A stretch of 64,000 bases of DNA from an uncultured virus (IMG/VR IMGVR_UViG_3300006204_000270) (IMGVR_UViG_3300006204_000270), one strand, 5' to 3'; positions 1 to 64,000 are shown, counted from the first letter of the stretch. Translations and numbers: made by a program. The notes: generated from the letters alone by a model not told the origin.

Positions 1-666
1 CCTCTCCTTCTTCGGCTTGTACGCTTTGCTTCCCGGACCTGTCATGGCACCCATGATGATCCAGCCCACCTTCTTGACCGAACAATCTCCCGCCGACGGA
101 AATTCATCCATCATCGGTTCGATGCTGACGAACGTGTTGTGGTGTTCACTACACCAGAACGGGGCATCCGGGGTCGGCGTAGACGAGCCGTACCAGAAGT
201 TGTCCCTCTCCGGCAGCTTTCCGGCTTCAGCCAGTTTCATGTACCGGCCCGGATTCTTGGTCAGGAACAGGTATCGATGCTGAGGGGACAGCAGGCAGGC
301 TTTCATCACTTCCTCTATCCACTCGTCCGGCACCCACTCTCCGAACAGGTCAGCCATGCTGCACACGAAGATGTTCTGGCCCCGACGCTGGTATGGTTCG
401 TCCAGCCGGTAGCGATGCAAGGTCGGTCTGAATCCAAACGGAAAAGGAGCCTTCACTGTTTTACTGTCTTTTCTGGTCAGCATAAATGGCTCATCCAGCT
501 CCACGGTGTTCTTGCCCCATGATCCGCATCGACTAATTTTCCCCTCAACCGTCCTTCCAGAAAACCTTTCTGCGATCCTTCTGGCGTAACAGTAGGCACA
601 TCCATGGAGGCAGCCTGTCACGGGGTTCCAAGTGGCATCACACCACTCTATTTTTGTTTTCTGCAC
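1..666 (-). CDS. Phage Gp37/Gp68 (DUF5131)-like protein, partial (runs off window)
   Basis: Reads VQKTKIEWCDATWNPVTGCLHGCAYCYARR from GTG 666; paralog of 60651-61454. Confidence 0.8.
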   Translation of the reverse strand, partial: MQKTKIEWCDATWNPVTGCLHGCAYCYARRIAERFSGRTVEGKISRCGSWGKNTVELDEPFMLTRKDSKTVKAPFPFGFRPTLHRYRLDEPYQRRGQNIFVCSMADLFGEWVPDEWIEEVMKACLLSPQHRYLFLTKNPGRYMKLAEAGKLPERDNFWYGSSTPTPDAPFWCSEHHNTFVSIEPMMDEFPSAGDCSVKKVGWIIMGAMTGPGSKAYKPKKER

Positions 667-668
667 TT

Positions 669-1575
669 TTACACCTCCAAATCTTCGCCGAAATCTTCAA
701 AGGCAAGCTGTCCAGGAAGAACACCATCTTCCATCCACCAGTGGTATATATCCCGTCCAGTGGTTCCGATTCTCCAGGTTCCTTGCATCCGATCTCTGCG
801 AATGCGTTCTTCTATCATTTTGTCAAATGCCCGGATATACATATCCTTAAATTTCGGGTATTTCGCAAACTCAAATTGCCTGCTCTTGGTTCCTGTCATT
901 GGACAGCCAATGCAGCCTACCCTTTTGAATCCCTCTTGATACAGCGGATTTGTTGTAATATGTTCGCTTTGTATGTAATCCCACACATCGGCATCCGACC
1001 AGTCAATAATAGGATTGCAAACTCTTTTTCCTTTTAGGGTGCAGGCTTCAAACAGCCTCCGGCTTTCGTCGTTGTCATTGTTTAGGACGATTCTTTTTTC
1101 TTTGTCCTTATGTAAAACTTCAAGCACACCACGATTATTTGCTCTCTTTATACTTTCTGCCCATCGTACTCCTGTAACAATAAATCTTCCTTTTCCTCCA
1201 TTTTCTTTCAAAACATCACAGCAGTATCTTACTTTCCTTGTTGGCGGCATCAATTTTTGCGGAATTAGGTTCCACATAGAAGTCTGCTTTCCCCTGTAAA
1301 CCGGGTAGTTTCGTGTACATTTGATTCCTTGTGCTTCGATTTTTTTGAAATCATCCCTCAAAAAAATATACGGTTTCTGGGGCATCTGCTGTTGTATGAT
1401 TGTGCATTACTTCAAATGGGATTCCGGCCCTCCTTGCAAGTTCAATGCAAATGGAACTATCTTTTCCGCCGGATATTGCTACAACCAGCGGAAGGCCATA
1501 AAGTGCAAGTGACATTTGGGATGCTTCTTGTAGGCGTATAATCGCGGTTTTTTCTTTATCCACATTGGTGTCCAT
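669..1575 (-). pseudogene. PAPS-reductase-domain protein, frameshifted
   Basis: SGGKDS motif in ORF 1351-1593; CC, GVRWAES and RVGCIGCP in ORF 669-1385; frames switch at a T7 run (A7 at 1360-1366). Confidence 0.8.
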
Positions 1576-1596
1576 TACTTTTTGCCTCCTCACCGT

Positions 1597-1762
1597 TCAC
1601 CTGTACTCCCGGCCCGTCTCTTTGTCCCGTAGGGTTATCCGTCCAACAACCTCAAACCCAACTAATTCAGCCGTTTGTTTCCTGCTGCCACTGCTCACGC
1701 TCGATGTTCTCACAGGCCGCTCCTGCTGTCGGATCTGGATAACCTTCTGCGTTTTTATACAT
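1597..1762 (-). pseudogene. Small phage protein, frameshifted paralog of 62833-63045
   Basis: MYKNAEGYPDPTAG...QQE in one frame and KQTAELVGFEVVGRITLRDKETGREYR in another; middle segment missing. Confidence 0.7.
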
Positions 1763-2174
1763 GGCCCACCTCCTCCGGCGCTTGTAATTGTTTGCTCCAT
1801 CGCTGCTTGTACTCCTCTGGTGGTTGTTTTTGAGGGAATAAAGTAAGTTGTATTGGACGATTTGCGTATCGCTCTGTGTTCCACCTTGGTCTTCCAGCTT
1901 TTGCAGCTTCCATTGTCCACCCGGCCGCCCGGAGGCTTATGCCGGGTTCGCTCTGCAGTATAAACGTGATGATTTTTGAATAGCCCTCTTTCTTCGCTCT
2001 CCGGGCAGCTGCTGCATAAAGGCAAGAGCAGGCGTTTCGGGTTCCATCGGTGCAGAGCCTCCCATCCTTGTATGCAGCAAGGCTCCACTTGTGCCCAATT
2101 ACCCGACCGTGATGGCGGTGGTGCTGTTCTACATAGCTATTTGCAATTTTGAGCGTTGTTTGTCTTACATCCAT
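1755..2174 (-). CDS. XF1762-like phage protein, probably with internal deletion
   Basis: AN..VEQHHRHH, RLCTDGTRNACS, SLRAAGW motifs. Confidence 0.6.
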   Translation of the reverse strand: MDVRQTTLKIANSYVEQHHRHHGRVIGHKWSLAAYKDGRLCTDGTRNACSCLYAAAARRAKKEGYSKIITFILQSEPGISLRAAGWTMEAAKAGRPRWNTERYANRPIQLTLFPQKQPPEEYKQRWSKQLQAPEEVGHV

Positions 2175-2310
2175 TCATCTCAGCCTCTTAAACTTCTATG
2201 TCCACTAACGCATATCTACGATGATATGGTACGGATCAACGGTGTAAGTTGTCCTCCAAAACCTTTCTGTGGGATTAACTCGGACGTCCAAAGACCCGTG
2301 TGATAGCCAT

Positions 2311-2541
2311 TTAACTCGCCATCTCCTTGGCCCAGGCCGCAAATGCGGCGAGCGTCATATTGTGTTGCATACCTGCGGTTCTGTTTCTTGCGCTGCCATC
2401 CTTAACGACTTCGTACCGCAAATTATCAGCGCTTTCCTGTCCGTCGTAGAGCTTATACTGGGGGCCAATATCAATTACTTTGCGCTCCCGACCACGACCG
2501 TTCGAGTATGTACAACCAATTTTAATCTCTGACTTTTTCAT
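2311..2541 (-). CDS. Hypothetical phage protein
   Basis: 76 aa ORF with AAGGAGG RBS. Confidence 0.6.
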   Translation of the reverse strand: MKKSEIKIGCTYSNGRGRERKVIDIGPQYKLYDGQESADNLRYEVVKDGSARNRTAGMQHNMTLAAFAAWAKEMAS

Positions 2542-2551
2542 GTTTGCCTCC

Positions 2552-3013
2552 TTAATCTTGACAGTGTTTGTTTGCTACATTTCCGTTATAGATAACCACT
2601 ATGGAAGGAAAGGGCGCGGCTTGGTATACCTTTCCATCCTCGTCCTCGAACCGAAGTCTTCCACGTACAAATCTGATTTCGGCCTGTCCATATATGAAGT
2701 TATGGAAATATGTTGTATCTGTTCTGGCCGGGATCAGCAAAACGATGGTTGTTCCTTTTTGAGCCTCTTCCCACGCCTTGCGGACCCACTTTCCGGTCTC
2801 CCGTCCATAGGGCGGATTGCAGAATACCGCCCCCCCGCAACTCCAGGGCATTTCCAGGCCGTTTTCTGCCGGTGTATAGTACCTCTGGCACTTTGCGCTT
2901 TTTTTGGTGGCCGCTGCATCGAGGGCGAAATGAAACTCCTGGTCCAATTTGTCGAAGAAATCCTGCGGGGTGCAGTAATCCATTTTCTTGCTACTCAAAA
3001 GTGCTGTGTTCAT
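2552..3013 (-). CDS. Phage N6-adenine DNA methyltransferase (Dam-like)
   Basis: TPQDFFD, LDAAA, FCNPPY, LLIPARTDT, GRLRF. Confidence 0.9.
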   Translation of the reverse strand: MNTALLSSKKMDYCTPQDFFDKLDQEFHFALDAAATKKSAKCQRYYTPAENGLEMPWSCGGAVFCNPPYGRETGKWVRKAWEEAQKGTTIVLLIPARTDTTYFHNFIYGQAEIRFVRGRLRFEDEDGKVYQAAPFPSIVVIYNGNVANKHCQD

Positions 3014-3025
3014 TTTTTCCCCTCT

Positions 3026-3733
3026 TCATAATGTACCCTCCTCCGGTCTGCAGCGGTATGCCAGCCAAGCCTTGCCGTAAGTTGCAGCATTAACAGCGCA
3101 TTTATTTGACCCTCCACCTTGCGCTAAATAAATTCCGTTGATAACGCGCAGAATAAAATATTCGCCGTGTTTTTCTATCAAACTTTTGTACCATACCGGT
3201 TCCCCGTCCATCCCGCGCAGCTCCTCCAAGGTCAGCGGGTCGTTGGGCGTTTGCATAACTTCTCTGATTTTATCGATACCGCCAAGGCCCTGGACCTCGT
3301 CCAGCAGCTTATTGTGGGCTGCCAGCAGGCAGTCAATCTTGCAGTTGTGTCTCCGGTCGGCTGCCGCCATGATCTCTTCCGGCGTTAGTCCGGTGTCCTC
3401 GTAGGCCATCAGCTTGGCTCGCAACTCTGCACATACCCAAGCCGCCGTGAAAAACAGCGCAACCACCGTTTCTCCATCTATAGTGCCATCCGAAACAAAA
3501 AGAGTATCCGACATCTCGCAACTGAGTGCGTAATCATCCTTGCTCTGAGCAATTTCCAGGTCATTTTCCCTTGCGATTTCCCGCACCAAGTCGTTCAGCG
3601 ATATGTCCTTGTGTTCCTCCCGGCCGTATCCTCTCACACAAGTCCAGCCGTCCTTTACAAAAAACAGATTCAACGCATTTTCTATATTGTTTTGTGGGTT
3701 ATTTGTTGTTAGTCGTTCCATCGTTTTCTCCAA
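3026..3733 (-). CDS. Hypothetical phage protein (N-terminus homologous to 63057-63734)
   Basis: 235 aa; AYEDTGLTPEE and PLTLEELR motifs. Confidence 0.7.
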   Translation of the reverse strand: MEKTMERLTTNNPQNNIENALNLFFVKDGWTCVRGYGREEHKDISLNDLVREIARENDLEIAQSKDDYALSCEMSDTLFVSDGTIDGETVVALFFTAAWVCAELRAKLMAYEDTGLTPEEIMAAADRRHNCKIDCLLAAHNKLLDEVQGLGGIDKIREVMQTPNDPLTLEELRGMDGEPVWYKSLIEKHGEYFILRVINGIYLAQGGGSNKCAVNAATYGKAWLAYRCRPEEGTL

Positions 3734-3881
3734 TCATTCCCACCATTCTCCAAATTCACTGTCTTCCTCAATGTCTGCTTCCCTCAACGCCCCTGTCAAT
3801 TCTCTCCATTTTGCTGAAAACCACCAAAGCCATGCTACACAGGCCCTGCGGCTGCTGCACGACAGGTATCGCTGGCATCTG

Positions 3882-5105
3882 TCACAAGGGTTTCCCACGC
3901 TCTTCCACCTCCGCTATCGCCCGAAACACCGGGTAAAACTGTTGGGGCACTACAGCGTTTCCGAGGCATTTTAGCCGGTTCGCCCGGTCTGGAATTTTGC
4001 CGGTCACGCGGGAGATTCCGAGCTCCCAACTCCCGTCTGCCCATCCGGCTCGGACGCTGTCCATCCAATGGGGAAGCCCATCATAGCCTCCACCCATTCT
4101 GGATTCAACTGTCCGCCGTTCCCCGCCACAGTGGCCGTTAGGCCCATGTTGGATGTCGATCCATCTTTGTTCTTTCTCCGAATTGAGCCGGTCGCTGTAA
4201 CATAAGGCTTGCCCTCCCCGAAGGATGTCCGCTCTGTCGGGGTTGGAGTTGGGTAGAGTTTGGCCGCTGTAGGCAGCCCCGTCCCCGCTTTTGGGCCGCT
4301 CCCCAGATGGCTGTAGTTCCCGATCACCGTGGGCGTGGGCCAGAGCGCCGCCGCTGTCTGCAAATCCATGCCGCCCTGACGGGTTTCCGTCTGCGAGGGG
4401 CCTGTCCCGCTCCGGCTGGTAGGTGTGGGCCACATCCGCACTGCCTCTGGCAGTCCCTGTTGATGGCTGTTCGGCCCTCTGGCCCTGTAATCTGAGGCTG
4501 TCACCGTGGGCCACAGCTACACTGCATTGGCCAGCTGATCGGCGTGGTTGCGCTTGCCCTCCCTCTGCAGATGCTCCATGCTGTTGGCCTCCTTGCAATC
4601 CCTCGCCGCAGGCGTGGGCCACAATGGCGCATCGGTATCGCTTATGCGGGGCGTTGACGCCACAAGCTGGAAGTACAATCGTCCTTGCTTCGTAGCCTTG
4701 AAGTTCCAGGTCAGCCAGCACAGTGTCGAGTGCCATGTTGATGATTCCAGCAACATTTTCGCCAATAATCCAAGTGGGCTTGATTTCCGTAATAACTCGG
4801 AGCATCTCTGGCCAGAGGTAACGGTCATCATCCTGGCCTCGTCGCTGCCCGGCGACAGAAAAGGGCTGGCATGGGAATCCGCCGGAAATAAGGTCAACTG
4901 TTCGTAGACCTGTTCGCTCATGAAAACTCTCCTTTGTCAGCGTCCGAATGTCCCTCCAGCGGGGGACATCGGGCCAGTGCCGTTCCAATACTTTCGTGGG
5001 GTAGTCGGCCCATTCGCACTGGCCCACCGTTAAAAATCCTGCTGCTTCCGCAGCAAGGTCAAGCCCCCCGATTCCAGTGAACAAGGAAAGGTGTGTCAGC
5101 ATCAT
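3882..5105 (-). CDS. C5-cytosine DNA methyltransferase, large polypeptide
   Basis: Motif [46 protein letters not shown]; start re-set to ATG 5105. Confidence 0.9.
4004..4921 (-). CDS. Nested alternative-frame MTase subunit (WPTP repeats plus motif IX), interrupted by one TAG at 4517-4519
   Basis: ORFs 4517-4921 and 4004-4504 are in the same frame; five W/YPT(P) repeats; ends [19 protein letters not shown]. Confidence 0.6.
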
Positions 5106-5305
5106 TTTTCCTCGCCTCCGAACAAACTCAGCTGATCTCTCGCCATTTCCTGTTCTAAGGCTTCCTTGCAAGCCTTGTATCGACACACTGGGCCATATCC
5201 GTCCCGGATAGCCTTGTCACTTGTCAGCAGACCTCCGCAGCGTTTACAGCGGCGGGCCGAAATGGAGAAAATCTCGCTTACTTCTTTTTCTTGCTTCTCC
5301 TGCAT
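5102..5305 (-). CDS. Small Cys-rich zinc-finger protein (DUF6011-like)
   Basis: CKRCGGLL...GYGPVC. Confidence 0.65.
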
Positions 5306-5535
5306 TTTGACTTTTTCCGCTCCTTCCCAGGTTCAACCTGTTTCATAAGGCGATGCCAATATTTACGGGCGCTTTGCTTCATTTGATGCCTCCGTTTTCT
5401 GCACTTGTCCGCATTTTTCAGGGCTGTTAATGCACGGATTGGCGCATCTGCTACGACTATGGCAGTGAGCGCAGCAGATGCTTTCTCTTGCCCGGTCGCA
5501 GTAAAATATTTTGCACCTATAATTTTCTTTCATTT

Positions 5536-5898
5536 TTATCGGCCCCCTGCATCCGGGAGGTTGATATTAACGATGATGGCCTTTTCCCACGGGAGGGCAT
5601 CGTAAATCTTCCGGCACTCACTTTCGCTCTTTGGAAGTTTGTCAAATTCCTCAACGGGGAGAAATTTCTCCAGCGTGTCAAATACATCGTCGTCGCTCCG
5701 AAAGATTACAGGCTCCCATTCGTTCCGAGAGAAAAGGTACTTGTCCACGCTGGCGCTTCCCCAGGCCCCCATCCATCTCGCAAAATTGTCTCCGGCAACA
5801 ATTTCGCCATCCACGAACGGGATAACGGGAAGGTCAGGGTATTCCTGTATAAGCCTAAAAAGTTCCTCGCGGTTTTTGCATTCGGTTTCTGTAATCAC
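5536..5898 (-). CDS. Hypothetical phage protein
   Basis: 120 aa ORF in the early operon. Confidence 0.6.
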   Translation of the reverse strand: MITETECKNREELFRLIQEYPDLPVIPFVDGEIVAGDNFARWMGAWGSASVDKYLFSRNEWEPVIFRSDDDVFDTLEKFLPVEEFDKLPKSESECRKIYDALPWEKAIIVNINLPDAGGR

Positions 5899-5910
5899 GG
5901 CTACGTCTCC

Positions 5911-6554
5911 TTATCTATTTGCGTTGAAAAATGCTTGTGCAAATCCCGGTGGGGTGATTGCTCTAAAATCTGCATCGGTTTTTGGTGTTGCCCACGCAAG
6001 CTGTGGTATAAGTGCCTGCTCCGATTTATGCAGGTAAGCGAAACTGGGCTTTTCGCGCCCCGGCCTCGTGTAAAGAGGGAGTTTATTTGGAACATCCTCC
6101 CAATTTGAATATTTCTTTTCTGGGGCGATAAATGTCCCCCATATCTCTGTCCGTTTTGTCCATGGGTCGCCGTACTGCCACGGCTGGAAAATGAGGGCTG
6201 ATTTGCCCATATACTCTCGCAAAAAGCCCACGGGATTTTCGAGCGCCCACCAGACGGGCTTGCTTTTTTCGATAATGCGTAGGCAGGCCATGACAATTTT
6301 CAATCCCGCCTGTGGGTTGCGCTGTCGTGCCTCCGCTTTGCAGTTCAAGATGGAAAACTCCGTACAGGGGGGGGGGCGGCAAGAATACCATATACATTGT
6401 CTGGCGGCTCGTATGTGAGTACATCGTAGGCTGGCAAGGTGATGTTCCTGACATCGTAGCCTGCCGCTACATAAGCTCTCGACCAGCTGCCACTGCCGCC
6501 GCAAAGGTCAAGGATGATCTTGGGCTTCCCCGTCCTTTCGTCAATGTTGTTCAC
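5911..6554 (-). pseudogene. C5-cytosine methyltransferase-like gene frameshifted in a C10 tract
   Basis: ILDLCGGSGSW in 6345-6554; PPCTEFS and WALENPVG in 5911-6504; G10 on the plus strand at 6367-6376. Confidence 0.8.
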
Positions 6555-7516
6555 ACCAGCGTCTCCTCTCTGCCTCTGGCGTCACCCCAGGCCATCGTCA
6601 TAACAGTGCTTACTTCCCGAAGGCGGCTGATAATCGCCACAATTTTTGTGTCGTCATAGCCCTTGGGGGCCAGTGCTTTCACCAGCCCGTCTGCATTGTA
6701 GTTGGTGGTAACGATGGTAGGTTTCATATCCTCGTAGCGGTCGTTGAGGATAGAGTAGAGGGTGCTCATGCTCCAATCGCTGCACTGTTCTTTTCCCAGG
6801 TCGTCGATAATGAGCAGATCGACCTGCTTGTAGATGTCCAGCACATCACTCTCGCGTACATCTGCGCTGTCAAACGACCGCTTGATGTCAAGCAGCAGGT
6901 CGCTTGAGGTCTTGCAGATGACCGGTACGCCCTGGCCGATAAGCTGCAGCGCAATCGCCGCTGCCAGGTGTGTCTTGCCTGTACCGTTTGTGCCCTCTAT
7001 GTAGAGACCGTCGCCCTTGGCCTGGTGGAGCGGGAAATTGTCTGCATACTCTTTCGCGATCCGGTAAGCCTTGGCCCGGCCCGGCGTATCCTGCTGGAAG
7101 GTCTGAAAGGTCCTCTGCTGGAAGCGCCGCTTAATACCGCTCTGGACAAGGAGCCGCTGGATTTTCCGCTGTATGGCGGCCCGGCGTTTCTCCTTTTCCT
7201 CTGTTGCTTTTCTCTCTGCTGCGATTTTGTCCTGTTCTTCCCAATAGACCTGCGCCTGCTCGCAGGTACACCGGGGGAGGAATGGACGCAGGAAGAAAAC
7301 CTCTTCGTCCATGACTACTCCAAGCGGCTGAAGTTTTTTTCCGCAGTATTCGCACGTCGCTGGTTCTGGTGGCCTGTTCCGAAAACGCAAGCCGATCTCC
7401 TTTGCCTGCTGCGGTGTAACAAAACTACTGTTGTCCCTTAAATCCTCCCGACGGCCTGAATCCACCTGGGTCTGCCGACCGCCCAGAATTTCCCCTATCC
7501 GTGTAGGTCCCTCCAT
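6551..7516 (-). CDS. DnaC/IstB-like helicase loader ATPase
   Basis: Walker A GTNGTGKT, Walker B LLIIDDLG, TTN; start ATG 7516 after GAGG RBS. Confidence 0.9.
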   Translation of the reverse strand: MEGPTRIGEILGGRQTQVDSGRREDLRDNSSFVTPQQAKEIGLRFRNRPPEPATCEYCGKKLQPLGVVMDEEVFFLRPFLPRCTCEQAQVYWEEQDKIAAERKATEEKEKRRAAIQRKIQRLLVQSGIKRRFQQRTFQTFQQDTPGRAKAYRIAKEYADNFPLHQAKGDGLYIEGTNGTGKTHLAAAIALQLIGQGVPVICKTSSDLLLDIKRSFDSADVRESDVLDIYKQVDLLIIDDLGKEQCSDWSMSTLYSILNDRYEDMKPTIVTTNYNADGLVKALAPKGYDDTKIVAIISRLREVSTVMTMAWGDARGREETLV

Positions 7517-8279
7517 GGCTACTGCCTCCTCTTTTCTCAAATTCTTCGTCGACACGCTCCATTGTCCAGTTTAGGATAGCCCGGTAGTCACTCTCGTAGG
7601 TCCTCCCGCTCTGGCCCTTGTAGTTATCAATGATTTCTATGGCTCTCTTTGTTTTTTCCTCCCCGAACCTTTCCAAAAGTTTTTTGTATTCCTCCTCTGT
7701 CATTGAGACAAATTCAGCATATTGGATTTTTGGTATCTTCGGCTTTTCCGGTTTGCCCCTTTTTCGTTTCGGCAGCTCCTTGGTACCGCCTTCTGCGGGT
7801 GGCGGGGAAGCGGTAGGGGAGGGTAGTGGGACAAAGGGATCATCCTTTGCGCTGCCTTTCCTCTCTACTTCATCCAGTTTTGCCACATCTATTTTTGCGT
7901 TAGTTGTGGCGGAACCTTTTCTTCCGGCTGTGGATCGCTTATCGCTTATGTCTGCGTCCCGCACCATGCGCTTTTGTATGAGCTTTTCACCGTCCTTACG
8001 GACGACGCCTTCGGCAAGTAATTCTTGGATGGCACGATATATAACACCCTCTCCAAAGGGGAGGTGCTTTGCCAGCTTTGCGGAAAAGTCTGAAATTATA
8101 TCTGCGCTTTTACGGTCCTTCTCCCGCAGGGCGATCGTCCCGTATTCCTCCTGCTTGTGCATAACGCACATAAGCATGATATAGACCCCGACGCTCTCCG
8201 CACTGCATTCCCGCAGTTTTTCGTCCGTCAAGAAATCCATCACATAAAGGGGGATGTATGGCTGATCTCTACGGGACAT
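7425..8279 (-). CDS. Phage replication initiator / replisome organiser
   Basis: PYIPLYVMDFLTD N-terminus, Y.SDYRAILNW C-terminus; directly upstream of the DnaC-like gene. Confidence 0.75.
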   Translation of the reverse strand: MSRRDQPYIPLYVMDFLTDEKLRECSAESVGVYIMLMCVMHKQEEYGTIALREKDRKSADIISDFSAKLAKHLPFGEGVIYRAIQELLAEGVVRKDGEKLIQKRMVRDADISDKRSTAGRKGSATTNAKIDVAKLDEVERKGSAKDDPFVPLPSPTASPPPAEGGTKELPKRKRGKPEKPKIPKIQYAEFVSMTEEEYKKLLERFGEEKTKRAIEIIDNYKGQSGRTYESDYRAILNWTMERVDEEFEKRGGSSHGGTYTDRGNSGRSADPGGFRPSGGFKGQQ

Positions 8280-8334
8280 GATTTCGCCTCCTTCGCCCGC
8301 CCTCCGGGGCGGTACCCCCGGAGGGCGGTGCTAT

Positions 8335-8487
8335 CTACTTCCAGTATTCCAGGTACACAATGGTTTTCCCGCTGTCTTTGCGTCGCCGCTCCCGGACGGT
8401 GTATCCCGCCCGGTAGAGGGCCAACGCCACCGCCTCCCTGTCGTCTTTGTTTTGGAGGATAAGCTCGTTCACCTTCCGTTCTTCCAT
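8335..8487 (-). CDS. Small hypothetical protein (50 aa)
   Basis: MEERKVNELILQNKDDREAVALALYRAGY..., read manually. Confidence 0.5.
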   Translation of the reverse strand: MEERKVNELILQNKDDREAVALALYRAGYTVRERRRKDSGKTIVYLEYWK

Positions 8488-8488
8488 C

Positions 8489-11400
8489 TTAATCGCTCCT
8501 CACATAGCTTCCGCTCTCGTCCTTGTAGACAGTAATGCTCTGTGGAAATCTCGACTTCATGGCCGGGTCGTGGGTAATCGCCATGACCTTGAGGCTGCTG
8601 TACCGCTGCTGGATGGCTTCCAGTGCGTCGCAGTAAGCCTGTACGCCGGGGGCGTCGAGGAAGGGCGGCTCGTCGATAAACAAAAAACCAAGCTGTACGC
8701 CAGCCTTGCTGCTCTTGATCTCCGAAAGAGCCAGGATCACAGAGAGGGCTGCCTTGACACGCTCGCCGCCGCTCCTGCTCATGTAGGGGAGCCGCCCGGT
8801 ACTGCTGTCATTGATGATGATGTCAAGGGTCGTGACCTCTTTCTTGCTGTTGCTCTTGAGTACCTTCTCGGTTACAAGTTCGACACTCATATGTCCGCCG
8901 GACATCTGGCCGAGAATGTTGGTGGCCGTAGCCTCAAACACGGGGATGATGGAGCGGATGATGTTATGGGGGATACCATCCTGCGAGAACGCCTTTTTCA
9001 GCTCCTCGTATCCGGCGGCTTTGACTGACTGTGCGTTGACCTGCTTTTGCAACTCCGCTGCCTCCGCCAACTTCTTTCCCACCTGCTCTACTTGTGCCTT
9101 GAGGCCGCCCAGTTCCATCGCCGCATTCCGCGCAGCTTCCTGCAAACTCTTAATTTCGGCTTCCGCTGCGTCAACCTGCGCCTGCAATTCCTCTCTGCCG
9201 GCGGTCTTGCCCTGTTCCGTCGCCAATTCTGTCCGGGCCTCGGCGATTTCCGTCTCGATGACCTCGATTTCCTCGTCAAGTTCAAGGATGCGCTGGGCCG
9301 CTGCCGCCTTCCGTTCCTGCGCCACCGAAACCTGCTTCTCTTTCTCTATCCACTGTTTGGCCGTGGCGATTTCCCCTTGCAGATGGTCATATTCCTTTTT
9401 GGCCGATGCAACGCTTGGGAGTTGTGTTTCGATTCCAGTCAGTTCTATCAGTTCTTTTTGGGCGGCGGCCTCTGCGTCCGCAACGGCCTTGTCCAACTCT
9501 GTCGCCCGCTCCTCCATCAGGGCCAATTCTTTCCGCTTCGCTCCAATTTCCAGGTATTCTCTTTCAGACGATTCCAAGAGACACTGTGAGGCACGCAGGG
9601 ATGCAATCTCCCCCGGAAGGTGTTTCTTCCCGTCGTATTCCGTCTGCGCTGCACAGATGGCATCCAGGGCCGCCTGGCGTACATCCAAATATTCCGCCTC
9701 CACGTCTCCAAGCTGCGCCAAAAGGTTGGGGAGAGCTTTTTGGGCAGAAATTGCATCCGCAAGAAATTTGCAGGTTGCTTTCTCGATATTAGGACACCCG
9801 CTGTCATTCAGCAACTCAACCTTTCTTTCTGCGGCAGCTATGTTCTGCTCAACCTGCGCCCTGGCAGCTGCGTAGTTGCGGTCCAGGCGTTCGATTTCTG
9901 TCTGCGCCATAGCAAGCCGGTCCTTTGCTGCCGTGTACTCCGCCATCAATCCTTCTAACTCGGAAAGCCTGTTTGCCACGCTTGTGTATGCGGCGTGATT
10001 CTCTGCAAGTTCCGCCTCCCGTGCAAGGGAACGCTGTAAGGGAACGATTTCTTTATCAATAATGGCTTTCTTGTCCTTTGCCGCCTGTACCGCCTTTTCG
10101 GCTTTTGCCACCGATTCGATCAGCTTCTCCTCTCGCACTATGAGTTCATCATAGGCCGCCTTACTGCTAATCAATTCCTTTTCGCGCTCCAACAGGCGGC
10201 CAAGTTCTGCCACTCCTGCGGCGATCTCTACCTCTGCTGCAAGAATGGTTTCTGCTGCCATGATAATTCCTACCTGCGAGGTCTTAGCCGCCTCTTTGGC
10301 GGCTCTCTGCCCTGTGAGGGCGGTGAGTTTACCGTTGAGACGCATTACCCGGCCTGCTACCTCAAGTTGCGTATTGAGCGCAACCTTGAGGTCGTCCACC
10401 TCTGTCGCTTTGGTCTGCGCCGCCATCTCACAGTTCTGCCTGTACTGTTCCTGGCAGACGATTTGGGCTTCCAGTCCCACCCGATCTGGCAATCCGGTGG
10501 TGATGGTCTGTGCTTTGTCCATAAGGGTGCGGACTACCCGGTTGGTATCGGTGGCCTTTTCCGCTGCGAGTTCTTCCATGCCCTTGTAAACCCCCAAGCC
10601 GAGAATGCTGCCGAGAATATTCATGCGGGCCTCTTTGTCGGCCTGCAAAAAGAGGCCGTACTGGTCTTGCATGATAAGGGCGCAGGCCTTGAGGGTGAGG
10701 CTGTCCATGCCGATGATGTTCTCGATTTCCTGCTGTGTGTCCCGGAATTTTTCTTTGCTGCGGTCTACCCAATCACCATCGACCTGCTCTGCGATATTTA
10801 GTGTGGCCTTGCCACTCTTGGCGCGGGTACGCGTCACCCGGTAAATCTGGTCTCCCAGCTTGAAGGTAAATTTGATGGCCCCACTCCGGGCCTCCGGGTC
10901 GTTGCAGATCCAGCCCGTCAACTCGCCCTCTCGCGGCTCCTCAAAAAGCGCATCCAGCATAGCGTCCATAAACAGGCTGCTCTTTCCCACACCGTTGCTA
11001 CCGTTGATAGTGCAGAAGCGGATAGGGTCAAAACTGAATCGTTCCTCCCGGTAATTCCGGTAGTTTTTGACCTCGATCTCTACCGGGACAAACGCCCCTG
11101 TACGCCGTTCCTGCGCGGCCCTTTCGGTAGCCTCCGAAATGATGGGCCGGGCAAGTTCCACCAGCTGCCCAATGCGCTTCGGCTCCAGGCCTCTTTCTGT
11201 GAGGTAGTCAGTAAGCGCCTCCTCCGGGGTGCTATCTGCATCCATGCTCCGGCGGTCTACCGTGATGGTAATTTTCTGTGGGGTGATCTCCTGGACCCAG
11301 AATGCCCCGGCCACATCCCGCAGCCAATTTTCGAGGATTGCATGGTTAAAGGCTTTGTTATGCTCGTCGGTGCAGTCGTAGAGGACACGCACGATTTTGC

Positions 11401-12382
11401 CTGTGGCCTCCTCCTGGTACTTGAGAAGTGGCCCAGCAAAGAACCCGTCTTCTGCGCTGATGATCGCGCCAATATCGTTGTCGTCGAGGCGGATAGTGAG
11501 GTGTTCCCGTGTCGGAAGGGGGTAAAAAATACTCTTTGTGGCCGGGATGGGTACCGGGCCGGGTGTGCTTACGTCGTCGTAAATCTCGTGAATGTAGTAG
11601 CCCCGTTCCTGCCCCTCGTCGTTGAAATTGAGTTGGGAGATTGCTCCGCAGTAGAATGCGCTCTTGCATCCGTCGAGCTGCTGGTGGCGGTGGATGTGGC
11701 CGAAGCAAACAAGGTCGAAGTCTGCCGCCGCCAGGGTGGCCGGGTGGACCACCGGTTCAAACCGGCTGAAAAATGCCGTCTGCCCGCTCTCCATGTTGGC
11801 CCCGGCGACTGTGAAGTGAGACACCAGTACCGCCGGGCTGTCGCCACCGCACTGCGCTTTGAGGCCGATGATCATATCCTCAATAGCCTTGGTGAACGCC
11901 TCGTTTTCTTCCTCTGCGGAAAGGCCGGGATGCTTCGCCCTGTAAAATCCTCGGTCAAATCCCGGCAGGCAGGCGATATTGATGTCCTCCCCGCCTGCGG
12001 TGGTGAGGGGCAGGACGCACGGTTCCAGGACGATCCGCACCCTTTCCTCGTCGTAGAACGCATTCTCCAGCGCCAGAAACTGCTGCTCACTGTCGTGGTT
12101 TGGGGTGCCCCGCATAACTACGACGGGGCAGATTCTTGACAACCGCCGCAGGAAGTTGACGGCCTCCCGCTGTTCCTTGAGGCCGCGGTCACTCCACACG
12201 CGGGCCTGGTGGAAGATGTCTCCTGCAATAACGGCAATATCCGGCTGCTGTTCCTTTGCCCCTGCCACCAGCGCATAGAGGCACTTGCAGATGTCAAGAT
12301 ACCGGGCGTTTTCCCCGTCCGCCTCCGGGCCGGAGTAACTGCCAATGTGGAGATCGCCGGTGTGCAATACTCGGATGCTCAT
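8489..12382 (-). CDS. Fused SbcD(Mre11)-SbcC(Rad50) nuclease/ATPase, about 1297 aa
   Basis: HTGDLH, AGD, GTPNHD, GHIH; Walker A GSNGVGKS; long coiled coil; SGGE signature; FIDEP; ITHD. Confidence 0.9.
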   Translation of the reverse strand: MSIRVLHTGDLHIGSYSGPEADGENARYLDICKCLYALVAGAKEQQPDIAVIAGDIFHQARVWSDRGLKEQREAVNFLRRLSRICPVVVMRGTPNHDSEQQFLALENAFYDEERVRIVLEPCVLPLTTAGGEDINIACLPGFDRGFYRAKHPGLSAEEENEAFTKAIEDMIIGLKAQCGGDSPAVLVSHFTVAGANMESGQTAFFSRFEPVVHPATLAAADFDLVCFGHIHRHQQLDGCKSAFYCGAISQLNFNDEGQERGYYIHEIYDDVSTPGPVPIPATKSIFYPLPTREHLTIRLDDNDIGAIISAEDGFFAGPLLKYQEEATGKIVRVLYDCTDEHNKAFNHAILENWLRDVAGAFWVQEITPQKITITVDRRSMDADSTPEEALTDYLTERGLEPKRIGQLVELARPIISEATERAAQERRTGAFVPVEIEVKNYRNYREERFSFDPIRFCTINGSNGVGKSSLFMDAMLDALFEEPREGELTGWICNDPEARSGAIKFTFKLGDQIYRVTRTRAKSGKATLNIAEQVDGDWVDRSKEKFRDTQQEIENIIGMDSLTLKACALIMQDQYGLFLQADKEARMNILGSILGLGVYKGMEELAAEKATDTNRVVRTLMDKAQTITTGLPDRVGLEAQIVCQEQYRQNCEMAAQTKATEVDDLKVALNTQLEVAGRVMRLNGKLTALTGQRAAKEAAKTSQVGIIMAAETILAAEVEIAAGVAELGRLLEREKELISSKAAYDELIVREEKLIESVAKAEKAVQAAKDKKAIIDKEIVPLQRSLAREAELAENHAAYTSVANRLSELEGLMAEYTAAKDRLAMAQTEIERLDRNYAAARAQVEQNIAAAERKVELLNDSGCPNIEKATCKFLADAISAQKALPNLLAQLGDVEAEYLDVRQAALDAICAAQTEYDGKKHLPGEIASLRASQCLLESSEREYLEIGAKRKELALMEERATELDKAVADAEAAAQKELIELTGIETQLPSVASAKKEYDHLQGEIATAKQWIEKEKQVSVAQERKAAAAQRILELDEEIEVIETEIAEARTELATEQGKTAGREELQAQVDAAEAEIKSLQEAARNAAMELGGLKAQVEQVGKKLAEAAELQKQVNAQSVKAAGYEELKKAFSQDGIPHNIIRSIIPVFEATATNILGQMSGGHMSVELVTEKVLKSNSKKEVTTLDIIINDSSTGRLPYMSRSGGERVKAALSVILALSEIKSSKAGVQLGFLFIDEPPFLDAPGVQAYCDALEAIQQRYSSLKVMAITHDPAMKSRFPQSITVYKDESGSYVRSD

Positions 12383-13419
12383 TACTGGACACCTCCCTGC
12401 TTCCGCTGGCAGCTCATACAGAGCGTCCGCCCGTACTGTTCCTGGCTGTATTTCACAACGCCGTTGCTGCATTTGGACCCGCACTCTGTACATACGGTCG
12501 GGTCAAAGTCCGGTGCAGCCTCCGCCGCATTTTGCTGCCTTTGCTGCATCTCACGAGGCGGCTCCTGGGGGGCTTGCAGGTACGCCCGGTTATCCGGCTG
12601 TGCAATCGGCTGTCCGGGCATCTCGTACTCCATGTCCTCTACATCGTCCTCGACGAAGATGGCCCGCCTGACCTCTGTGTTGCGCCCGCCATAAATCTCC
12701 TGGGCCGTTGCGAACATATGCCTTACGGCCTCCGCCTTTACGGTCTCGTTGTCAAGGTTAGGCACAAGGTAGGCCACAACAAACGGCTTTTTCAGTTCTT
12801 CCAGGGTATAGGTCCCCTTGATGTGCATGGCCGCCCGGAGCGCCCGGTTAACGGCTTTTGTCTCACACATCTCCGAGCGGAATTTGAGAAATTCCTTCCG
12901 CTGCGCTTCGCTCATACCGTCTGTAACATCCTGCACAATAATCTCTTTGTGGGCCACGATCTCGATGCTCTCCCCGGTAAGCTGAGGGACGGAGATACGG
13001 GCCTCAAATTTCACATCCCGGTTGCCGCAGGCTCCGCAGTTGACCGGGCGGCCAATGCTCCTGTTGACCTCTGCACACTTCTGACAGGTGGATGGGATAA
13101 TCGGTCGTGTACCCAAAATTTTAATGCCCGCCGCCCGCATAAGTTTGTTGAGGCCCTTTTTGGTGAGCGCGTAGCCCGCCGGGGTTGCGGGGTGCTGTTT
13201 CCCGCTCTTGTCCGTCCACGCACTCTTGGCTTTCTCCTGCTCGTAGATTTCCTTGTCCGCAAGATTGGTGGAAATCTGCACTGCGTTCATCACAGGCTTG
13301 TGGATTTCCGCGATCTCCGCAACGGTCTGCATGGGGACGAGGAGGTTAAACCGCTCCGCCGGATATTGCCGCGTGATTTGCAGGGCGTTTCCGCCTGTAG
13401 TCGCTAAACTGTTGTCCAT
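12382..13419 (-). CDS. Hypothetical recombination-associated protein with Cys pairs and C-terminal zinc ribbon
   Basis: CQKC, CGAC, CTEC, CMSC; TAATG coupling to the sbcDC fusion. Confidence 0.6.
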   Translation of the reverse strand: MDNSLATTGGNALQITRQYPAERFNLLVPMQTVAEIAEIHKPVMNAVQISTNLADKEIYEQEKAKSAWTDKSGKQHPATPAGYALTKKGLNKLMRAAGIKILGTRPIIPSTCQKCAEVNRSIGRPVNCGACGNRDVKFEARISVPQLTGESIEIVAHKEIIVQDVTDGMSEAQRKEFLKFRSEMCETKAVNRALRAAMHIKGTYTLEELKKPFVVAYLVPNLDNETVKAEAVRHMFATAQEIYGGRNTEVRRAIFVEDDVEDMEYEMPGQPIAQPDNRAYLQAPQEPPREMQQRQQNAAEAAPDFDPTVCTECGSKCSNGVVKYSQEQYGRTLCMSCQRKQGGVQ

Positions 13420-13486
13420 TTTTCAAAATCCTCCTATTGCATCTTCTGTTCTGGTGTGGTACAATAGGGGCTGCTTGGAGGTCGGT

Positions 13487-13774
13487 TCATGTCTTCGGAC
13501 ATGGGCCGTCCTTTTTTACCCCTTTTTTTCGCCGCCCTGGCAGGAACCTCTCCGGCGGACCGTGGGATGTCGCCGAAAACCTGCTTTCTGCAACAGCCTC
13601 CGCAACGAGTTGGGCCAGATACCACGGTTCTCGTCGTGCGCCGTTTTCATCACCATCCCGCTCAATGATGCGGGCGAGTTTTTGCTCTGCGCTGATCCTG
13701 GCGTTACCCAGCTCGAACGGGGTTATGGTCGCTCCAAGATACTGTTCCGCCTGCCGCTGTAGTGCGGCCTCCAT
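13487..13774 (-). CDS. Hypothetical phage protein
   Basis: MEAALQRQAEQYLG... after GAGG RBS. Confidence 0.55.
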   Translation of the reverse strand: MEAALQRQAEQYLGATITPFELGNARISAEQKLARIIERDGDENGARREPWYLAQLVAEAVAESRFSATSHGPPERFLPGRRKKGVKKDGPCPKT

Positions 13775-13886
13775 TATCATCACCTCTTTCGCTTGTGTTT
13801 CCGGTTTCCTGTTGCTGCCCGGATTTGCAGTCGCATTTCTCCCCAAAATCAAGGTGCGATCCGCAATCTGGGCAAACTCTGTACAT
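13704..13886 (-). CDS. Small zinc-ribbon protein
   Basis: MYRVCPDCGSHLDFGEKCDC. Confidence 0.5.
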   Translation of the reverse strand: MYRVCPDCGSHLDFGEKCDCKSGQQQETGNTSERGDDNGGRTTAAGGTVSWSDHNPVRAG

Positions 13887-14143
13887 CACCTGGGCCGTCC
13901 CTCCTTCTCGGTCGTTTTGCAAACTTCCGCATGGACCGCATAGAACGCCACGCAAAACACCAGTGCGATGACCAGCCATTCACCTCCGAACGCCATCCTG
14001 CCCCGTTCCGTGTATGCCTGCGGCAGCAGCTCTACTGCCACCATCGCTGCTGGGATCGCCGACAGCAGCAGCTTTGCCGCCAGTATCAGCCCCCAAATGA
14101 CGACTTTTTTCAGCAGTCTTTTTGCTTTTATAAACACCTTCAT
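13886..14143 (-). CDS. Hypothetical membrane protein
   Basis: Two hydrophobic segments. Confidence 0.6.
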   Translation of the reverse strand: MKVFIKAKRLLKKVVIWGLILAAKLLLSAIPAAMVAVELLPQAYTERGRMAFGGEWLVIALVFCVAFYAVHAEVCKTTEKEGRPR

Positions 14144-14322
14144 CGCCCCGTTTCCTCGTAATTGCCTGCGGCTGCAGCTAAAACAAACTGGCGCTGCGCT
14201 TGTGTCGCTATACGGCGGCAGATTCTCTCAACTTCACTGGCGGATTTCTTGCAGTAGTCATCGGCAATCTTTATCCGAGTGTTCCCGATTTGGAAATCGC
14301 TGACGACATTTCCCGCAGCCAT
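14140..14322 (-). CDS. Small hypothetical protein
   Basis: 60 aa with GGAGG RBS. Confidence 0.55.
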   Translation of the reverse strand: MAAGNVVSDFQIGNTRIKIADDYCKKSASEVERICRRIATQAQRQFVLAAAAGNYEETGR

Positions 14323-14338
14323 TCTGCACCTCCCGCCG

Positions 14339-14833
14339 TTACTCCCTCATTTCGCCCTTTTGGGCACGTTCCAGCAGTGCAAGCGCCTCGTCCATCCGCC
14401 GCCGGACTTCCAACAACTCGTCCCGAAGTTTGGGAAGCTGCTCCGCCTCCTGGCTGTCGATGATCCCGTCGTCCAGTATGTCGGAGAGGGTAGAGGCCAC
14501 AGCATTTACTCCCGATTTTGCATTTTGGAGCCGGATTAAAATGCGCTCTGGCGGCATTTCGGGTATTTCCCGGCAGTCCCTTCCGAGCGGGCATTCGTTG
14601 GCGCAGTACCATGAGCGCAACTCCGGCTCGTTATAGGCGTCTGCCATGAGCGCAACAACGATGTTGGGTGGCCTTGTGATGTCCAGTTCATACTTTTTGA
14701 GCATTTCTTCCGTCACTCCCGGCAGGAAGTCTGCCGCCCCCGCCCGTGTCGCAAGGCGCTCGTTGAACTTTGCGGCCCTCATTCGTGCCTCAAAATATCG
14801 GTTTCCACAGGCTTTTGTGGCTTGCCTTGCCAT
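14339..14833 (-). CDS. HTH/CII-like transcriptional regulator
   Basis: HTH-like N-terminus, YCANECPLG, DG.ID..E motif; follows cro. Confidence 0.6.
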   Translation of the reverse strand: MARQATKACGNRYFEARMRAAKFNERLATRAGAADFLPGVTEEMLKKYELDITRPPNIVVALMADAYNEPELRSWYCANECPLGRDCREIPEMPPERILIRLQNAKSGVNAVASTLSDILDDGIIDSQEAEQLPKLRDELLEVRRRMDEALALLERAQKGEMRE

Positions 14834-14957
14834 TTATTTTCACCCCCCTCTGCGGTAGAATTATTGCAGGTAAAGAAACTGCTACGCCTCGTTTGGGGAC
14901 ATTTTTAGGTTTTCTCTCGAAAAATGACGCTAAAAGAGGCGCAAACGAGCAAAAAAA

Positions 14958-15164
14958 TTATCTCCGCCTGATTTTGGTGTCGTCGAAAATGTCGTCGCCA
15001 TAATACCCAAGGGCCTGCTTGATCCGCAAAGCAACTTGCAAAGATGGCTGCTTGTCTCCGGTCTCGATTTGGGAGTAGTAGCTGCGGCTTATCCCAATCA
15101 AGGCGCTGAACGTCTCTTGCGTGAAGCCTTTCGCCTCCCGGAAGTGCTGTAACATCACCCTCAT
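14958..15164 (-). CDS. Cro-like XRE HTH regulator
   Basis: TQETFSALIGISRSYYSQIETG; divergent from the repressor. Confidence 0.85.
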   Translation of the reverse strand: MRVMLQHFREAKGFTQETFSALIGISRSYYSQIETGDKQPSLQVALRIKQALGYYGDDIFDDTKIRRR

Positions 15165-15186
15165 ACTCTCACTCCTTCCCGAAAAT

Positions 15187-15318
15187 GCCTCTATTTGGGG
15201 TGTCCGATTATATTATAGCCTCTATTTGGGGCATAGTCAACCATTTTACCAGTAAAAAATTCTTATTTGACGCTATTTGAGGCATAATATACCCCAAATG
15301 GGGCAACCCTGCTATAAT
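15187..15318. promoter_or_regulatory. Genetic switch: leftward TTGACT-17-TATAAT promoter (15212-15240), rightward extended -10 TGCTATAAT (15310-15318), 15-bp operators at 15187, 15218 and 15269
   Basis: Consensus sigmaA elements and repeated GCCTCTATTTGGGG(C/T) and GACGCTATTTGAGGC. Confidence 0.8.
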
Positions 15319-15339
15319 AATTTCTGGAGGTGCTTGTCT

Positions 15340-15945
15340 ATGCAAATGTTTTCCGTCCGCCTTGCTGCGCTCCGCAAAGAGTGTGGCCTTTCACAGGATG
15401 ATTTAGCAAAAATCATCAACAAAACCCGCTCCGCTGTCTCCGGCTATGAGATCGAGGACAAGGAGCCATCATTTGAACTGCTCTGCGCCCTTGCAAAGTA
15501 TTTTAACGTGTCCACAGACTATCTGCTGGGGCTCTCCGACGAGCGGAGGCACGTTGAGCAGGTCTTTTACAATGACCAGAGAAACTTCGAGGAGCATTTC
15601 AAGCGTATGCCGGCGGAAATGCGCCCCATCATCGCCCAGTGTTTTGACAGCTTCTATCTGCTGCTGGGGCGGGATATGCAGTTTTTCCGCCCGGAACGCC
15701 TGCGCGTCTACCAAGAGTTTTTCCGTGTACTGCAATCCTTGCGGGCAAATGTACGCAATACAGTGGACGCCTCTGGTGGGGCTATTACCGATGCCCTTGC
15801 CCTCTCTAACGTAATGTCGGCACAAAATCAGCTGAAAAATGAAATCTGCGTCCTGCTTGACAAGCTGATGCAGGCTGATATGGAGATCGCATTTTCCCTA
15901 AAACGAAAGACGGGGGGCAGTCTACCCGGCAAATCGGCGATGTGA
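15340..15945 (+). CDS. CI-like XRE repressor
   Basis: LSQDDLA...VSGYE...PS...LAKYFNVSTDYLLG; GGAGG RBS before ATG 15340. Confidence 0.85.
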   Translation: MQMFSVRLAALRKECGLSQDDLAKIINKTRSAVSGYEIEDKEPSFELLCALAKYFNVSTDYLLGLSDERRHVEQVFYNDQRNFEEHFKRMPAEMRPIIAQCFDSFYLLLGRDMQFFRPERLRVYQEFFRVLQSLRANVRNTVDASGGAITDALALSNVMSAQNQLKNEICVLLDKLMQADMEIAFSLKRKTGGSLPGKSAM

Positions 15946-15986
15946 TTTACGTGGATTTCTGCCCGTCACAGTAAGAGTGGAGGCGA

Positions 15987-17585
15987 ATGTTCATGCGCCC
16001 ATATTGCATCTACCTGCGGAAGTCCCGCGCCGACATGGAAGCCGAGGCCCACGGCGAAGGGGAGACACTGGCCCGCCACGAAAAACTCCTGCTCGAAGTT
16101 GCCGGGCGTGGTCAGTACAACGTCACACAGATTTACCGTGAAATCGTGTCCGGCGAAACGATTGCCGCCCGACCTGTCGTTCAGCAGCTCCTCCAGGAAG
16201 TTGAGGATGGCCTGTGGGCTGGTGTCCTTGTCGTGGAGGTGGAGCGCCTTGCCCGCGGTGACACCATAGACCAGGGTGTTATGGCGCAGGCCTTTAAGTA
16301 TTCCGGTACGAAAATCATTACGCCACTCAAGGTCTACGATCCTGCGGACGAATTTGACGAGGAGTATTTTGAGTTCGGCCTGTTCATGTCTCGCCGGGAG
16401 TATAAGACCATAAACCGCCGCTTGCAGCGCGGACGCCTTGCCTCGGCGAAGGAGGGGAAATGGGTGTCCGGCACTTCTCCCTATGGCTACGAGCGCGTGA
16501 GGGTGCCTCATGATAAGGGCTGGACCTTGCGCCCGGTGGAAGCCGAAGCCGATATTGTCCGCTTCATTTTCCGGCTTTACACCTCTGGCGAAGAGGATGG
16601 AGGCGGGGCCTTGAAACGGTTCGGGACCTATTCGCTGGCGCTGCGCCTTGATGCTATGGGCGTACCCCCTCCACGTGGCGCACACTGTTGGAGTAACGTT
16701 ACGATCCAGTCCATCCTCCAGAACCCCGCATATGCCGGAAAAATCCGTTGGAACGTTTGCAAAACAAAAAGGCGCATCATCAACAACACGGTCTGCGTGG
16801 AACGGTATATTGCACCGCCGGAGGAACAGGTTTTTGTGGATGGTCTGCACCCCCCCATAATTGACGAAGCAGTGTTTCTTGCCGCACAGGAAATCTTCGC
16901 ACAAAAAGGTCCGCCGCCGGTACCGGCAAGAAGTATTGTGAAAAACCCTTTGGCCGGATTGCTGGTTTGTGGTAAGTGTGGCCGCAGAATGGTGCTTCGT
17001 GCGAATGCCTATGGCGGAGAACTCGTTTGCCCAAACCGCGCCTGTGACAATGTCGGCTCCAGGTACAGAGTTGTGGAGGAGCGCCTGCTGCAGGCTCTCG
17101 ACCGATGGATCGGCGACTACCGCCTCGAATGGTCCGACCGCCTGCCGGAAGAGCAGCAGACCCTTATTGACCTCAAAGAAAAATCCGTCAGTAAGGTGCA
17201 ATCCGAAATAGAAACTCTGAAAAAGCAGCTTGCCCGCACCCACGATTTGCTGGAGCAGGGGGTCTATGACACCGAAATGTTCCTTGAGCGGTCCCGGTCC
17301 CTTTCGGCACGTATCAGCGCCGCACAGGAGACCGCAGAGGCCCTGGCTGTAGATTTGGCCGAGGAGAAGGTCCGCGCCGCCAGCAGGAAGAATATTGTCC
17401 CCAAAGTGGATAGGCTGCTCGATGTCTATGGCACCCTGCCCTCTGCACAGGCAAAAAACGAAATGCTCAAAGAGGTCATCGAACGAGCCGAGTACACACG
17501 TCTCTCCCGCGAACGAAAAAACGGGATGGCGGATAAATTCGAGCTGATTTTGTTTCCAAAACTCCCCCCGTCATTTGGAGAATAA
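15987..17585 (+). CDS. Large serine recombinase (integrase)
   Basis: YLRKS catalytic motif, ERLARG, PYGY recombinase domain, CGKCG/CPNRAC zinc ribbon, coiled coil. Confidence 0.95.
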   Translation: MFMRPYCIYLRKSRADMEAEAHGEGETLARHEKLLLEVAGRGQYNVTQIYREIVSGETIAARPVVQQLLQEVEDGLWAGVLVVEVERLARGDTIDQGVMAQAFKYSGTKIITPLKVYDPADEFDEEYFEFGLFMSRREYKTINRRLQRGRLASAKEGKWVSGTSPYGYERVRVPHDKGWTLRPVEAEADIVRFIFRLYTSGEEDGGGALKRFGTYSLALRLDAMGVPPPRGAHCWSNVTIQSILQNPAYAGKIRWNVCKTKRRIINNTVCVERYIAPPEEQVFVDGLHPPIIDEAVFLAAQEIFAQKGPPPVPARSIVKNPLAGLLVCGKCGRRMVLRANAYGGELVCPNRACDNVGSRYRVVEERLLQALDRWIGDYRLEWSDRLPEEQQTLIDLKEKSVSKVQSEIETLKKQLARTHDLLEQGVYDTEMFLERSRSLSARISAAQETAEALAVDLAEEKVRAASRKNIVPKVDRLLDVYGTLPSAQAKNEMLKEVIERAEYTRLSRERKNGMADKFELILFPKLPPSFGE

Positions 17586-17622
17586 GAGAGCCGCCCAGGT
17601 CGTTTTGGGCGGCTCTCTTTTT
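17584..17622 (+). terminator. Intrinsic terminator after the integrase
   Basis: AAGAGAGCCGCCCA-loop-TGGGCGGCTCTCTT followed by a T run. Confidence 0.85.
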
Positions 17623-17668
17623 GATAACCTTAGAGGGGTGACTTGTAACACCTCTAAGGTTATCAAAA
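17619..17668. other. Candidate attP site of the serine integrase
   Basis: 50 bp with perfect 18-bp inverted arms (TTTTGATAACCTTAGAGG) and a central TT at 17643-17644. Confidence 0.7.
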
Positions 17669-17673
17669 TGGAC

Positions 17674-17991
17674 TTAAACCATTTGCGCCCGGCTGTCCTG
17701 GGAGAACCGACCTGCACAAAAGCCCAAAACCTGGTATGCACTCGAAATCCGTCCGGCTGCCGCGTCAACGGCGAATCTGATTTCCGGGTCGGTGATGCTC
17801 TGCAACACACCGGCAAACTGCTTCTCCGCTTCCTCGACTTCCGGGATGTTTTTGAAGCGGTCCGCAAGCGCCTCTCCCCACTCACTCGTTGCCATGTTCC
17901 GCAGAAATTCGGTGTTCTGCTGCCAGAGTTGTTCCGGGGTGGGCGGGGGCGGCTGTGTGCGGCCGAACCATCGGGCGTGAAAGTTGTCCAT
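17674..17991 (-). CDS. Hypothetical protein
   Basis: 105 aa, GGAGG RBS. Confidence 0.55.
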   Translation of the reverse strand: MDNFHARWFGRTQPPPPTPEQLWQQNTEFLRNMATSEWGEALADRFKNIPEVEEAEKQFAGVLQSITDPEIRFAVDAAAGRISSAYQVLGFCAGRFSQDSRAQMV

Positions 17992-18002
17992 TTTGACACC
18001 TC

Positions 18003-18245
18003 CTATCTTCTTTTTCTGGTTGCCTTGGGTTTGCCCTCCTGGGCGGGTGCTGTCTCGATCTGGATGCTTTCGGAAATCCTCTTGAGCTGTTCCTCGTCTA
18101 TCCCGGCGACGGCCAGGATGTCGTCGGCGGAGAAGAAGTTGATCCCCTCGCTTAGTTTCTCCAGGACTGCCCTGCGGATGACCTCGTCTCGAACACGGTT
18201 ATTAACTCCCACGGAAATCGCCTCCTGTGACTTGACTTTCCGCAA
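18003..18245 (-). CDS. Hypothetical protein
   Basis: 80 aa ORF, start uncertain. Confidence 0.45.
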   Translation of the reverse strand: MRKVKSQEAISVGVNNRVRDEVIRRAVLEKLSEGINFFSADDILAVAGIDEEQLKRISESIQIETAPAQEGKPKATRKRR

Positions 18246-18332
18246 GGGTGTGATAGAATGGATTTATCAAGCCCTTGCGGTTTGGTGCAATAAGGCAATC
18301 GGGGTTTGCTTCCCACGGCTCTCCCGGTTGTC

Positions 18333-18515
18333 TTATTTTTTGTCCAGCTCCGCTTCGAGTAAATCAATCCCTGCGATGATAGCATCTGTTCTTGTGGCCT
18401 CCAGCCTATCGGCGCACCTTTGGATTTTTTGTGCCTCATGGTCAGAAAGGCGAATCGTAAGTTTCTGCTTTCTGGATTGTTCACCCTTCGGCGGACGACC
18501 TGTCCTTGGGGACAA
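18333..18515 (-). CDS. Ribbon-helix-helix/CopG-like DNA-binding protein
   Basis: SPRTGRPP...LTIRLS; TTG start after GGAGG. Confidence 0.7.
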   Translation of the reverse strand: MSPRTGRPPKGEQSRKQKLTIRLSDHEAQKIQRCADRLEATRTDAIIAGIDLLEAELDKK

Positions 18516-18530
18516 TCTGCTCACCTCCAT

Positions 18531-18570
18531 TTTTGGTCGTGCTTATATAATGACATATGCACGGCCAAAA
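18531..18570. promoter_or_regulatory. Inverted repeat over the RHH gene promoter (probable autoregulatory operator)
   Basis: TTTTGGTCGTGC ... GCACGGCCAAAA (1 mismatch), next to a minus-strand TTGACT. Confidence 0.55.
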
Positions 18571-18599
18571 GTCAAGTCCATTCCGCAAACTTTTTCTTT

Positions 18600-19030
18600 C
18601 CCCCTGCGCCCCCCTCCTTCCCCCCGTACCCCCTTTTCTTTCCCCCTTAACCCCCTATCTTTTCTATATATTCATATTCAATTTCAATTTCATTTTCAAT
18701 TTCAGAGTTTGCCGGGCATTTTGCCGCGGCAAACTTTTCGGCAAAAAGTCACAGGAGGCCGCAACAAAATTGAAATCACCAAAAGGGGGAAAATCCAAAT
18801 AAAGTTAGGTAACAAGCGGGTTTGCAGGAATATACAGGTAGTCTTTCGGCCCCTCTGTTTGGCCGTTTTGCGATTTTTGACTGCCAGCTGGCGGATGATT
18901 CTTGCTTGTGATTTATTGCATCAAAAACGCTCGTGTTTGCAGCAAAAATCACCACACTGTAACCGGCAAATGCTGAAACTTTGCTGGTTATTTTGCCGGT
19001 TATTTTGCCGCGGCAAAATAGGCGGCAAAG
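18600..19030. repeat. Iteron-like TTTGCCG/CGGCAAA repeats, palindromes and AT-rich tract (candidate replication origin)
   Basis: TTTGCCGCGGCAAA at 18720-18733; 20-bp palindrome at 19001-19020; 12-bp periodic repeats; 6-bp TTCAAT-type repeats. Confidence 0.5.
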
Positions 19031-19398
19031 TCATCGCAGCGGATTTTCTGCCTTCGGAGCCAGATGGATTTCAGCGCCAACTCAACGGCCTCGTTGTCTC
19101 CAGCGCCGACGACGTCAAGGGGGGTGTACCCCTCAAAAAATCTGCCATTGTAGAGGTTCCCGGCCAAGGCGACGAGGATACGCTCGCCGCTTGAGAGCGG
19201 CAGGGCCAGCATGGGGTCAAAGTTGAGCCAGCCGTAGTGGATGTGCTGCTCCACCCGCCCATAGACATCCGGGAGGCCGGTGAGTAGGAAGAGGCTGGCC
19301 CCAAAGTCCCCCTTCACCGCGCCATCGCCGTTGATCGCTCCGGCCGTATGGAGTGCGTCCCTAAACCGCTCGGCGTGTTCTTTGTCCTTGAAAATCAT
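19000..19398 (-). CDS. Hypothetical protein (DUF6075-like)
   Basis: MIFKDKEH...LSSGERILVALAGNLYNG. Confidence 0.55.
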   Translation of the reverse strand: MIFKDKEHAERFRDALHTAGAINGDGAVKGDFGASLFLLTGLPDVYGRVEQHIHYGWLNFDPMLALPLSSGERILVALAGNLYNGRFFEGYTPLDVVGAGDNEAVELALKSIWLRRQKIRCDDFAAYFAAAK

Positions 19399-19604
19399 TG
19401 TAATACCTCCATATAGTTACCAAACATCTGCTCCTGCCTCTGGATATAGGCCTGCTCCCCGAAGCTGTCGATTTGGTTTTTGTGGGTGGCAAGCACAGCC
19501 ACCCCTCCGTAGGCCTGTGTGATAAAGCCGTATTTTTCGGCCAACTCCATGACCTCTTTCCAATGGCTGTCCAGCTCTGCGAGCTTGTCCTTATTGACCG
19601 CCAT
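19395..19604 (-). CDS. Hypothetical protein
   Basis: MAVNKDKLAE...; ATGA overlap with the next gene. Confidence 0.55.
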   Translation of the reverse strand: MAVNKDKLAELDSHWKEVMELAEKYGFITQAYGGVAVLATHKNQIDSFGEQAYIQRQEQMFGNYMEVLQ

Positions 19605-19950
19605 GCCGTTCTCCCTCCGCAAGCCCTTTCATCAGCCGTAAGACGGTGTCTGCCTTGCGGAACGCTTCCACCAATTTGCCCTTCGTGATGTCCGCGCTGT
19701 CTGCCGTGGCGTACCCTGCGTAGGCCACCTGGGGGACCCCCTGCGGGGTGTAGAAGAAGCACATATCCAGCGTGTCGCAGTACATATAGCTGTTCTTGAA
19801 AACCATGGGAGAGGTCCCCTTAAAGCGCATGGCGATGCGCTCTGCCCATGTCTCCGCCTGCCGTTTGTTTGCTATCCAGCGGACATGAGCGGTCAGCCCC
19901 GCTTCGTGGCAGGCCGCAGTGATGAGTTTTTCCTGCTGTTCGGGTGTCAT
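19591..19950 (-). CDS. Hypothetical protein
   Basis: MTPEQQEKLI... after AAGGAG RBS. Confidence 0.55.
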   Translation of the reverse strand: MTPEQQEKLITAACHEAGLTAHVRWIANKRQAETWAERIAMRFKGTSPMVFKNSYMYCDTLDMCFFYTPQGVPQVAYAGYATADSADITKGKLVEAFRKADTVLRLMKGLAEGERHGGQ

Positions 19951-19963
19951 GTTCTTCTCCTTC

Positions 19964-20236
19964 CTATTCGTTCCACACAAAGGTCCCGGCGTAAACCTGG
20001 CCGCCGATGGTGTAGTGGTAGTAGTGGTGTCCCTCCGGTATCTGGTCTGCCGTGTGCTTGACAGGCACGAGCACAAGGGGTTGCTTATCCGGGTAGACAA
20101 CATACTCCCCCTTCGGGACGAGCCGCAGCATCCACGGCTCCGGCTTTTGGGCTGTGAGCGTCTTACCGTCAAAGCAGCTTTCCGCCGAAACAGGTAGCCT
20201 GGCAACGATGTCGAAAAGGCTGATCTGCTCAAACAC
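19964..20236 (-). CDS. Hypothetical protein
   Basis: VFEQISLFD... after GGAGG. Confidence 0.5.
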   Translation of the reverse strand: MFEQISLFDIVARLPVSAESCFDGKTLTAQKPEPWMLRLVPKGEYVVYPDKQPLVLVPVKHTADQIPEGHHYYHYTIGGQVYAGTFVWNE

Positions 20237-20831
20237 CTCCAGTCTCCTTCTTCCTGGCCCTCCACGCCTTTTTTCCGGCCCACCTTGCTTTGCTCCAGGC
20301 CAGCATGATCTTTTCCCTGGCCGTTTGTTCGGCAAGTGGCAGAAGGGCACCCCACAGGGTATCGGCATATTGCGGGCTGTTCGCCACGATGAAGGAGTAG
20401 AGGAGGTCCCGATAGTCCTTCACAGCAAGGCGCAGCGGGTCTTTGTGGGTCGCATCCTCCAGGGTTTGGTAGAGCCAGCAGTCGAGGAGTTTGGCAAGCT
20501 GGTAGTGCCATGGCTGAACGGCAAAACCGTGTTCCCGGTACTTTGGCCCGCGGTGGATTATGTACTTGCTCACGTCGATGTCCGGGGCCTCCTCGTCCTC
20601 CGGCTCCTCGTGGGCTGCGTAGCGCCCGTTGTAGGCCCTCACATTGACCGCATAGAGCCTGCGGTAAATTTCCTCGGCGGAGTAGAGGAAGGCTCTTCTG
20701 CACCCATCCAGTTCGTGGTAAAGGCTATCCGGGGCCTCAAACCCCCAATAGCCGTAATCGCAGTCGAGCCTGGCTTCGATGGCATTTGCCAGCACCGCCA
20801 GCGGTTCCGGGTTCATCACAAAACAAGACAT
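20229..20831 (-). CDS. Hypothetical protein
   Basis: MSCFVMNP... in a tightly packed operon. Confidence 0.6.
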   Translation of the reverse strand: MSCFVMNPEPLAVLANAIEARLDCDYGYWGFEAPDSLYHELDGCRRAFLYSAEEIYRRLYAVNVRAYNGRYAAHEEPEDEEAPDIDVSKYIIHRGPKYREHGFAVQPWHYQLAKLLDCWLYQTLEDATHKDPLRLAVKDYRDLLYSFIVANSPQYADTLWGALLPLAEQTAREKIMLAWSKARWAGKKAWRARKKETGGV

Positions 20832-20835
20832 TACA

Positions 20836-21267
20836 TTACCCCCTTTCCAGAATCGCCCTGCAGGCTTTTTCAAAGCCGCGCAGGAGCCTTTTGTCTGCCA
20901 TTACCTGCCTCATTGTATAGCCGAGTGCGTACAGCGTGTTCTCGCTGTCCCCGGTGTAGCCGTACTCATGGTTGTCCAGCTCACAGAAAAACATTTCGTA
21001 GATAAAGCCCTCCCCGGTCTTGTCCTCAGCGATGGCCGCTGCCATTTCCGCGCTGTGGCGCTCTGTTGTTTGGTGGAGCAGGTCTGCGTCCTTTTTCTGG
21101 ACATAACCGCCGCCAGGAAGGCGGTAGATTTTGTCGAGGTCTTTCTCCGGGTCAAGGCCCCATTCCTCCATCATCTCGCCGAACTGTTTCTGACTGAACG
21201 CAAAGCCGAGGGGGAGGGCGTTAAATTCCTGCTGCTGCCGCTGGCGCAGCTCCGAGTATTTGTTCAT
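20836..21267 (-). CDS. Hypothetical protein
   Basis: MNKYSELRQRQQQEFNALP...ELDNHEYGYTGD. Confidence 0.6.
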   Translation of the reverse strand: MNKYSELRQRQQQEFNALPLGFAFSQKQFGEMMEEWGLDPEKDLDKIYRLPGGGYVQKKDADLLHQTTERHSAEMAAAIAEDKTGEGFIYEMFFCELDNHEYGYTGDSENTLYALGYTMRQVMADKRLLRGFEKACRAILERG

Positions 21268-21281
21268 GGTGTTGTCTCCTT

Positions 21282-21695
21282 TCAGATAAATTCCCATTTG
21301 GTGTCCGCCTGCATGGGAAAGTCCGGCTCCCCGTCGAGGGCGTTGTTGCAAGAGGAGTGCGGGGTGTCTCCTCTCTCCTCGCAGACCTCCCTCGGAGAGC
21401 AGCAGTCCAGCAGTTTCCAGAGGTTGCCGTTCTCGTCCTCATAGACATAGCGGCTCCAACTGTCTGTGCCAATGTATCGCAGGTGCAGGGTCTTTGTCTG
21501 GACTGCTGAAAGCTCATAAGCGTTGCAGTCGTACCGCGTGAGGGGCCTCTCGTAGTCGATGTAACCCCAGACCTCTCGCCCCAGCTCCTCGCAGTAGGTC
21601 TTGCTGTCGTAGTTGTGGATTTCCAAAACCCTGTTCCAAGCAGGTTTCGGAAAGCTCCCCGGCGTGATCGGGCGCTGTGTGCTGTAGTATCGCAT
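21282..21695 (-). CDS. DarA C-terminal-like (polyvalent-protein/anti-restriction-associated) domain protein
   Basis: RYYSTQRP..PGSFPK...GYIDYERPLT..D...YEL motif, recognised from memory. Confidence 0.45.
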   Translation of the reverse strand: MRYYSTQRPITPGSFPKPAWNRVLEIHNYDSKTYCEELGREVWGYIDYERPLTRYDCNAYELSAVQTKTLHLRYIGTDSWSRYVYEDENGNLWKLLDCCSPREVCEERGDTPHSSCNNALDGEPDFPMQADTKWEFI

Positions 21696-21697
21696 TG

Positions 21698-22081
21698 TCA
21701 GTCCTCCTCTGTCGTAAGTTTGATGAATGAACCTGCATACTCCTCAATGCGGGAGGGGTGGAGGTTGTCGCCAATGTAGAGGCAGTGAGTGTCCGGCGGC
21801 CTGTTCGTCCAGAGTTCCAAGACCTTAATAGCCCACCGCACCGTCCGGCTTTCGAGCCTGTCCCGGCGCTCCCAAGCGGTGACCGCCACACAGAGGCCAA
21901 CCGTGGCCCGCCCGTACTCTCGGAGAATGCCGTCGAACTCGCGCATGACGTTCGGCGTAGAGAGCTTTCTGGCCGCCTCTTTTGCCGGGTTCAAAAACGC
22001 GAAACGCGCCTCCCGGCTCCCGTCGCCGTTCGCGGCTTTCTTGACCTCCCGCGCAAAGGTTCTGTCCAGTTTCATTACCAC
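21698..22081 (-). CDS. Hypothetical protein
   Basis: 127 aa in operon. Confidence 0.6.
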   Translation of the reverse strand: MVMKLDRTFAREVKKAANGDGSREARFAFLNPAKEAARKLSTPNVMREFDGILREYGRATVGLCVAVTAWERRDRLESRTVRWAIKVLELWTNRPPDTHCLYIGDNLHPSRIEEYAGSFIKLTTEED

Positions 22082-22476
22082 TCCTCCTCGTCGTCCACGT
22101 CCTCGTCCCTGTCGCGGTAGTCGTACATATCCTCGTTGTTGGCCGTAGCTTTCAGCTCCGGGTTCTCCTCAATGTAGTCGAGTGCGGCCTCCTCAAGGCG
22201 TTCGAGGAGCATATTGTAGTGGCCGTCGTCCCATACACCCCAAAGGTCGCTGACGGCCTGCGCCACGTCCGCGCCTGCTTTCTTCATCAGGTAGCGGGCT
22301 GCCGGGTTGCAGGTTTCCTTGCCGTAGCCCACGCCGACGTGATCGCCGTCGTTCCAGTTGCGGTAGGCAATCCGGGTGACGGCCCGGACAATCTCTCCGG
22401 CCACGGTGTCGGCCTTGCCGGAGACGGGGACAAGCTCCTCAAAGAGGGCGTTGATACGGTTCTCTGCTGCTGTCAT
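22075..22476 (-). CDS. Hypothetical protein
   Basis: LVPVSGKADTVAGEIVRA...YRNWNDGD. Confidence 0.6.
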   Translation of the reverse strand: MTAAENRINALFEELVPVSGKADTVAGEIVRAVTRIAYRNWNDGDHVGVGYGKETCNPAARYLMKKAGADVAQAVSDLWGVWDDGHYNMLLERLEEAALDYIEENPELKATANNEDMYDYRDRDEDVDDEEEW

Positions 22477-22532
22477 AGTGCTGCGCTCCTTTCTGTTGCC
22501 CTGCCATCATCAGGCCGGGTGGTCGTTTCGGC

Positions 22533-22697
22533 TCATTGGACTTTGAACGTCACCTCATGGCCGGGGTTTTCCCGGATAAGCTGCTGCTTGAGGTCGTCCA
22601 CCATCATATTGTTGTCGAGGGCTGCCTGCACAACGTCAACCAGTTTCTTGCCGTCGAGGTAGGCCCAAACGGTCTTTCTTTTTCTCCTGCGCGTCAT
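22533..22697 (-). CDS. Small hypothetical protein (54 aa)
   Basis: MTRRRKRKTVWAYLDGKKLVDVV..., AAAGGA RBS, read manually. Confidence 0.5.
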   Translation of the reverse strand: MTRRRKRKTVWAYLDGKKLVDVVQAALDNNMMVDDLKQQLIRENPGHEVTFKVQ

Positions 22698-22809
22698 AGC
22701 TGTTTCCTTTCTCCCCGTCCCGCCGATAGGTCAGCGTCTCTATTTGAGCTATCATGTTTGTGTTGTCTGGTATGTATGACGCTTTTAGCGTCATACGCTG
22801 GTAAAAAAA

Positions 22810-23514
22810 TTACTCGCCCTGTGCCTTGGCAAGCCGCTCCAAGAGGGCCGTGTAGTAGTCCAAGCTGGATTTCGCTGCGCGGTGGTCTTTGACCGCGTTC
22901 TGGAATGCTGCGCTCTCCGGCTCCGCCGCCGCCTCAACAATCCGCTCTGCGGCGTTCTTGACCTCTGTGTCGAGGGCCAACCGCTTTTCGGTGACGAGCT
23001 GGATAGCGTCGGTGAGGTCGTCCGGGGTGAGAACGCGCTCGCGGAGGGCTGCGATTTCTGCGTCTTTCTGGTCGGAGATTGCGTGGGCTGCGGCGTGGGC
23101 GGCCTCGTAGTCCTTTTCGCTCTCCGACAGCCGCTCTCTCAGCTCCTCAATGGTGCCGTTCGCTGCGTTGAGCTGTGCGTCTGCGTGGAGCCAGCGGGCT
23201 TTCATGTTGTCCGCGAAGTCGTTCTCGATGTTGCTCTCCGCGTCCTCGAAGCACCCATCAAAGGCGGTGGCGAGGTAGCTCTGCGGCCCCAGCTCCTCGA
23301 CCATTTTCCTGATGGCCGCCAGCGTGTCCCGCTCCTGCTGTTTGGTGGCGCAAGCGTCGTCACGGAGGAACTCAATGCCGGTGATCTCGACGGGGATTTC
23401 CGCGTCTTTGTGGGCCTTGCAGAAAGCCTTGCGGACACTGGCCTCTGTGCGCTCGACGCGCTGCGTGGTGTAGGTCTGGCTCCCCATAGTGTAGGTGATC
23501 TTGTACTCGTTCAT
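22810..23514 (-). CDS. Coiled-coil hypothetical protein, first gene of the accessory operon
   Basis: MNEYKITY... after GGAGG RBS. Confidence 0.65.
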   Translation of the reverse strand: MNEYKITYTMGSQTYTTQRVERTEASVRKAFCKAHKDAEIPVEITGIEFLRDDACATKQQERDTLAAIRKMVEELGPQSYLATAFDGCFEDAESNIENDFADNMKARWLHADAQLNAANGTIEELRERLSESEKDYEAAHAAAHAISDQKDAEIAALRERVLTPDDLTDAIQLVTEKRLALDTEVKNAAERIVEAAAEPESAAFQNAVKDHRAAKSSLDYYTALLERLAKAQGE

Positions 23515-23527
23515 ATTGTACCTCCCT

Positions 23528-23637
23528 GACGCTATCCGCGTCATTTGTTGTTGTGTTGTCCTTGACTGTAGCCTCATTATAGCCCCTATTTGGGGCAAAG
23601 TCAACACTTTTTTGGAAATTTTGACGCAAATAGAGAC
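23528..23637 (-). promoter_or_regulatory. TTGACT-17-TATAAT promoter (23576-23604) with 15-bp operators at 23528, 23582 and 23623
   Basis: Near-identical to the cro promoter at 15212-15240. Confidence 0.8.
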
Positions 23638-23703
23638 ATTTGTTGGCTGTGCTGTACTTCACCATGCGAAATTGTGGACTATGCCCCATTCAAGGCAAAA
23701 AGA

Positions 23704-23739
23704 AAAGCCCCTCCCCCGGATTTCTCCGAGAGAGGGGCT
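23704..23739 (-). terminator. Terminator after the lysis cassette
   Basis: AGCCCCTC...GAGGGGCT stem followed by TTTCTTTTT on the minus strand. Confidence 0.65.
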
Positions 23740-23760
23740 GGGCGACCTTGTGGCTGCCTG

Positions 23761-24300
23761 TTACTCTGTCTGCTTTTGGGCGGGCTGCTCCGCTCCGAGC
23801 TGGCCGATGGCGACCTGCGCGACGGTGGCCGCCGTCGCTGCTGCTGTGCTGGCGGCAATAGCGGTGGTGTCGGCTGTGCTTTCCATCACCGGGAGGGCAA
23901 GAGTGGCCGGGGCCTCGTTTTTCTGCTTGCGCACCTCTGCCTCGATTTTGTTGGTGAGGTAGTCCTTTACGTCACCGTAGATACCCTCAATAAACGCCAT
24001 AGCCGCCGGGCTGATGGAGGCGAGGCAGGCGTTGAGGGCTTTCTTTGCGGCCTCCGCCTGTGCCTCCGGGGTAAACTTCCCGGCCTGTTTCAGTGCGTCC
24101 ACATAGGTCTGGCTGGTGGCCGCTACCGCGTCGGCAATCGCGTCCGTGATCTCCTTGATGTAGCCCTGCGCTTTGATGTTGTCGGTGTTCGCCTGCGCGT
24201 GTTTCCCCGCCTGCTTGATGTAGCCGACGGCATAGGCGGTGAGTACGGGGACGGCTGCTGCGATAACCGCCAGCAGCAGGTCTAACAGCATTTCTTTCAT
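23761..24300 (-). CDS. Holin (LL-H-like)
   Basis: N-terminal TM segment; AVAATSQTYVDALK; IEAEV; adjacent to endolysin. Confidence 0.75.
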   Translation of the reverse strand: MKEMLLDLLLAVIAAAVPVLTAYAVGYIKQAGKHAQANTDNIKAQGYIKEITDAIADAVAATSQTYVDALKQAGKFTPEAQAEAAKKALNACLASISPAAMAFIEGIYGDVKDYLTNKIEAEVRKQKNEAPATLALPVMESTADTTAIAASTAAATAATVAQVAIGQLGAEQPAQKQTE

Positions 24301-24319
24301 GGTCTTTTCCTCCTGTTTC

Positions 24320-25819
24320 TTATTCCGGCAGTTTCAAAACCTGTCCGGGGTGAATGGTGTCGTTGGAAAGCCCGTTGAGGCTCTTGATCTCCTTGTAGCG
24401 GCTCCCGTTGCCGAGCTGCTTTGCGGCAATCGCCCAAAGGCTGTCGCCGCTCCTGACAGTGTATGTCCGTGTGGCCGCGCTGCTGGCCTTGCCGGAAACG
24501 TCCGCCGCGTCTACCCAGCCATAGACGTTGCTGCCGCCTCCGGCGACGGCGACGAGGTGGTACGGGTGCTTGCTCTGGCCGGGCCTGTAGACCTGCGTGA
24601 CCTTTGCCTTGCCGGGCTTGCAGGCGTGTCCGTTGGCCGCGTCCGCGCTGGCGTAGTGCCTGCTGCCCGTAAAGTCTACCGTGTCCCCAACCTTGAGGCC
24701 GCTGGCCGCCGGGCCGGGGGCAGGGGAGGGGGTGGCGGCCCCGCCGGAGGCGTTGCCGCCTGCCGTGGCCTTGCTGCTGTACTTGGGTACGCCATACCCC
24801 CGGATATACCGTCCATTCACCTTGAGGGTGCGCCGCCCGACGGCGTTGCTCATGTTCCCCTCAATGACGGTAATCGTCTGGCCGCTGACCTTTTCCACAA
24901 TGCCAATGTGGTCTGCCGACCCGGTGCAGTCTCCCGCGCCGTTGTCGTCCCAATCGTAGAAAATATAGTCGCCGGGGGCCGGGACGTGCGCGTCGTTCTC
25001 CTCCCAGCTCCCCAGCGCCTTAAATAGCTGGATATGCTTTTCGCACCCGCACTCCGTCGGGATAATGTCGGTCAGCCCCGCCTTGATCGCCACGGCGCTG
25101 GCGAACGTGCTGCACCATGCGTCGGTATACTTCACGGGGTAGCCCCGCGCCAGCGGCTTGTGGCTGTTGTAGAGGTCGATGATCTCCCTGTGGGAGCCGT
25201 CGCTCTCCTTTCTGCCGAGCCAACCCTGTGCAATGCCGACTAATTTCTGTCTCAATGCCTGCTCCGTCATGCTGCTGCCTCCCTTGTCCGGGCCACTGGC
25301 CTTGCCTGCGTACTTGTCGTAGTAGGTCTGGCCGTAGCTGGCCCGCCTTGTCTTTGCTGCGCTGCTCTGATCTGCCGGGCGCTCGAAGTTGAGGAGTACG
25401 CTGTCGCTGGCCGCTTTGACGGTGGTGGCCGCCTTGAGGGTTGCCAGCACTCCCTTGTACCCCTCCGCAAGTTCCTTAAAAAGAAAATCGAGCTGCATTT
25501 CCAAGTCTCCGATAGACCTGCCAGCAGCCCGTGCAAACGCAAGCATATTCTGTTTTCGGCTCCAAAAAGTCCACTGGGCGAGGCCATAGCCCGCGCTGTC
25601 GTGAACGAAGTTGGTATAGGTGCCGTCGTCCACCGCCGCCGTATAGCTTTCATCGGTGTGGCCCAGCCCCTTTTCGTAGCTATTCTGTAGGTTCTTCGGG
25701 TTGAGGGCGCTTTCCGCGTAAAGGTTCCCCATCAGGCCCGCCGCGCCCGCCTTGCTCAACCCCTTGCCAACGAGGTAGTTCCATATCCTCTCCTCATTGG
25801 TTGCTCCTGTCAGTCCCAT
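24320..25819 (-). CDS. Endolysin: lysozyme-like + CHAP + SH3-like + LysM
   Basis: GNLYAES/GYGLAQWT, WCSTFAS...HIGIV...IEGN, YTVRSGDSLWAIA. Confidence 0.9.
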   Translation of the reverse strand: MGLTGATNEERIWNYLVGKGLSKAGAAGLMGNLYAESALNPKNLQNSYEKGLGHTDESYTAAVDDGTYTNFVHDSAGYGLAQWTFWSRKQNMLAFARAAGRSIGDLEMQLDFLFKELAEGYKGVLATLKAATTVKAASDSVLLNFERPADQSSAAKTRRASYGQTYYDKYAGKASGPDKGGSSMTEQALRQKLVGIAQGWLGRKESDGSHREIIDLYNSHKPLARGYPVKYTDAWCSTFASAVAIKAGLTDIIPTECGCEKHIQLFKALGSWEENDAHVPAPGDYIFYDWDDNGAGDCTGSADHIGIVEKVSGQTITVIEGNMSNAVGRRTLKVNGRYIRGYGVPKYSSKATAGGNASGGAATPSPAPGPAASGLKVGDTVDFTGSRHYASADAANGHACKPGKAKVTQVYRPGQSKHPYHLVAVAGGGSNVYGWVDAADVSGKASSAATRTYTVRSGDSLWAIAAKQLGNGSRYKEIKSLNGLSNDTIHPGQVLKLPE

Positions 25820-25829
25820 GCTGCCCTCC

Positions 25830-26132
25830 TTATCTTTCGCCGGGCGGCTCCTGCGCCTCCCGTTTGTCCTCCTGCTCCCACCTGCGCTCTTTGTTGCGGT
25901 CTTTGGTGGTCTTTATCCACCCCATAATCCCGCACTCTCCGCCCAGCGTCGCAAATACGCAGGTGACGAGCGTGTCCGGCACCCCGCCGCACTCCCGGTA
26001 TATCCCTATCATCGTGACCGTAAAAGTCAAAAGGGAAATCCCTACGACGATAAGAATAATATCCATCACGCCGAGGCGATTTCTGCTGCGGGGGGGCCTC
26101 TGGTGTTTGGCAACTCTCTTTCCACGTCTCAC
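25830..26132 (-). CDS. Small membrane protein (holin/antiholin candidate)
   Basis: Two TM segments, within the lysis cassette. Confidence 0.55.
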   Translation of the reverse strand: MRRGKRVAKHQRPPRSRNRLGVMDIILIVVGISLLTFTVTMIGIYRECGGVPDTLVTCVFATLGGECGIMGWIKTTKDRNKERRWEQEDKREAQEPPGER

Positions 26133-26145
26133 GCCTCCCGCCTCC

Positions 26146-26475
26146 TCACATTCCGAGATGGGTAAAAATAAAGCCGACCACAATGCCGACGATGGCCGTG
26201 GCAATGTAGCCTATAACTTTGCGCCACATTTCCCCGTCCCGGCTTTCGAGGGTTTCCAGCCGCTTGCCTTGCTCTTTCTGCTCCTTGAGCATATTCTCCA
26301 TGTTGGTGGCAAGCCGCTCCACGGAGAGGGCCAATGTGGTCTGCGCTTTGGCGTTCTCCTCAAGAATGTCTAGCCGCCTGTTCTGCCTGTGGTTTTCGTC
26401 TGCGAGGTTCTGGTTCGCCAGCTCCATGCTCCGGCGGAACTCCTCATGTTCTGCTCTGCTGATAGGTGTGTCCAT
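26146..26475 (-). CDS. Coiled-coil protein with C-terminal TM (XhlA/BhlA-like lysis protein)
   Basis: Coiled coil followed by a C-terminal TM segment. Confidence 0.6.
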   Translation of the reverse strand: MDTPISRAEHEEFRRSMELANQNLADENHRQNRRLDILEENAKAQTTLALSVERLATNMENMLKEQKEQGKRLETLESRDGEMWRKVIGYIATAIVGIVVGFIFTHLGM

Positions 26476-26539
26476 TTTTATATCCCCTTTCCAGAAATTC
26501 GCTGTGTAAAATTAGATGGACGCGCCTGCGCCCCTCTCT

Positions 26540-26710
26540 TTATGCCTCCCAGTCTCCAACAAGCTCGCGCAGGCGGTTCCGCTCCGCGAGGGCTTGCTCC
26601 TCTCTGACCTGTTCTCCGAACTGCTCAATGACATACTGCTGTGCCTTGATGATCTCCGCCTGCCGAATGCAGATGTCGGTCAATTCCGCAATAAGCTCCA
26701 CCCCGCTCAT
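26540..26710 (-). CDS. Small hypothetical protein
   Basis: MSGVELIAELTDIC..., overlapping the upstream stop codon. Confidence 0.5.
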   Translation of the reverse strand: MSGVELIAELTDICIRQAEIIKAQQYVIEQFGEQVREEQALAERNRLRELVGDWEA

Positions 26711-27339
26711 CCCGTCACCTCCTCCCAGCCATACACCCCCGGCTCCCACACATTGTTGTCCACACTCGATGTCCAATGCTTGTCCGCGTGGCTGACCTGC
26801 GCCCCGGCGGGGTACGCGTCCGTCGCTCCAAGGGGTTGGCTCCATTTCGGCCACTCCTCCTCCGGGTCGGAAATCGCTACCCAAAGGCTGGGGGCTGCGT
26901 CTGGTTTCCAATCCGCCTGTGACGTGTGATCGCCCAAACAGCGGTACAGCTTGCCGCCGTGCCTGCGGATATTCCCGGCTTTGTAGTTCACCGGGACGGC
27001 CCACGGAGCGAACACCTCCGCGTGTTCTCCCGCCGTGGTGTCGTCAATGCTCCCCGCCTCCGCCATCACGACGAACGCAATATTGCTCGCCTCCCCGACG
27101 GTCTGAATGCGGGCTGTGTTCTGGAAAATCAGCTCCCCGCTCTCCGCCTCCATCGGCACCGCCTCCGGCGCTCCGGGAATGGCCGTCCCGCTGGGGAGGT
27201 TGTAGAGGTCGCCGTTCACTGCAATGCCCTCCGCCTCCGGCTCCTGCGCCTCAATGTAGACCCCATCCTCGTTCTTTCTGACATAGCGCGGCCTGTCGCA
27301 CAGCGCCAGCAGCACCCCGCCGCTCATGATTGCATACAT
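26707..27339 (-). CDS. Tail-associated protein with carbohydrate-binding (CBM5/12-like) modules
   Basis: W....YKAG...LYRC...HTSQADWKP...LW; WSQPLGATDAY...NVWEPGVYGW. Confidence 0.7.
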   Translation of the reverse strand: MYAIMSGGVLLALCDRPRYVRKNEDGVYIEAQEPEAEGIAVNGDLYNLPSGTAIPGAPEAVPMEAESGELIFQNTARIQTVGEASNIAFVVMAEAGSIDDTTAGEHAEVFAPWAVPVNYKAGNIRRHGGKLYRCLGDHTSQADWKPDAAPSLWVAISDPEEEWPKWSQPLGATDAYPAGAQVSHADKHWTSSVDNNVWEPGVYGWEEVTG

Positions 27340-27345
27340 AGTCCT

Positions 27346-27768
27346 TTACCTCCTGACCTTGATTTTCAGCGCGTCCGCCAGCTTTTGCAGCTCCTCCGGC
27401 GCGGCTGCGAAAAATGCCTCGTTGAAGATGATAACGTCCAAGTCCTCCCGCAGGAAGTGCCGCCATCTCCGCCAGAGCATTTCCCGCTCCTCGTCCGAAA
27501 AACGGTAAAAAGCGCCGTCCGCTTTGGATTTCTTCTGCCTCTGGCTATAGGCGATTGCCCACGTCAGCGCCCCACGTTCGAGGCCCCGCCCGTCGTCGTT
27601 CTGTGCGAAATGCTTTTTGGCGTTCTCGCTCGTCGTGTAGCATACCACCTTGCCCTCCGCCGTCACGAGGCTTTCGCCCTCTGTTTCCAGCTCTGTCCCA
27701 TAGGGGATATTAAGCTGCTCCCCGCACAGGGCCAGCTCTTTGTACCTGTGGTGCGTAACAAATCTCAT
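27346..27768 (-). CDS. Hypothetical protein translationally coupled to the DGR RT
   Basis: ATGA overlap with the RT stop; MRFVTHHRYKE... Confidence 0.65.
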   Translation of the reverse strand: MRFVTHHRYKELALCGEQLNIPYGTELETEGESLVTAEGKVVCYTTSENAKKHFAQNDDGRGLERGALTWAIAYSQRQKKSKADGAFYRFSDEEREMLWRRWRHFLREDLDVIIFNEAFFAAAPEELQKLADALKIKVRR

Positions 27769-29021
27769 GCCGCCTTTGCCTCCTGCTGTACGGTTCCGTG
27801 CTGGCGGTAAATCCAGCCCGCGCCCGTCTTTGTCGCTTTCATCGTACACTTGAATTTCTTCTTTCTGGCCGCCAGCTCCGGCGCAAACAGCCGTGTGAAT
27901 TTCTCGTCCATCGACCGAAGCGTCCGATAGCTGTTGCACCTCTGCGCGTGCGCCCTCCATGACTGGTAGGATTGGATAGCGTCCTCCGGCGAGAGCTTTC
28001 CCACGTCCACCCAGCGCCGGAAAATGTCGAGTTTCCTCCGCATAGCCTTAATGCTCTTACGGCTCAACTTCATCGTCACCTTTCCACTCTCGCGCAGCGT
28101 CACCCGCATTTTGAGGAACGTAAAAGAGTGGTGCCGGAATGGGGTTATGATGTTCTTCTTGTCGCTCATGGCAATCCCCAGCTCCTCCGCCAGCGCGTAA
28201 AGGCACCGCTTGATGTCTGCCAGCTCCTCCAACGAATGGCTTATCACATATCCGTCGTCCATGTACCGCCCATACCCATGAATGCCCCGCACGTCTTTGA
28301 CGTAGTGGTCTATCGGGCTTGCGAAGTCGAGGGCGATAATCTGGCTGATCTCGCTGCCCAGCCCTACCCCGTGCTTTCGCTCCGCCGTCTTGTCTGCGGT
28401 TTTCATCTTCAAGAAGTCGTCCACATAGTCACAAAACAGCGCATATAGGCGGTCGTCTTTGATTTTGGCTCTGGCCCGCGCCTTAATGGTGTCGTGGGGC
28501 AGGCTCCCAAAGTACCCCTTGAAATCGAACTGGTATATTCCGCCCTGCGTCCCGTACCTGCGGTAGTGGTCGCGCAGGTGCTTTTTCAGCCGTCGGAGCT
28601 GGAAGTCCATGCCCTTTCCCGCAAGACTGGCCCCGTTGTCATATACAAAGCTGCGGGAGTATGCCCCCACGAGTAGGTTCTTGCATAGGCATTTCTGCGC
28701 CGCCCTCTCCTGTATCGGCAGCGCGTCGATGTCCCTACGCTTTCCGTGTTCGATGGTCGCAAAGCTCTGAAAGCCTCTGAATTTCCTTGTCCCGTCCCGT
28801 ATCGTCTCATACGTCTTTTGGCTCTCCGCCAGTAGGTCAGTCTCGAAGTTTATCGTAGACGTTTTCCACCGCGAGCCATTGCAGCATTCCTTTCCTGCCC
28901 GGCAGAGGTTCCCGAACGACATAACCTGCTCAAAGCTCTTTCCTCCGGCCTCCTGCGCCTTTCGCGCCCGCCGTGCTTTCCGCCGCTGGTACCGTGCCTC
29001 CCGCCTTTCTATACTGTTCAT
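27765..29021 (-). CDS. DGR reverse transcriptase
   Basis: FDFKGYF, GVGLGSEISQ, YGRYMDDG, FTFLK; next to TR and avd. Confidence 0.95.
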   Translation of the reverse strand: MNSIERREARYQRRKARRARKAQEAGGKSFEQVMSFGNLCRAGKECCNGSRWKTSTINFETDLLAESQKTYETIRDGTRKFRGFQSFATIEHGKRRDIDALPIQERAAQKCLCKNLLVGAYSRSFVYDNGASLAGKGMDFQLRRLKKHLRDHYRRYGTQGGIYQFDFKGYFGSLPHDTIKARARAKIKDDRLYALFCDYVDDFLKMKTADKTAERKHGVGLGSEISQIIALDFASPIDHYVKDVRGIHGYGRYMDDGYVISHSLEELADIKRCLYALAEELGIAMSDKKNIITPFRHHSFTFLKMRVTLRESGKVTMKLSRKSIKAMRRKLDIFRRWVDVGKLSPEDAIQSYQSWRAHAQRCNSYRTLRSMDEKFTRLFAPELAARKKKFKCTMKATKTGAGWIYRQHGTVQQEAKAA

Positions 29022-29371
29022 TCTCTTGTCTCCAAACTCAATGCAATCTCCCGCCCGTACAGCGTCATGGCTCCTCCGGGTGGTTTGCGGGGTGCATCAC
29101 TTCCCGCACCTGTCCCGGCGGCCATAGCGGTTTCTCATAGCTGCGTAACGGTTGCTCATGTAACAGGGGAGGCGGGTGCCGGGTCGCTCTGTTCTCCGGC
29201 CCCGCCCGCCAAAACTCCCCCGCCATGCAAGTAGCGTCCGGGCCTCCGTATCGGGCAGCGATTTTAGGTCTGTAACCCCGTTCGGGGCCAGTCGCCAAGG
29301 TGCAAGCTCTCCTTTAAGGTTTGGGGCGCGGTTTTCGCTTTCGCTACTAATTCTGGCCCCGGTCTTGTTTT

Positions 29372-29503
29372 CTTAAATCCCGGCGCGAACCCATTCGAGT
29401 AGTTGGCGTTGTTGTTGCTGTTGCTGCCGTCGGTATTGACGAGCCTGAAATTGTTCGTGTTCGTCGCATTGACGGAGCGGAGCCACCAATTGCAGGCGGT
29501 GCC
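29372..29503 (-). ncRNA. DGR template repeat (TR), 132 bp
   Basis: Intergenic copy of both VRs, with 12 AAY codons; all mismatches fall at TR adenines. Confidence 0.95.
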
Positions 29504-29527
29504 GTCAGAGCTTGCCCTACTGTGTGT

Positions 29528-29995
29528 TTACTGTTTCTGTGCCTCCGGCTTTTTGTGCCAGCCGTTCCAGCGCCTCTTGTCGCTGTCGGCTACTGCCCGG
29601 AGCTTTTTGAGCGCGTCGTTTCCTGCGGTCGTCCACCTCTGGAAAACCGCGTTGTAGTCCACCTTGCCCTCGAAAAAGTTGTTGCCCTCGTCCACCATCT
29701 CATAGCAGAATGTGATCTCTGCCAGCAGCGCCTCCGCGCTACTTATCGCTACTTTCATGTAGCGGTGCCGCAGCTCGAAGTCCCGCAGGCTCATTTCCTT
29801 GTGGACGTAGATCGCGTTCGCCTTGACTGCGTTGGTGTAGACCTCCCCCGCCAGAGCAAGCAAATTGTTTGTGATTATCCACCTGTAGCTTGTCGGGAAT
29901 TTCTTCACGGCCTGTATCGTTTCCACCCGCAGTTTCCGCGCCAGCGCCACAAATTCTGCTGCCGCGTCTTTTCTTCTGGATTTGTAAACCGACAC
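29528..29995 (-). CDS. avd: DGR accessory variability determinant (Avd-like)
   Basis: 155 aa helical protein (SVYKSRR...FPTSYRW...ANAIY) between target and TR; GTG start after AAGGAGG. Confidence 0.8.
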   Translation of the reverse strand: MSVYKSRRKDAAAEFVALARKLRVETIQAVKKFPTSYRWIITNNLLALAGEVYTNAVKANAIYVHKEMSLRDFELRHRYMKVAISSAEALLAEITFCYEMVDEGNNFFEGKVDYNAVFQRWTTAGNDALKKLRAVADSDKRRWNGWHKKPEAQKQ

Positions 29996-30037
29996 TTTTC
30001 CGCCCTCCTTTCCATTCTGCATTTCTGTCGTTCCGCT

Positions 30038-30059
30038 GGTGTGGACTTTCGTCCCCACC
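30038..30059 (-). promoter_or_regulatory. DGR hairpin downstream of VR1
   Basis: GGTGGGGAC-GAAA-GTCCACACC (one mismatch). Confidence 0.7.
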
Positions 30060-30085
30060 GCTCCACTTGGGTTTCTGATTTTTGA

Positions 30086-31915
30086 TTAGGCAACCTTAAA
30101 GCCCGGCGCGAACCCAAACGAGTAGTTGGCGCCGGTGCTGCCGCCGCTGCCGTCGGTACCGACGAGCCTGAAATTGCTCGCGGACGCCGCACGGACGGAG
30201 CGGAGCCACCAAAGGCAGGCGGTGCCCGTGTCGTTGTGCTTGTACCTTACGCGGCTGTTGCCGTTTTTGTAGTAGTCGTACTGCTTTTGGTAATTCTGCT
30301 CTGCGCTGTTTGCGTAGTAGCGGGTGCCGAATGCCTCGAACTCCGCAAGCAGCCAGATTTTGTCCTGCGTCGCCGTGACATAGCTGGCCGTGTTGTTGCC
30401 GCCGCCCGTGTTGTCGCTGTATTTGGTGCAGGAAACAATGGCGCTCCGCCAGTCTGCCGGGAGCGCATTAAGGAACTGCGGGCAAATCGTCTTGCGCATA
30501 TAGCTCCCGTTCCACCCGCCGCTGTTGGTATTTGTGGTGTTCATGCGGAATGCCGCAGAGCTGCCGCTGCTGTTGTAGCTGCCGTCCACAAAAGCAATGT
30601 CTTTCCCGGCGGAGTTTTTGCCGAACTGGAAGTGAATGCTGTTGCTGCCCTCCACGCTCGCATTGTGGTTAAAGCCGAGGATAATCGCATAGTAGGTGTC
30701 GTTGATCGCCAGCGAGCCGACCGTCCCGTTGACCTTAATGCCAATCTTGTCGCCCACGCTCCAAAGGTTCGCCGCCTGTCCGCTCTGGGCCGCCGCCTTG
30801 ATTTCTGCCGCCCCATTGTTTGCCAGTGTCCCGCTGGGCATACTCACCGTCACGCTCACCGTCTTGCTGGACGGCGCGGTGTGGTTCGTGCCTGCGGCCA
30901 CGTTGATGGTGACGGTGACGTTGCCTGTGGCTTTCCCGGTCACAGTAACGGTAGTGCCGGAGACGCTGACCGTAGCCGTCGCTGTGTTGCTGCTGCTGGC
31001 GGTGATCGCGCCGTCGCCCGCCCGCGTGACGGCCACCGTGCCTGTCTTTGTGGTGACGTTCAGCGACATCGAGGTCTTATTCAGCGAGAGGCTGCCCGCT
31101 GCCTTGCCAATGCTCCACGCCACTGTCTTTGCGCCCGTGCCGCCGTCGCTCCACTGGTGGTTCTTGTTCGGCGTGACCGTGGCGTTGTAGCTCCCAGCGT
31201 TGGTGCCGGAGGTCGTGCCGCCCAGCGTCATTTTCGCACTGTCGTAGTTGTTCAGCTGCGGGCTTTGGGCGCTCCCGCTATAGGTCAGGCTGCCTTTCTG
31301 TGTCGGGACGGCGAGGGTGGCCCGATTGATCTTCCACGTCACGCTCCTCGCGTCCCGTGTCCCGTCGTCCCATGTGTAGCCGATTTTCGGGGTAAAGGTC
31401 GCCGTATAGGTTCCTGCGTCTACGGCGGAGTAGTCCCCGCCAATCGAGAGCTTTTCCGCGTCATAGCCGTTCCATGTGGGGCTTTGGGCGCTCCCCGTAT
31501 AGGTGAGGCTCCCGCTCTGCGAGGGGACGGCGTTGATAATGCTCGTCAGCTTAGTTACCGCTTGGAGCGCTGCGTCCGCCGATGTCTGCGCGTTGCCCGC
31601 CGCCGTGACCGCCTCCTGTGCGGTAGATTTTGCGAGGTTCGCCGTCTCTGCGGCTGTGTTGGCCGTCCTGTTCGCCGTCGCCGCGAGGGTGGCCGCCCCC
31701 TGCGCTGTTTCCAGCGCCTCGTCCGCTGTCCCCTGTGCGCTCGTCGCGTCGCTCTGGGCCTTGTTCGCCGCCGCCAGCGCCGCCTCCGCCGTAGACTGTG
31801 CGCCGTCAGCGGTTTCCTGTGCTGCTTTTGCTGCGTCGCTGGCCGCTTGGATTTTCGCGTTGAGCTGTTCCTCGTCCCCGGCTCCGCCAGGGGTGTTCAC
31901 TGTTCCCCATGCCAT
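30086..31915 (-). CDS. Tail fibre/receptor-binding protein, DGR target 1
   Basis: Ala-rich heptad stalk, repeated VP(S/T)Q.GSLTY.GSAQSP modules, Ig-like segment, C-terminal WWLRS...GFAPGF domain containing VR1. Confidence 0.9.
   Translation of the reverse strand: MAWGTVNTPGGAGDEEQLNAKIQAASDAAKAAQETADGAQSTAEAALAAANKAQSDATSAQGTADEALETAQGAATLAATANRTANTAAETANLAKSTAQEAVTAAGNAQTSADAALQAVTKLTSIINAVPSQSGSLTYTGSAQSPTWNGYDAEKLSIGGDYSAVDAGTYTATFTPKIGYTWDDGTRDARSVTWKINRATLAVPTQKGSLTYSGSAQSPQLNNYDSAKMTLGGTTSGTNAGSYNATVTPNKNHQWSDGGTGAKTVAWSIGKAAGSLSLNKTSMSLNVTTKTGTVAVTRAGDGAITASSSNTATATVSVSGTTVTVTGKATGNVTVTINVAAGTNHTAPSSKTVSVTVSMPSGTLANNGAAEIKAAAQSGQAANLWSVGDKIGIKVNGTVGSLAINDTYYAIILGFNHNASVEGSNSIHFQFGKNSAGKDIAFVDGSYNSSGSSAAFRMNTTNTNSGGWNGSYMRKTICPQFLNALPADWRSAIVSCTKYSDNTGGGNNTASYVTATQDKIWLLAEFEAFGTRYYANSAEQNYQKQYDYYKNGNSRVRYKHNDTGTACLWWLRSVRAASASNFRLVGTDGSGGSTGANYSFGFAPGFKVA
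30095..30226 (-). repeat. Variable repeat VR1
   Basis: 132-bp match to TR with 21 mismatches, all at TR adenines. Confidence 0.95.
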
Positions 31916-31919
31916 CTGT

Positions 31920-32801
31920 TTATTCCTCCTCTGCGCTGTTTGGCGTAATATGCACGTTCACCCCGCTCTCCGCGCTGGGCCGCACGTTAAGCAGGGTGAG
32001 ACTTGCCTTGATTTCCGAGGCCGGGGCTTTTTTCGCGTAGAGCCGCACCGCCCCGGCCATGCTCTTGCAGCTCGTATAAAGTCCACAGCTCCGGGCCGTG
32101 TCCGCGTGTATCGGCCAGATCGCCAACTGCGGCACCGTCTCCTCCGTAGCCTCAAGCACAGGAATGTCGATGTGCAGGCCCGGCGGCTCCTCGTTTGGCG
32201 TGATGTCGCCCTCCGGCGGCTCCTCTCTGCTCTCGCCGTCCGGCTCAAGAGCCTCTTGGTTGTTTTCCCAGCCTGTCGCCGGAATGGTGATCTCCTTTGT
32301 GAGTGTGGAGGCGGCGATAAGCTGCTCAACCGCCTTGTAGGTCATAACCGCCTCCGGGTCGATGGTGGCCGTCACCCGGTCGATCTCGTCCACCGCCGCA
32401 ATCAGGTCAAAAGTCGCCAGTTTGCCGACCGCTGCGCTGGCCGGGCGAATGCGCTCCGGCTCCTCCTCAAGCACGAGATAGGTGTACGGCACCTCTCCCT
32501 CGTCCGGGTCTGCGGCGTAGAGCAAAATGCCCGTAGCGTAAAAGCCCTCCGCCACGTCCGAGCTGTTGATTTGCACCGAAACCTGACATTCCCCGTCCAC
32601 CGGGTTCCCCACCGCCGAGATTTTCGCGTCCATGACGTACCCCGCAGGCTCCGTCATGCTCTTGGGGGTCATACCCTCCGGGATAGAGCCTTTGCCGACG
32701 GCTGCCCGCGTATAGTGCATTTTGCACCGCCCGGCCAGCACCTTTGCTATTAGCGCCCGCCCTGCTGTCGAGCTATAGCTCCCATCTTCAAATTTAGGCA
32801 T
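31920..32801 (-). CDS. Baseplate/tail fibre attachment protein
   Basis: GRALIAK...GILLYAADPDEGEV; lies after the baseplate genes. Confidence 0.7.
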   Translation of the reverse strand: MPKFEDGSYSSTAGRALIAKVLAGRCKMHYTRAAVGKGSIPEGMTPKSMTEPAGYVMDAKISAVGNPVDGECQVSVQINSSDVAEGFYATGILLYAADPDEGEVPYTYLVLEEEPERIRPASAAVGKLATFDLIAAVDEIDRVTATIDPEAVMTYKAVEQLIAASTLTKEITIPATGWENNQEALEPDGESREEPPEGDITPNEEPPGLHIDIPVLEATEETVPQLAIWPIHADTARSCGLYTSCKSMAGAVRLYAKKAPASEIKASLTLLNVRPSAESGVNVHITPNSAEEE

Positions 32802-33528
32802 TTCCGCTTTCCTCCTTTATCAGCTTTGATTTTATTTTCGTCTGGAAGAACACCCCTCCTGCGCCGCTCCTGCGGCCCGTAGAGGCCCGCCTTACGCCGG
32901 GCGGCTCTCCGTTAAGGGTAGGCGTTAAATAGCCACTGTGCGCCACGAGGAGCGCCCTGCGGACGGTTCGCGGCTCTGCCACGAATTGTCCCGTCTGCTG
33001 CGTCCCAATCGCCCCGCCGTAGCCTACCCGGAGCTGCTGGCGGAACGTCCGCTTTGTCCGCACCTGCATACCAATCGCAAGGTGCGCCGGGACACGGCGA
33101 TAAAGGGTGTCCAGCAGGTTCGCCTCCCCGAACACCTCCCCCTCGATGGTGATGTAGATTACCCCCAGCTTGAAGTCAATCCCCACCGCGCCGCCCGTGT
33201 AGTTGGCTATGATCTCCCGTATCTCCTGCTCCCCGATGTGGCCGTTTCCGCACAGCCTCCCAATGACGACGCGCTTTCTCTGGTCGAGCGTAAGCTGCTC
33301 CGCGTAGGTGATGTGGAGTATTCCCTCCCATTCCTTGACCGTCTCCGCGTCCGCCGTCAGGATAAAGCTGTTGAGGAAAACCCTCTCCACCCCGGCCTCA
33401 AGCCCGTCTGCCACCCTGCCGAACGCCTTGAGGATTTCCACCATCTCGAAAACGTCCCGGTAAAACCGTGGGTAGTACGTCAACAGCTCCTCGTAGCTGC
33501 CCGTGTAGTACCTGTTGTAGAATTTCAC
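32794..33528 (-). CDS. Baseplate protein (XkdU/DUF2313-like)
   Basis: WEGILHI...RRVPAHL; synteny. Confidence 0.75.
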   Translation of the reverse strand: MKFYNRYYTGSYEELLTYYPRFYRDVFEMVEILKAFGRVADGLEAGVERVFLNSFILTADAETVKEWEGILHITYAEQLTLDQRKRVVIGRLCGNGHIGEQEIREIIANYTGGAVGIDFKLGVIYITIEGEVFGEANLLDTLYRRVPAHLAIGMQVRTKRTFRQQLRVGYGGAIGTQQTGQFVAEPRTVRRALLVAHSGYLTPTLNGEPPGVRRASTGRRSGAGGVFFQTKIKSKLIKEESGNA

Positions 33529-34640
33529 GCGATTTCCACCCCCCGCAGCACTGGCACGTCCTCCTCTCCGGGGGTGATGTTGTGGGTGTCGCCGTTGAGC
33601 CGCAGGTCGCTGTAGTCCACGAGGCTTTCCATCTGGCTCAAAATCGCACCGACGGCGGAAACGCGGACGACGACACTCTCGCCCTCTCCTGCGTCCAGTA
33701 CAAGCTCCTTGAGGTATCTCTCAATCGCCTCTGCCGCCTCCTCCTGAGCGGCCTGTTTGGTGGCCCCGCTCGCCAGCTCCGCGCCGAACGTGACCGTGAT
33801 TTCCAGCGCCTCCGCGCCGACCGCCGTAAAGTGCGCTCCGATGTTTGCCACCCCGTTTCCGAGGCCGTCCCCCACGGTGTATGTCTTGCCCTCTACCGTG
33901 GCCGTGAGGCCCTTTCCCGCCGGGTCGATATACTCCTGCACCTCTGCCACCTTTGCGGCCCCGCAGGGCTTTCCTACCGGGTCAATCAGCACTCCCTTGA
34001 CCGTGTTCGGCCCGTTCCATAGCGGGATAATCCGCGCCCGGCCCACGCCGTCCCTGCTCTCGCACCATGTCTTGTAGTGCTGCCTGTTTCCGTTCTCTGC
34101 TGGCCCGGCGATTTTCTCAAATACCCGGTTGCGCAGGCTCGCGTCGTCCTCGTCGTTGCTCCCGTTCTCGTAGATCGCCCCAAACGTCGCCGCCACAAGG
34201 CCGTCTATGTTGTTCACCGGGACTGCCGGGGTGCCTGCGTAGATGTCGTTCCCGTCCTCTCCGGCGGCCTCCGCCTCAAAGTAGTAAACCCCCGTCCCGG
34301 CCTCCACCTTGAGCGTGAAATAGGCTCCATCGTAGTAAAAGCGCTCGCCCGCCTGCGGCGTGGTGCCGTCGAACTCCGCCCGGTACTTTGCTTTTGTCGC
34401 CGCCAGCCGCGTCACGCCGTACTCGCTGGCCTTTGTGTCCAGCGCCTCCCCCGTGGCCGTCGCCAGCCGTGTCATTTCCGAAACAACATCAAGGTCGGTG
34501 TATAGCTTTGCTACCTTGAGCAGCACACCAGAAACAGCGTCGAAAAAGATACTGCCCTGCCGGGTGTCGATTTCCTCCGGCGCATTGTTCAGCACCTCCT
34601 CCAAAAGCCTCTCGTATGTGTAGCCCTCGAACATTCTCAA
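33525..34640 (-). CDS. Baseplate J-like protein (XkdT-like)
   Basis: DTRQGSIFFDA, TATGEALD, GNRQHYKTW, PLWNGPNTVK. Confidence 0.9.
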   Translation of the reverse strand: MRMFEGYTYERLLEEVLNNAPEEIDTRQGSIFFDAVSGVLLKVAKLYTDLDVVSEMTRLATATGEALDTKASEYGVTRLAATKAKYRAEFDGTTPQAGERFYYDGAYFTLKVEAGTGVYYFEAEAAGEDGNDIYAGTPAVPVNNIDGLVAATFGAIYENGSNDEDDASLRNRVFEKIAGPAENGNRQHYKTWCESRDGVGRARIIPLWNGPNTVKGVLIDPVGKPCGAAKVAEVQEYIDPAGKGLTATVEGKTYTVGDGLGNGVANIGAHFTAVGAEALEITVTFGAELASGATKQAAQEEAAEAIERYLKELVLDAGEGESVVVRVSAVGAILSQMESLVDYSDLRLNGDTHNITPGEEDVPVLRGVEIA

Positions 34641-35044
34641 ATCACCTCCTCAATCTCTGTTGCCCCGAAAACCGTGTCCGCCGAAAAAGAAACACGCGCC
34701 CCGTCCCCCTCAAACTTCATCTTGAAATTTGAGATAGACAGTATGCGCGTGTCCGGGCGCAGCGCGTCCTTGACAAAGCCCTCCAACGTGGCCTCGCTAT
34801 AGTCTCTGGTTGCGTCCTTTGCCGTGACTGCGGCCTCCGCCTCGTTTCCGTACTGATGGTCGTAAATCAAGCACTTAAAACGCGGCGTGATGATCGCCTT
34901 GCGTATCGCTTGGTCTACCGCTGCAAGGCCGTCCACCTTTCCGACAATCCTGCCCTTTTCAAGGTCAAGGCGGTATGTCCTTGACGGCAGCTCCGCCGCC
35001 TCTGTGATGGTCTCAACCGGGATAGGGATAAACGTCTCTGCCAT
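34637..35044 (-). CDS. Baseplate wedge protein (XkdS/DUF2634-like)
   Basis: VDGLAAVDQAI.KAI.TPRF..LIY...YG; start MAETFIP. Confidence 0.8.
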   Translation of the reverse strand: MAETFIPIPVETITEAAELPSRTYRLDLEKGRIVGKVDGLAAVDQAIRKAIITPRFKCLIYDHQYGNEAEAAVTAKDATRDYSEATLEGFVKDALRPDTRILSISNFKMKFEGDGARVSFSADTVFGATEIEEVI

Positions 35045-35046
35045 CG

Positions 35047-35421
35047 TCACACCACCCTCCCCAGCACAAAGTATTGCTTTCCGTGGTTGAGGGCGAGCAG
35101 GTGGACGCGCTCCCCGGTTTTCAGCCCATTGTGTACCCGTATCGCCTTTCGCCCCTCGATAGGGTGCGCGTGGGAGGCGAATGCGGGGTAGCCGCTGCCG
35201 CCGCTGACCGCCTCTGTCTGCCAGTGTACCGTGACCTCTGTGTCGTAGTCCGTGAGGTGCCTCGGCACGATAACATTCCCCGGCCCAACCGTCAGCTTGT
35301 CGTCGTTCACCGCTTGGATTTTGAGGGGGCTGGTGGATTTCACAACCCCCTGTATCACCTGCATCCCGTCTCCGGCCAGCCCTTGAAAAAGCCCCTTGAT
35401 ACTGGTTTCCTCTCCTGCCAT
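35047..35421 (-). CDS. Tail spike-region protein (XkdR/DUF2577-like)
   Basis: G.V.STSPLKI...HAH...NGLKTGERV. Confidence 0.75.
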   Translation of the reverse strand: MAGEETSIKGLFQGLAGDGMQVIQGVVKSTSPLKIQAVNDDKLTVGPGNVIVPRHLTDYDTEVTVHWQTEAVSGGSGYPAFASHAHPIEGRKAIRVHNGLKTGERVHLLALNHGKQYFVLGRVV

Positions 35422-35436
35422 CTCTCCCGCCTCCTT

Positions 35437-36651
35437 TTAGCTGAATGAGCCGTCGTCCACCCACCCATACACCCAAGAGCTGCTGTCCGTGTGTATCAGG
35501 TGCCACGGGTGCTTTGCGCCTTTGGCGACGAGCGTTATCTTTGCCGGGCCTGCTTTCGGGTTGCCTGCGGCCTTGCCCGCCGTGCTGCTGACGTAATGCG
35601 GCCCGCCCTTGAATTGCACCACGTCCCCGACCTTGTACTCTTTGCCGCCCGTGTCCTCGCCCTTTTTCTCTTTGGCGAGGTCGTTTGCGTAGTTGAGCTT
35701 GAGCGACATAATGTGCTTGCCGTCCTCGAATGAGTGCGTGTCCTCGTCCACATAGAACGTCCGCGCCAGCCCCAGCTCCGGGATAATGATGTAAACCCCT
35801 ATCCCGGAAATGACCTCTGGAATGCCGATGGCCTCCAAGCTCAACGACCGCTCCGGCGTACTCTTTTCGTCCAGTATGCTTGCCACAAGGTCGTTCACCT
35901 GCGCCGCCGTCAGGCTTTCGTCCGGCTGGTCGATCTCTTGGAAAATCCCGATCTTCTTTTCCAGCTCCGCCTTGCTCTTTTCCGCGAGGGTCGTCCCCTC
36001 CTTGGAAATCATCTTCACGCGGGTCTTGATGTCCTCAATGCTCCTGCTGTAGGTGTAGCCGGTGAGGTTCTGGCCCACCTCAATCACCCACTGTAGAATG
36101 TTCTCCCGCCGCGTCAGGAGACTTATTTTGCCCTTGTCGCTGGCTACATAGTGCCGTATGCCCGTCGCGTCGAAGTCGAGGCTTAGAGCGTCCGCAATCG
36201 CGTCGAATGCCGTGGTCTTTGGCTTTGTCAGCTCCGGGATTTTATAACTGCACTGCGCCACCTCTCCCATCGGGAGGTTAAACCGGGTGCAGCAGTCCCG
36301 GAACACGTCGCTGGCCGTCTTATTCTCATAGGTGAACGTGTCCTTGTTGTTTGCCAGATAAATCCCATTGTCATAGGCCGTAAAGGTGAGCTTTTTCTTG
36401 TCGCTCTGCGTCTGCGCCATGATAATGCCCCGGAAAAGCTCTGTCCCATTGTAGCTGAAAATGCACTGATGTCCCTGCTCCACGTCGATTTCGCTCCGGG
36501 CGTGTTTGTACCCGTCGTCGTCAATCAGCGTCACCGCCAGCGTCCGGGCGGAGGAGCCTTTCCGGCCCCTCCACTTGACTTTCTCCACGAGCTGGGAAAC
36601 ATCGTACCCCTGCTCTCCCTTTAGGATAATCAGGCTTATCCCCTCCGCCAT
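35437..36651 (-). CDS. Baseplate hub (XkdQ-like) with C-terminal SH3-like domain
   Basis: AYDNGIYLANNKD; synteny. Confidence 0.8.
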   Translation of the reverse strand: MAEGISLIILKGEQGYDVSQLVEKVKWRGRKGSSARTLAVTLIDDDGYKHARSEIDVEQGHQCIFSYNGTELFRGIIMAQTQSDKKKLTFTAYDNGIYLANNKDTFTYENKTASDVFRDCCTRFNLPMGEVAQCSYKIPELTKPKTTAFDAIADALSLDFDATGIRHYVASDKGKISLLTRRENILQWVIEVGQNLTGYTYSRSIEDIKTRVKMISKEGTTLAEKSKAELEKKIGIFQEIDQPDESLTAAQVNDLVASILDEKSTPERSLSLEAIGIPEVISGIGVYIIIPELGLARTFYVDEDTHSFEDGKHIMSLKLNYANDLAKEKKGEDTGGKEYKVGDVVQFKGGPHYVSSTAGKAAGNPKAGPAKITLVAKGAKHPWHLIHTDSSSWVYGWVDDGSFS

Positions 36652-36667
36652 CTCTCTCGCCTCCGCT

Positions 36668-37336
36668 CTATGGTATTTTCAGCACATCTCCGGCCCATAT
36701 CATGTTCGGGCCGCCCCGGTGCGCGTCGATTACCGCCTTGTTTGCCTCATAGATTTTCTTGTACTGCGAGCCGTCTCCGTAGAATTTCCTTGCAATATTC
36801 CATAGGCAATCTCCGCCTTTGACCGTGTAGGTCTTTGGCTGCACAGTGTTGTCCACCCGTGGCTCCTCTTTCTGTACACTGGCCGTGGCGCTCGGTATAT
36901 CCACCTTGACCTGCCGCACGGCGATCTCCCTGTACTCTTTCAGCGTGATACTGTACTGGTACGTTCCGGGGTCGCCGCCCTCCTCACTATAGTTGAAATC
37001 CTCAATGGCGACGTATAGGTCTACCCCGCAGGCCGTCGCAATGAAGTGTACGGGTTTCCTGCTCGCTTTCCATGTGTTGATTTTCTCCACCAGTGTAAGC
37101 GGCTTTGTGAGGCTGCTTACCTGCACCCCCGGAAATCTGGTGGCCGGGAAAAAGCTCGAAAAGGAAAATTGCAGGGCTGGGCGGCTCTGCATGATGATGA
37201 TCTCGCCCAGCCCTACGATGTCTACGCTGCTGTTGCTGCCGCCGTTTTTGGTCTGGAAAGAGGGCGGGAGGACGGGGAGCTGTATCTTCTCCTTTTCCGC
37301 GTTGAACGTCAGCCACATTTGGTATTTAGAAGTCAT
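36668..37336 (-). CDS. LysM-domain tail protein (XkdP-like)
   Basis: LPVLP...YSITLKEYR; YTVKGGDCLWNIA. Confidence 0.85.
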   Translation of the reverse strand: MTSKYQMWLTFNAEKEKIQLPVLPPSFQTKNGGSNSSVDIVGLGEIIIMQSRPALQFSFSSFFPATRFPGVQVSSLTKPLTLVEKINTWKASRKPVHFIATACGVDLYVAIEDFNYSEEGGDPGTYQYSITLKEYREIAVRQVKVDIPSATASVQKEEPRVDNTVQPKTYTVKGGDCLWNIARKFYGDGSQYKKIYEANKAVIDAHRGGPNMIWAGDVLKIP

Positions 37337-40300
37337 ACGCCAGCTCTCCCTCCTCGTAGATTTCGCTCTGGATAATCTTCATCAGCACGGGCTTGAGGTT
37401 GTCTTGCAGGATTTCCAGAATGCTTTCCTTGTCCGCTTTGCTGCCGCCCGTGACATCAATGGCCCCGCTGCCCGCGACTTCAAGCAGAATGCGCCGCACC
37501 TGCTCCTCTGCGGTTTTCCTGCCGCTGCTGCCAGTGTCGCCCCCGGCAAAAACCTGTAGCGGCTGCCGCTTGTCGTTGAGCGCCGCAATCAGCCTGTCGG
37601 TTTCCTCTGTCGGGAATACCGTGCTGCCCTGCTGCCCAACGATAAGCTCCGGGCCGTTGTCGCCTGCGATAAATGCGCCCGTGCTGTTTGTGGTGCCGTT
37701 GGCATATGCGTCCACCGTCCGCATGATAAGCTCCGGCCCCTCCTCGCCAGCCACAAAAGCGCTCTCGGCGTTGGTGGTGCCGTTCGCGTGGCCGGGGACG
37801 GTGCCGCTGGAATTGACCCGCACATTGACCGTCGTATTTGCGCTGGAAAGCGCCGCCGTTACCGCATTGGCTACTTCCTGCGCCGCCGCGACTGCGTTGG
37901 TCTTTCCGGCCCGGATTTGGTTTGCGTAGGCGCTGATGGTCGCCGTGGCGCTGGCCGCCGCCTCGTCGCTGAGGTTCATGTCTTGGACGGTGGCCTGCAT
38001 CTCCTGCTCGATAGCGTCCATCTGGGCGGTAAAGTCCGTCACCCAATCCGCCGTCATTGCAGCCACTTCCTGCTGCCGGGCGCTGACCTCTCCGACCGTG
38101 TTGGCAAGGGCCGCGACGGCCTCTGTGTCGCCGCTCTGAATGGCCTGCGCCATGCTGGCCGCCAGCCCTGCGGCCTGTTCGCTGCCGTCCTGCGCGTAGG
38201 CCATCAGTGCCTCGTAATTTTCCTGTGTAATGCCCAAATCCTCTGCCGAGGTATTTTTCAGCACTTCCACGTTGGCGAGGTAGTTGTCCCAATACGCGAG
38301 CTGACTGTCGAGCGCCGCCTGCGCATTTGCGACGGTGGCCTCCATGTCCGCCTGTGCCTCGTCGAATAGTCCAAACTGCCCCTCAAAGCTCTCAAGGGCC
38401 GCTTGATACGCCTCGTCGTAGGCTGCACATAGTTCCTCTACCTTTTCCCTCACGCCGTCGTAGGCGGTTGCTACGGCCTCTTGGTAGGTGGCCGGGGCCT
38501 CTGCCGCCTCCGCCTCTGCCTCCGCAACATCGGCCCACCCCTGTTCGATTTCAGCGATAAGCGCGTTGTTTTCCGCCTCTGCCGCCTGTAGCTGTTCCAG
38601 CGCGTCCTTGTAGGCGTTGAGGTCGTCCCATTCGCCGCCCGTCCAAAAGTGATCCCAATCACTCATATTATCCATGCGCTCTTGTTCGAGCCGCACGTTT
38701 TCCGTGGCCTTTGCGATTTCCGCCTCAAGCTCCGCCTGCTTTTGCAATGCCTCGACGTAGCTTTCCCGTGCCTGCTGCTGTCTGGCCGCCTCTGCCTCCT
38801 GCTCGCAGGCATGTTTCATGGCCGCCACATAGTCGTCTGTACTGAGGGTGGCGTTGTCTACCAGTGCCGCCAGCTCTGGGTAGCTCTGGGCGAGCTGCTG
38901 GTTGACTGCTTCAAGCTGCTTTTCCTGCGCTGCGGTGAGGTTCGCCTGCGAGGACAAATCCTCGTATTTCTGGATTAGGGCCAACGCCCCGACTTCCTGC
39001 GCCCGAATTTCTGTCATAGAGCTGTCGAATGCCTCGGAAACTTGCCCCACGCTCTCGCACAGCGCGTCCACCTCTGCGGTGAACTCCTCTACGGTCTGCC
39101 TGTTGGCCTCGAACGCTGCTGAAAGGTCGTCCACCTGATACTTGAGCCGCAGCGCCTCCTCCGAGGTTTCCCCGTACTTCTCGCAGGCCTCCTCATACTC
39201 TGCGTTGAGGTCTTGCAGCTCGTAATACTGCTGCCGGGTGACGGCGGTCATGCCCTCCGTCGCCCCCATATCCTCTTGGAAAGCGTCTACGAGGAAAAGA
39301 ACTGCCGCCGTAACCGCTGCAATCGCTGCTGCTATGGCCGTAATGGGCCAGATAGCTACAGATAGGGTGGTGCCGAATAGGGCCGTTGCTGCCGTTGCTA
39401 TTGCTGTCCCTGCGGTGTAGAGCGCAAACCCAGCCACCACCACGCCAATTCCTACCCCGATAGCGGTAATGGCCTTTGTGACGGCTGGGTGTTCGTTTAG
39501 GAATGTCCCTATTCCGTTTACCATTCCGGCCAGTCCACTTGAAATCCCGTCGAGGGAGGGCTGTATCGCGCTGGTAAAGGCAGTGCTGATGTTGTTGCTT
39601 GCCTGCGTCCACTTTTGGTCGAGGGTCTGCGCCGTGGCTGCTGTACTTGAGAGCGTTCCGCTGGCGACCTCAAGGGAGCCTGTCAGCGTGTCTACGCTGA
39701 TCGCCCCGCTGCGGATGGCGTTCGCCATATCCACGCCTGCCCTGCTGCCGAACGTCTCCACCGCGAGGGCGGTCGCGTCTGCCGTGCTCTCCATGTTCGC
39801 GATCTCACTGATTACCGACTGTAGCGCCGTCCCTGCGTCCAGACCATCGTCCGAGAAGTTTTTGACGGCGGTACGCATAGCGGTGATGGCCGTCGTCCCG
39901 GTCATTCCGTATAGTTCGAGCTGTGCCAACAGGGAAATTGCATTATCCAGCGATAGCCCCATCTCTTGGAAAGAGGCCGCGCCTGTAATGAGGTTGCTGC
40001 TCAAGGTGTCTACGGAGATACCAGAGATTTGTCCAGCGTAGGCCAGCTTGTCGAGGACGCTCTCTACATTGCTGCCCTCCACACCCCACTTGTTCATAAT
40101 CTTGGTGACGTTCTGCACCGAGCCAACGACGTTCGTTCCCGTGATGTTCGCATAGTCGAGGAACTTTCCCGTAACGTCGGTCAGCTCCTCCCCGGTAAGA
40201 GCCATGCGGGTGTTGATTTCTCCGATGGCTCCTGCCGTGTCGTCAAGGCTGCCAGATTTGCTTGCGGCGTATGCGTCCATCATGCTCTTTGTAAGCCCGT

Positions 40301-41216
40301 CCAGGGCCGCTCCGCTGGCCCCGGTCGCCTTTACTACGGTGCTTTCTGCCTCCGAGAATGCGTCCACCAGTTCATATACACCCTCTGCAATCTCTTTCAG
40401 CTTTGCGGTAATGCCTGCCGCCGCCAGCGCCGTCGCAACGCTCTCTACTGCGTTGACGCTCTTTTTACCGCCCTCCTCGGCCTCCTGCGCGGCTTGTTCG
40501 GTCGCCTTGGACAATTCCTCTGTCGCACTGCTGGCCTTGCTGTTGGCCTCTGAAAGGGCCTCCGCAGCGTGTCCGGCCCGCTCTGCCGCGCTTTCCAGCG
40601 TGTCGAGGTCTGTGGTGCCGGAGGCGATTACACTGTCGTATGCCTCCATTGCGGCTGCGGCCTCCTCCTGTGCCACAGAAAGATTGCTCATAGCCTCTGC
40701 TGCGTCAACACTTGCCTTTGCAAGGGCCGCCTTTGCCTCTGCCGAAACGTCCTCATTTTTTGCAAGCTCTGCCGCAGTAGTTGCCGCCTCGTCCATTGCC
40801 GCGCTCAAGTCGCTCTGGATTTCCGCCGTGGCCTCCATGCTCTTGGCAAGCTCGCTGGCCGCCCGCTCGCAGACCTCAAACATCTGCCCCTGTTCCTGTA
40901 GTGCGTCTGCCGTCTTGTAGCCCTGCTCAACAAGCTCCTCCGTAGTATAAAGGGCCTCCAACATTCCTTTGTCATAGTTGCCGACGGCCTCCGTCCAATG
41001 GTCTGTCTGCTGTGCTATGTCCGCAATCGAGGTTGCCACGCCGTCTACGCTCGACACAACCGAGGACGCGCTGCCCTCCATTCCGTCGAACGCCGCACTT
41101 GCTACGTCTCCGGCCCGCTCGAACTGCTCGACCATCGACATTCCGGCTTGCGCAATACTTTCTATTCTGTCGCTAATTTTATCCTCTGCGCTGAATTTCG
41201 CGGTTAAGTCCGGCAT
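37326..41216 (-). CDS. Tape measure protein
   Basis: 1296 aa, Ala-rich and helical with a hydrophobic core and twin A.GT...AGE.GPELI motifs. Confidence 0.9.
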   Translation of the reverse strand: MPDLTAKFSAEDKISDRIESIAQAGMSMVEQFERAGDVASAAFDGMEGSASSVVSSVDGVATSIADIAQQTDHWTEAVGNYDKGMLEALYTTEELVEQGYKTADALQEQGQMFEVCERAASELAKSMEATAEIQSDLSAAMDEAATTAAELAKNEDVSAEAKAALAKASVDAAEAMSNLSVAQEEAAAAMEAYDSVIASGTTDLDTLESAAERAGHAAEALSEANSKASSATEELSKATEQAAQEAEEGGKKSVNAVESVATALAAAGITAKLKEIAEGVYELVDAFSEAESTVVKATGASGAALDGLTKSMMDAYAASKSGSLDDTAGAIGEINTRMALTGEELTDVTGKFLDYANITGTNVVGSVQNVTKIMNKWGVEGSNVESVLDKLAYAGQISGISVDTLSSNLITGAASFQEMGLSLDNAISLLAQLELYGMTGTTAITAMRTAVKNFSDDGLDAGTALQSVISEIANMESTADATALAVETFGSRAGVDMANAIRSGAISVDTLTGSLEVASGTLSSTAATAQTLDQKWTQASNNISTAFTSAIQPSLDGISSGLAGMVNGIGTFLNEHPAVTKAITAIGVGIGVVVAGFALYTAGTAIATAATALFGTTLSVAIWPITAIAAAIAAVTAAVLFLVDAFQEDMGATEGMTAVTRQQYYELQDLNAEYEEACEKYGETSEEALRLKYQVDDLSAAFEANRQTVEEFTAEVDALCESVGQVSEAFDSSMTEIRAQEVGALALIQKYEDLSSQANLTAAQEKQLEAVNQQLAQSYPELAALVDNATLSTDDYVAAMKHACEQEAEAARQQQARESYVEALQKQAELEAEIAKATENVRLEQERMDNMSDWDHFWTGGEWDDLNAYKDALEQLQAAEAENNALIAEIEQGWADVAEAEAEAAEAPATYQEAVATAYDGVREKVEELCAAYDEAYQAALESFEGQFGLFDEAQADMEATVANAQAALDSQLAYWDNYLANVEVLKNTSAEDLGITQENYEALMAYAQDGSEQAAGLAASMAQAIQSGDTEAVAALANTVGEVSARQQEVAAMTADWVTDFTAQMDAIEQEMQATVQDMNLSDEAAASATATISAYANQIRAGKTNAVAAAQEVANAVTAALSSANTTVNVRVNSSGTVPGHANGTTNAESAFVAGEEGPELIMRTVDAYANGTTNSTGAFIAGDNGPELIVGQQGSTVFPTEETDRLIAALNDKRQPLQVFAGGDTGSSGRKTAEEQVRRILLEVAGSGAIDVTGGSKADKESILEILQDNLKPVLMKIIQSEIYEEGELAYDF

Positions 41217-41250
41217 CTCTCCACCCCCTCTTGCCGTCGGTTAGATATGA

Positions 41251-41280
41251 AAAGGGCCTCGCAAAAGCTGCGAGGCCCAA
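41251..41280. terminator. Terminator closing the moron
   Basis: GGGCCTCGCA-loop-TGCGAGGCCC followed by Ts on the minus strand. Confidence 0.7.
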
Positions 41281-41306
41281 ACCTGTCGTATTCAGTTTTC
41301 CCACCC

Positions 41307-41843
41307 TCAAAGCTCAATCGTGCTGCGCTTTTGAGTGTGGGTCTGCTGGAAGTCCTTTACCACCTTTGAAGCGAAAGTGCCGCTTGCGGCTGTGTCGAGC
41401 GTAATGCTCTTGCTTTTCCCCTCGCTGGTGTATGAGATAACGAGCCGGGGACTGATGGCCGCGAGAGCGCCGACTGTTGCGCCTGCCGCTCCACCTAAGA
41501 CATATTTCCCCGTGGCTGCGCCCGCCATTGCTTTTCGTGCGCTGCCCTCGCCTGTCACAAGGTCAATCGCCGTAACCTTTTCCCTCGCCACGGCGATCTC
41601 CTGCCCGCCCTTTTTGAATGTGATTTTGTCCGGGCCGTAGTACATCTCCACGGGGAGGTCTTTCGCAATGGGGAGGCCGCTGATGTGCTTGAGCGTTGCG
41701 CTCATGGTGGCTCCCAGCCTTTTCTCGATGGCAGTTGTCGCCCGCTTGTTTGCTTTGGCCTTTTTGTACCCGCGATAGCTGATGAACAAAAGCCCGCCGC
41801 AGAACACGGCAATAATTACGGCTGCAATAATTGCGTCTCCCAT
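41307..41843 (-). CDS. Membrane-anchored moron protein
   Basis: N-terminal TM segment and Gly/Ala-rich segment. Confidence 0.65.
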   Translation of the reverse strand: MGDAIIAAVIIAVFCGGLLFISYRGYKKAKANKRATTAIEKRLGATMSATLKHISGLPIAKDLPVEMYYGPDKITFKKGGQEIAVAREKVTAIDLVTGEGSARKAMAGAATGKYVLGGAAGATVGALAAISPRLVISYTSEGKSKSITLDTAASGTFASKVVKDFQQTHTQKRSTIEL

Positions 41844-41879
41844 TTCTGCATTCCTCCTGCTTGTGGTTAGTGTAATGGC

Positions 41880-42320
41880 TTATGGCGTTATCTCAATGAT
41901 GGGCTTTTCCCGCTCCGCTCTCTGCGCCCAGCACCTCGTCCCTTTGCCCCAATCGGCTAAAAACCCATGCAGGCCCGGCGGTAACGGTTCCTCACGCAGC
42001 TCCATGTACTCTCCCTCTGCGGCCTCCTCGCTCTTGTTTGGATAGCCTGCGGGGACATGGCCTGCGCGAGAGGGGAAAATGCTGCCTATGCTATAAAGCG
42101 CAAAAAATCGGGCCAGCGTCGTGTCCTCTCCGATGAATACCATGAGATAGTCCCGGCCTTTGGAAAATCCCGCTTTCTGCATGGCGGTGTATTCCTTGAT
42201 AAATCCGGCCTCTTGCGCCGCTTGGAAACGCTTGTTTCCGGGCGCATGACGTATGAGTATCACGTCTTTCGGGTCTATCATCATGGCCTGTAAAACGTCG
42301 CTCACATACTCATACATCAC
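41880..42320 (-). CDS. Hypothetical moron protein (resembles the N-terminal domain of some GIY-YIG proteins)
   Basis: LIRH...YTAMQ...FIGE...DWGKGTRCWAQ; no nuclease motif. Confidence 0.5.
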   Translation of the reverse strand: MMYEYVSDVLQAMMIDPKDVILIRHAPGNKRFQAAQEAGFIKEYTAMQKAGFSKGRDYLMVFIGEDTTLARFFALYSIGSIFPSRAGHVPAGYPNKSEEAAEGEYMELREEPLPPGLHGFLADWGKGTRCWAQRAEREKPIIEITP

Positions 42321-42335
42321 GCAGCCCTCCGCTCG

Positions 42336-42854
42336 TCAGAGAACGATTTTCTTATACTTGTATTCCCAGAAATAGCCCCCGGCGCGTTTCTGCTTTCCCC
42401 GCAGGCAAGCGTTGATACAAGAGGCCGCTATTCCTGTCGCCCTTGCTGCTGCGCTCTGGCCGGGGTACTCCGCCACGACTTTCCCTGTCCGGGGGTCTAT
42501 CTGTATGATGGGCGTTCTGCTGCCGTTCTTTGCCGCCGCTCTCGCTGTCCTGCTGCCGTAGTTGGTGTTCTCCTCTGCGGTGGCCCATTCGAGATTTTTG
42601 ACCCGGTTGTTTTCCGGGTTTTCGTCCCGATGGTTCACCTGCGGCTTTCCCTCCGGGTTTGGGATAAAGGCAGTCGCTACAATCCTATGCAGGCGGTGTG
42701 ACCGCCTTACCCCGTCTTTTCCGACAAGGGAAATCTGCATATACCCATGCTTCTTCTTTGTCGGTTCCACAATCCGTATGCGCCGCACCCTGCCGAGATT
42801 GCTGACCTCATAAAGGCCCTCGTACCCGACGACTGGCCGCCATTTTTCCTGCAT
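42336..42854 (-). CDS. NUMOD4-HNH homing endonuclease
   Basis: WRPVVGYEGLYEVSNLGRVR; HRIVA.AF; VNHRDEN..NN...NLEW; C-terminal NUMOD1-like HTH. Confidence 0.9.
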   Translation of the reverse strand: MQEKWRPVVGYEGLYEVSNLGRVRRIRIVEPTKKKHGYMQISLVGKDGVRRSHRLHRIVATAFIPNPEGKPQVNHRDENPENNRVKNLEWATAEENTNYGSRTARAAAKNGSRTPIIQIDPRTGKVVAEYPGQSAAARATGIAASCINACLRGKQKRAGGYFWEYKYKKIVL

Positions 42855-42887
42855 TGCAGCACCTCCAAATGCTTAAACTCTATTTTA

Positions 42888-42906
42888 CCCCCCCCCCCCC
42901 CCCCCC
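42888..42906. repeat. C19 homopolymer abutting a minus-strand TAAAAT -10 box
   Basis: Direct read of the sequence. Confidence 0.8.
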
Positions 42907-42973
42907 GCCCCCACTCTGCCCTCTTCATGTGGTTGGTTCTCGTCTCTGACTATTGTCTCTTCGAATCCTGCAC

Positions 42974-43617
42974 TTATGACTTCGCCCGGAGCGTGTCGTG
43001 TCTCACGGGCCTTTCGTCCTCCTCAAGCTCCGACGCAATATAGAGGAGCTGTATCTCCCTCGGCATTTGGTAAAAGTCCTCCATGCGGAGGTCGTGCCTC
43101 TGCCATAGGACGTGCGCCCAATATCCGTCGGTGCCTTTGGAGGTTACGAGTTTTTTGCCGCCTCAAGCTCCTCGTCGTCGTTCACCGGGCTTGCGAGGCC
43201 GAGGGCCTGCATGACGATTTTGGAGACGTGCTGGTACTCGTCCGCCCGGAAAAAGACCTTGAGCGGCATATCCGTCACGTCCACGCACTTGAAATGCGCC
43301 ATCAGCTCCGGGTCTTTGAGGTTCGGGAATTGCAGCGCCTCCACGATAAGGTGCCGGGACGCTCTGGCGCTGTCCTTTTCGGTTTTCCACACCACCTCGC
43401 CCATAGCGATAAGGGGGTTGCCCTTTTTGTCCGTCGCCATGCTCCGCTTGCGGTAGGCCTCATTGATCTTGTTGATCTCCTCCTGCGAAAGCACCTTGAT
43501 CTCGAACGGGATAATTTCGCCGTTCTCGTCCCGAATGCTGTCCAGCCCCGGCGCGGTCACGACTTCCGGCTCCATGCTCCGCATGAAATACTTGAGGTTC
43601 TTCTTGTTGTCTGCCAT
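42974..43617 (-). CDS. Tail assembly chaperone (43144-43617) with -1 frameshift extension to 42974
   Basis: XkdN-like position; A AAA AAC slippery site at 43150-43156; open -1 frame (..WAHVLWQRHDLRMEDFY..). Confidence 0.8.
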
Positions 43618-43687
43618 GATATATACTCCCTTTCAAAAATTAAGTAACGGCCCCCTCCGCCCGGAGAGGGCCGCCCTGTCCTGCTGC

Positions 43688-44116
43688 TTACAGAATGTCT
43701 TTGGCGTTGAACGAGATCGCGTCCTCCACCACGTCGCCCCCGCTGTCGAGCATGGTGAGCGGCAAGTCCCCGGTGAGGACGCAGCCCACGCACGTCACAG
43801 TGTTGGAGCCGTACTGCTTGTAGAAGTCGCTGTTCTTGTCCTCCATAACCCCTTGGATAGTCATTTCCGGGGTTTCGTGGCTCTGCTGGTACTCCTTGAT
43901 TTTCTCCTCAAGCCACTTGGAGGAGCGCCGCCGGGTGATGGTGCCAGTGATAGAGTAGCCCAGCCAACGGCTGCTGGGGGTCAGCTCTCCGAGCTGCCGC
44001 CCCGTCCAAACGTCCGGGGTCATTTTGATTTCGCACTTAATGCTGTCCGCAATCTCTACCCCGTCCAGATAGACGTGGCCCTCGCGGAGCGAAATCGGCG
44101 CGTGATTGTATTCCAT
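43688..44116 (-). CDS. Tail tube protein (XkdM-like)
   Basis: 142 aa directly after the sheath. Confidence 0.85.
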   Translation of the reverse strand: MEYNHAPISLREGHVYLDGVEIADSIKCEIKMTPDVWTGRQLGELTPSSRWLGYSITGTITRRRSSKWLEEKIKEYQQSHETPEMTIQGVMEDKNSDFYKQYGSNTVTCVGCVLTGDLPLTMLDSGGDVVEDAISFNAKDIL

Positions 44117-44133
44117 TGCTCAGTCCTCCTCCC

Positions 44134-45528
44134 TTATCTCGTAGTGATGGTAAAGTACAGCTTTTCGGCGCTGTCCACGGCCTGCAAGCCTACGTTGAAG
44201 TAGGTTTCGTCGTCTACGCTGCTCTCCCGGTCTACGAGGAAATCCTCATCATAGGACACGTTCGTAATGGCCTCCGCGTCCTCGAACTGGCGGAGAATGG
44301 TCTTGCCAATCCCCTCCATGATGTCCCAGCCCCTCGCGTTGTTGTTGAACTTGTTGGGCGGGAAGTTGAGCTGCACGGCCTCTTGGAACGTGTCGTACAC
44401 CCGGATAACCCGGTTTTTGCGGTAGCTCTTGTCTTTCTTGTCTGCGAACGTGGTGAGGCTGTTGATGTCGTACTCCACGACGATCTCCCTGTCCTCGTTG
44501 ACGGAGAAGAAAAACTCGCCCGCATTGATGGCCGCGATAGCCTCCTCGTTGCTCTTGGGGTCTACGACGGCGGTGGCCCCGGCGTACTGCTTGTAGGTGA
44601 GGCTTTCGGTGTTGGTGGCCCCGGCTGTCGCTCCGGCTACCCAAGCGCAAACCTCCGCATGAGAGAGGTTGTCGCCGTCGAGGGAGACGCTGTTGGTGAC
44701 ATTGATAACCCCCTCGTAGTCCATACCGCCTGCGTCCGGCATGACGACCTGTACCCCTTTGCCCATGCTGTCGCGCATATACCTGATTTTGGTGAGCGCC
44801 GCCTGCTTGACGTTCTGGGCCTCCTCCCCGTTGAACGGGAAACAGACCGTATGGAACTTCACCTTTTCCCATGCGTCGATGAAGTCCGTAATGTCCGTGT
44901 TGGTGGCCTCCTCGTCCTCGCCACCTGTGAGGTTCGTCCCGGCGGCCTCTCCGAGCTTGCCTGCGCCGCTGAACGTGATGTAGGGGTTGCCCTGTGCAAT
45001 CAGCTCCTCCACCGTGTTCAGCCCCTCGTACTCTGTGACCTTTCCGCCGTCGAGGTGGATAAGCACATCATAGCCGCCCAGCGGGTTCGCGTCCAGCGTG
45101 ACGGTAAAGGCGTTGCCCCGGCTGCCGCCGTGCTTTGCTGCGGCGGTGAGGGTGTTGGTGGTAGCCCCCGCCTCCTCGCTCTCCGCCGGGACGCTCATGG
45201 TGATCTCCGCCTGCGCCTTTTTGCCCTCCGTGAGGATATAGACGTAGACGGTGGTGGCCCGCTTGAAAGCCTCCCGGATAAGCAACATCTGGCGGTTGGG
45301 GTCGCTGTCGTAAATGCTGTACCCCAGCGTGGCCGCCTCCGCGTCCGGGCTGGCGTTCGTCAGCCGGATAAACTGCTTTGCCGGGCCATAGGCCGCTTTG
45401 GGTAACGGGACAATGACCGTGCCTCGCGTCCCTGCGCTGAGAATGTCGGTTTCCCTGCCGCTCTCGAAGTTGATATACGTCCCCGGTCGTACCTTGCCGA
45501 CCAGCTTGTCAAATCTTCCTCCGGCCAT
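44134..45528 (-). CDS. Tail sheath protein (XkdK-like)
   Basis: K.RPGTYINF, WVAGATAGA, YDINSLTT, KNRVIRVYD. Confidence 0.92.
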   Translation of the reverse strand: MAGGRFDKLVGKVRPGTYINFESGRETDILSAGTRGTVIVPLPKAAYGPAKQFIRLTNASPDAEAATLGYSIYDSDPNRQMLLIREAFKRATTVYVYILTEGKKAQAEITMSVPAESEEAGATTNTLTAAAKHGGSRGNAFTVTLDANPLGGYDVLIHLDGGKVTEYEGLNTVEELIAQGNPYITFSGAGKLGEAAGTNLTGGEDEEATNTDITDFIDAWEKVKFHTVCFPFNGEEAQNVKQAALTKIRYMRDSMGKGVQVVMPDAGGMDYEGVINVTNSVSLDGDNLSHAEVCAWVAGATAGATNTESLTYKQYAGATAVVDPKSNEEAIAAINAGEFFFSVNEDREIVVEYDINSLTTFADKKDKSYRKNRVIRVYDTFQEAVQLNFPPNKFNNNARGWDIMEGIGKTILRQFEDAEAITNVSYDEDFLVDRESSVDDETYFNVGLQAVDSAEKLYFTITTR

Positions 45529-45529
45529 C

Positions 45530-45739
45530 TTACTTCACCCCTTTCTTTTTCCATGCCTCGATGTGCGCCCGCATTTCCTCGACGGTATACTTCTCCGTCA
45601 GGCCGTAGGTCGCTCCATCAAAGGTGCTGGTAGAAACGCCGAAAAGCCTCCGGCAGTTCAGCCGCAGCTTTTCCAGCGTGAATTTCGGCGCAGCTCCGGC
45701 TTTGGCCGGGGCCTCTGCGCCTTTGGTCTTGCTCGTCAT
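45530..45739 (-). CDS. Small conserved tail-region protein
   Basis: 69 aa before the sheath. Confidence 0.6.
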   Translation of the reverse strand: MTSKTKGAEAPAKAGAAPKFTLEKLRLNCRRLFGVSTSTFDGATYGLTEKYTVEEMRAHIEAWKKKGVK

Positions 45740-45752
45740 ATCGTGTCCTCCT

Positions 45753-46292
45753 TTACTCCGGCTGCCCGCCGGGTTCCTGTGTGGGGATTGCGTACTGTTC
45801 CAGCGCCTCCGCGTATGTGTCCGAGATCGTCTTACCCGACTTCATAAACACGTCGAGGCTGAACGCCTGCGCCCTGTCTACGGCCTCTGTGGTGTCGTTG
45901 TACGGCCTCCGGCTCCGCCAGCTCATGGTAAGCTGCGCGGCCCCGTCGTCCAGCACTTTCAGCTTTGGGTCATTCACCCGCACCCATTCGCCCTCGATTT
46001 CGCCGCCGTCCTGTGCTATGAGCGGTATGAGGTTCCGCCCCGCCCGTATCGCCTGCAAGACTGCGCTCCCGGCGGAGTACGCGCCCTGCCCCGTCCTGTG
46101 GAATAGCTTGATATACCATACAAAGTCCGTCCAGTAGGTGAGGAATGTCTCGCCCCCTGTGTCCAGCTCTGGCGTAGGGAAGTAGGCCGCTGGAATGGAA
46201 AAGTGCCGGGGGACGTTCCAGTAGTACGGGGACGGCCCTCCGGCGCGGTCGAGAACGTATTTGATTATGCTCGCCATCTCCTGCTCAAGCAA
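45753..46292 (-). CDS. Tail terminator/completion protein
   Basis: Synteny. Confidence 0.6.
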   Translation of the reverse strand: MLEQEMASIIKYVLDRAGGPSPYYWNVPRHFSIPAAYFPTPELDTGGETFLTYWTDFVWYIKLFHRTGQGAYSAGSAVLQAIRAGRNLIPLIAQDGGEIEGEWVRVNDPKLKVLDDGAAQLTMSWRSRRPYNDTTEAVDRAQAFSLDVFMKSGKTISDTYAEALEQYAIPTQEPGGQPE

Positions 46293-46304
46293 TTTCCCAC
46301 CCCC

Positions 46305-46820
46305 TTATCCGCCAAAGTATTTGTCAATCCATTCTTGGAGCTTTGCCTCTGCGCTTGCTTGGAAAATCTTCTCGAAAATGCGCAGTGCGCTCTCGAAGTA
46401 GTGCTTGCCCTCCACCCAATGCTGTTTCAGCAGCATTCCGGTTTCGGCTCCGGGGTCATAAATAAAGCGGTCGCCCTCCCAATACCCCGGCACCCAGCGC
46501 CGCGCTACCCCTTTGGTGTTCGTCCAATGTCCGTCGTTCACATACCCCGCGTAGCTCAAGTTTGTCCCCACTTCCAGCGTGAGGCCCCCGTCGGTCAGCT
46601 CCCATACGTTCGCGTCGTTCCCTTTCTCAAAGCTGGCGAGTAAAAGCCTGCTGTCCAGCACTTTCCGCCGCACGATTTCGTCTTGGACTACTCTCAAGAA
46701 GTCAAAACCTACTGCCTCAAGATACAGCTCCATTTCCTGACGAAAATCGCCTTTCGCGGCCCTTTCCAGCCTCTCGAAAAACTCCCGGTACTCCGCCATG
46801 TCAAACTCCACCGTAGCCAT
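46305..46820 (-). CDS. HK97 gp10-like neck protein
   Basis: VGTNLSYAGYVNDGH...WVEGKHY. Confidence 0.75.
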   Translation of the reverse strand: MATVEFDMAEYREFFERLERAAKGDFRQEMELYLEAVGFDFLRVVQDEIVRRKVLDSRLLLASFEKGNDANVWELTDGGLTLEVGTNLSYAGYVNDGHWTNTKGVARRWVPGYWEGDRFIYDPGAETGMLLKQHWVEGKHYFESALRIFEKIFQASAEAKLQEWIDKYFGG

Positions 46821-47185
46821 TACAGGTGCCGCTCCTCTCCGATTTTCTTGATGTAGACGAAAAGGTGGTGGCCCCGCACGTTGACGGGCTGCTCCGCCGT
46901 GTATTCCAGCTTTGTCCCGCAGTCTACGATTTTGTCATTCAGCCGCACGTCTGTCCCGATAGGGAGGGTGAGTTTGATTTTCGCGTCCATGAGGTTCGCC
47001 GGGGCCGTCTGCGTGACAGTGACGCTGGCCGACTTCACTCCGAAATGGCAGCTCTGCCCGCCGATGTCCGGCTCCTCTGGGTAGCTGAAAGTAGGGGAGG
47101 CGGGGAGGCCGTAGCCGGGGCTGGCCGCGCTCTCCTGCGCGTGGTAGATGTCGCAGGTATGGTTGAGTAGCCTCTCTAAGCTCAT
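46820..47185 (-). CDS. Head closure protein (YqbH/XkdH-like)
   Basis: LLNHTCDIYH; synteny. Confidence 0.7.
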   Translation of the reverse strand: MSLERLLNHTCDIYHAQESAASPGYGLPASPTFSYPEEPDIGGQSCHFGVKSASVTVTQTAPANLMDAKIKLTLPIGTDVRLNDKIVDCGTKLEYTAEQPVNVRGHHLFVYIKKIGEERHL

Positions 47186-47196
47186 GCCTCCACCCC

Positions 47197-47580
47197 CTAT
47201 AGCTTTCTCATTCGCAGTGTAACCCCCTTGCGGGGTTCCGCGATAACATAGTCGTCCAGCAGCGCCGCGAGGTCTAACCCGTCAATGCTGATTTGGCTGG
47301 CCTCTGCGGTGTAGCTGTAGTCGTCGAACGTCTCCGACTTGACCTCCCGCGCTGCGATAGCGGCGTTGTGGCCGTAGGCCTCCGCCAGTATCAAAACCGC
47401 CGTTTTCACCACCTGCGGCAGCTCCTCCGCGTCCTTGAAAGAGTTGTGCGTGTATGTGATAACATACTGCTCCGCCCTCGCAATGTCCACTATGAGCCGC
47501 GTGTCGCTGCGCTGCTGCACCGCTGGCAGCTCCGAGTATTCCCGGACTTCCTCTGGCGTTACCCACGGTCTATCCGCCAT
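47197..47580 (-). CDS. Head-tail adaptor (YqbG-like)
   Basis: WVTPEEV...KSETFDDYSYT. Confidence 0.7.
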   Translation of the reverse strand: MADRPWVTPEEVREYSELPAVQQRSDTRLIVDIARAEQYVITYTHNSFKDAEELPQVVKTAVLILAEAYGHNAAIAAREVKSETFDDYSYTAEASQISIDGLDLAALLDDYVIAEPRKGVTLRMRKL

Positions 47581-47595
47581 ACCGCACCTCCCCGG

Positions 47596-48015
47596 TTAGT
47601 CCTCCTCGCCGTAGTCAGCCTCGCCCTCGGAGCTGTTGTCGCTCTCGCTGGTGCCAGTGCTGGCCCCGGCTCCGCCGTCCCCAGCGTCGCCCTCTGCGTC
47701 CACCTCGACCTCCTCGCCAGCGATAGCCTCAACGAGCTGCGCCTTTTTGAGGCCCTTTGTCTCAATGCCCATGTCCTCTGCGAGGCGCTTGAGGTCGTCC
47801 ACTTTCATCTCCTCAAGCTGCCCCCGGTCGAGGTTGCCCGTGAGTGTCTGGCCGCCGCCTGCGCTTTCCTCTCCGCCGTCCATGAGCCGGAAATAGCCGG
47901 AGGCTACCGCCACGTCAGCGGTAGCCTTGTCCTCCACGAACACGTCCGGCTCTTTCCGGGTGGCGCTTACCACGCCGCAGTAGGAGAGGCCCTTGCAAAG
48001 TCTGATGTGATACAT
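47596..48015 (-). CDS. Head-associated protein with Rho-N/HeH-like motif
   Basis: MKVDDLKRLAEDMGI..KGLKKAQLVEAI. Confidence 0.6.
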   Translation of the reverse strand: MYHIRLCKGLSYCGVVSATRKEPDVFVEDKATADVAVASGYFRLMDGGEESAGGGQTLTGNLDRGQLEEMKVDDLKRLAEDMGIETKGLKKAQLVEAIAGEEVEVDAEGDAGDGGAGASTGTSESDNSSEGEADYGEED

Positions 48016-48027
48016 AGTCGCTCCTCC

Positions 48028-48951
48028 TTACTTGAGGCCCTTGATGATGGCCGTCGCGTCCAGCTCCTCGACGATGGGGTCATAGTCCAGATGGGTGACG
48101 TAGAAACGCTTATCCATCATAATGGCCTTTTCGCCCTCGGTGGTCTTGCGGATTTTCACGGAGTAGGTGTTGACGACAATGAGGTTTTTGGGGTCGGTCA
48201 GCAGGATAGTCCCGTCGTCGAGGGCGGGGCATTCCACCGTGGGAATGCGGGCGGGGGAGTTGTAAATGCTCTCCGGCACCGCGCCGCCCTTGCCAATCAC
48301 CTGATTGAGCAGAAACAGCTCCCACTCCTGCGCCCGGTGCGGGGACATCAGCCAGCGGAGCTTGCCGTTGTTGTACTTGTTGGGGAGCTGGGCCAGCGTC
48401 TTGTAGAAAAGGTCGAGGCTCATTCCCGTGGCGCTGCTCGCGTCGTAGACGTGACCGCCGTTGGAAATCTGCTTAATCCAGCCGTCATTGATCTTCAAGA
48501 AATCATAGTCCGGGTCAGTGCTTTCCGTGGCCTCGTCGCCGTTGAGGTACAAGTCCTCAAGGTCAATGCCGAGCTGGGTCGTCATAAGGTTGGTGACGAT
48601 AGTCTCGAAGTTCTGGCCCTCGATGTTCTCCCGCAGCGTCTCCTCGGTGATCTCCCAGGGCAGCCGGACGGCGGTGGTGGCGTACTCAATCTGGCTGGTT
48701 TCCACGCCTGCGCGGTAGCCGTCGTCGGTGTTCTCCGTCTTTTTGCGGACAATGCGGCGAGCAATGCCAATCTTATCGACCTCGCCCGTCTTTGCGGTAC
48801 GCATTTCGTGCCGCACGAGGCCGCCGAGGGTGGTGGCCTCAAAGGTCTGCTGAATGAATTTCTTCGCCTGCTCCGGGTTCAGCAGCCCAGAGGCAAGGGA
48901 GGTCGTTTCGATGGTGGCCGCCTTGCGGATAATGTCCTGATTGTTAGGCAT
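48028..48951 (-). CDS. Major capsid protein (XkdG-like)
   Basis: GLLNPEQA..FI, LRENIEG, DLEDL..NGD. Confidence 0.9.
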   Translation of the reverse strand: MPNNQDIIRKAATIETTSLASGLLNPEQAKKFIQQTFEATTLGGLVRHEMRTAKTGEVDKIGIARRIVRKKTENTDDGYRAGVETSQIEYATTAVRLPWEITEETLRENIEGQNFETIVTNLMTTQLGIDLEDLYLNGDEATESTDPDYDFLKINDGWIKQISNGGHVYDASSATGMSLDLFYKTLAQLPNKYNNGKLRWLMSPHRAQEWELFLLNQVIGKGGAVPESIYNSPARIPTVECPALDDGTILLTDPKNLIVVNTYSVKIRKTTEGEKAIMMDKRFYVTHLDYDPIVEELDATAIIKGLK

Positions 48952-48972
48952 AGTCTCTTTCCTCCTCGTAAA

Positions 48973-50397
48973 TTAAAGAATACCGTGCAGGTAATGCTCC
49001 TCGCCCGCAGATTTCTCCACGGTGCCGCCGAGGTTGCTGGGCAGGCCCCGGCTTTTCAGCACCGGGTCAACCGCCTTTGCCACGGCTGCGGTAATCATCT
49101 CCTGCACCCGCTCTGCGGTGACGTGTTCCTCCTGCGGGGTGAGCGCCTTGGCAATGGCCTCTCCGACCATCTTCTCGACGGCCTCCGGCGTGATTTCGGC
49201 GGGGGCGGTATTCTCCTTACCCCCAGCCTTTTCCACCGCTCCTGCGCCACTCTGGGCCGCCTGCGGGGGTTCCTGCTGGCCTGTGGTCTGCTGTGCGCTG
49301 CCGCCCATTGCCTTTTCGATGGCAGAGGCGACGATCTGCTCTACGTCCTGTTTCGTCACTTCTTTGTCCTCCTTATCCTTGTCTTTGTCGGTTTCGGGTT
49401 CGCCCTCCCCGCCGCCGCCCTCCGGCTCCTCGGACTTCTTTTTCTTGTCCGGGTCGTCGTCCTCCGGCTCCGGGTCGTCGAACTCCTTGACAAACGCTCC
49501 CAAACTCTCGTAGATATTCAAGAGCGTTTCCTTGTTCTTGCCGCTCATTTTCTTTCCGGCCTTTGCGATCTGCTCCGGCTGGTCGGTGTGAATGGCTTTG
49601 GTGATACTCTCCTTGCCCGTGAGAATGTCGGTGATGATGGCGTTGAAGTCCTCAAGGCACTCGCGCACCTTGCCCTCGTCCGCCTCATACTGCCAGCAGC
49701 CCGTGTACGGGTCGTAGTGCTGTAGGGTGTCTTGGAGGGAATAGAACGCCTCCCAGAAAAGGTTGCCTTTGCTGCGCTCCGCAAAAAGTTCCGCTACGGC
49801 TCCTTTCTCCACCACATTCAGCCCCAGCGCCGCCGCCAACTGTTTCAGCAGCCCCTTTTTCTCACTGGTTTCCTGCTTGCTTACGCTCTCCAACTGCACG
49901 TCCTCCTCGCTGTAGTTTCCGAGGCCGCCCATACTAAAGCCCGTGATCTCGCCCTTTTCAATTCCAGCCCACACGCTTTCGTCTGTGACCTCCATCGTCA
50001 TAAGCCACGTTCCCTTGCGGACTGCCTCTCCGTCGATGTCGAAATCGGCTTTGGCAATCCACGTTTCCACAACCGTCGCCCCGTCCAGCGGCTCAAAGCT
50101 GTGTTGCAGGTCTACTTGGTCGCCGTTCTTGGCGTACCAGTAGGCCGCCTTTGTAATCTCCTCCTCCGTCATAAAATTGCCGTGGCTGTCCTCCTCCATC
50201 GGCTCATAGACAATCCCGGTGACGTAGTGGCTGTCTGCGTCCGCCTTGATAATCCTGCCGTAGGTGGTGAACGTCGCTTTGCCGCCGTCCTCTTTCTTTA
50301 TGAGGAACTGCCGCTTGTTTGCGGCCTTATCGACGAGTGAGACGAATTGGATTTTCGCGTCCGTGATTTCGTATGCTTTCCTCAAACTCCTGCTCAT
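48973..50397 (-). CDS. Prohead protease/scaffold (XkdF-like)
   Basis: VSLVDKAAN, GIVYEP, GEITGFSMGG. Confidence 0.85.
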   Translation of the reverse strand: MSRSLRKAYEITDAKIQFVSLVDKAANKRQFLIKKEDGGKATFTTYGRIIKADADSHYVTGIVYEPMEEDSHGNFMTEEEITKAAYWYAKNGDQVDLQHSFEPLDGATVVETWIAKADFDIDGEAVRKGTWLMTMEVTDESVWAGIEKGEITGFSMGGLGNYSEEDVQLESVSKQETSEKKGLLKQLAAALGLNVVEKGAVAELFAERSKGNLFWEAFYSLQDTLQHYDPYTGCWQYEADEGKVRECLEDFNAIITDILTGKESITKAIHTDQPEQIAKAGKKMSGKNKETLLNIYESLGAFVKEFDDPEPEDDDPDKKKKSEEPEGGGGEGEPETDKDKDKEDKEVTKQDVEQIVASAIEKAMGGSAQQTTGQQEPPQAAQSGAGAVEKAGGKENTAPAEITPEAVEKMVGEAIAKALTPQEEHVTAERVQEMITAAVAKAVDPVLKSRGLPSNLGGTVEKSAGEEHYLHGIL

Positions 50398-50592
50398 GGC
50401 CTTTCACCTCCTTTCGGTGGCTCTTGGGAAATATAAAAAGCAGCGTCGCCGCTGCTCTTTACCGTGTCCTGTTTCCGTGTCGCCACGAAAACGCCTCTGA
50501 ACGGCCCGAAATGGCCGTTATTTGTCTGGGGGTGTAATTTCTCTACCCGTGTCCTCTGCGGCGCTCCTGCGCCACGAAGGGAGGCAGAGCGG

Positions 50593-51561
50593 CTATTCCT
50601 CGTCAATCCCCGCTTTCGCCTTGTTCTGTGCGTCCAGCTCTTTCTCCCATTCGTCGTCCATAGCGTCGATTGCCTCCTGCTGTAGCCGCTGGCGCTCCTC
50701 CAACGGGAGGCCGAGGGTTTCCTCGCTGACGACGGGCTGGGAAATGCAGTGGCAGTTTATGCTTTCCTCCGGGGGGAGGAGCGGGTCGCGGGGGTACATC
50801 GGTTCATAGGTGCCGCCGTCCGCGCCGATAAGCTCATACGGCTCCTCAACCGGGACGCGCTGGCCGTCCATATCCACATGATTTTGGCGCGGCTCGTTCC
50901 TGTATTCCCCCGTGTGTTTCCACATCTTCTCGCTGACCGCCGGAGACTGCATATATGCCTCCTGCTGCGCGACGCTGTGCGCCCGTAAAACCTCTGTGAC
51001 GGCGACGCGCCGGGCCTTATAGTATTCGTCCCGTATGCCACTGTCGAGGATAGCGCGGGTGAACTCCGCCATGCCCTGCCCCTCTGCAAGGCCCTTTTCG
51101 AGTATGCGCTCAATTTCCTTGTGACTGTTGAGCTGCATGATCTCTCCGAGGTCTTTGCTCCAACTCTTTACCCATGCCAGCGTCCGCTTTGATACCTGCG
51201 TCAGCTTGAGGCCTCGGTCTGTCTGGGCGATATAGTAGCCGATGTACTCCGGGAGAAATTCGCTCAGCCTCTCCGTGAAAACCGTGGCGAGCTTGCTCTT
51301 AGCTGCGTCATTCAGTTTCACCCCCGGCCAGATGTCCGCCGAAAAGGTTTCGAGGTCAACGGCCTTTTCCGCCTCCGCAAGGATATAGTCTGTCTCCTCC
51401 AACAGGGCCTCCTCAACACTGTCCTCGATGTCCTGCGCGTATTTGAGCGTCTTTTTGGGCTTGATGTAGCCCTCCGCGCCCAGCGCGTCCGCGAGGCCGT
51501 CGTCTGCCTTTTGGATATATGCGTCGATGGCCTTAATAAGGGGGGCGCACTCCATGCACAT
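50593..51561 (-). CDS. Minor head morphogenesis protein (Mu gpF/SPP1 gp7-like)
   Basis: ARRVAVTE, K.W.H, H..MDGQ, ESINCHC. Confidence 0.85.
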   Translation of the reverse strand: MCMECAPLIKAIDAYIQKADDGLADALGAEGYIKPKKTLKYAQDIEDSVEEALLEETDYILAEAEKAVDLETFSADIWPGVKLNDAAKSKLATVFTERLSEFLPEYIGYYIAQTDRGLKLTQVSKRTLAWVKSWSKDLGEIMQLNSHKEIERILEKGLAEGQGMAEFTRAILDSGIRDEYYKARRVAVTEVLRAHSVAQQEAYMQSPAVSEKMWKHTGEYRNEPRQNHVDMDGQRVPVEEPYELIGADGGTYEPMYPRDPLLPPEESINCHCISQPVVSEETLGLPLEERQRLQQEAIDAMDDEWEKELDAQNKAKAGIDEE

Positions 51562-51563
51562 CG

Positions 51564-53126
51564 TCAGCCCCCCTTGTCCATCTTCATCAGCAGCCGCTTT
51601 ACCTCTTTCATCACAGCTACCACCGCGTCGTCGTGGCTGCTGGCGGCCTTTTCTATCTGCTGTTGCAGGCCCATCGTGAGCTGGCCGATGTCAAACCCCT
51701 GCGCGGCTCCGCCACCCTGCGATTTGCTGTAGGATAGGGGAGTGTCGCCCCATTCCTCTGGGTAGTCCTCCGCCTGCTCCCCGAACGCCTCGTAGATGAT
51801 ACGCTTGGCAAAATTCGGGGTCACACCTCCGGCGTTGTTCGCTACTGTAAGCAGCTTGTAGAGGTCGTCCGGGTTGGTGATGTCCGGCTCAAGGAAATAA
51901 GCCTCGACGTGCTGGAATTGGTAGCCGTTCAGCAGGCGGTTGTTGATGGCCCATGCGAGGCTCCGGCGCTCCGGCTGGAATACCTGCTCCTCTGTGACCT
52001 CCTGCGCGGTCTGCGCCGTCGCCCGGTTAAAGTCGGTAGTATAGGCCACATAAAGGTCTGGGAGCTGGAAAGCCGACTGCACTTTCCGGCGGTTGTTGTC
52101 GAGGTAGCCTTGGAAAAGCTCGTCCTTTTGGAGTACGCTGGCGAGGTCTTTGACGGTGATTTTCGGCTTTTCCTGTTGGTCGAAGTCCGTCCGCCCGTCG
52201 CTCGCCTCTGTCTCCAAGAGGAGAAAAGCGTGTTGTCCGGCCTCTCCCTTGATGTCGTTGATATACTGCTGTAGCTTTTCAAAGCTCTCGTCAGTGAGGG
52301 TGCCGCCCTCAATCATAATCATCAGTGGCGTATGCCTGCCGTTGGTGAAATAGTTGTTGTTGAGGGTTTCCGCCCTCCGGCTCCCGTCTACGCCGAGTAT
52401 CTGGCCTATCCAGCGCACCTCCCCGTATGGCTCCGTCCCGATGGCGAACTCCATAATTTCGTTCGCTTGATATTCGAGGTCGAGACTTTCGCCCTCCTTG
52501 AGGTATTCGCCGTCCCGCCTGTCCATAATGCGCGGGTCGCCAAACTCCTTGAAAAAGACGGTCTTGCCGCCGATGTCCTGCCTGTACTTGCAGTAGCGTT
52601 TCTTGCGCTCTGTCTGCTGGCCGTGATGGTAGTATACCGTGGAGATATACGGGTCGAGCGGGCGGGTCTTGAGTATCGTGGGCGTTTCCTTGACGAACTC
52701 GATTTGCACCACCTCTCCGGCCACATTGCGAATGACCTCAAGGTAGGCAATGCCGTAGGTTTCCCGCGCCTCGATGATGTCCTCAAATACCTCTTTGGTG
52801 TCCTGCTCGATGTTCAGCAGCTCAATGATCTCCTGCGCCCGGCTGAACTCCGCCGCCATCTCCGGCGTTTCCTCCGCGTCCTCGATATACCGTATGCCTA
52901 TCCCAAACCCTGCGATATTGTTCTTGTAGGCCCTGATACATTGGGGGAGAATGGTGCTGTGCTTTACCAGATTGCGCAGGCCCCGCAGGTCGCTTGGCGG
53001 TGAAATCCAGTCCGCCGCCGCGTAGACCTCCTGCTCTGTAACCTGCTGGGAGGTGTCCGCTTTCTCGACGGGGGCCTGCTGCCATTTGATAATCCGCGCC
53101 CGTATCCCTCTTTTGGAATTAGCCAC
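51564..53126 (-). CDS. Portal protein (PBSX-type)
   Basis: YGEVRWIG, NYFTNG..TP, DFNRATA. Confidence 0.9.
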   Translation of the reverse strand: MANSKRGIRARIIKWQQAPVEKADTSQQVTEQEVYAAADWISPPSDLRGLRNLVKHSTILPQCIRAYKNNIAGFGIGIRYIEDAEETPEMAAEFSRAQEIIELLNIEQDTKEVFEDIIEARETYGIAYLEVIRNVAGEVVQIEFVKETPTILKTRPLDPYISTVYYHHGQQTERKKRYCKYRQDIGGKTVFFKEFGDPRIMDRRDGEYLKEGESLDLEYQANEIMEFAIGTEPYGEVRWIGQILGVDGSRRAETLNNNYFTNGRHTPLMIMIEGGTLTDESFEKLQQYINDIKGEAGQHAFLLLETEASDGRTDFDQQEKPKITVKDLASVLQKDELFQGYLDNNRRKVQSAFQLPDLYVAYTTDFNRATAQTAQEVTEEQVFQPERRSLAWAINNRLLNGYQFQHVEAYFLEPDITNPDDLYKLLTVANNAGGVTPNFAKRIIYEAFGEQAEDYPEEWGDTPLSYSKSQGGGAAQGFDIGQLTMGLQQQIEKAASSHDDAVVAVMKEVKRLLMKMDKGG

Positions 53127-54525
53127 TCTTTTTCACCCCTCTCTTTTTCGGTGGCTTGACTGGCAAGCAAAGCAGCAGCACACAGTCCGCCTCGTCCGGG
53201 GAGGGCTGCCCTCTTTTCTTCACCGCGTCCTTGCTCTCAATCTTGATTTTGCTGGCCTCTGTCAGCCCGTACTTTCGCCCGGAAAGCTGGGCCACGAGGT
53301 CGTCGTCGTCCGGGAGTATCAGCTCCACGGGCTTTCTGTTGCCCTCCTCGTCGTAGGGCTGTAAAAGGTTCTTCACCACGGACATCATGTAGGTAGTGCT
53401 GTCGTGGTAGTATTTGTGTTTTATCCTCTGGCCGAACTTCACGGGGTAAATCTCAAGCCACCAGAAACGCTCCGGGTCGCCTCGCTTGACCTGCCGGAGG
53501 CGGTCTACTACGCCGCCGCCCACGCCGCCGTCGTCCACCTTGACGGGAATGGGGGTCGTGAGCTTGTACCTCTGCGCCAGCTCCTCCCCAAGCAGGATAA
53601 TGTCGTCCGCCGTTTTCATGGTGTCCTGCCCCTGCCGCTTGCGGTAGAACGTGACCTTTTCGTCCACCTTGTAGCCTATCACCGTCTTGTCGTCTCCAAA
53701 TCGGGCCACGTCGCACCCGATATGCACCATAAGCGGGTTTTTCCGGGGAGAAAACTCTGTCATAATGGAGTTTTCGACGAGCGAAAGAGGTATAAAAATA
53801 TCGTCCTCTTGGAGCGGGAACTCCCCAGCGACACGCACTCGGAACACGTCGCTGTCCTCCCCGTACATTCGGGCGATAGTGTCTACGAAGTCCTGCGATA
53901 CCCGGCTGCTGTTCCTGCCGTCGATGTGGAACGTCGAGTAGCTGGCCCTGTTTTTGTTATGGCTGTCGTAGAAAAAGCCGGAAAGCTGCGTCGGGTTCCC
54001 GCACATCAGGAGCCGCGCCCCCGGCGTAGAGAGCGAGCCGAGTACAGGCTCGAATATGTTGTCCTCTACGCCGCTGGCCTCGTCGATGATGTATAGGACG
54101 TGTTCTGCGTGAAAGCCCTGTAGCGCGTCCGGCTTGCTGGCCGTCCGCGCTACTGCAAACCACTCCTCTGGGTAGCCCCGCATATAGACCTTTTCCTTTG
54201 TCCAGATAAGCTCATTCGATAGGGCCGAGTTGTGCCTTATCCACTTGCTGACCTCTGCCCATAGAATGTCAAATAGCTGGTGCTGCGTCGGGGCCGTGCA
54301 GGGTATCTTGGGGAATGGGCGCGTCAGCATAAACCAGATAACCGCCCACGCCTCCACCGTGCTTTTCCCTACGCCGTGGCCGCTCCTCACGCTTGTCATG
54401 GTGTTTGCCTCCAAGCTACGGAGTATCTTTGCCTGCTCCGGGTCTGGCGTGGCCCCGATAACGTCCTGCACAAATTCGACGGGGTGGCTGTTGTAAAACA
54501 GAATAGCCCGCTCTAAATCACTCAC
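53119..54525 (-). CDS. Terminase large subunit
   Basis: SGHGVGKS, IIDEASG, GNPT, DVARFGDD, SPDEAD; GTG start 54525. Confidence 0.93.
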   Translation of the reverse strand: MSDLERAILFYNSHPVEFVQDVIGATPDPEQAKILRSLEANTMTSVRSGHGVGKSTVEAWAVIWFMLTRPFPKIPCTAPTQHQLFDILWAEVSKWIRHNSALSNELIWTKEKVYMRGYPEEWFAVARTASKPDALQGFHAEHVLYIIDEASGVEDNIFEPVLGSLSTPGARLLMCGNPTQLSGFFYDSHNKNRASYSTFHIDGRNSSRVSQDFVDTIARMYGEDSDVFRVRVAGEFPLQEDDIFIPLSLVENSIMTEFSPRKNPLMVHIGCDVARFGDDKTVIGYKVDEKVTFYRKRQGQDTMKTADDIILLGEELAQRYKLTTPIPVKVDDGGVGGGVVDRLRQVKRGDPERFWWLEIYPVKFGQRIKHKYYHDSTTYMMSVVKNLLQPYDEEGNRKPVELILPDDDDLVAQLSGRKYGLTEASKIKIESKDAVKKRGQPSPDEADCVLLLCLPVKPPKKRGVKKSG

Positions 54526-55012
54526 CGCCGTCGCCCTCCCTCTTTTGGAATACGGATATGATCGCGTTCGCAAACTGGGCCGGGCCGCCGCCCGCGCCCT
54601 TTTCGGCCTCCTCCTCAAGCGTCCTGTTGAGCCGTTCAAGGTCGGTCGCCATCTTGATATACTCCTTGATGTCTTTGGGGGTCATGTCCTCGACTGACAG
54701 GCTCGATAGGGCCTCAAGAGCTTTCTTTTGGAGCTGCATGGCTATCCCGATATGGCGCTCTGTCATGGCTTTGCGGTCGGCCACAACCTTTTTCCGGGCC
54801 TCCCGCTCAAGGTCGTTTTCGTAGGCCCTGACGCGCTCCTGCCATCCTTTGTCCCGGCTCCAACGCTGAATAAGCGACGCACTCTTGCCCAACTTTTGCG
54901 CAACCGCTCTTGTACTCCGCTCCGCGCCCATGCTGAGATAGGTAGAAAAAGCCTCATACGCTTGTGCGCTCTCGCCCTTTTGACGCTCCCACGGCTTGTC
55001 AGTCTTTGGCAT
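54518..55012 (-). CDS. Terminase small subunit
   Basis: WERQKGES..AYEAF, HTH; lies upstream of the large subunit. Confidence 0.8.
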   Translation of the reverse strand: MPKTDKPWERQKGESAQAYEAFSTYLSMGAERSTRAVAQKLGKSASLIQRWSRDKGWQERVRAYENDLEREARKKVVADRKAMTERHIGIAMQLQKKALEALSSLSVEDMTPKDIKEYIKMATDLERLNRTLEEEAEKGAGGGPAQFANAIISVFQKREGDGGE

Positions 55013-55027
55013 ATCCTCCTCTCCTTT

Positions 55028-55873
55028 TTATCGTTCTCGCGGCTCCGCCCCAACAATCCAAAAGAGAGCATTGTCTGTGTTGAGACCCTGCTCCAACAGG
55101 TATTTCATGGTCTTTGCCTCATACTGCGGGTGGAGCTTTAGCCCTCCTATACGCATTTTCTGCTGCTTTTCGTAGACAAAGCCCGGCGTATGGAAAAGGT
55201 CGTGGTAAATGAACTCCCGGCCTGCGCCGTATCGCTGGATAGTCGCCCGCACCTTTTCCCTGCGGTCGAACGCCGTGGATATGAGGTGAATGTTCTTCAC
55301 TTTCTTCCCATATTTTTCCACACCGATAATCACGCCGCTGGCGGTTATCCCGCTCCCGCAGGTGATATAAAGGTCGTCGAGGTCGTCCGGGATATTCTGC
55401 ACCTGTTCCGATACGGCACTCAAAAGCACCTCCCCGTAGTCGTCGAGGTTTATCCCGTACTGGACGAGGAACATTCCGCTCCGGGCCGCCAGCGCCTCCG
55501 CCTTTGCCTTGAGGACGTTGTGCCTGCCGCTTTTGGCTATCACTTCCACTCTGGCCCCGTAGCTCATGGCGAGCCGGGGCATAGCGCCTGTGGCGATTGC
55601 GTAGTCGCTGGCCCCCCCGTATGCCACAATGCAGGGTAGCCGATAGTGCCGGGCTGCTGCTGCCGTTATCGGCCCTTGCGGGGAGTGGATAGAGCAGTAG
55701 GTGATTATCCCCGTGGCCTCTGGTCTCCGCCGCAGTGCCGCCTCCACCAGTAGCATACACTGGCGCAGTTTCCCGCCGTTCACTCCTCCGGCCCCGAACG
55801 GGGCATATAGGTCGTCCCGCTTAAAGCGCATTCCGGCGATCTCCTGCACGGGGGTCAGGTCGTGGGCGTTCAT
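55028..55873 (-). CDS. PLP-dependent enzyme (ACC deaminase/D-cysteine desulfhydrase-like fold)
   Basis: KRDDL...GGKLR, TCGSGITASG, LHPQYEAK. Confidence 0.75.
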   Translation of the reverse strand: MNAHDLTPVQEIAGMRFKRDDLYAPFGAGGVNGGKLRQCMLLVEAALRRRPEATGIITYCSIHSPQGPITAAAARHYRLPCIVAYGGASDYAIATGAMPRLAMSYGARVEVIAKSGRHNVLKAKAEALAARSGMFLVQYGINLDDYGEVLLSAVSEQVQNIPDDLDDLYITCGSGITASGVIIGVEKYGKKVKNIHLISTAFDRREKVRATIQRYGAGREFIYHDLFHTPGFVYEKQQKMRIGGLKLHPQYEAKTMKYLLEQGLNTDNALFWIVGAEPRER

Positions 55874-56889
55874 TCCTCTGCCCCGAAAAGGCGCTTGTAG
55901 TATTCGGTCTTGCCTGCAAGCTCCTCCTGCATGAGGCCGTAGAAAGACTGGCCGTTGATTTTCTTGTTGATACCCGCTACCTGATTGAGGCTCTGGAAAC
56001 AGCCGCCCGTCCCCACCTGTTTCATCAGCTCTGTCGGCTCCGGGCTTTTGCCGTTCACGAGCATACAGAGGTTGTAGTCGTTCCCCTTAAAGCCCTCAAG
56101 CCCGTCTATCCCGCAGCACGTCATGCTGTCGCCCATTGGCCGCAGGCGGTTCTCCCCGGCGTAGAATTTCAGCCCGTGCCTGTGGCACTCCGCCCTGATG
56201 GCCTCGAAGTGTGGCCGCAGGACGCTCAATGGGTAGCAATGGTCGCCGCCGATTTTCACCATGCCCTTTTTCCCCTTGTAGAATTTCATGCCCTCGACCA
56301 CTACGCCGTAAACGCCTGCCGCCGCCAGCCGGGGGATATTCGCCATAACGTCTCTGAAAACCTCCGGCATATAGGGCTGTACCCGTACGATTACCCTCTG
56401 CACTCTGTGGGCGAGGGTTTCCACCATTTTCAGCCGCTCCTCGTAGGGCGGTGTCCCCGGTTCCAGCGGGTCGTACTTGCTGCATACCATGCTGATCTGC
56501 ACGACGCAGTTGCTCTTTTCCAGCAGGTCGAGGTATTCCGGGTCTACGACGAGCCTGCCCTTTGTGCTGACGACGAATGGGTAGCGCGTCTCCGCCAGCA
56601 GCTTTAAGCACTCGTAGCTGGCCCGGATATTCTTCTCGATGGGCTGGAACGGGTCGCTCATGCCGCCCCAGTGAATGGGGATATTCCAGTCGCACCACGC
56701 CGTCTCCCGGCCCCGCTTGCCCTCGATGAACGAGCGCAGGGCCTCGACGCTCTCGTCCCGCTGTATCTTGGCAATGTTCTGTTTCTTCTGGGCGAAACAG
56801 TATTTGCACCCGTGGCTGCACCCCTTGTAGGTGTCAAAGCGCACGGGGAGGTTGCAGAGAATGACCTGCGAGCCGCATTTGCACCCCAT
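55870..56889 (-). CDS. Radical SAM protein (SplB-like)
   Basis: DTYKGCSHGCKYCF (CxxxCxxC), GGMSDPFQP.E, STKG. Confidence 0.85.
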   Translation of the reverse strand: MGCKCGSQVILCNLPVRFDTYKGCSHGCKYCFAQKKQNIAKIQRDESVEALRSFIEGKRGRETAWCDWNIPIHWGGMSDPFQPIEKNIRASYECLKLLAETRYPFVVSTKGRLVVDPEYLDLLEKSNCVVQISMVCSKYDPLEPGTPPYEERLKMVETLAHRVQRVIVRVQPYMPEVFRDVMANIPRLAAAGVYGVVVEGMKFYKGKKGMVKIGGDHCYPLSVLRPHFEAIRAECHRHGLKFYAGENRLRPMGDSMTCCGIDGLEGFKGNDYNLCMLVNGKSPEPTELMKQVGTGGCFQSLNQVAGINKKINGQSFYGLMQEELAGKTEYYKRLFGAEE

Positions 56890-57459
56890 TTAGATTTCCC
56901 CCTTTACTTTCTGCATGATTACCTCGACAAGGGCCTCTTTGCCGTAGTCCTTGACGTAGGCTTTCAGCTCCTCTTGGTCTGCCTTGTCGAATTTGAGGCT
57001 GACGTTGAATAGCTCCTCGATGGCCCGCAGCTCCTCGTCCACGGTGTCGCCGTCGATAAGGCTGTCGATGTCGTTGGTGAGGCTGTCTATCTCCGCCTGC
57101 GTAAAGCCCGTGAGCGGCGCGTCGTCGCCCAGCTCCGCCAGCAGCAGGCCCAGCTTTTCCTCGTCCCAGCCGCCCTCGATTTTGTTGAGGGCCACGTTGA
57201 GCTGCCGCTCCTGCGTCTCGTCGAGGTCTACCACCGACACGTCCGCCTCTGCCTCCCCCTCGTTTTCGAGGACGGTGAGCCTCTGGTGGCCGCCGACTAC
57301 CCTGTTGGTCTGCTTGTTCCAGACCACCGGGATAATCATGCCGTAGGTGAGAATGCTCCGGCGCAGGTTCTCGTACTCTGTGTCGCCGGGGATAAGGTCT
57401 ATCCGGGGGTTGTATGCGGCCCTGTCCATGTCCGCGATTTTCTTCCGCACGATCTCCAC
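56890..57459 (-). CDS. ParB/Srx N-terminal domain protein
   Basis: YNPR, VVGGHQRL, LNKIEGGWD. Confidence 0.85.
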   Translation of the reverse strand: MEIVRKKIADMDRAAYNPRIDLIPGDTEYENLRRSILTYGMIIPVVWNKQTNRVVGGHQRLTVLENEGEAEADVSVVDLDETQERQLNVALNKIEGGWDEEKLGLLLAELGDDAPLTGFTQAEIDSLTNDIDSLIDGDTVDEELRAIEELFNVSLKFDKADQEELKAYVKDYGKEALVEVIMQKVKGEI

Positions 57460-58050
57460 TCAAATAACCCCCTTTACCCGGTTGATAATCGCCGTCGCCA
57501 GCTCCGTCTTTGCGTTCTCTGTCTGCTGGATATACTGCTCCACCGTCTCCCGCGCTCCCGCCGGGAGGCTGAATGTCATGGTGAATGTGTCGCGCTCTTT
57601 GCTGTCGCTGTAGCCGGAGAAGTCCTCCTCCATCAGGTCTTTGATGTGGTCGTACTGCATGAGGAGGCTTTGCAGCTCCCAATCCTCAAACCCCGTTACC
57701 TCCATCTCCCCGGCCTCGTCGAGCTGCTGCAAAAGGTCTGCCAGCTTGCCGATGTCCCAGCGGCCCTTAACCTTGTTCAGCAGGACGTTGAGGATTTTCT
57801 CGTCCTTTTCGTCGAGGTCTACGACGACGGCCTCGATGTCCTCCGCGCCCTTTTCCAGCAGCACCTTGAGCCGCTGGTGGCCGCCCACGACGTTCCCGGT
57901 GCGCTCGTTCCAGATGATAGGTTCGATGTAGCCGAACGTCTCAATGCTCCGGCGGAGTTTCTGGTACTCCGCGTCCTCCGGCTGCAAGTCCCGCCGGGGA
58001 TTGTAGGGGGCCGCCCTCAGTTGCGCCGCCTTTAGCGTCCGTATTTCCAT
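57460..58050 (-). CDS. ParB/Srx N-terminal domain protein
   Basis: YNPR, VVGGHQRL, LNKVKGRWD. Confidence 0.85.
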   Translation of the reverse strand: MEIRTLKAAQLRAAPYNPRRDLQPEDAEYQKLRRSIETFGYIEPIIWNERTGNVVGGHQRLKVLLEKGAEDIEAVVVDLDEKDEKILNVLLNKVKGRWDIGKLADLLQQLDEAGEMEVTGFEDWELQSLLMQYDHIKDLMEEDFSGYSDSKERDTFTMTFSLPAGARETVEQYIQQTENAKTELATAIINRVKGVI

Positions 58051-58214
58051 ATTTCCTCTCCTTTCTGTCCCTTTCCGCGTCGGAAATCCCCGTAAAAAAT
58101 CGCCGCCCGATGGAAATTCCCATTAGGCGGCGTTTTCGCTCCGTGATTTTACAGGTTACAGTATAGCACATTTCATAGTGTCCTGTAAATGCCCGGTTTG
58201 TGCCTTTGCCTGTG

Positions 58215-58895
58215 TCACGGGTTTTCAATGCCGCCTACCCCAAAAAACAGGGCCGTCAAATCCGCCACACATACGTCTATGTCCTTGTATACCGTGCGTT
58301 TGTCGATATGTTCTCTCTGGGCGATTGCCTCCGCCGTGGTATAGCTGTCTGCGAGGTAAAGCCCCTCCAACACGCGCCAGTGCCTTGCGTCGTCTGGCCT
58401 GCTCGACCGCTCGCACATGATTTTGTAGCAGTCCAGCATTTTGTTCACATGGGTCATTATGATTTTGGTGGTGGCGTAGCTTTTCTGAATGCTCTCGACG
58501 ATGATCTCCTCGTCTGCCACCCGGCCCATGCTCCGCATGATGTCCCCGAAATCCTCGTCCGCCTCCTCTGCGGCCTCTGTGCTGAACACGGCGTTCTCGT
58601 AGTAGGCGTTGAGCCGCCTGTAATTCCGTAGGAGGAGTTTGGTGTTGTGGTATTTCCAGTCATACTGCTGCTGCCGGATTTTCTTGCGCTCCCGCTCCGC
58701 CGCTTTCACCGCTGCTGCGGCCCCGGTTTCCGCTCCGATTTTGCTGCCAACCTCCGCCCCTATTTTTATTCCTATGGGCAGGGCGAGGTTTATGGCGGCC
58801 TGTATCTTCTCGTCCATGCCCCTTATCCCGGCCTCATGCGCCGCCGCGACCGCCGCCTCAATCAATGCCTGTATGTCCAGCTCGCTTTCGTTCAT
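58215..58895 (-). CDS. Late transcriptional regulator (ArpU/RinA-like position)
   Basis: NTKLLLRNY; C-terminal HTH IA....IDKRTVYKD; last gene before the late operon. Confidence 0.7.
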   Translation of the reverse strand: MNESELDIQALIEAAVAAAHEAGIRGMDEKIQAAINLALPIGIKIGAEVGSKIGAETGAAAAVKAAERERKKIRQQQYDWKYHNTKLLLRNYRRLNAYYENAVFSTEAAEEADEDFGDIMRSMGRVADEEIIVESIQKSYATTKIIMTHVNKMLDCYKIMCERSSRPDDARHWRVLEGLYLADSYTTAEAIAQREHIDKRTVYKDIDVCVADLTALFFGVGGIENP

Positions 58896-59111
58896 AGAGA
58901 TAACTCCCTCCTTTGTTGCTTGGTATGGGAGTTGCCTCCCGCCCTGCCTCAAGGCCAGTCCCAATAGTCTGTGTCGTCCTCGTGCTCCCGCCACTCCGGG
59001 TCGTTTTTCATCTTGTCGATAGCGTTCACCCACGGTATTGCTATCGCTACCGCAATGGCCGTGGATAGCACTATCGCCACAACTATGCCCACACCGCCGC
59101 CCTCCTCTCCT

Positions 59112-59624
59112 CTACAAGAAATGGAGAGTGCCGCCTATGTACCTGACCTTGTACTCCTGCACGTCCTCTAGGGTGATGTATTTCCTGCCGTAATGGTCTT
59201 TCATATCCCGGAAAACCTGCCACGGGATTTTGAAAAACTGCCGAAATCCAAACGACACCATCACAAAGCAGTCCGCGCCCAGCGCCATATGGCGGTCGAG
59301 CTGCTTTTCCTGCTCCTCGCTTACGACGCTGCGCTGTAGCCTGTTGCTGTCCGTGTGCTTTGCCTCGAATACGACGGCCCGGCCCCCGGCCAGCGTCCCC
59401 TTGTAGTCCGGCTGGGCCTGCTTGGTGTAGCAGGCGAGGAATTGCCCTTTGGCGTTCTTCGGGCCGATGGGTTTCATCGGCTCCGGGGTCTTGGTGATCT
59501 CCGCCGCCCCCTTGAGGCGGTAGTGGCGGCAGGAGGCCTCAAGTAGCTCCTCCCACGCGCCGCCCGCCGCCCGGCTCCGCCTGCCTGTCATAACCGCCTT
59601 GAGGTGCTGCTCCCTGTTCGTCAT
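59112..59624 (-). CDS. recU: RecU-like Holliday junction resolvase
   Basis: KTPEP, PDYKG, FEAKHT. Confidence 0.8.
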   Translation of the reverse strand: MTNREQHLKAVMTGRRSRAAGGAWEELLEASCRHYRLKGAAEITKTPEPMKPIGPKNAKGQFLACYTKQAQPDYKGTLAGGRAVVFEAKHTDSNRLQRSVVSEEQEKQLDRHMALGADCFVMVSFGFRQFFKIPWQVFRDMKDHYGRKYITLEDVQEYKVRYIGGTLHFL

Positions 59625-59923
59625 GCCAGCCCCATTTCTGCGGCGAGCTGGGCCACCTTGTAGGCAATGCCGCTCTTAATGCCCTTGCATTTGCCCTCTG
59701 CAAGAGCCGTGAGGAGCGCCTGTACCGCCGAGGTGTTCCCGATAGGGCCAGCCGCCTCCGCGCCAGCCTGCGCCACGCTGGGGACGCTGGCGGCCATTTC
59801 CGGCTCTGCCGCCCGGTGGAACTGCTCGACGAGCTGCCTGTCCGTCATTCTCCGCAGCCGCACAGCCTCCTCGTGAATGGCCTGCTCCGCCGGGGTGCGC
59901 CTACAGTTTTTCTTTTTACTCAT
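59621..59923 (-). CDS. Hypothetical protein
   Basis: 100 aa, coupled start/stop. Confidence 0.6.
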   Translation of the reverse strand: MSKKKNCRRTPAEQAIHEEAVRLRRMTDRQLVEQFHRAAEPEMAASVPSVAQAGAEAAGPIGNTSAVQALLTALAEGKCKGIKSGIAYKVAQLAAEMGLA

Positions 59924-60284
59924 GGTCGTCTCCCTCCAAAATCTTCTTTACTGCTTGGAGTTGTTCGAGGGTGTAGCGGTCGATATTCTCCCGGCTCATT
60001 GCCATTCGCAACAATATTTTCAGCTCCTCTCGTTCGAGGTATTCGCAAACCGCCTTGCTCGATGGAAACAAAAGCCGGGGCGCTCCGTACTCTGTGTGTT
60101 CGACGAGGTAGGGCCTGCTCAAGGAAGTCTCTTTGAACTGACTGCCCCAATTCCCGCTGATGGTGACATACTTCCTTCCAACTTTCACAACCTCTGCTTC
60201 CGTCGTGCCGTATTTGTCTCTCCGGGTGCAACCGTCCCCCATAACGAAAACGGTCTGGCCGACCTTGAAATTCTTAATTGTCAT
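59916..60284 (-). CDS. Hypothetical protein
   Basis: MTIKNFKVGQTV...VVKVGRKYVT. Confidence 0.6.
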   Translation of the reverse strand: MTIKNFKVGQTVFVMGDGCTRRDKYGTTEAEVVKVGRKYVTISGNWGSQFKETSLSRPYLVEHTEYGAPRLLFPSSKAVCEYLEREELKILLRMAMSRENIDRYTLEQLQAVKKILEGDDHE

Positions 60285-60294
60285 GGCAACCTCC

Positions 60295-60654
60295 TCAGTA
60301 TTCCACCCGGCGGAGAATGCTCTCCGGCAAGCTGGGGAACATAGTGCAGAGGAAACTGTACTGCTCCTCCGGCTCCATGCCCTCCGCATAGTCAAGTATG
60401 CCGTCCAGCATGGCCGGGGCCAGTGTGCAGTTGTCGCCGGGGACGTTGTAGTTATCGTAAATCCACTGCCGGAACTCGTCTTTGCTCATGATCTGCTCCT
60501 TTTCCTTGCTCTCTACCGCTTGCAGGATTTTGACCGCCTCCCGCAAGACCTCTGCGTCGTGAACGAAAATGCTGTCCGGGTCGTCTTTCTCGATGAAACT
60601 CTCCCGGTCTAAAATAAGCTCGTTCAGCCCGTCGATAATCTCCTTGAGCGTCAT
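60295..60654 (-). CDS. Hypothetical protein
   Basis: MTLKEIIDGL..., ATGA overlap. Confidence 0.55.
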   Translation of the reverse strand: MTLKEIIDGLNELILDRESFIEKDDPDSIFVHDAEVLREAVKILQAVESKEKEQIMSKDEFRQWIYDNYNVPGDNCTLAPAMLDGILDYAEGMEPEEQYSFLCTMFPSLPESILRRVEY

Positions 60655-61454
60655 ACCTGCTGCGCCCCTTTCTCCCACGGCAGCTCCCGACGCATATTCA
60701 CCTTGCCGACGATGGGCTTGAGGCTGTCTTTCATAAAGACCGACGCGCTGGTGAGGTCTGCCGCCTCGCAGATATTGTCCACCCACGCTTTCTCCGGGGT
60801 GATCTTCCCGGCCCGGTTCCCCGTCTCCGCCCCGATGATGATAAGGCGGTCGCCGCCGAAACTGCCGAGGCCCACGTCCAAGTATTCGTGCAGGGGTTCT
60901 ATGCTCAAAAACGTGTTGAGGCTGATTGTCCCGTTAAATCTCTGGCTGCTCTTGCTGGTGATCGTGCTGCCATACCAGAAATTGTTCCGGCGGGGGAGGA
61001 GGGCCAGCCTGTCAAGCTGGGCATACCTCTGTGGGTTCTTGGTGAGGAACATATATCGGTGCTGCGGGGCCGCCTCGCAAGCGTCCAGCACCTCCACTAT
61101 CCATCGGGTCGGCACCCACGGGCCGAAAAGGTCGGCCATACTGCACACGAAAATGGTCTGCGGCTCCCGGCGGTGCTGCGGTTCGTCCAGCCTATAGCGG
61201 TGGAGTGTCGGCTCAAAGCCAAAGGGGAACGGGGAGTTGACCGTTTTCCCGTTCTGCCGTGTGATGGTGAGGGGCTGGTGAAGTTCGGCGCGGGGGAGCG
61301 GGTTGTGCGTCGTGACGCTCCCGTCGCTGCTGTCGTAGCCTCCAAACCGGGCGGCAATCCGCCGGGCGTAGCAATACTCGCACCCATGCTTGCAACCCGT
61401 GACCGGGTTCCATGTGCTGTCGCACCATTCGATGTTGCTTTTCTGCATTGTCAT
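60651..61454 (-). CDS. Phage Gp37/Gp68 (DUF5131)-like protein
   Basis: IEWCDSTWNPVTGC.HGC.YCYA, FVCSMADLF, FLTKNP, IIGAETG. Confidence 0.85.
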   Translation of the reverse strand: MTMQKSNIEWCDSTWNPVTGCKHGCEYCYARRIAARFGGYDSSDGSVTTHNPLPRAELHQPLTITRQNGKTVNSPFPFGFEPTLHRYRLDEPQHRREPQTIFVCSMADLFGPWVPTRWIVEVLDACEAAPQHRYMFLTKNPQRYAQLDRLALLPRRNNFWYGSTITSKSSQRFNGTISLNTFLSIEPLHEYLDVGLGSFGGDRLIIIGAETGNRAGKITPEKAWVDNICEAADLTSASVFMKDSLKPIVGKVNMRRELPWEKGAQQV

Positions 61455-61939
61455 GGCTCCTTTCTGCTCTGCGGTTTCATAAAGCAGAGCCAATGTGTGC
61501 TGTTGTTCTTCCCACTCCTGTTTCCGAATAGGGGCGGATAGGGGGAGAGGGGAAGTATCTCCCGCAAAGGCACCTGTATCTCCGACCACTTGAAAATCAG
61601 TACCCCGTCGTCGTCCAGAACTCGAAAGCACTCCTCAAACCCCTTTCGGAGCATTTCTTTCCAGTCTCCCTTGAGTACGCCATATTTCATAGCAGTCCAC
61701 GAGCTTTCTCCTGCCCGCTTGAGGTGCGGCGGGTCAAAGACGGCTAATTTGTAAGCGCCGTCCGGGAACGGGAGCGCGGTAAAGTCGCATACCGTGTCTG
61801 GCGAAATCTCGATGTATCGCCCCGGATAATACTCCTGGCGTTCTATCGCCCGCTTGTCGCAAAATTCCACGTCCGGGTTGTCTTTGTCAAACCAGAACAT
61901 TTTGCTGCCGCAAGCTACGTCTATCACCCGCTTTTCCAC
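61451..61939 (-). CDS. SAM-dependent (amino-)DNA methyltransferase
   Basis: DVACGSKMFW, FDPPH, ECFRVL, FKW. Confidence 0.8.
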   Translation of the reverse strand: MEKRVIDVACGSKMFWFDKDNPDVEFCDKRAIERQEYYPGRYIEISPDTVCDFTALPFPDGAYKLAVFDPPHLKRAGESSWTAMKYGVLKGDWKEMLRKGFEECFRVLDDDGVLIFKWSEIQVPLREILPLSPYPPLFGNRSGKNNSTHWLCFMKPQSRKEP

Positions 61940-61955
61940 TCTTTCCCCTCCTTTC

Positions 61956-61979
61956 TCCCCGGAGCTTTCGCTCCGGGGA
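61956..61979 (-). promoter_or_regulatory. DGR hairpin downstream of VR2
   Basis: Perfect 10-bp stem TCCCCGGAGC-GAAA-GCTCCGGGGA. Confidence 0.8.
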
Positions 61980-61995
61980 TTTTCTCGATTTTCGA

Positions 61996-62817
61996 TTAGA
62001 TGTCAAAGCCCGGCGCGAACCCATCCGAGAAGTTGGCGTGGCTGTAGCTGCGGCTGCCGCCGGTACCGACGAGCCTGAAAATGCTCGTGCTCGTCGCATT
62101 GACGGAGCGGAGCCAGTAGGGATACGTCCCATTGTCCCCGCACTCTTTCACCCGGTCGCGCTCCCGCTTGAAGATTTCGAGCTGGAAACTGTCGTCGATG
62201 TCTTTCCAGTAGCCCTCCTCCGAGGGGCCGAACATATCGGTGGCAGAGGGGAGCCAGAGGAGGTCTGCGTACTCCACCGTTTCGCCGTCGATGATTTCCG
62301 CCATCTGGCGCGGCTTGAAGATGGCCCGCCACTCCTGCGCGATATGGGGCAGAATGTCCACGAGGACGTGCGCCCGGCCTTTGCTTTTGAAATAGCCGCC
62401 CTTGTTGGTGGCCTCGTCGTTCATCACAGCCTCGTCCCAGCAGTCTTTGAACACAAACCGGGCCGCGCAACTGTCGCTGTAGCCACAAACCGCCGTAACG
62501 GTTCCACCCGTGTCGAGCGGAATGTCGATTTCATCGAAAGGCTTGATAACCCCGTCCAAGCGGCCCTCCTTGATGGCCGCTCTCAGCGTCTCCGGGGTGA
62601 CTTTGCAGGGGAGAACGCGCCGGGCGTTCATGGTGCCGTCCGGCTCCGGGCGCTGCTGCGTCCGCATTTCACGTCGCCACCGCTGGGCGGCCAGAATGTC
62701 CTCTCCAATTTTGTGCTTGAGGTAGTCGGTAAATGCCGCCCTCTCCTGTGCGATAACCTCCGCGCCGCCATTGACCATAAACTCGATTGCCCCAACCTTG
62801 ATTTTCACCTGTGCCAT
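61996..62817 (-). CDS. DGR target 2: non-structural early-region protein with variable C-terminal domain
   Basis: LWLPS..., YWLRS...GFAPGF; contains VR2. Confidence 0.9.
   Translation of the reverse strand: MAQVKIKVGAIEFMVNGGAEVIAQERAAFTDYLKHKIGEDILAAQRWRREMRTQQRPEPDGTMNARRVLPCKVTPETLRAAIKEGRLDGVIKPFDEIDIPLDTGGTVTAVCGYSDSCAARFVFKDCWDEAVMNDEATNKGGYFKSKGRAHVLVDILPHIAQEWRAIFKPRQMAEIIDGETVEYADLLWLPSATDMFGPSEEGYWKDIDDSFQLEIFKRERDRVKECGDNGTYPYWLRSVNATSTSIFRLVGTGGSRSYSHANFSDGFAPGFDI
62005..62115 (-). repeat. Variable repeat VR2 (remote)
   Basis: 111-bp match to TR 29375-29485 with 14 mismatches, all at TR adenines. Confidence 0.93.
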
Positions 62818-62832
62818 TGCCTTTTCCTCCTG

Positions 62833-63045
62833 TTATTTGTATTCTTTTCCTGTGTCTTTGTCTCTCAATGTAATCCGGCCTACAACCTCAAATCCGGCCA
62901 GTTCCGCCGTCTGTTTCAGAACCGGGATAAGCCTGCCTATCACCGCGAGGCGTTCCGCCTCCTGCTGCTGGCGCTGCTCCCTCTGCATATTGTTGTAAGC
63001 CGTCCCCGCTGTCGGGTCTGGGTAGCCCTCCGAGTTTTTATACAT
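62833..63045 (-). CDS. Small conserved phage protein
   Basis: MYKNSEGYPDPTAG...GFEVVGRITLRDK. Confidence 0.7.
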   Translation of the reverse strand: MYKNSEGYPDPTAGTAYNNMQREQRQQQEAERLAVIGRLIPVLKQTAELAGFEVVGRITLRDKDTGKEYK

Positions 63046-63056
63046 GGCCGTCCTCC

Positions 63057-63734
63057 TCAAGTCGCAGGCTGCAATGCTCCCTGCGCCGCGTCCGTTCCGG
63101 CCTCTTTCGGCGTGGCCGCCAGCCGCTCCGCGAGCCTGTCCAGCTTGTAGTCGGTTTCTTTCTGGATTTCCCTGTCCTTATCGAAAATGATAAGGAGCTG
63201 GGCCAGCATGATAATCACGTCCGCGATCTCCTCGATGATGTTGGCGTGGGCCTGCGCCCGTGAGCCTTGCCCAAACCCGCAGCGCCGTTCTTTACAGAGG
63301 GCCTTTGTCAGCTCGCTCATTTCCTCGATTGCCATATCCACCTGCGCATGGGTGCCGTAGGCGGCGACGGCCTCTTGCAGCACCTCCGGGCGCTTGATGG
63401 CTGGGAGGCCGCTCTCCTCATGCTGTTTCAGCCAACCGCGCACCTCCGCCATTCCCCAGAGGGCCATGTAGAGCGTCGCAAAAACGCCGTCGAGGTCGTC
63501 CGTGCCGTATTGCAGGTCGTCCATGAGGGTGTCGTTCAACTCTTGGTCGCTCAGCCCGGAAATGCGCTCCGGGTCGCCGTGCTTGCCGATGATCTCCCGC
63601 ATGAGGTTGAGGGCAGAGATTTCCCGCTCGAAATCCCTGTACCACGCCTCTTTGTCCTTGATGAATACGAAGTTGTGGGCCAGCTCCCACATACCCATGT
63701 CGCTGGTATCCTCGCAAATCTTTCTCAGCTCCAT
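63057..63734 (-). CDS. Protein with C-terminal MazG-like pyrophosphatase domain
   Basis: AIEEMSEL..AL...EEIADV. Confidence 0.7.
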   Translation of the reverse strand: MELRKICEDTSDMGMWELAHNFVFIKDKEAWYRDFEREISALNLMREIIGKHGDPERISGLSDQELNDTLMDDLQYGTDDLDGVFATLYMALWGMAEVRGWLKQHEESGLPAIKRPEVLQEAVAAYGTHAQVDMAIEEMSELTKALCKERRCGFGQGSRAQAHANIIEEIADVIIMLAQLLIIFDKDREIQKETDYKLDRLAERLAATPKEAGTDAAQGALQPAT

Positions 63735-63744
63735 AGCTGCCTCC

Positions 63745-64000
63745 TTAGTCCGAAATGGTGACGTAGGTGTCCCCGCGCCTGTTCAGCGTCAAGTCTACCG
63801 GGCTGCCGCAGTTCAGGCACGGCCACTCGAATGTGCCGTCCGTGACGTTCGTCCTGTAGTTGAACGTGCTGCCGCATTTGCACTTGAGGTGGAGCGGCTT
63901 GAGGTCGTGCAGCTCCGTCGTGTGGCCGCATTTGCAGGTATTCCGGGTGATGGGGGTCTTGGCACAAAACGCTCTGATTTCCCCGCACTGCTCGCACCTG
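63745..64000 (-). CDS. Cys-rich zinc-ribbon protein, partial
   Basis: CEQCG, CKCG twice, CLNCG read on the minus strand. Confidence 0.55.
   Translation of the reverse strand, partial: RCEQCGEIRAFCAKTPITRNTCKCGHTTELHDLKPLHLKCKCGSTFNYRTNVTDGTFEWPCLNCGSPVDLTLNRRGDTYVTISD

Follow-up and report, generated by a model that had tools for sequence, protein, structure and literature searches.

Phage DGRs are understood as a means to retarget tail fibres, and to our knowledge DGRs represent the only natural targeted protein hypermutation outside adaptive immunity. In the DGR of BPP-1 the genes are arranged in the order mtd-avd-TR-brt, and the target, Mtd, is a proven virion protein. The DGR described here resembles that of BPP-1 in the mutagenesis of adenines, in a GC-rich IMH-like element at the end of the VR, in a GAAA-loop hairpin located past it and in a target with a C-type-lectin fold. 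BPP-1, however, has a single target adjacent to the cassette, whereas the second target of the present element lies 32.6 kb away and outside the structural module.

Second targets of this general kind have been described in several phages. For FP_Toutatis, a Faecalibacterium phage (Toutatisvirus), a second DUF6273 target was reported 17,480 nt upstream of the TR, in the core genome, and both targets were read by the authors as receptor binders (Egorov et al., bioRxiv 10.1101/2024.10.15.618418). For the Faecalibacterium phages Lelie and CP11, a large and a small DUF6273 target of one DGR are described, with adenine-specific variation at both VRs across cognate genomes (PMC11792537). ORF84 of Quimbyvirus was presented as a second DGR target that lies away from the structural module, in the company of methyltransferases, and a role in phage-host conflict was proposed for it (Benler et al. 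2021, PMC8008677). The tgt2 proteins of the gut myophages nd4 and nd12 are small (234-294 aa) DUF6273-only proteins, which the authors place in the cassette and take to be Mtd-like (Baykov et al. 2023, PMC10743442). The survey of Roux et al. could not see remote targets. To call distal, non-virion targets new would be an overstatement, since the layout and the conflict reading are in print in the accounts cited above (PMC8008677, bioRxiv 10.1101/2024.10.15.618418, PMC11792537, PMC10743442), as far as these describe them; remote small DUF6273 targets (FP_Toutatis, Lelie, CP11) and the reading of a distal target as a non-structural conflict factor (Quimbyvirus) are already known, and the novelty is low.

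The window analysed here is a stretch of 64,000 nucleotides from an uncultured virus (IMGVR_UViG_3300006204_000270), which is a mouse-gut Oscillospiraceae prophage; prophage copies were found in Oscillibacter and other Oscillospiraceae MAGs. Lysis genes at ~23.8-25.8 kb are followed by the tail, head and terminase (53119-54639) genes and, at the right end of the window, by DNA-metabolism genes. One relative, which has direct terminal repeats, measures 61,290 bp, and the prophage therefore reaches ~19 kb beyond the window. This outlying part is covered by the record G001, which is 100% identical to the window over 61400-63100 and so carries no information on variation. A megablast search of positions 40000-64000 against the phage collection gave no match, and a tblastn search of the same collection at E<=1e-3 gave none to FP_Toutatis.

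All parts of the DGR are encoded on the minus strand, as are the other features of the window located below. The reverse transcriptase (27765..29021, 418 aa) matches Pfam RVT_1 with 32.3 bits (cut-off 29.6) and phrog_1423 at E 5.9e-73, and its translation contains LGSEISQ, in keeping with the [I/L]GxxxSQ motif that marks DGR RTs. The adenine-rich TR occupies 29375..29485, with the repeat extending to 29372-29503, and the differences of VR1 and VR2 from it all fall at its adenines. Between VR1 and the TR lies a putative Avd-like accessory gene (29528..30058, 176 aa), assigned by its position and by a match to phrog_30516 (E 3.7e-12); the ORF has no Pfam match, and the same phrog is also found between target and RT in a related contig (L049). 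Target gene 1 (30086..31915) encodes a tail-fibre-like protein of 609 aa, recognised from Pfam and phrog matches and from its repeats, with Ig-like repeats and a C-terminal DUF6273 domain that carries VR1 (30095-30226). VR2, in the 3'-terminal part of the small target gene 2 (61996..62817, 273 aa), is 32.6 kb away from the TR.

Of the systems described in print, FP_Toutatis is like the window phage in having one TR, two DUF6273 targets, a C-terminal VR, a remote second target and a C-type-lectin fold, as its authors describe them; it differs in being a Faecalibacterium phage rather than an Oscillospiraceae prophage, and in its shorter TR-to-target distance. Lelie and CP11, likened by their description, share the pairing of a large and a small DUF6273 target under one DGR. 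Quimbyvirus ORF84 is, again by description, a distal and apparently non-structural C-lectin target beside DNA methyltransferases and in this is like target 2; Quimbyvirus, however, is a phage of Bacteroides, its RT is frameshifted and the target lies on the opposite strand. The tgt2 proteins of nd4 and nd12, as published, have the VR as a C-terminal β-hairpin on a C-lectin, in some cases carry an extra N-terminal helical motif, and share the TR with a larger target. That partner is a tentaclin with the VR near its 5' end, whereas the partner in the window is a fibre with a C-terminal VR.

VR2 (62005..62115, with homology out to 62002-62133) aligns without gaps to TR positions 29375-29485 with 14 mismatches, and all 14 coincide with adenines of the TR on the coding strand, the sites being read as T on the plus strand of the TR and hence as A on the coding (minus) strand. 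The TR has 31 adenine sites in 111 positions, which gives such a distribution a hypergeometric P of 1.3e-9. A repeat search grouped the three copies into one family (D1), comprising TR 29372-29503, VR1 30095-30226 (84%) and VR2 62002-62133 (77%). All 21 differences between VR1 and the TR are likewise at TR adenine sites, and the two VRs of the window differ from one another at 18 of the 111 positions.

The three-way alignment of TR, VR1 and VR2 revealed a GC-rich 14-mer, GGGTTCGCGCCGGG, at the 3' end of VR2 (62009..62022), the start of an IMH-like element. The 14-mer is common to all three repeats on the coding strand and is followed by C in the two VRs and by A in the TR. Behind VR2, the stop codon and a conserved post-stop string, TAATCGAAAATCGAGAAA (61981..61998), resemble the string TAATCAAAAATCAGAAA found after VR1, and the same TAATC..AAATC pattern also occurs 3' of the target gene in relatives. 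About 30 nt past the VR end, folding of a 71-nt stretch gave a perfect 10-bp GC-rich hairpin with a GAAA loop (61956..61979; -15.7 kcal/mol, z -4.75), and none of 200 shuffled sequences was as stable. VR1 is followed by an imperfect GAAA hairpin (z -2.23, with 5/200 shuffles as stable), and folding against shuffles detected no hairpin 3' of the TR (z 0.42). The kept GC-rich end, the VR1-like post-stop string and the perfect GAAA hairpin, as well as the adenine-only mismatches, had all been reported in the first-pass annotation and were reproduced here by alignment and folding. No T-run is present behind the VR2 hairpin on the coding strand, which makes it unlike a terminator of the target gene; the promoter/terminator scan returned consensus matches only. 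In relatives, a hairpin with at least 5 perfect base pairs (mostly 9-11 bp) was found 30-35 nt past the VR end at 47 of 52 loci. A GAAA loop occurs in 20 hairpins of these 52 loci, compared with 10 of 2080 random control windows taken from the same loci, and the stems show compensatory changes in L066 and L070. Judged from these signals, the end of VR2 combines an IMH-like GC-rich end with a downstream hairpin, and their role in homing is putative.

Of 1928 candidates from a protein search with target 2, 700 were relatives at E<=0.001, and several of the 90%-identity clusters are large, with 309, 193 and 52 different sequences. For the analysis of variation, two 90%-identity clusters with 30 listed members supplied 28 sequences for alignment with the window protein, the two excluded members being 250 and 309 aa long. 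In these 29 near-identical proteins only 8 columns vary in residues 1-239 versus 23 in residues 240-273, with a hypervariable stretch at 240-267, and the VR peptide is distinct in every one of the 29. Of the 23 variable C-terminal columns, 19 coincide exactly with the adenine-containing codons of the TR; the remaining four (241, 247, 250 and 267) are at least 90% conserved.

Metagenomic data gave the same picture at the nucleotide level. In thirteen runs (mouse, rat, other), 0.95-0.96 of the sampled words of 61000-63500 were present, which is the share expected from a 110-nt difference within 2.5 kb. Contigs were compared for 4 of the 24 listed runs, two of which gave contigs across the whole stretch. 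Relative to the window, these two full-span mouse-gut contigs carry 19 and 17 differences, all within 62017-62100, of which 19/19 and 15/17 are at TR-adenine sites; one of the two exceptions adjoins an alignment gap. An exact search for the VR2 variant of the window found no record other than G001 among viral contigs and nothing among JGI metagenome contigs. A metatranscriptome run (X16) yielded a contig over 62086-62882, which, as an RNA-library contig, is by itself no sign of transcription.

In five near-complete relatives (52-61 kb, with RTs 77-85% identical to that of the window), the RT, TR, VR1 and a remote VR2 are present in all five, and in each the in-repeat mismatches are at TR adenines. 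The TRs of these relatives differ mutually at non-adenine positions, and each VR2 matches its own TR there (5/5), as predicted by continued homing. VR2 is, with virtual certainty, still being diversified as a second target by the prophage's single DGR. The adenine-specific variation across related genomes that had been anticipated for VR2 is present in both the protein columns and the contig differences. The further proposal of the first-pass annotation, that one RT and one TR diversify both the fibre-tip gene and the distal gene, is strongly supported at the sequence level because of the adenine-only mismatches, the IMH-like end with its hairpin, the hypervariability confined to TR adenine codons in the population and the covariation of TR and VR2 in relatives.

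The product of target gene 2 matches Pfam DUF6273 (PF19789) with 31.1 bits (cut-off 23.5) over residues 128-266, and also phrog_21980. An AF2 model built from an alignment of 100 diverse sequences (pLDDT 93, pTM 0.77) replaced an earlier model from 48 close homologues, in which the lectin half had a pLDDT of 60.8. In the model, a β-hairpin (residues 2-17) and a 35-residue helix (19-53) are connected by a linker to a globular domain (about 76-273), the last β-strands of which would be encoded by VR2 at the 3' end of the ORF. The best fold match found with VIA-align is 9qa6, the DUF6273 N-terminal domain of a secreted IgA peptidase (Z 16.4), followed by Legionella Lcl (8q4e, Z 8.7), the DGR target TvpA (2y3c, Z 8.2), a Bacteroides fimbrial tip (4eps, Z 8.0), many CTLDs (Z 6-7) and Mtd (1yu0, Z 5.3). 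Foldseek against the PDB gave one clear match only, 9qa6, and the C-lectin relatives were seen with the wide VIA-align search. The solved fold relatives with Z of at least 8, namely the IgA peptidase domain, Lcl, TvpA and the fimbrial tip, are all extracellular. The C-type-lectin fold expected for target 2 is borne out by the predicted structure, and the absence of a TM segment and signal peptide holds as well: neither a TM segment nor a signal-peptide-like hydrophobic core was detected in the 273 residues, the maximum 19-residue Kyte-Doolittle mean being 1.01.

The lectin domains of target 2 and of the fibre are 36% identical (E 1e-13), which identifies them as paralogues. The N-terminal part of target 2 shows no significant tblastn match to the rest of the window proteins, and a comparison of its first 90 residues with the protein atlas gave sub-threshold leads only. 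A β-prism or β-sandwich attachment domain such as that of Mtd is absent from the AF2 model and from the fold search results. The prediction of a three-copy complex scored 0.10 against a mark of 0.42 and is uninformative on oligomerisation.

In the window, target gene 2 is situated 7.4 kb upstream of TerL, among DNA-metabolism genes. The neighbours named in the first-pass annotation are in place: upstream, a small conserved ORF (62833..63060, 75 aa; phrog_6568, E 1.1e-23), kept in 12 of 16 close relatives, and directly downstream a DNA methyltransferase (61451..61939, 162 aa; phrog_954, E 4.7e-65). They are flanked by a gene for a MazG-like NTP pyrophosphohydrolase on the upstream side (63057..63734; phrog_2245, E 1.2e-35) and by a DUF5131 (Gp37/Gp68-type) gene (60651..61454; Pfam DUF5131, E 6.3e-40, from residue 64 of a long ORF), the start of which was inferred at 61454, giving a 4-nt overlap with the methyltransferase stop. 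The order MazG, (small ORF), target, variable DNA-modification genes, RecU-type resolvase, ParB-like genes and TerL is found in 15 of 16 close relatives, with TerL 5.7-8.2 kb downstream of the target. For other lineages, 12 of 14 neighbourhoods chosen from 62 viral loci were annotated, and in these the late activator and terminase are located downstream of the target, whose neighbours are methyltransferases, a PAPS reductase, a replication initiator, a helicase or an HNH gene. In none of the annotated neighbourhoods or the 16 close relatives is the gene located inside the head-tail module. Target 2 has neither the tail-module address nor the fibre-docking N-terminal domain of an Mtd-type virion RBP.

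In five contigs (L023-L027) and a representative protein (P0171), the diversified DUF6273 domain lies behind an N-terminal DUF4406 domain (E 5e-21), which also matches phrog_355, 'nucleoside 2-deoxyribosyltransferase'. The fused gene is located between an HNH gene and a helicase. Two pairs of fusion genes differ at 26 and 20 nucleotides, of which 22 and 19, respectively, fall within the VR. The five fusion-bearing records, which are 28-67% complete, contain no TR; a TR accompanying a fusion was found only in G012, where the DUF4406-DUF6273 gene, broken by a 10-N scaffold gap, is followed by Avd, TR and RT and has 15 in-repeat VR mismatches at TR adenines. The DUF4406 part matched no PDB sequence at E<=1. 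A literature search for DGRs together with DUF4406 found no paper, and we did not find in print an account of a diversified lectin domain fused to a DUF4406 enzyme-like domain.

A reading of VR2 as a defunct relic or as a chance repeat of an old duplicated lectin domain, no longer diversified, has nothing in its favour beyond the paralogy of the two lectin domains. It is refuted by the adenine-only mismatches (14/14), by the population variation, with 29 of 29 VR peptides distinct behind near-invariant residues 1-239 and 19/19 and 15/17 contig differences at TR-adenine sites, and by the tracking of the own TR in 5/5 relatives, which leave it a vanishingly small probability. With regard to the function of the living target, a probability of about 0.4 is given to its being a non-virion cytoplasmic binder that acts in phage-host conflict. 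Whatever this function, the RT (27765-29021) copies the TR RNA, erring at adenines, and the cDNA replaces the last ~110 nt of 61996-62817, presumably steered by the GC-rich IMH-like end and the downstream GAAA hairpin. About 19 codons, which form the C-terminal β-strands of the predicted DUF6273 C-type-lectin fold, are re-randomised in this way. On the cytoplasmic reading, the 273-aa protein would be a soluble binder without signal peptide, presumably co-produced with replication and DNA-modification genes. It may recognise a variable host or rival-phage factor inside the cell, during infection or lysogeny, and serve there as a counter-defence or host-takeover adaptor, and a population of diversified binders would be kept so that some variants fit whichever host allele is present. 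This cytoplasmic reading is favoured because of the conserved genomic address and the enzyme-domain fusions, the latter being in line with a binder through which an intracellular activity is delivered or regulated. It is made plausible also by the lack of a TM or signal segment, by an N-terminus unlike any other protein of the window and by the precedent of Quimbyvirus ORF84, for which the authors proposed a similar role. No known anti-defence family was matched by target 2 in the Pfam, phrog and fold searches, and the pointers to a counter-defence role are confined to the neighbourhood (methyltransferase, DUF5131 and MazG genes) and the DUF4406 fusions. The position of a gene is, on the other hand, circumstantial only, and both the template and the lectin scaffold are common to the fibre tip. 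One binding-site library would serve the fibre and the small protein alike, because the template is shared and the lectin domains are paralogous, and this suits a common class of cell-surface ligand.

Two readings in which target 2 acts at the cell surface are favoured by the template common to both targets, by the paralogous lectin domain of the fibre tip, by the neighbouring hydrolases and by fold relatives that are extracellular. It may be an accessory receptor binder or adhesin of the virion, encoded outside the structural module and docked on the fibre, baseplate or head via its N-terminal β-hairpin and helix, in which case the DGR would give the particle two independently variable binding tips. 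The fold matches to the DGR-diversified surface binders TvpA and Mtd agree with this, and the long N-terminal helix is like the necks of trimeric collectin-type lectins among the fold matches. In L043, L047 and L049 the small target directly precedes Avd-TR-RT, adjoining the cassette as Mtd does in BPP-1. A receptor-binding role is, moreover, the one favoured by the authors of the tentaclin and Toutatis papers, as far as their descriptions go. Such a virion protein seems rather unlikely, however, given a gene that is never found in the head-tail module of the annotated neighbourhoods and close relatives and that lies upstream of the late activator, the missing Mtd-like β-prism or β-sandwich, and an enzyme-like DUF4406 N-terminus in some members that is hard to place on a virion. 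Equally doubtful is a free, off-virion lectin for the cell envelope, whose ligand would be a wall glycopolymer of the class that the fibre recognises, and which would either mask receptors (in superinfection exclusion, or in shielding progeny from post-lysis debris) or target a separate wall hydrolase. A cell-wall hydrolase (Hydrolase_2) immediately upstream of the target in L055-type phages, an endolysin-like phrog near it in L049 and L061, and a lytic transglycosylase about 2 kb from the small target of Dulem virus 34 (see below) are in line with such a lectin, as are the extracellular ligands of the solved fold relatives. For a protein without signal peptide or TM segment, however, the wall would be accessible only once the cell has lysed, the two VRs of a single genome do not match (18/111 positions differ in the window), no hydrolase lies beside the gene in the window lineage, and the DUF4406 fusions point to a cytoplasmic substrate.

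That a conserved, active target lies among genes for replication and DNA modification suggests that phages hypermutate something besides virion host recognition. The locus extends the cases in print by a large family, of which mouse-gut data contain hundreds of natural variants, and by a genomic address conserved in several phage lineages. It is possible, though we put it forward only tentatively, that the small DUF6273 proteins represent an antibody-like intracellular targeting module of temperate gut phages, a lectin-fold binder diversified by the DGR and encoded alongside anti-restriction and DNA-modification genes, which tracks variable host immunity or take-over targets. If this were true, DGR hypermutation in some phages, as in the DUF4406 fusions, would re-aim an enzyme rather than the virion. 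The fusion to an enzyme-like domain offers an experimental handle on the role of the small DUF6273 targets.

A similar arrangement was encountered in Dulem virus 34 (PP511788.1). Its VR1 (20660-20788) lies in an Ig-like tail protein and is accompanied by a TR (21402-21530) and an RT (21744-22877); the record itself has no DGR annotated. A VR2 at about 36196-36305 is located in a 221-aa DUF6273 protein beside a methyltransferase and is followed by a GAAA hairpin. Dulem virus 34 is thus like the window phage in its two-target design, its remote DUF6273 target, the methyltransferase neighbour and the hairpin, but its target is only 37% identical, the distance from TR to VR2 is 14.8 kb instead of 32.6 kb, and it comes from lemur faeces.

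The DGR-diversified DUF6273 domain, which in the window belongs to the 273-aa remote target, whose gene bears VR2 at its 3' end, is joined in five related viral loci (L023-L027, e.g. L024:4878-5849) to DUF4406, a nucleoside 2-deoxyribosyltransferase-like domain. In the viral record composed of loci L083 and L043 (G012), the DUF4406-DUF6273 fusion adjoins the accessory gene, the template and the reverse transcriptase (Avd-TR-RT). An unannotated two-target DGR is also present in Dulem virus 34 (PP511788.1; 18094-22877 and 35648-36313), whose record gives hypothetical or Ig-like labels to its RT, its Avd-like ORF and the two targets.

Position 62005-62115 of the window (VR2) was compared with the public sequencing run X2. 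One contig, in record 19 of the run, holds the TR, with 14 differences from the window's VR2, and, 612 nt past it, at the VR1 position, a piece tabulated with 0 differences from that same VR2. If this placement is real, a single variant would be able to occupy either target, through a shared cDNA or VR-to-VR conversion. The zero-difference placement may, on the other hand, be an artefact of scoring a second placement. Exact searches of viral contigs and JGI metagenome contigs found no second copy of the window's VR2 variant.

Two genes are located just 3' of the RT of the DGR-carrying prophage, phage A (26707-27960), coding for a 210-aa protein with a carbohydrate-binding module (CBM_5_12) and for a phrog_29409 protein. 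A phrog_29409 gene likewise comes after the RT in another related locus (L049), so this gene may be a conserved neighbour of the DGR.

The left part of the window (1-19400) is a second, related prophage-like element of lower G+C content (0.48-0.57), which encodes a serine integrase (15987-17585, + strand), a repressor/cro pair, SbcCD-like, DnaC-like and Mom-like proteins, and methyltransferases. The early module of this element and the module around VR2 are paralogues, with matches of 70-77% (251-467 versus 61033-61252) and 73-76% (1602-1775 versus 62838-63058); a PAPS-reductase gene takes the slot held in phage A by the DGR target and a methyltransferase. The PAPS-reductase homologue (669-1593) is divided between two ORFs that overlap, 669-1385 and 1351-1593, and, since these match successive parts of phrog_424, may be frameshifted. 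The 539-aa ORF next after the integrase has at its end, close to the junction with phage A, a 42-nt inverted repeat (18705-19032), the arms of which are 81% complementary and 244 nt apart.

In phage A itself, a radical-SAM-like gene, scoring under the Pfam cut-off, and a gene for a PLP-dependent (PALP) enzyme are found directly upstream of the terminase (55028-56889), an unusual pair for this position. An HNH endonuclease gene (42336-42854) resides inside the tail module, flanked by the tape-measure chaperone region on one side and the tail-tube genes on the other.
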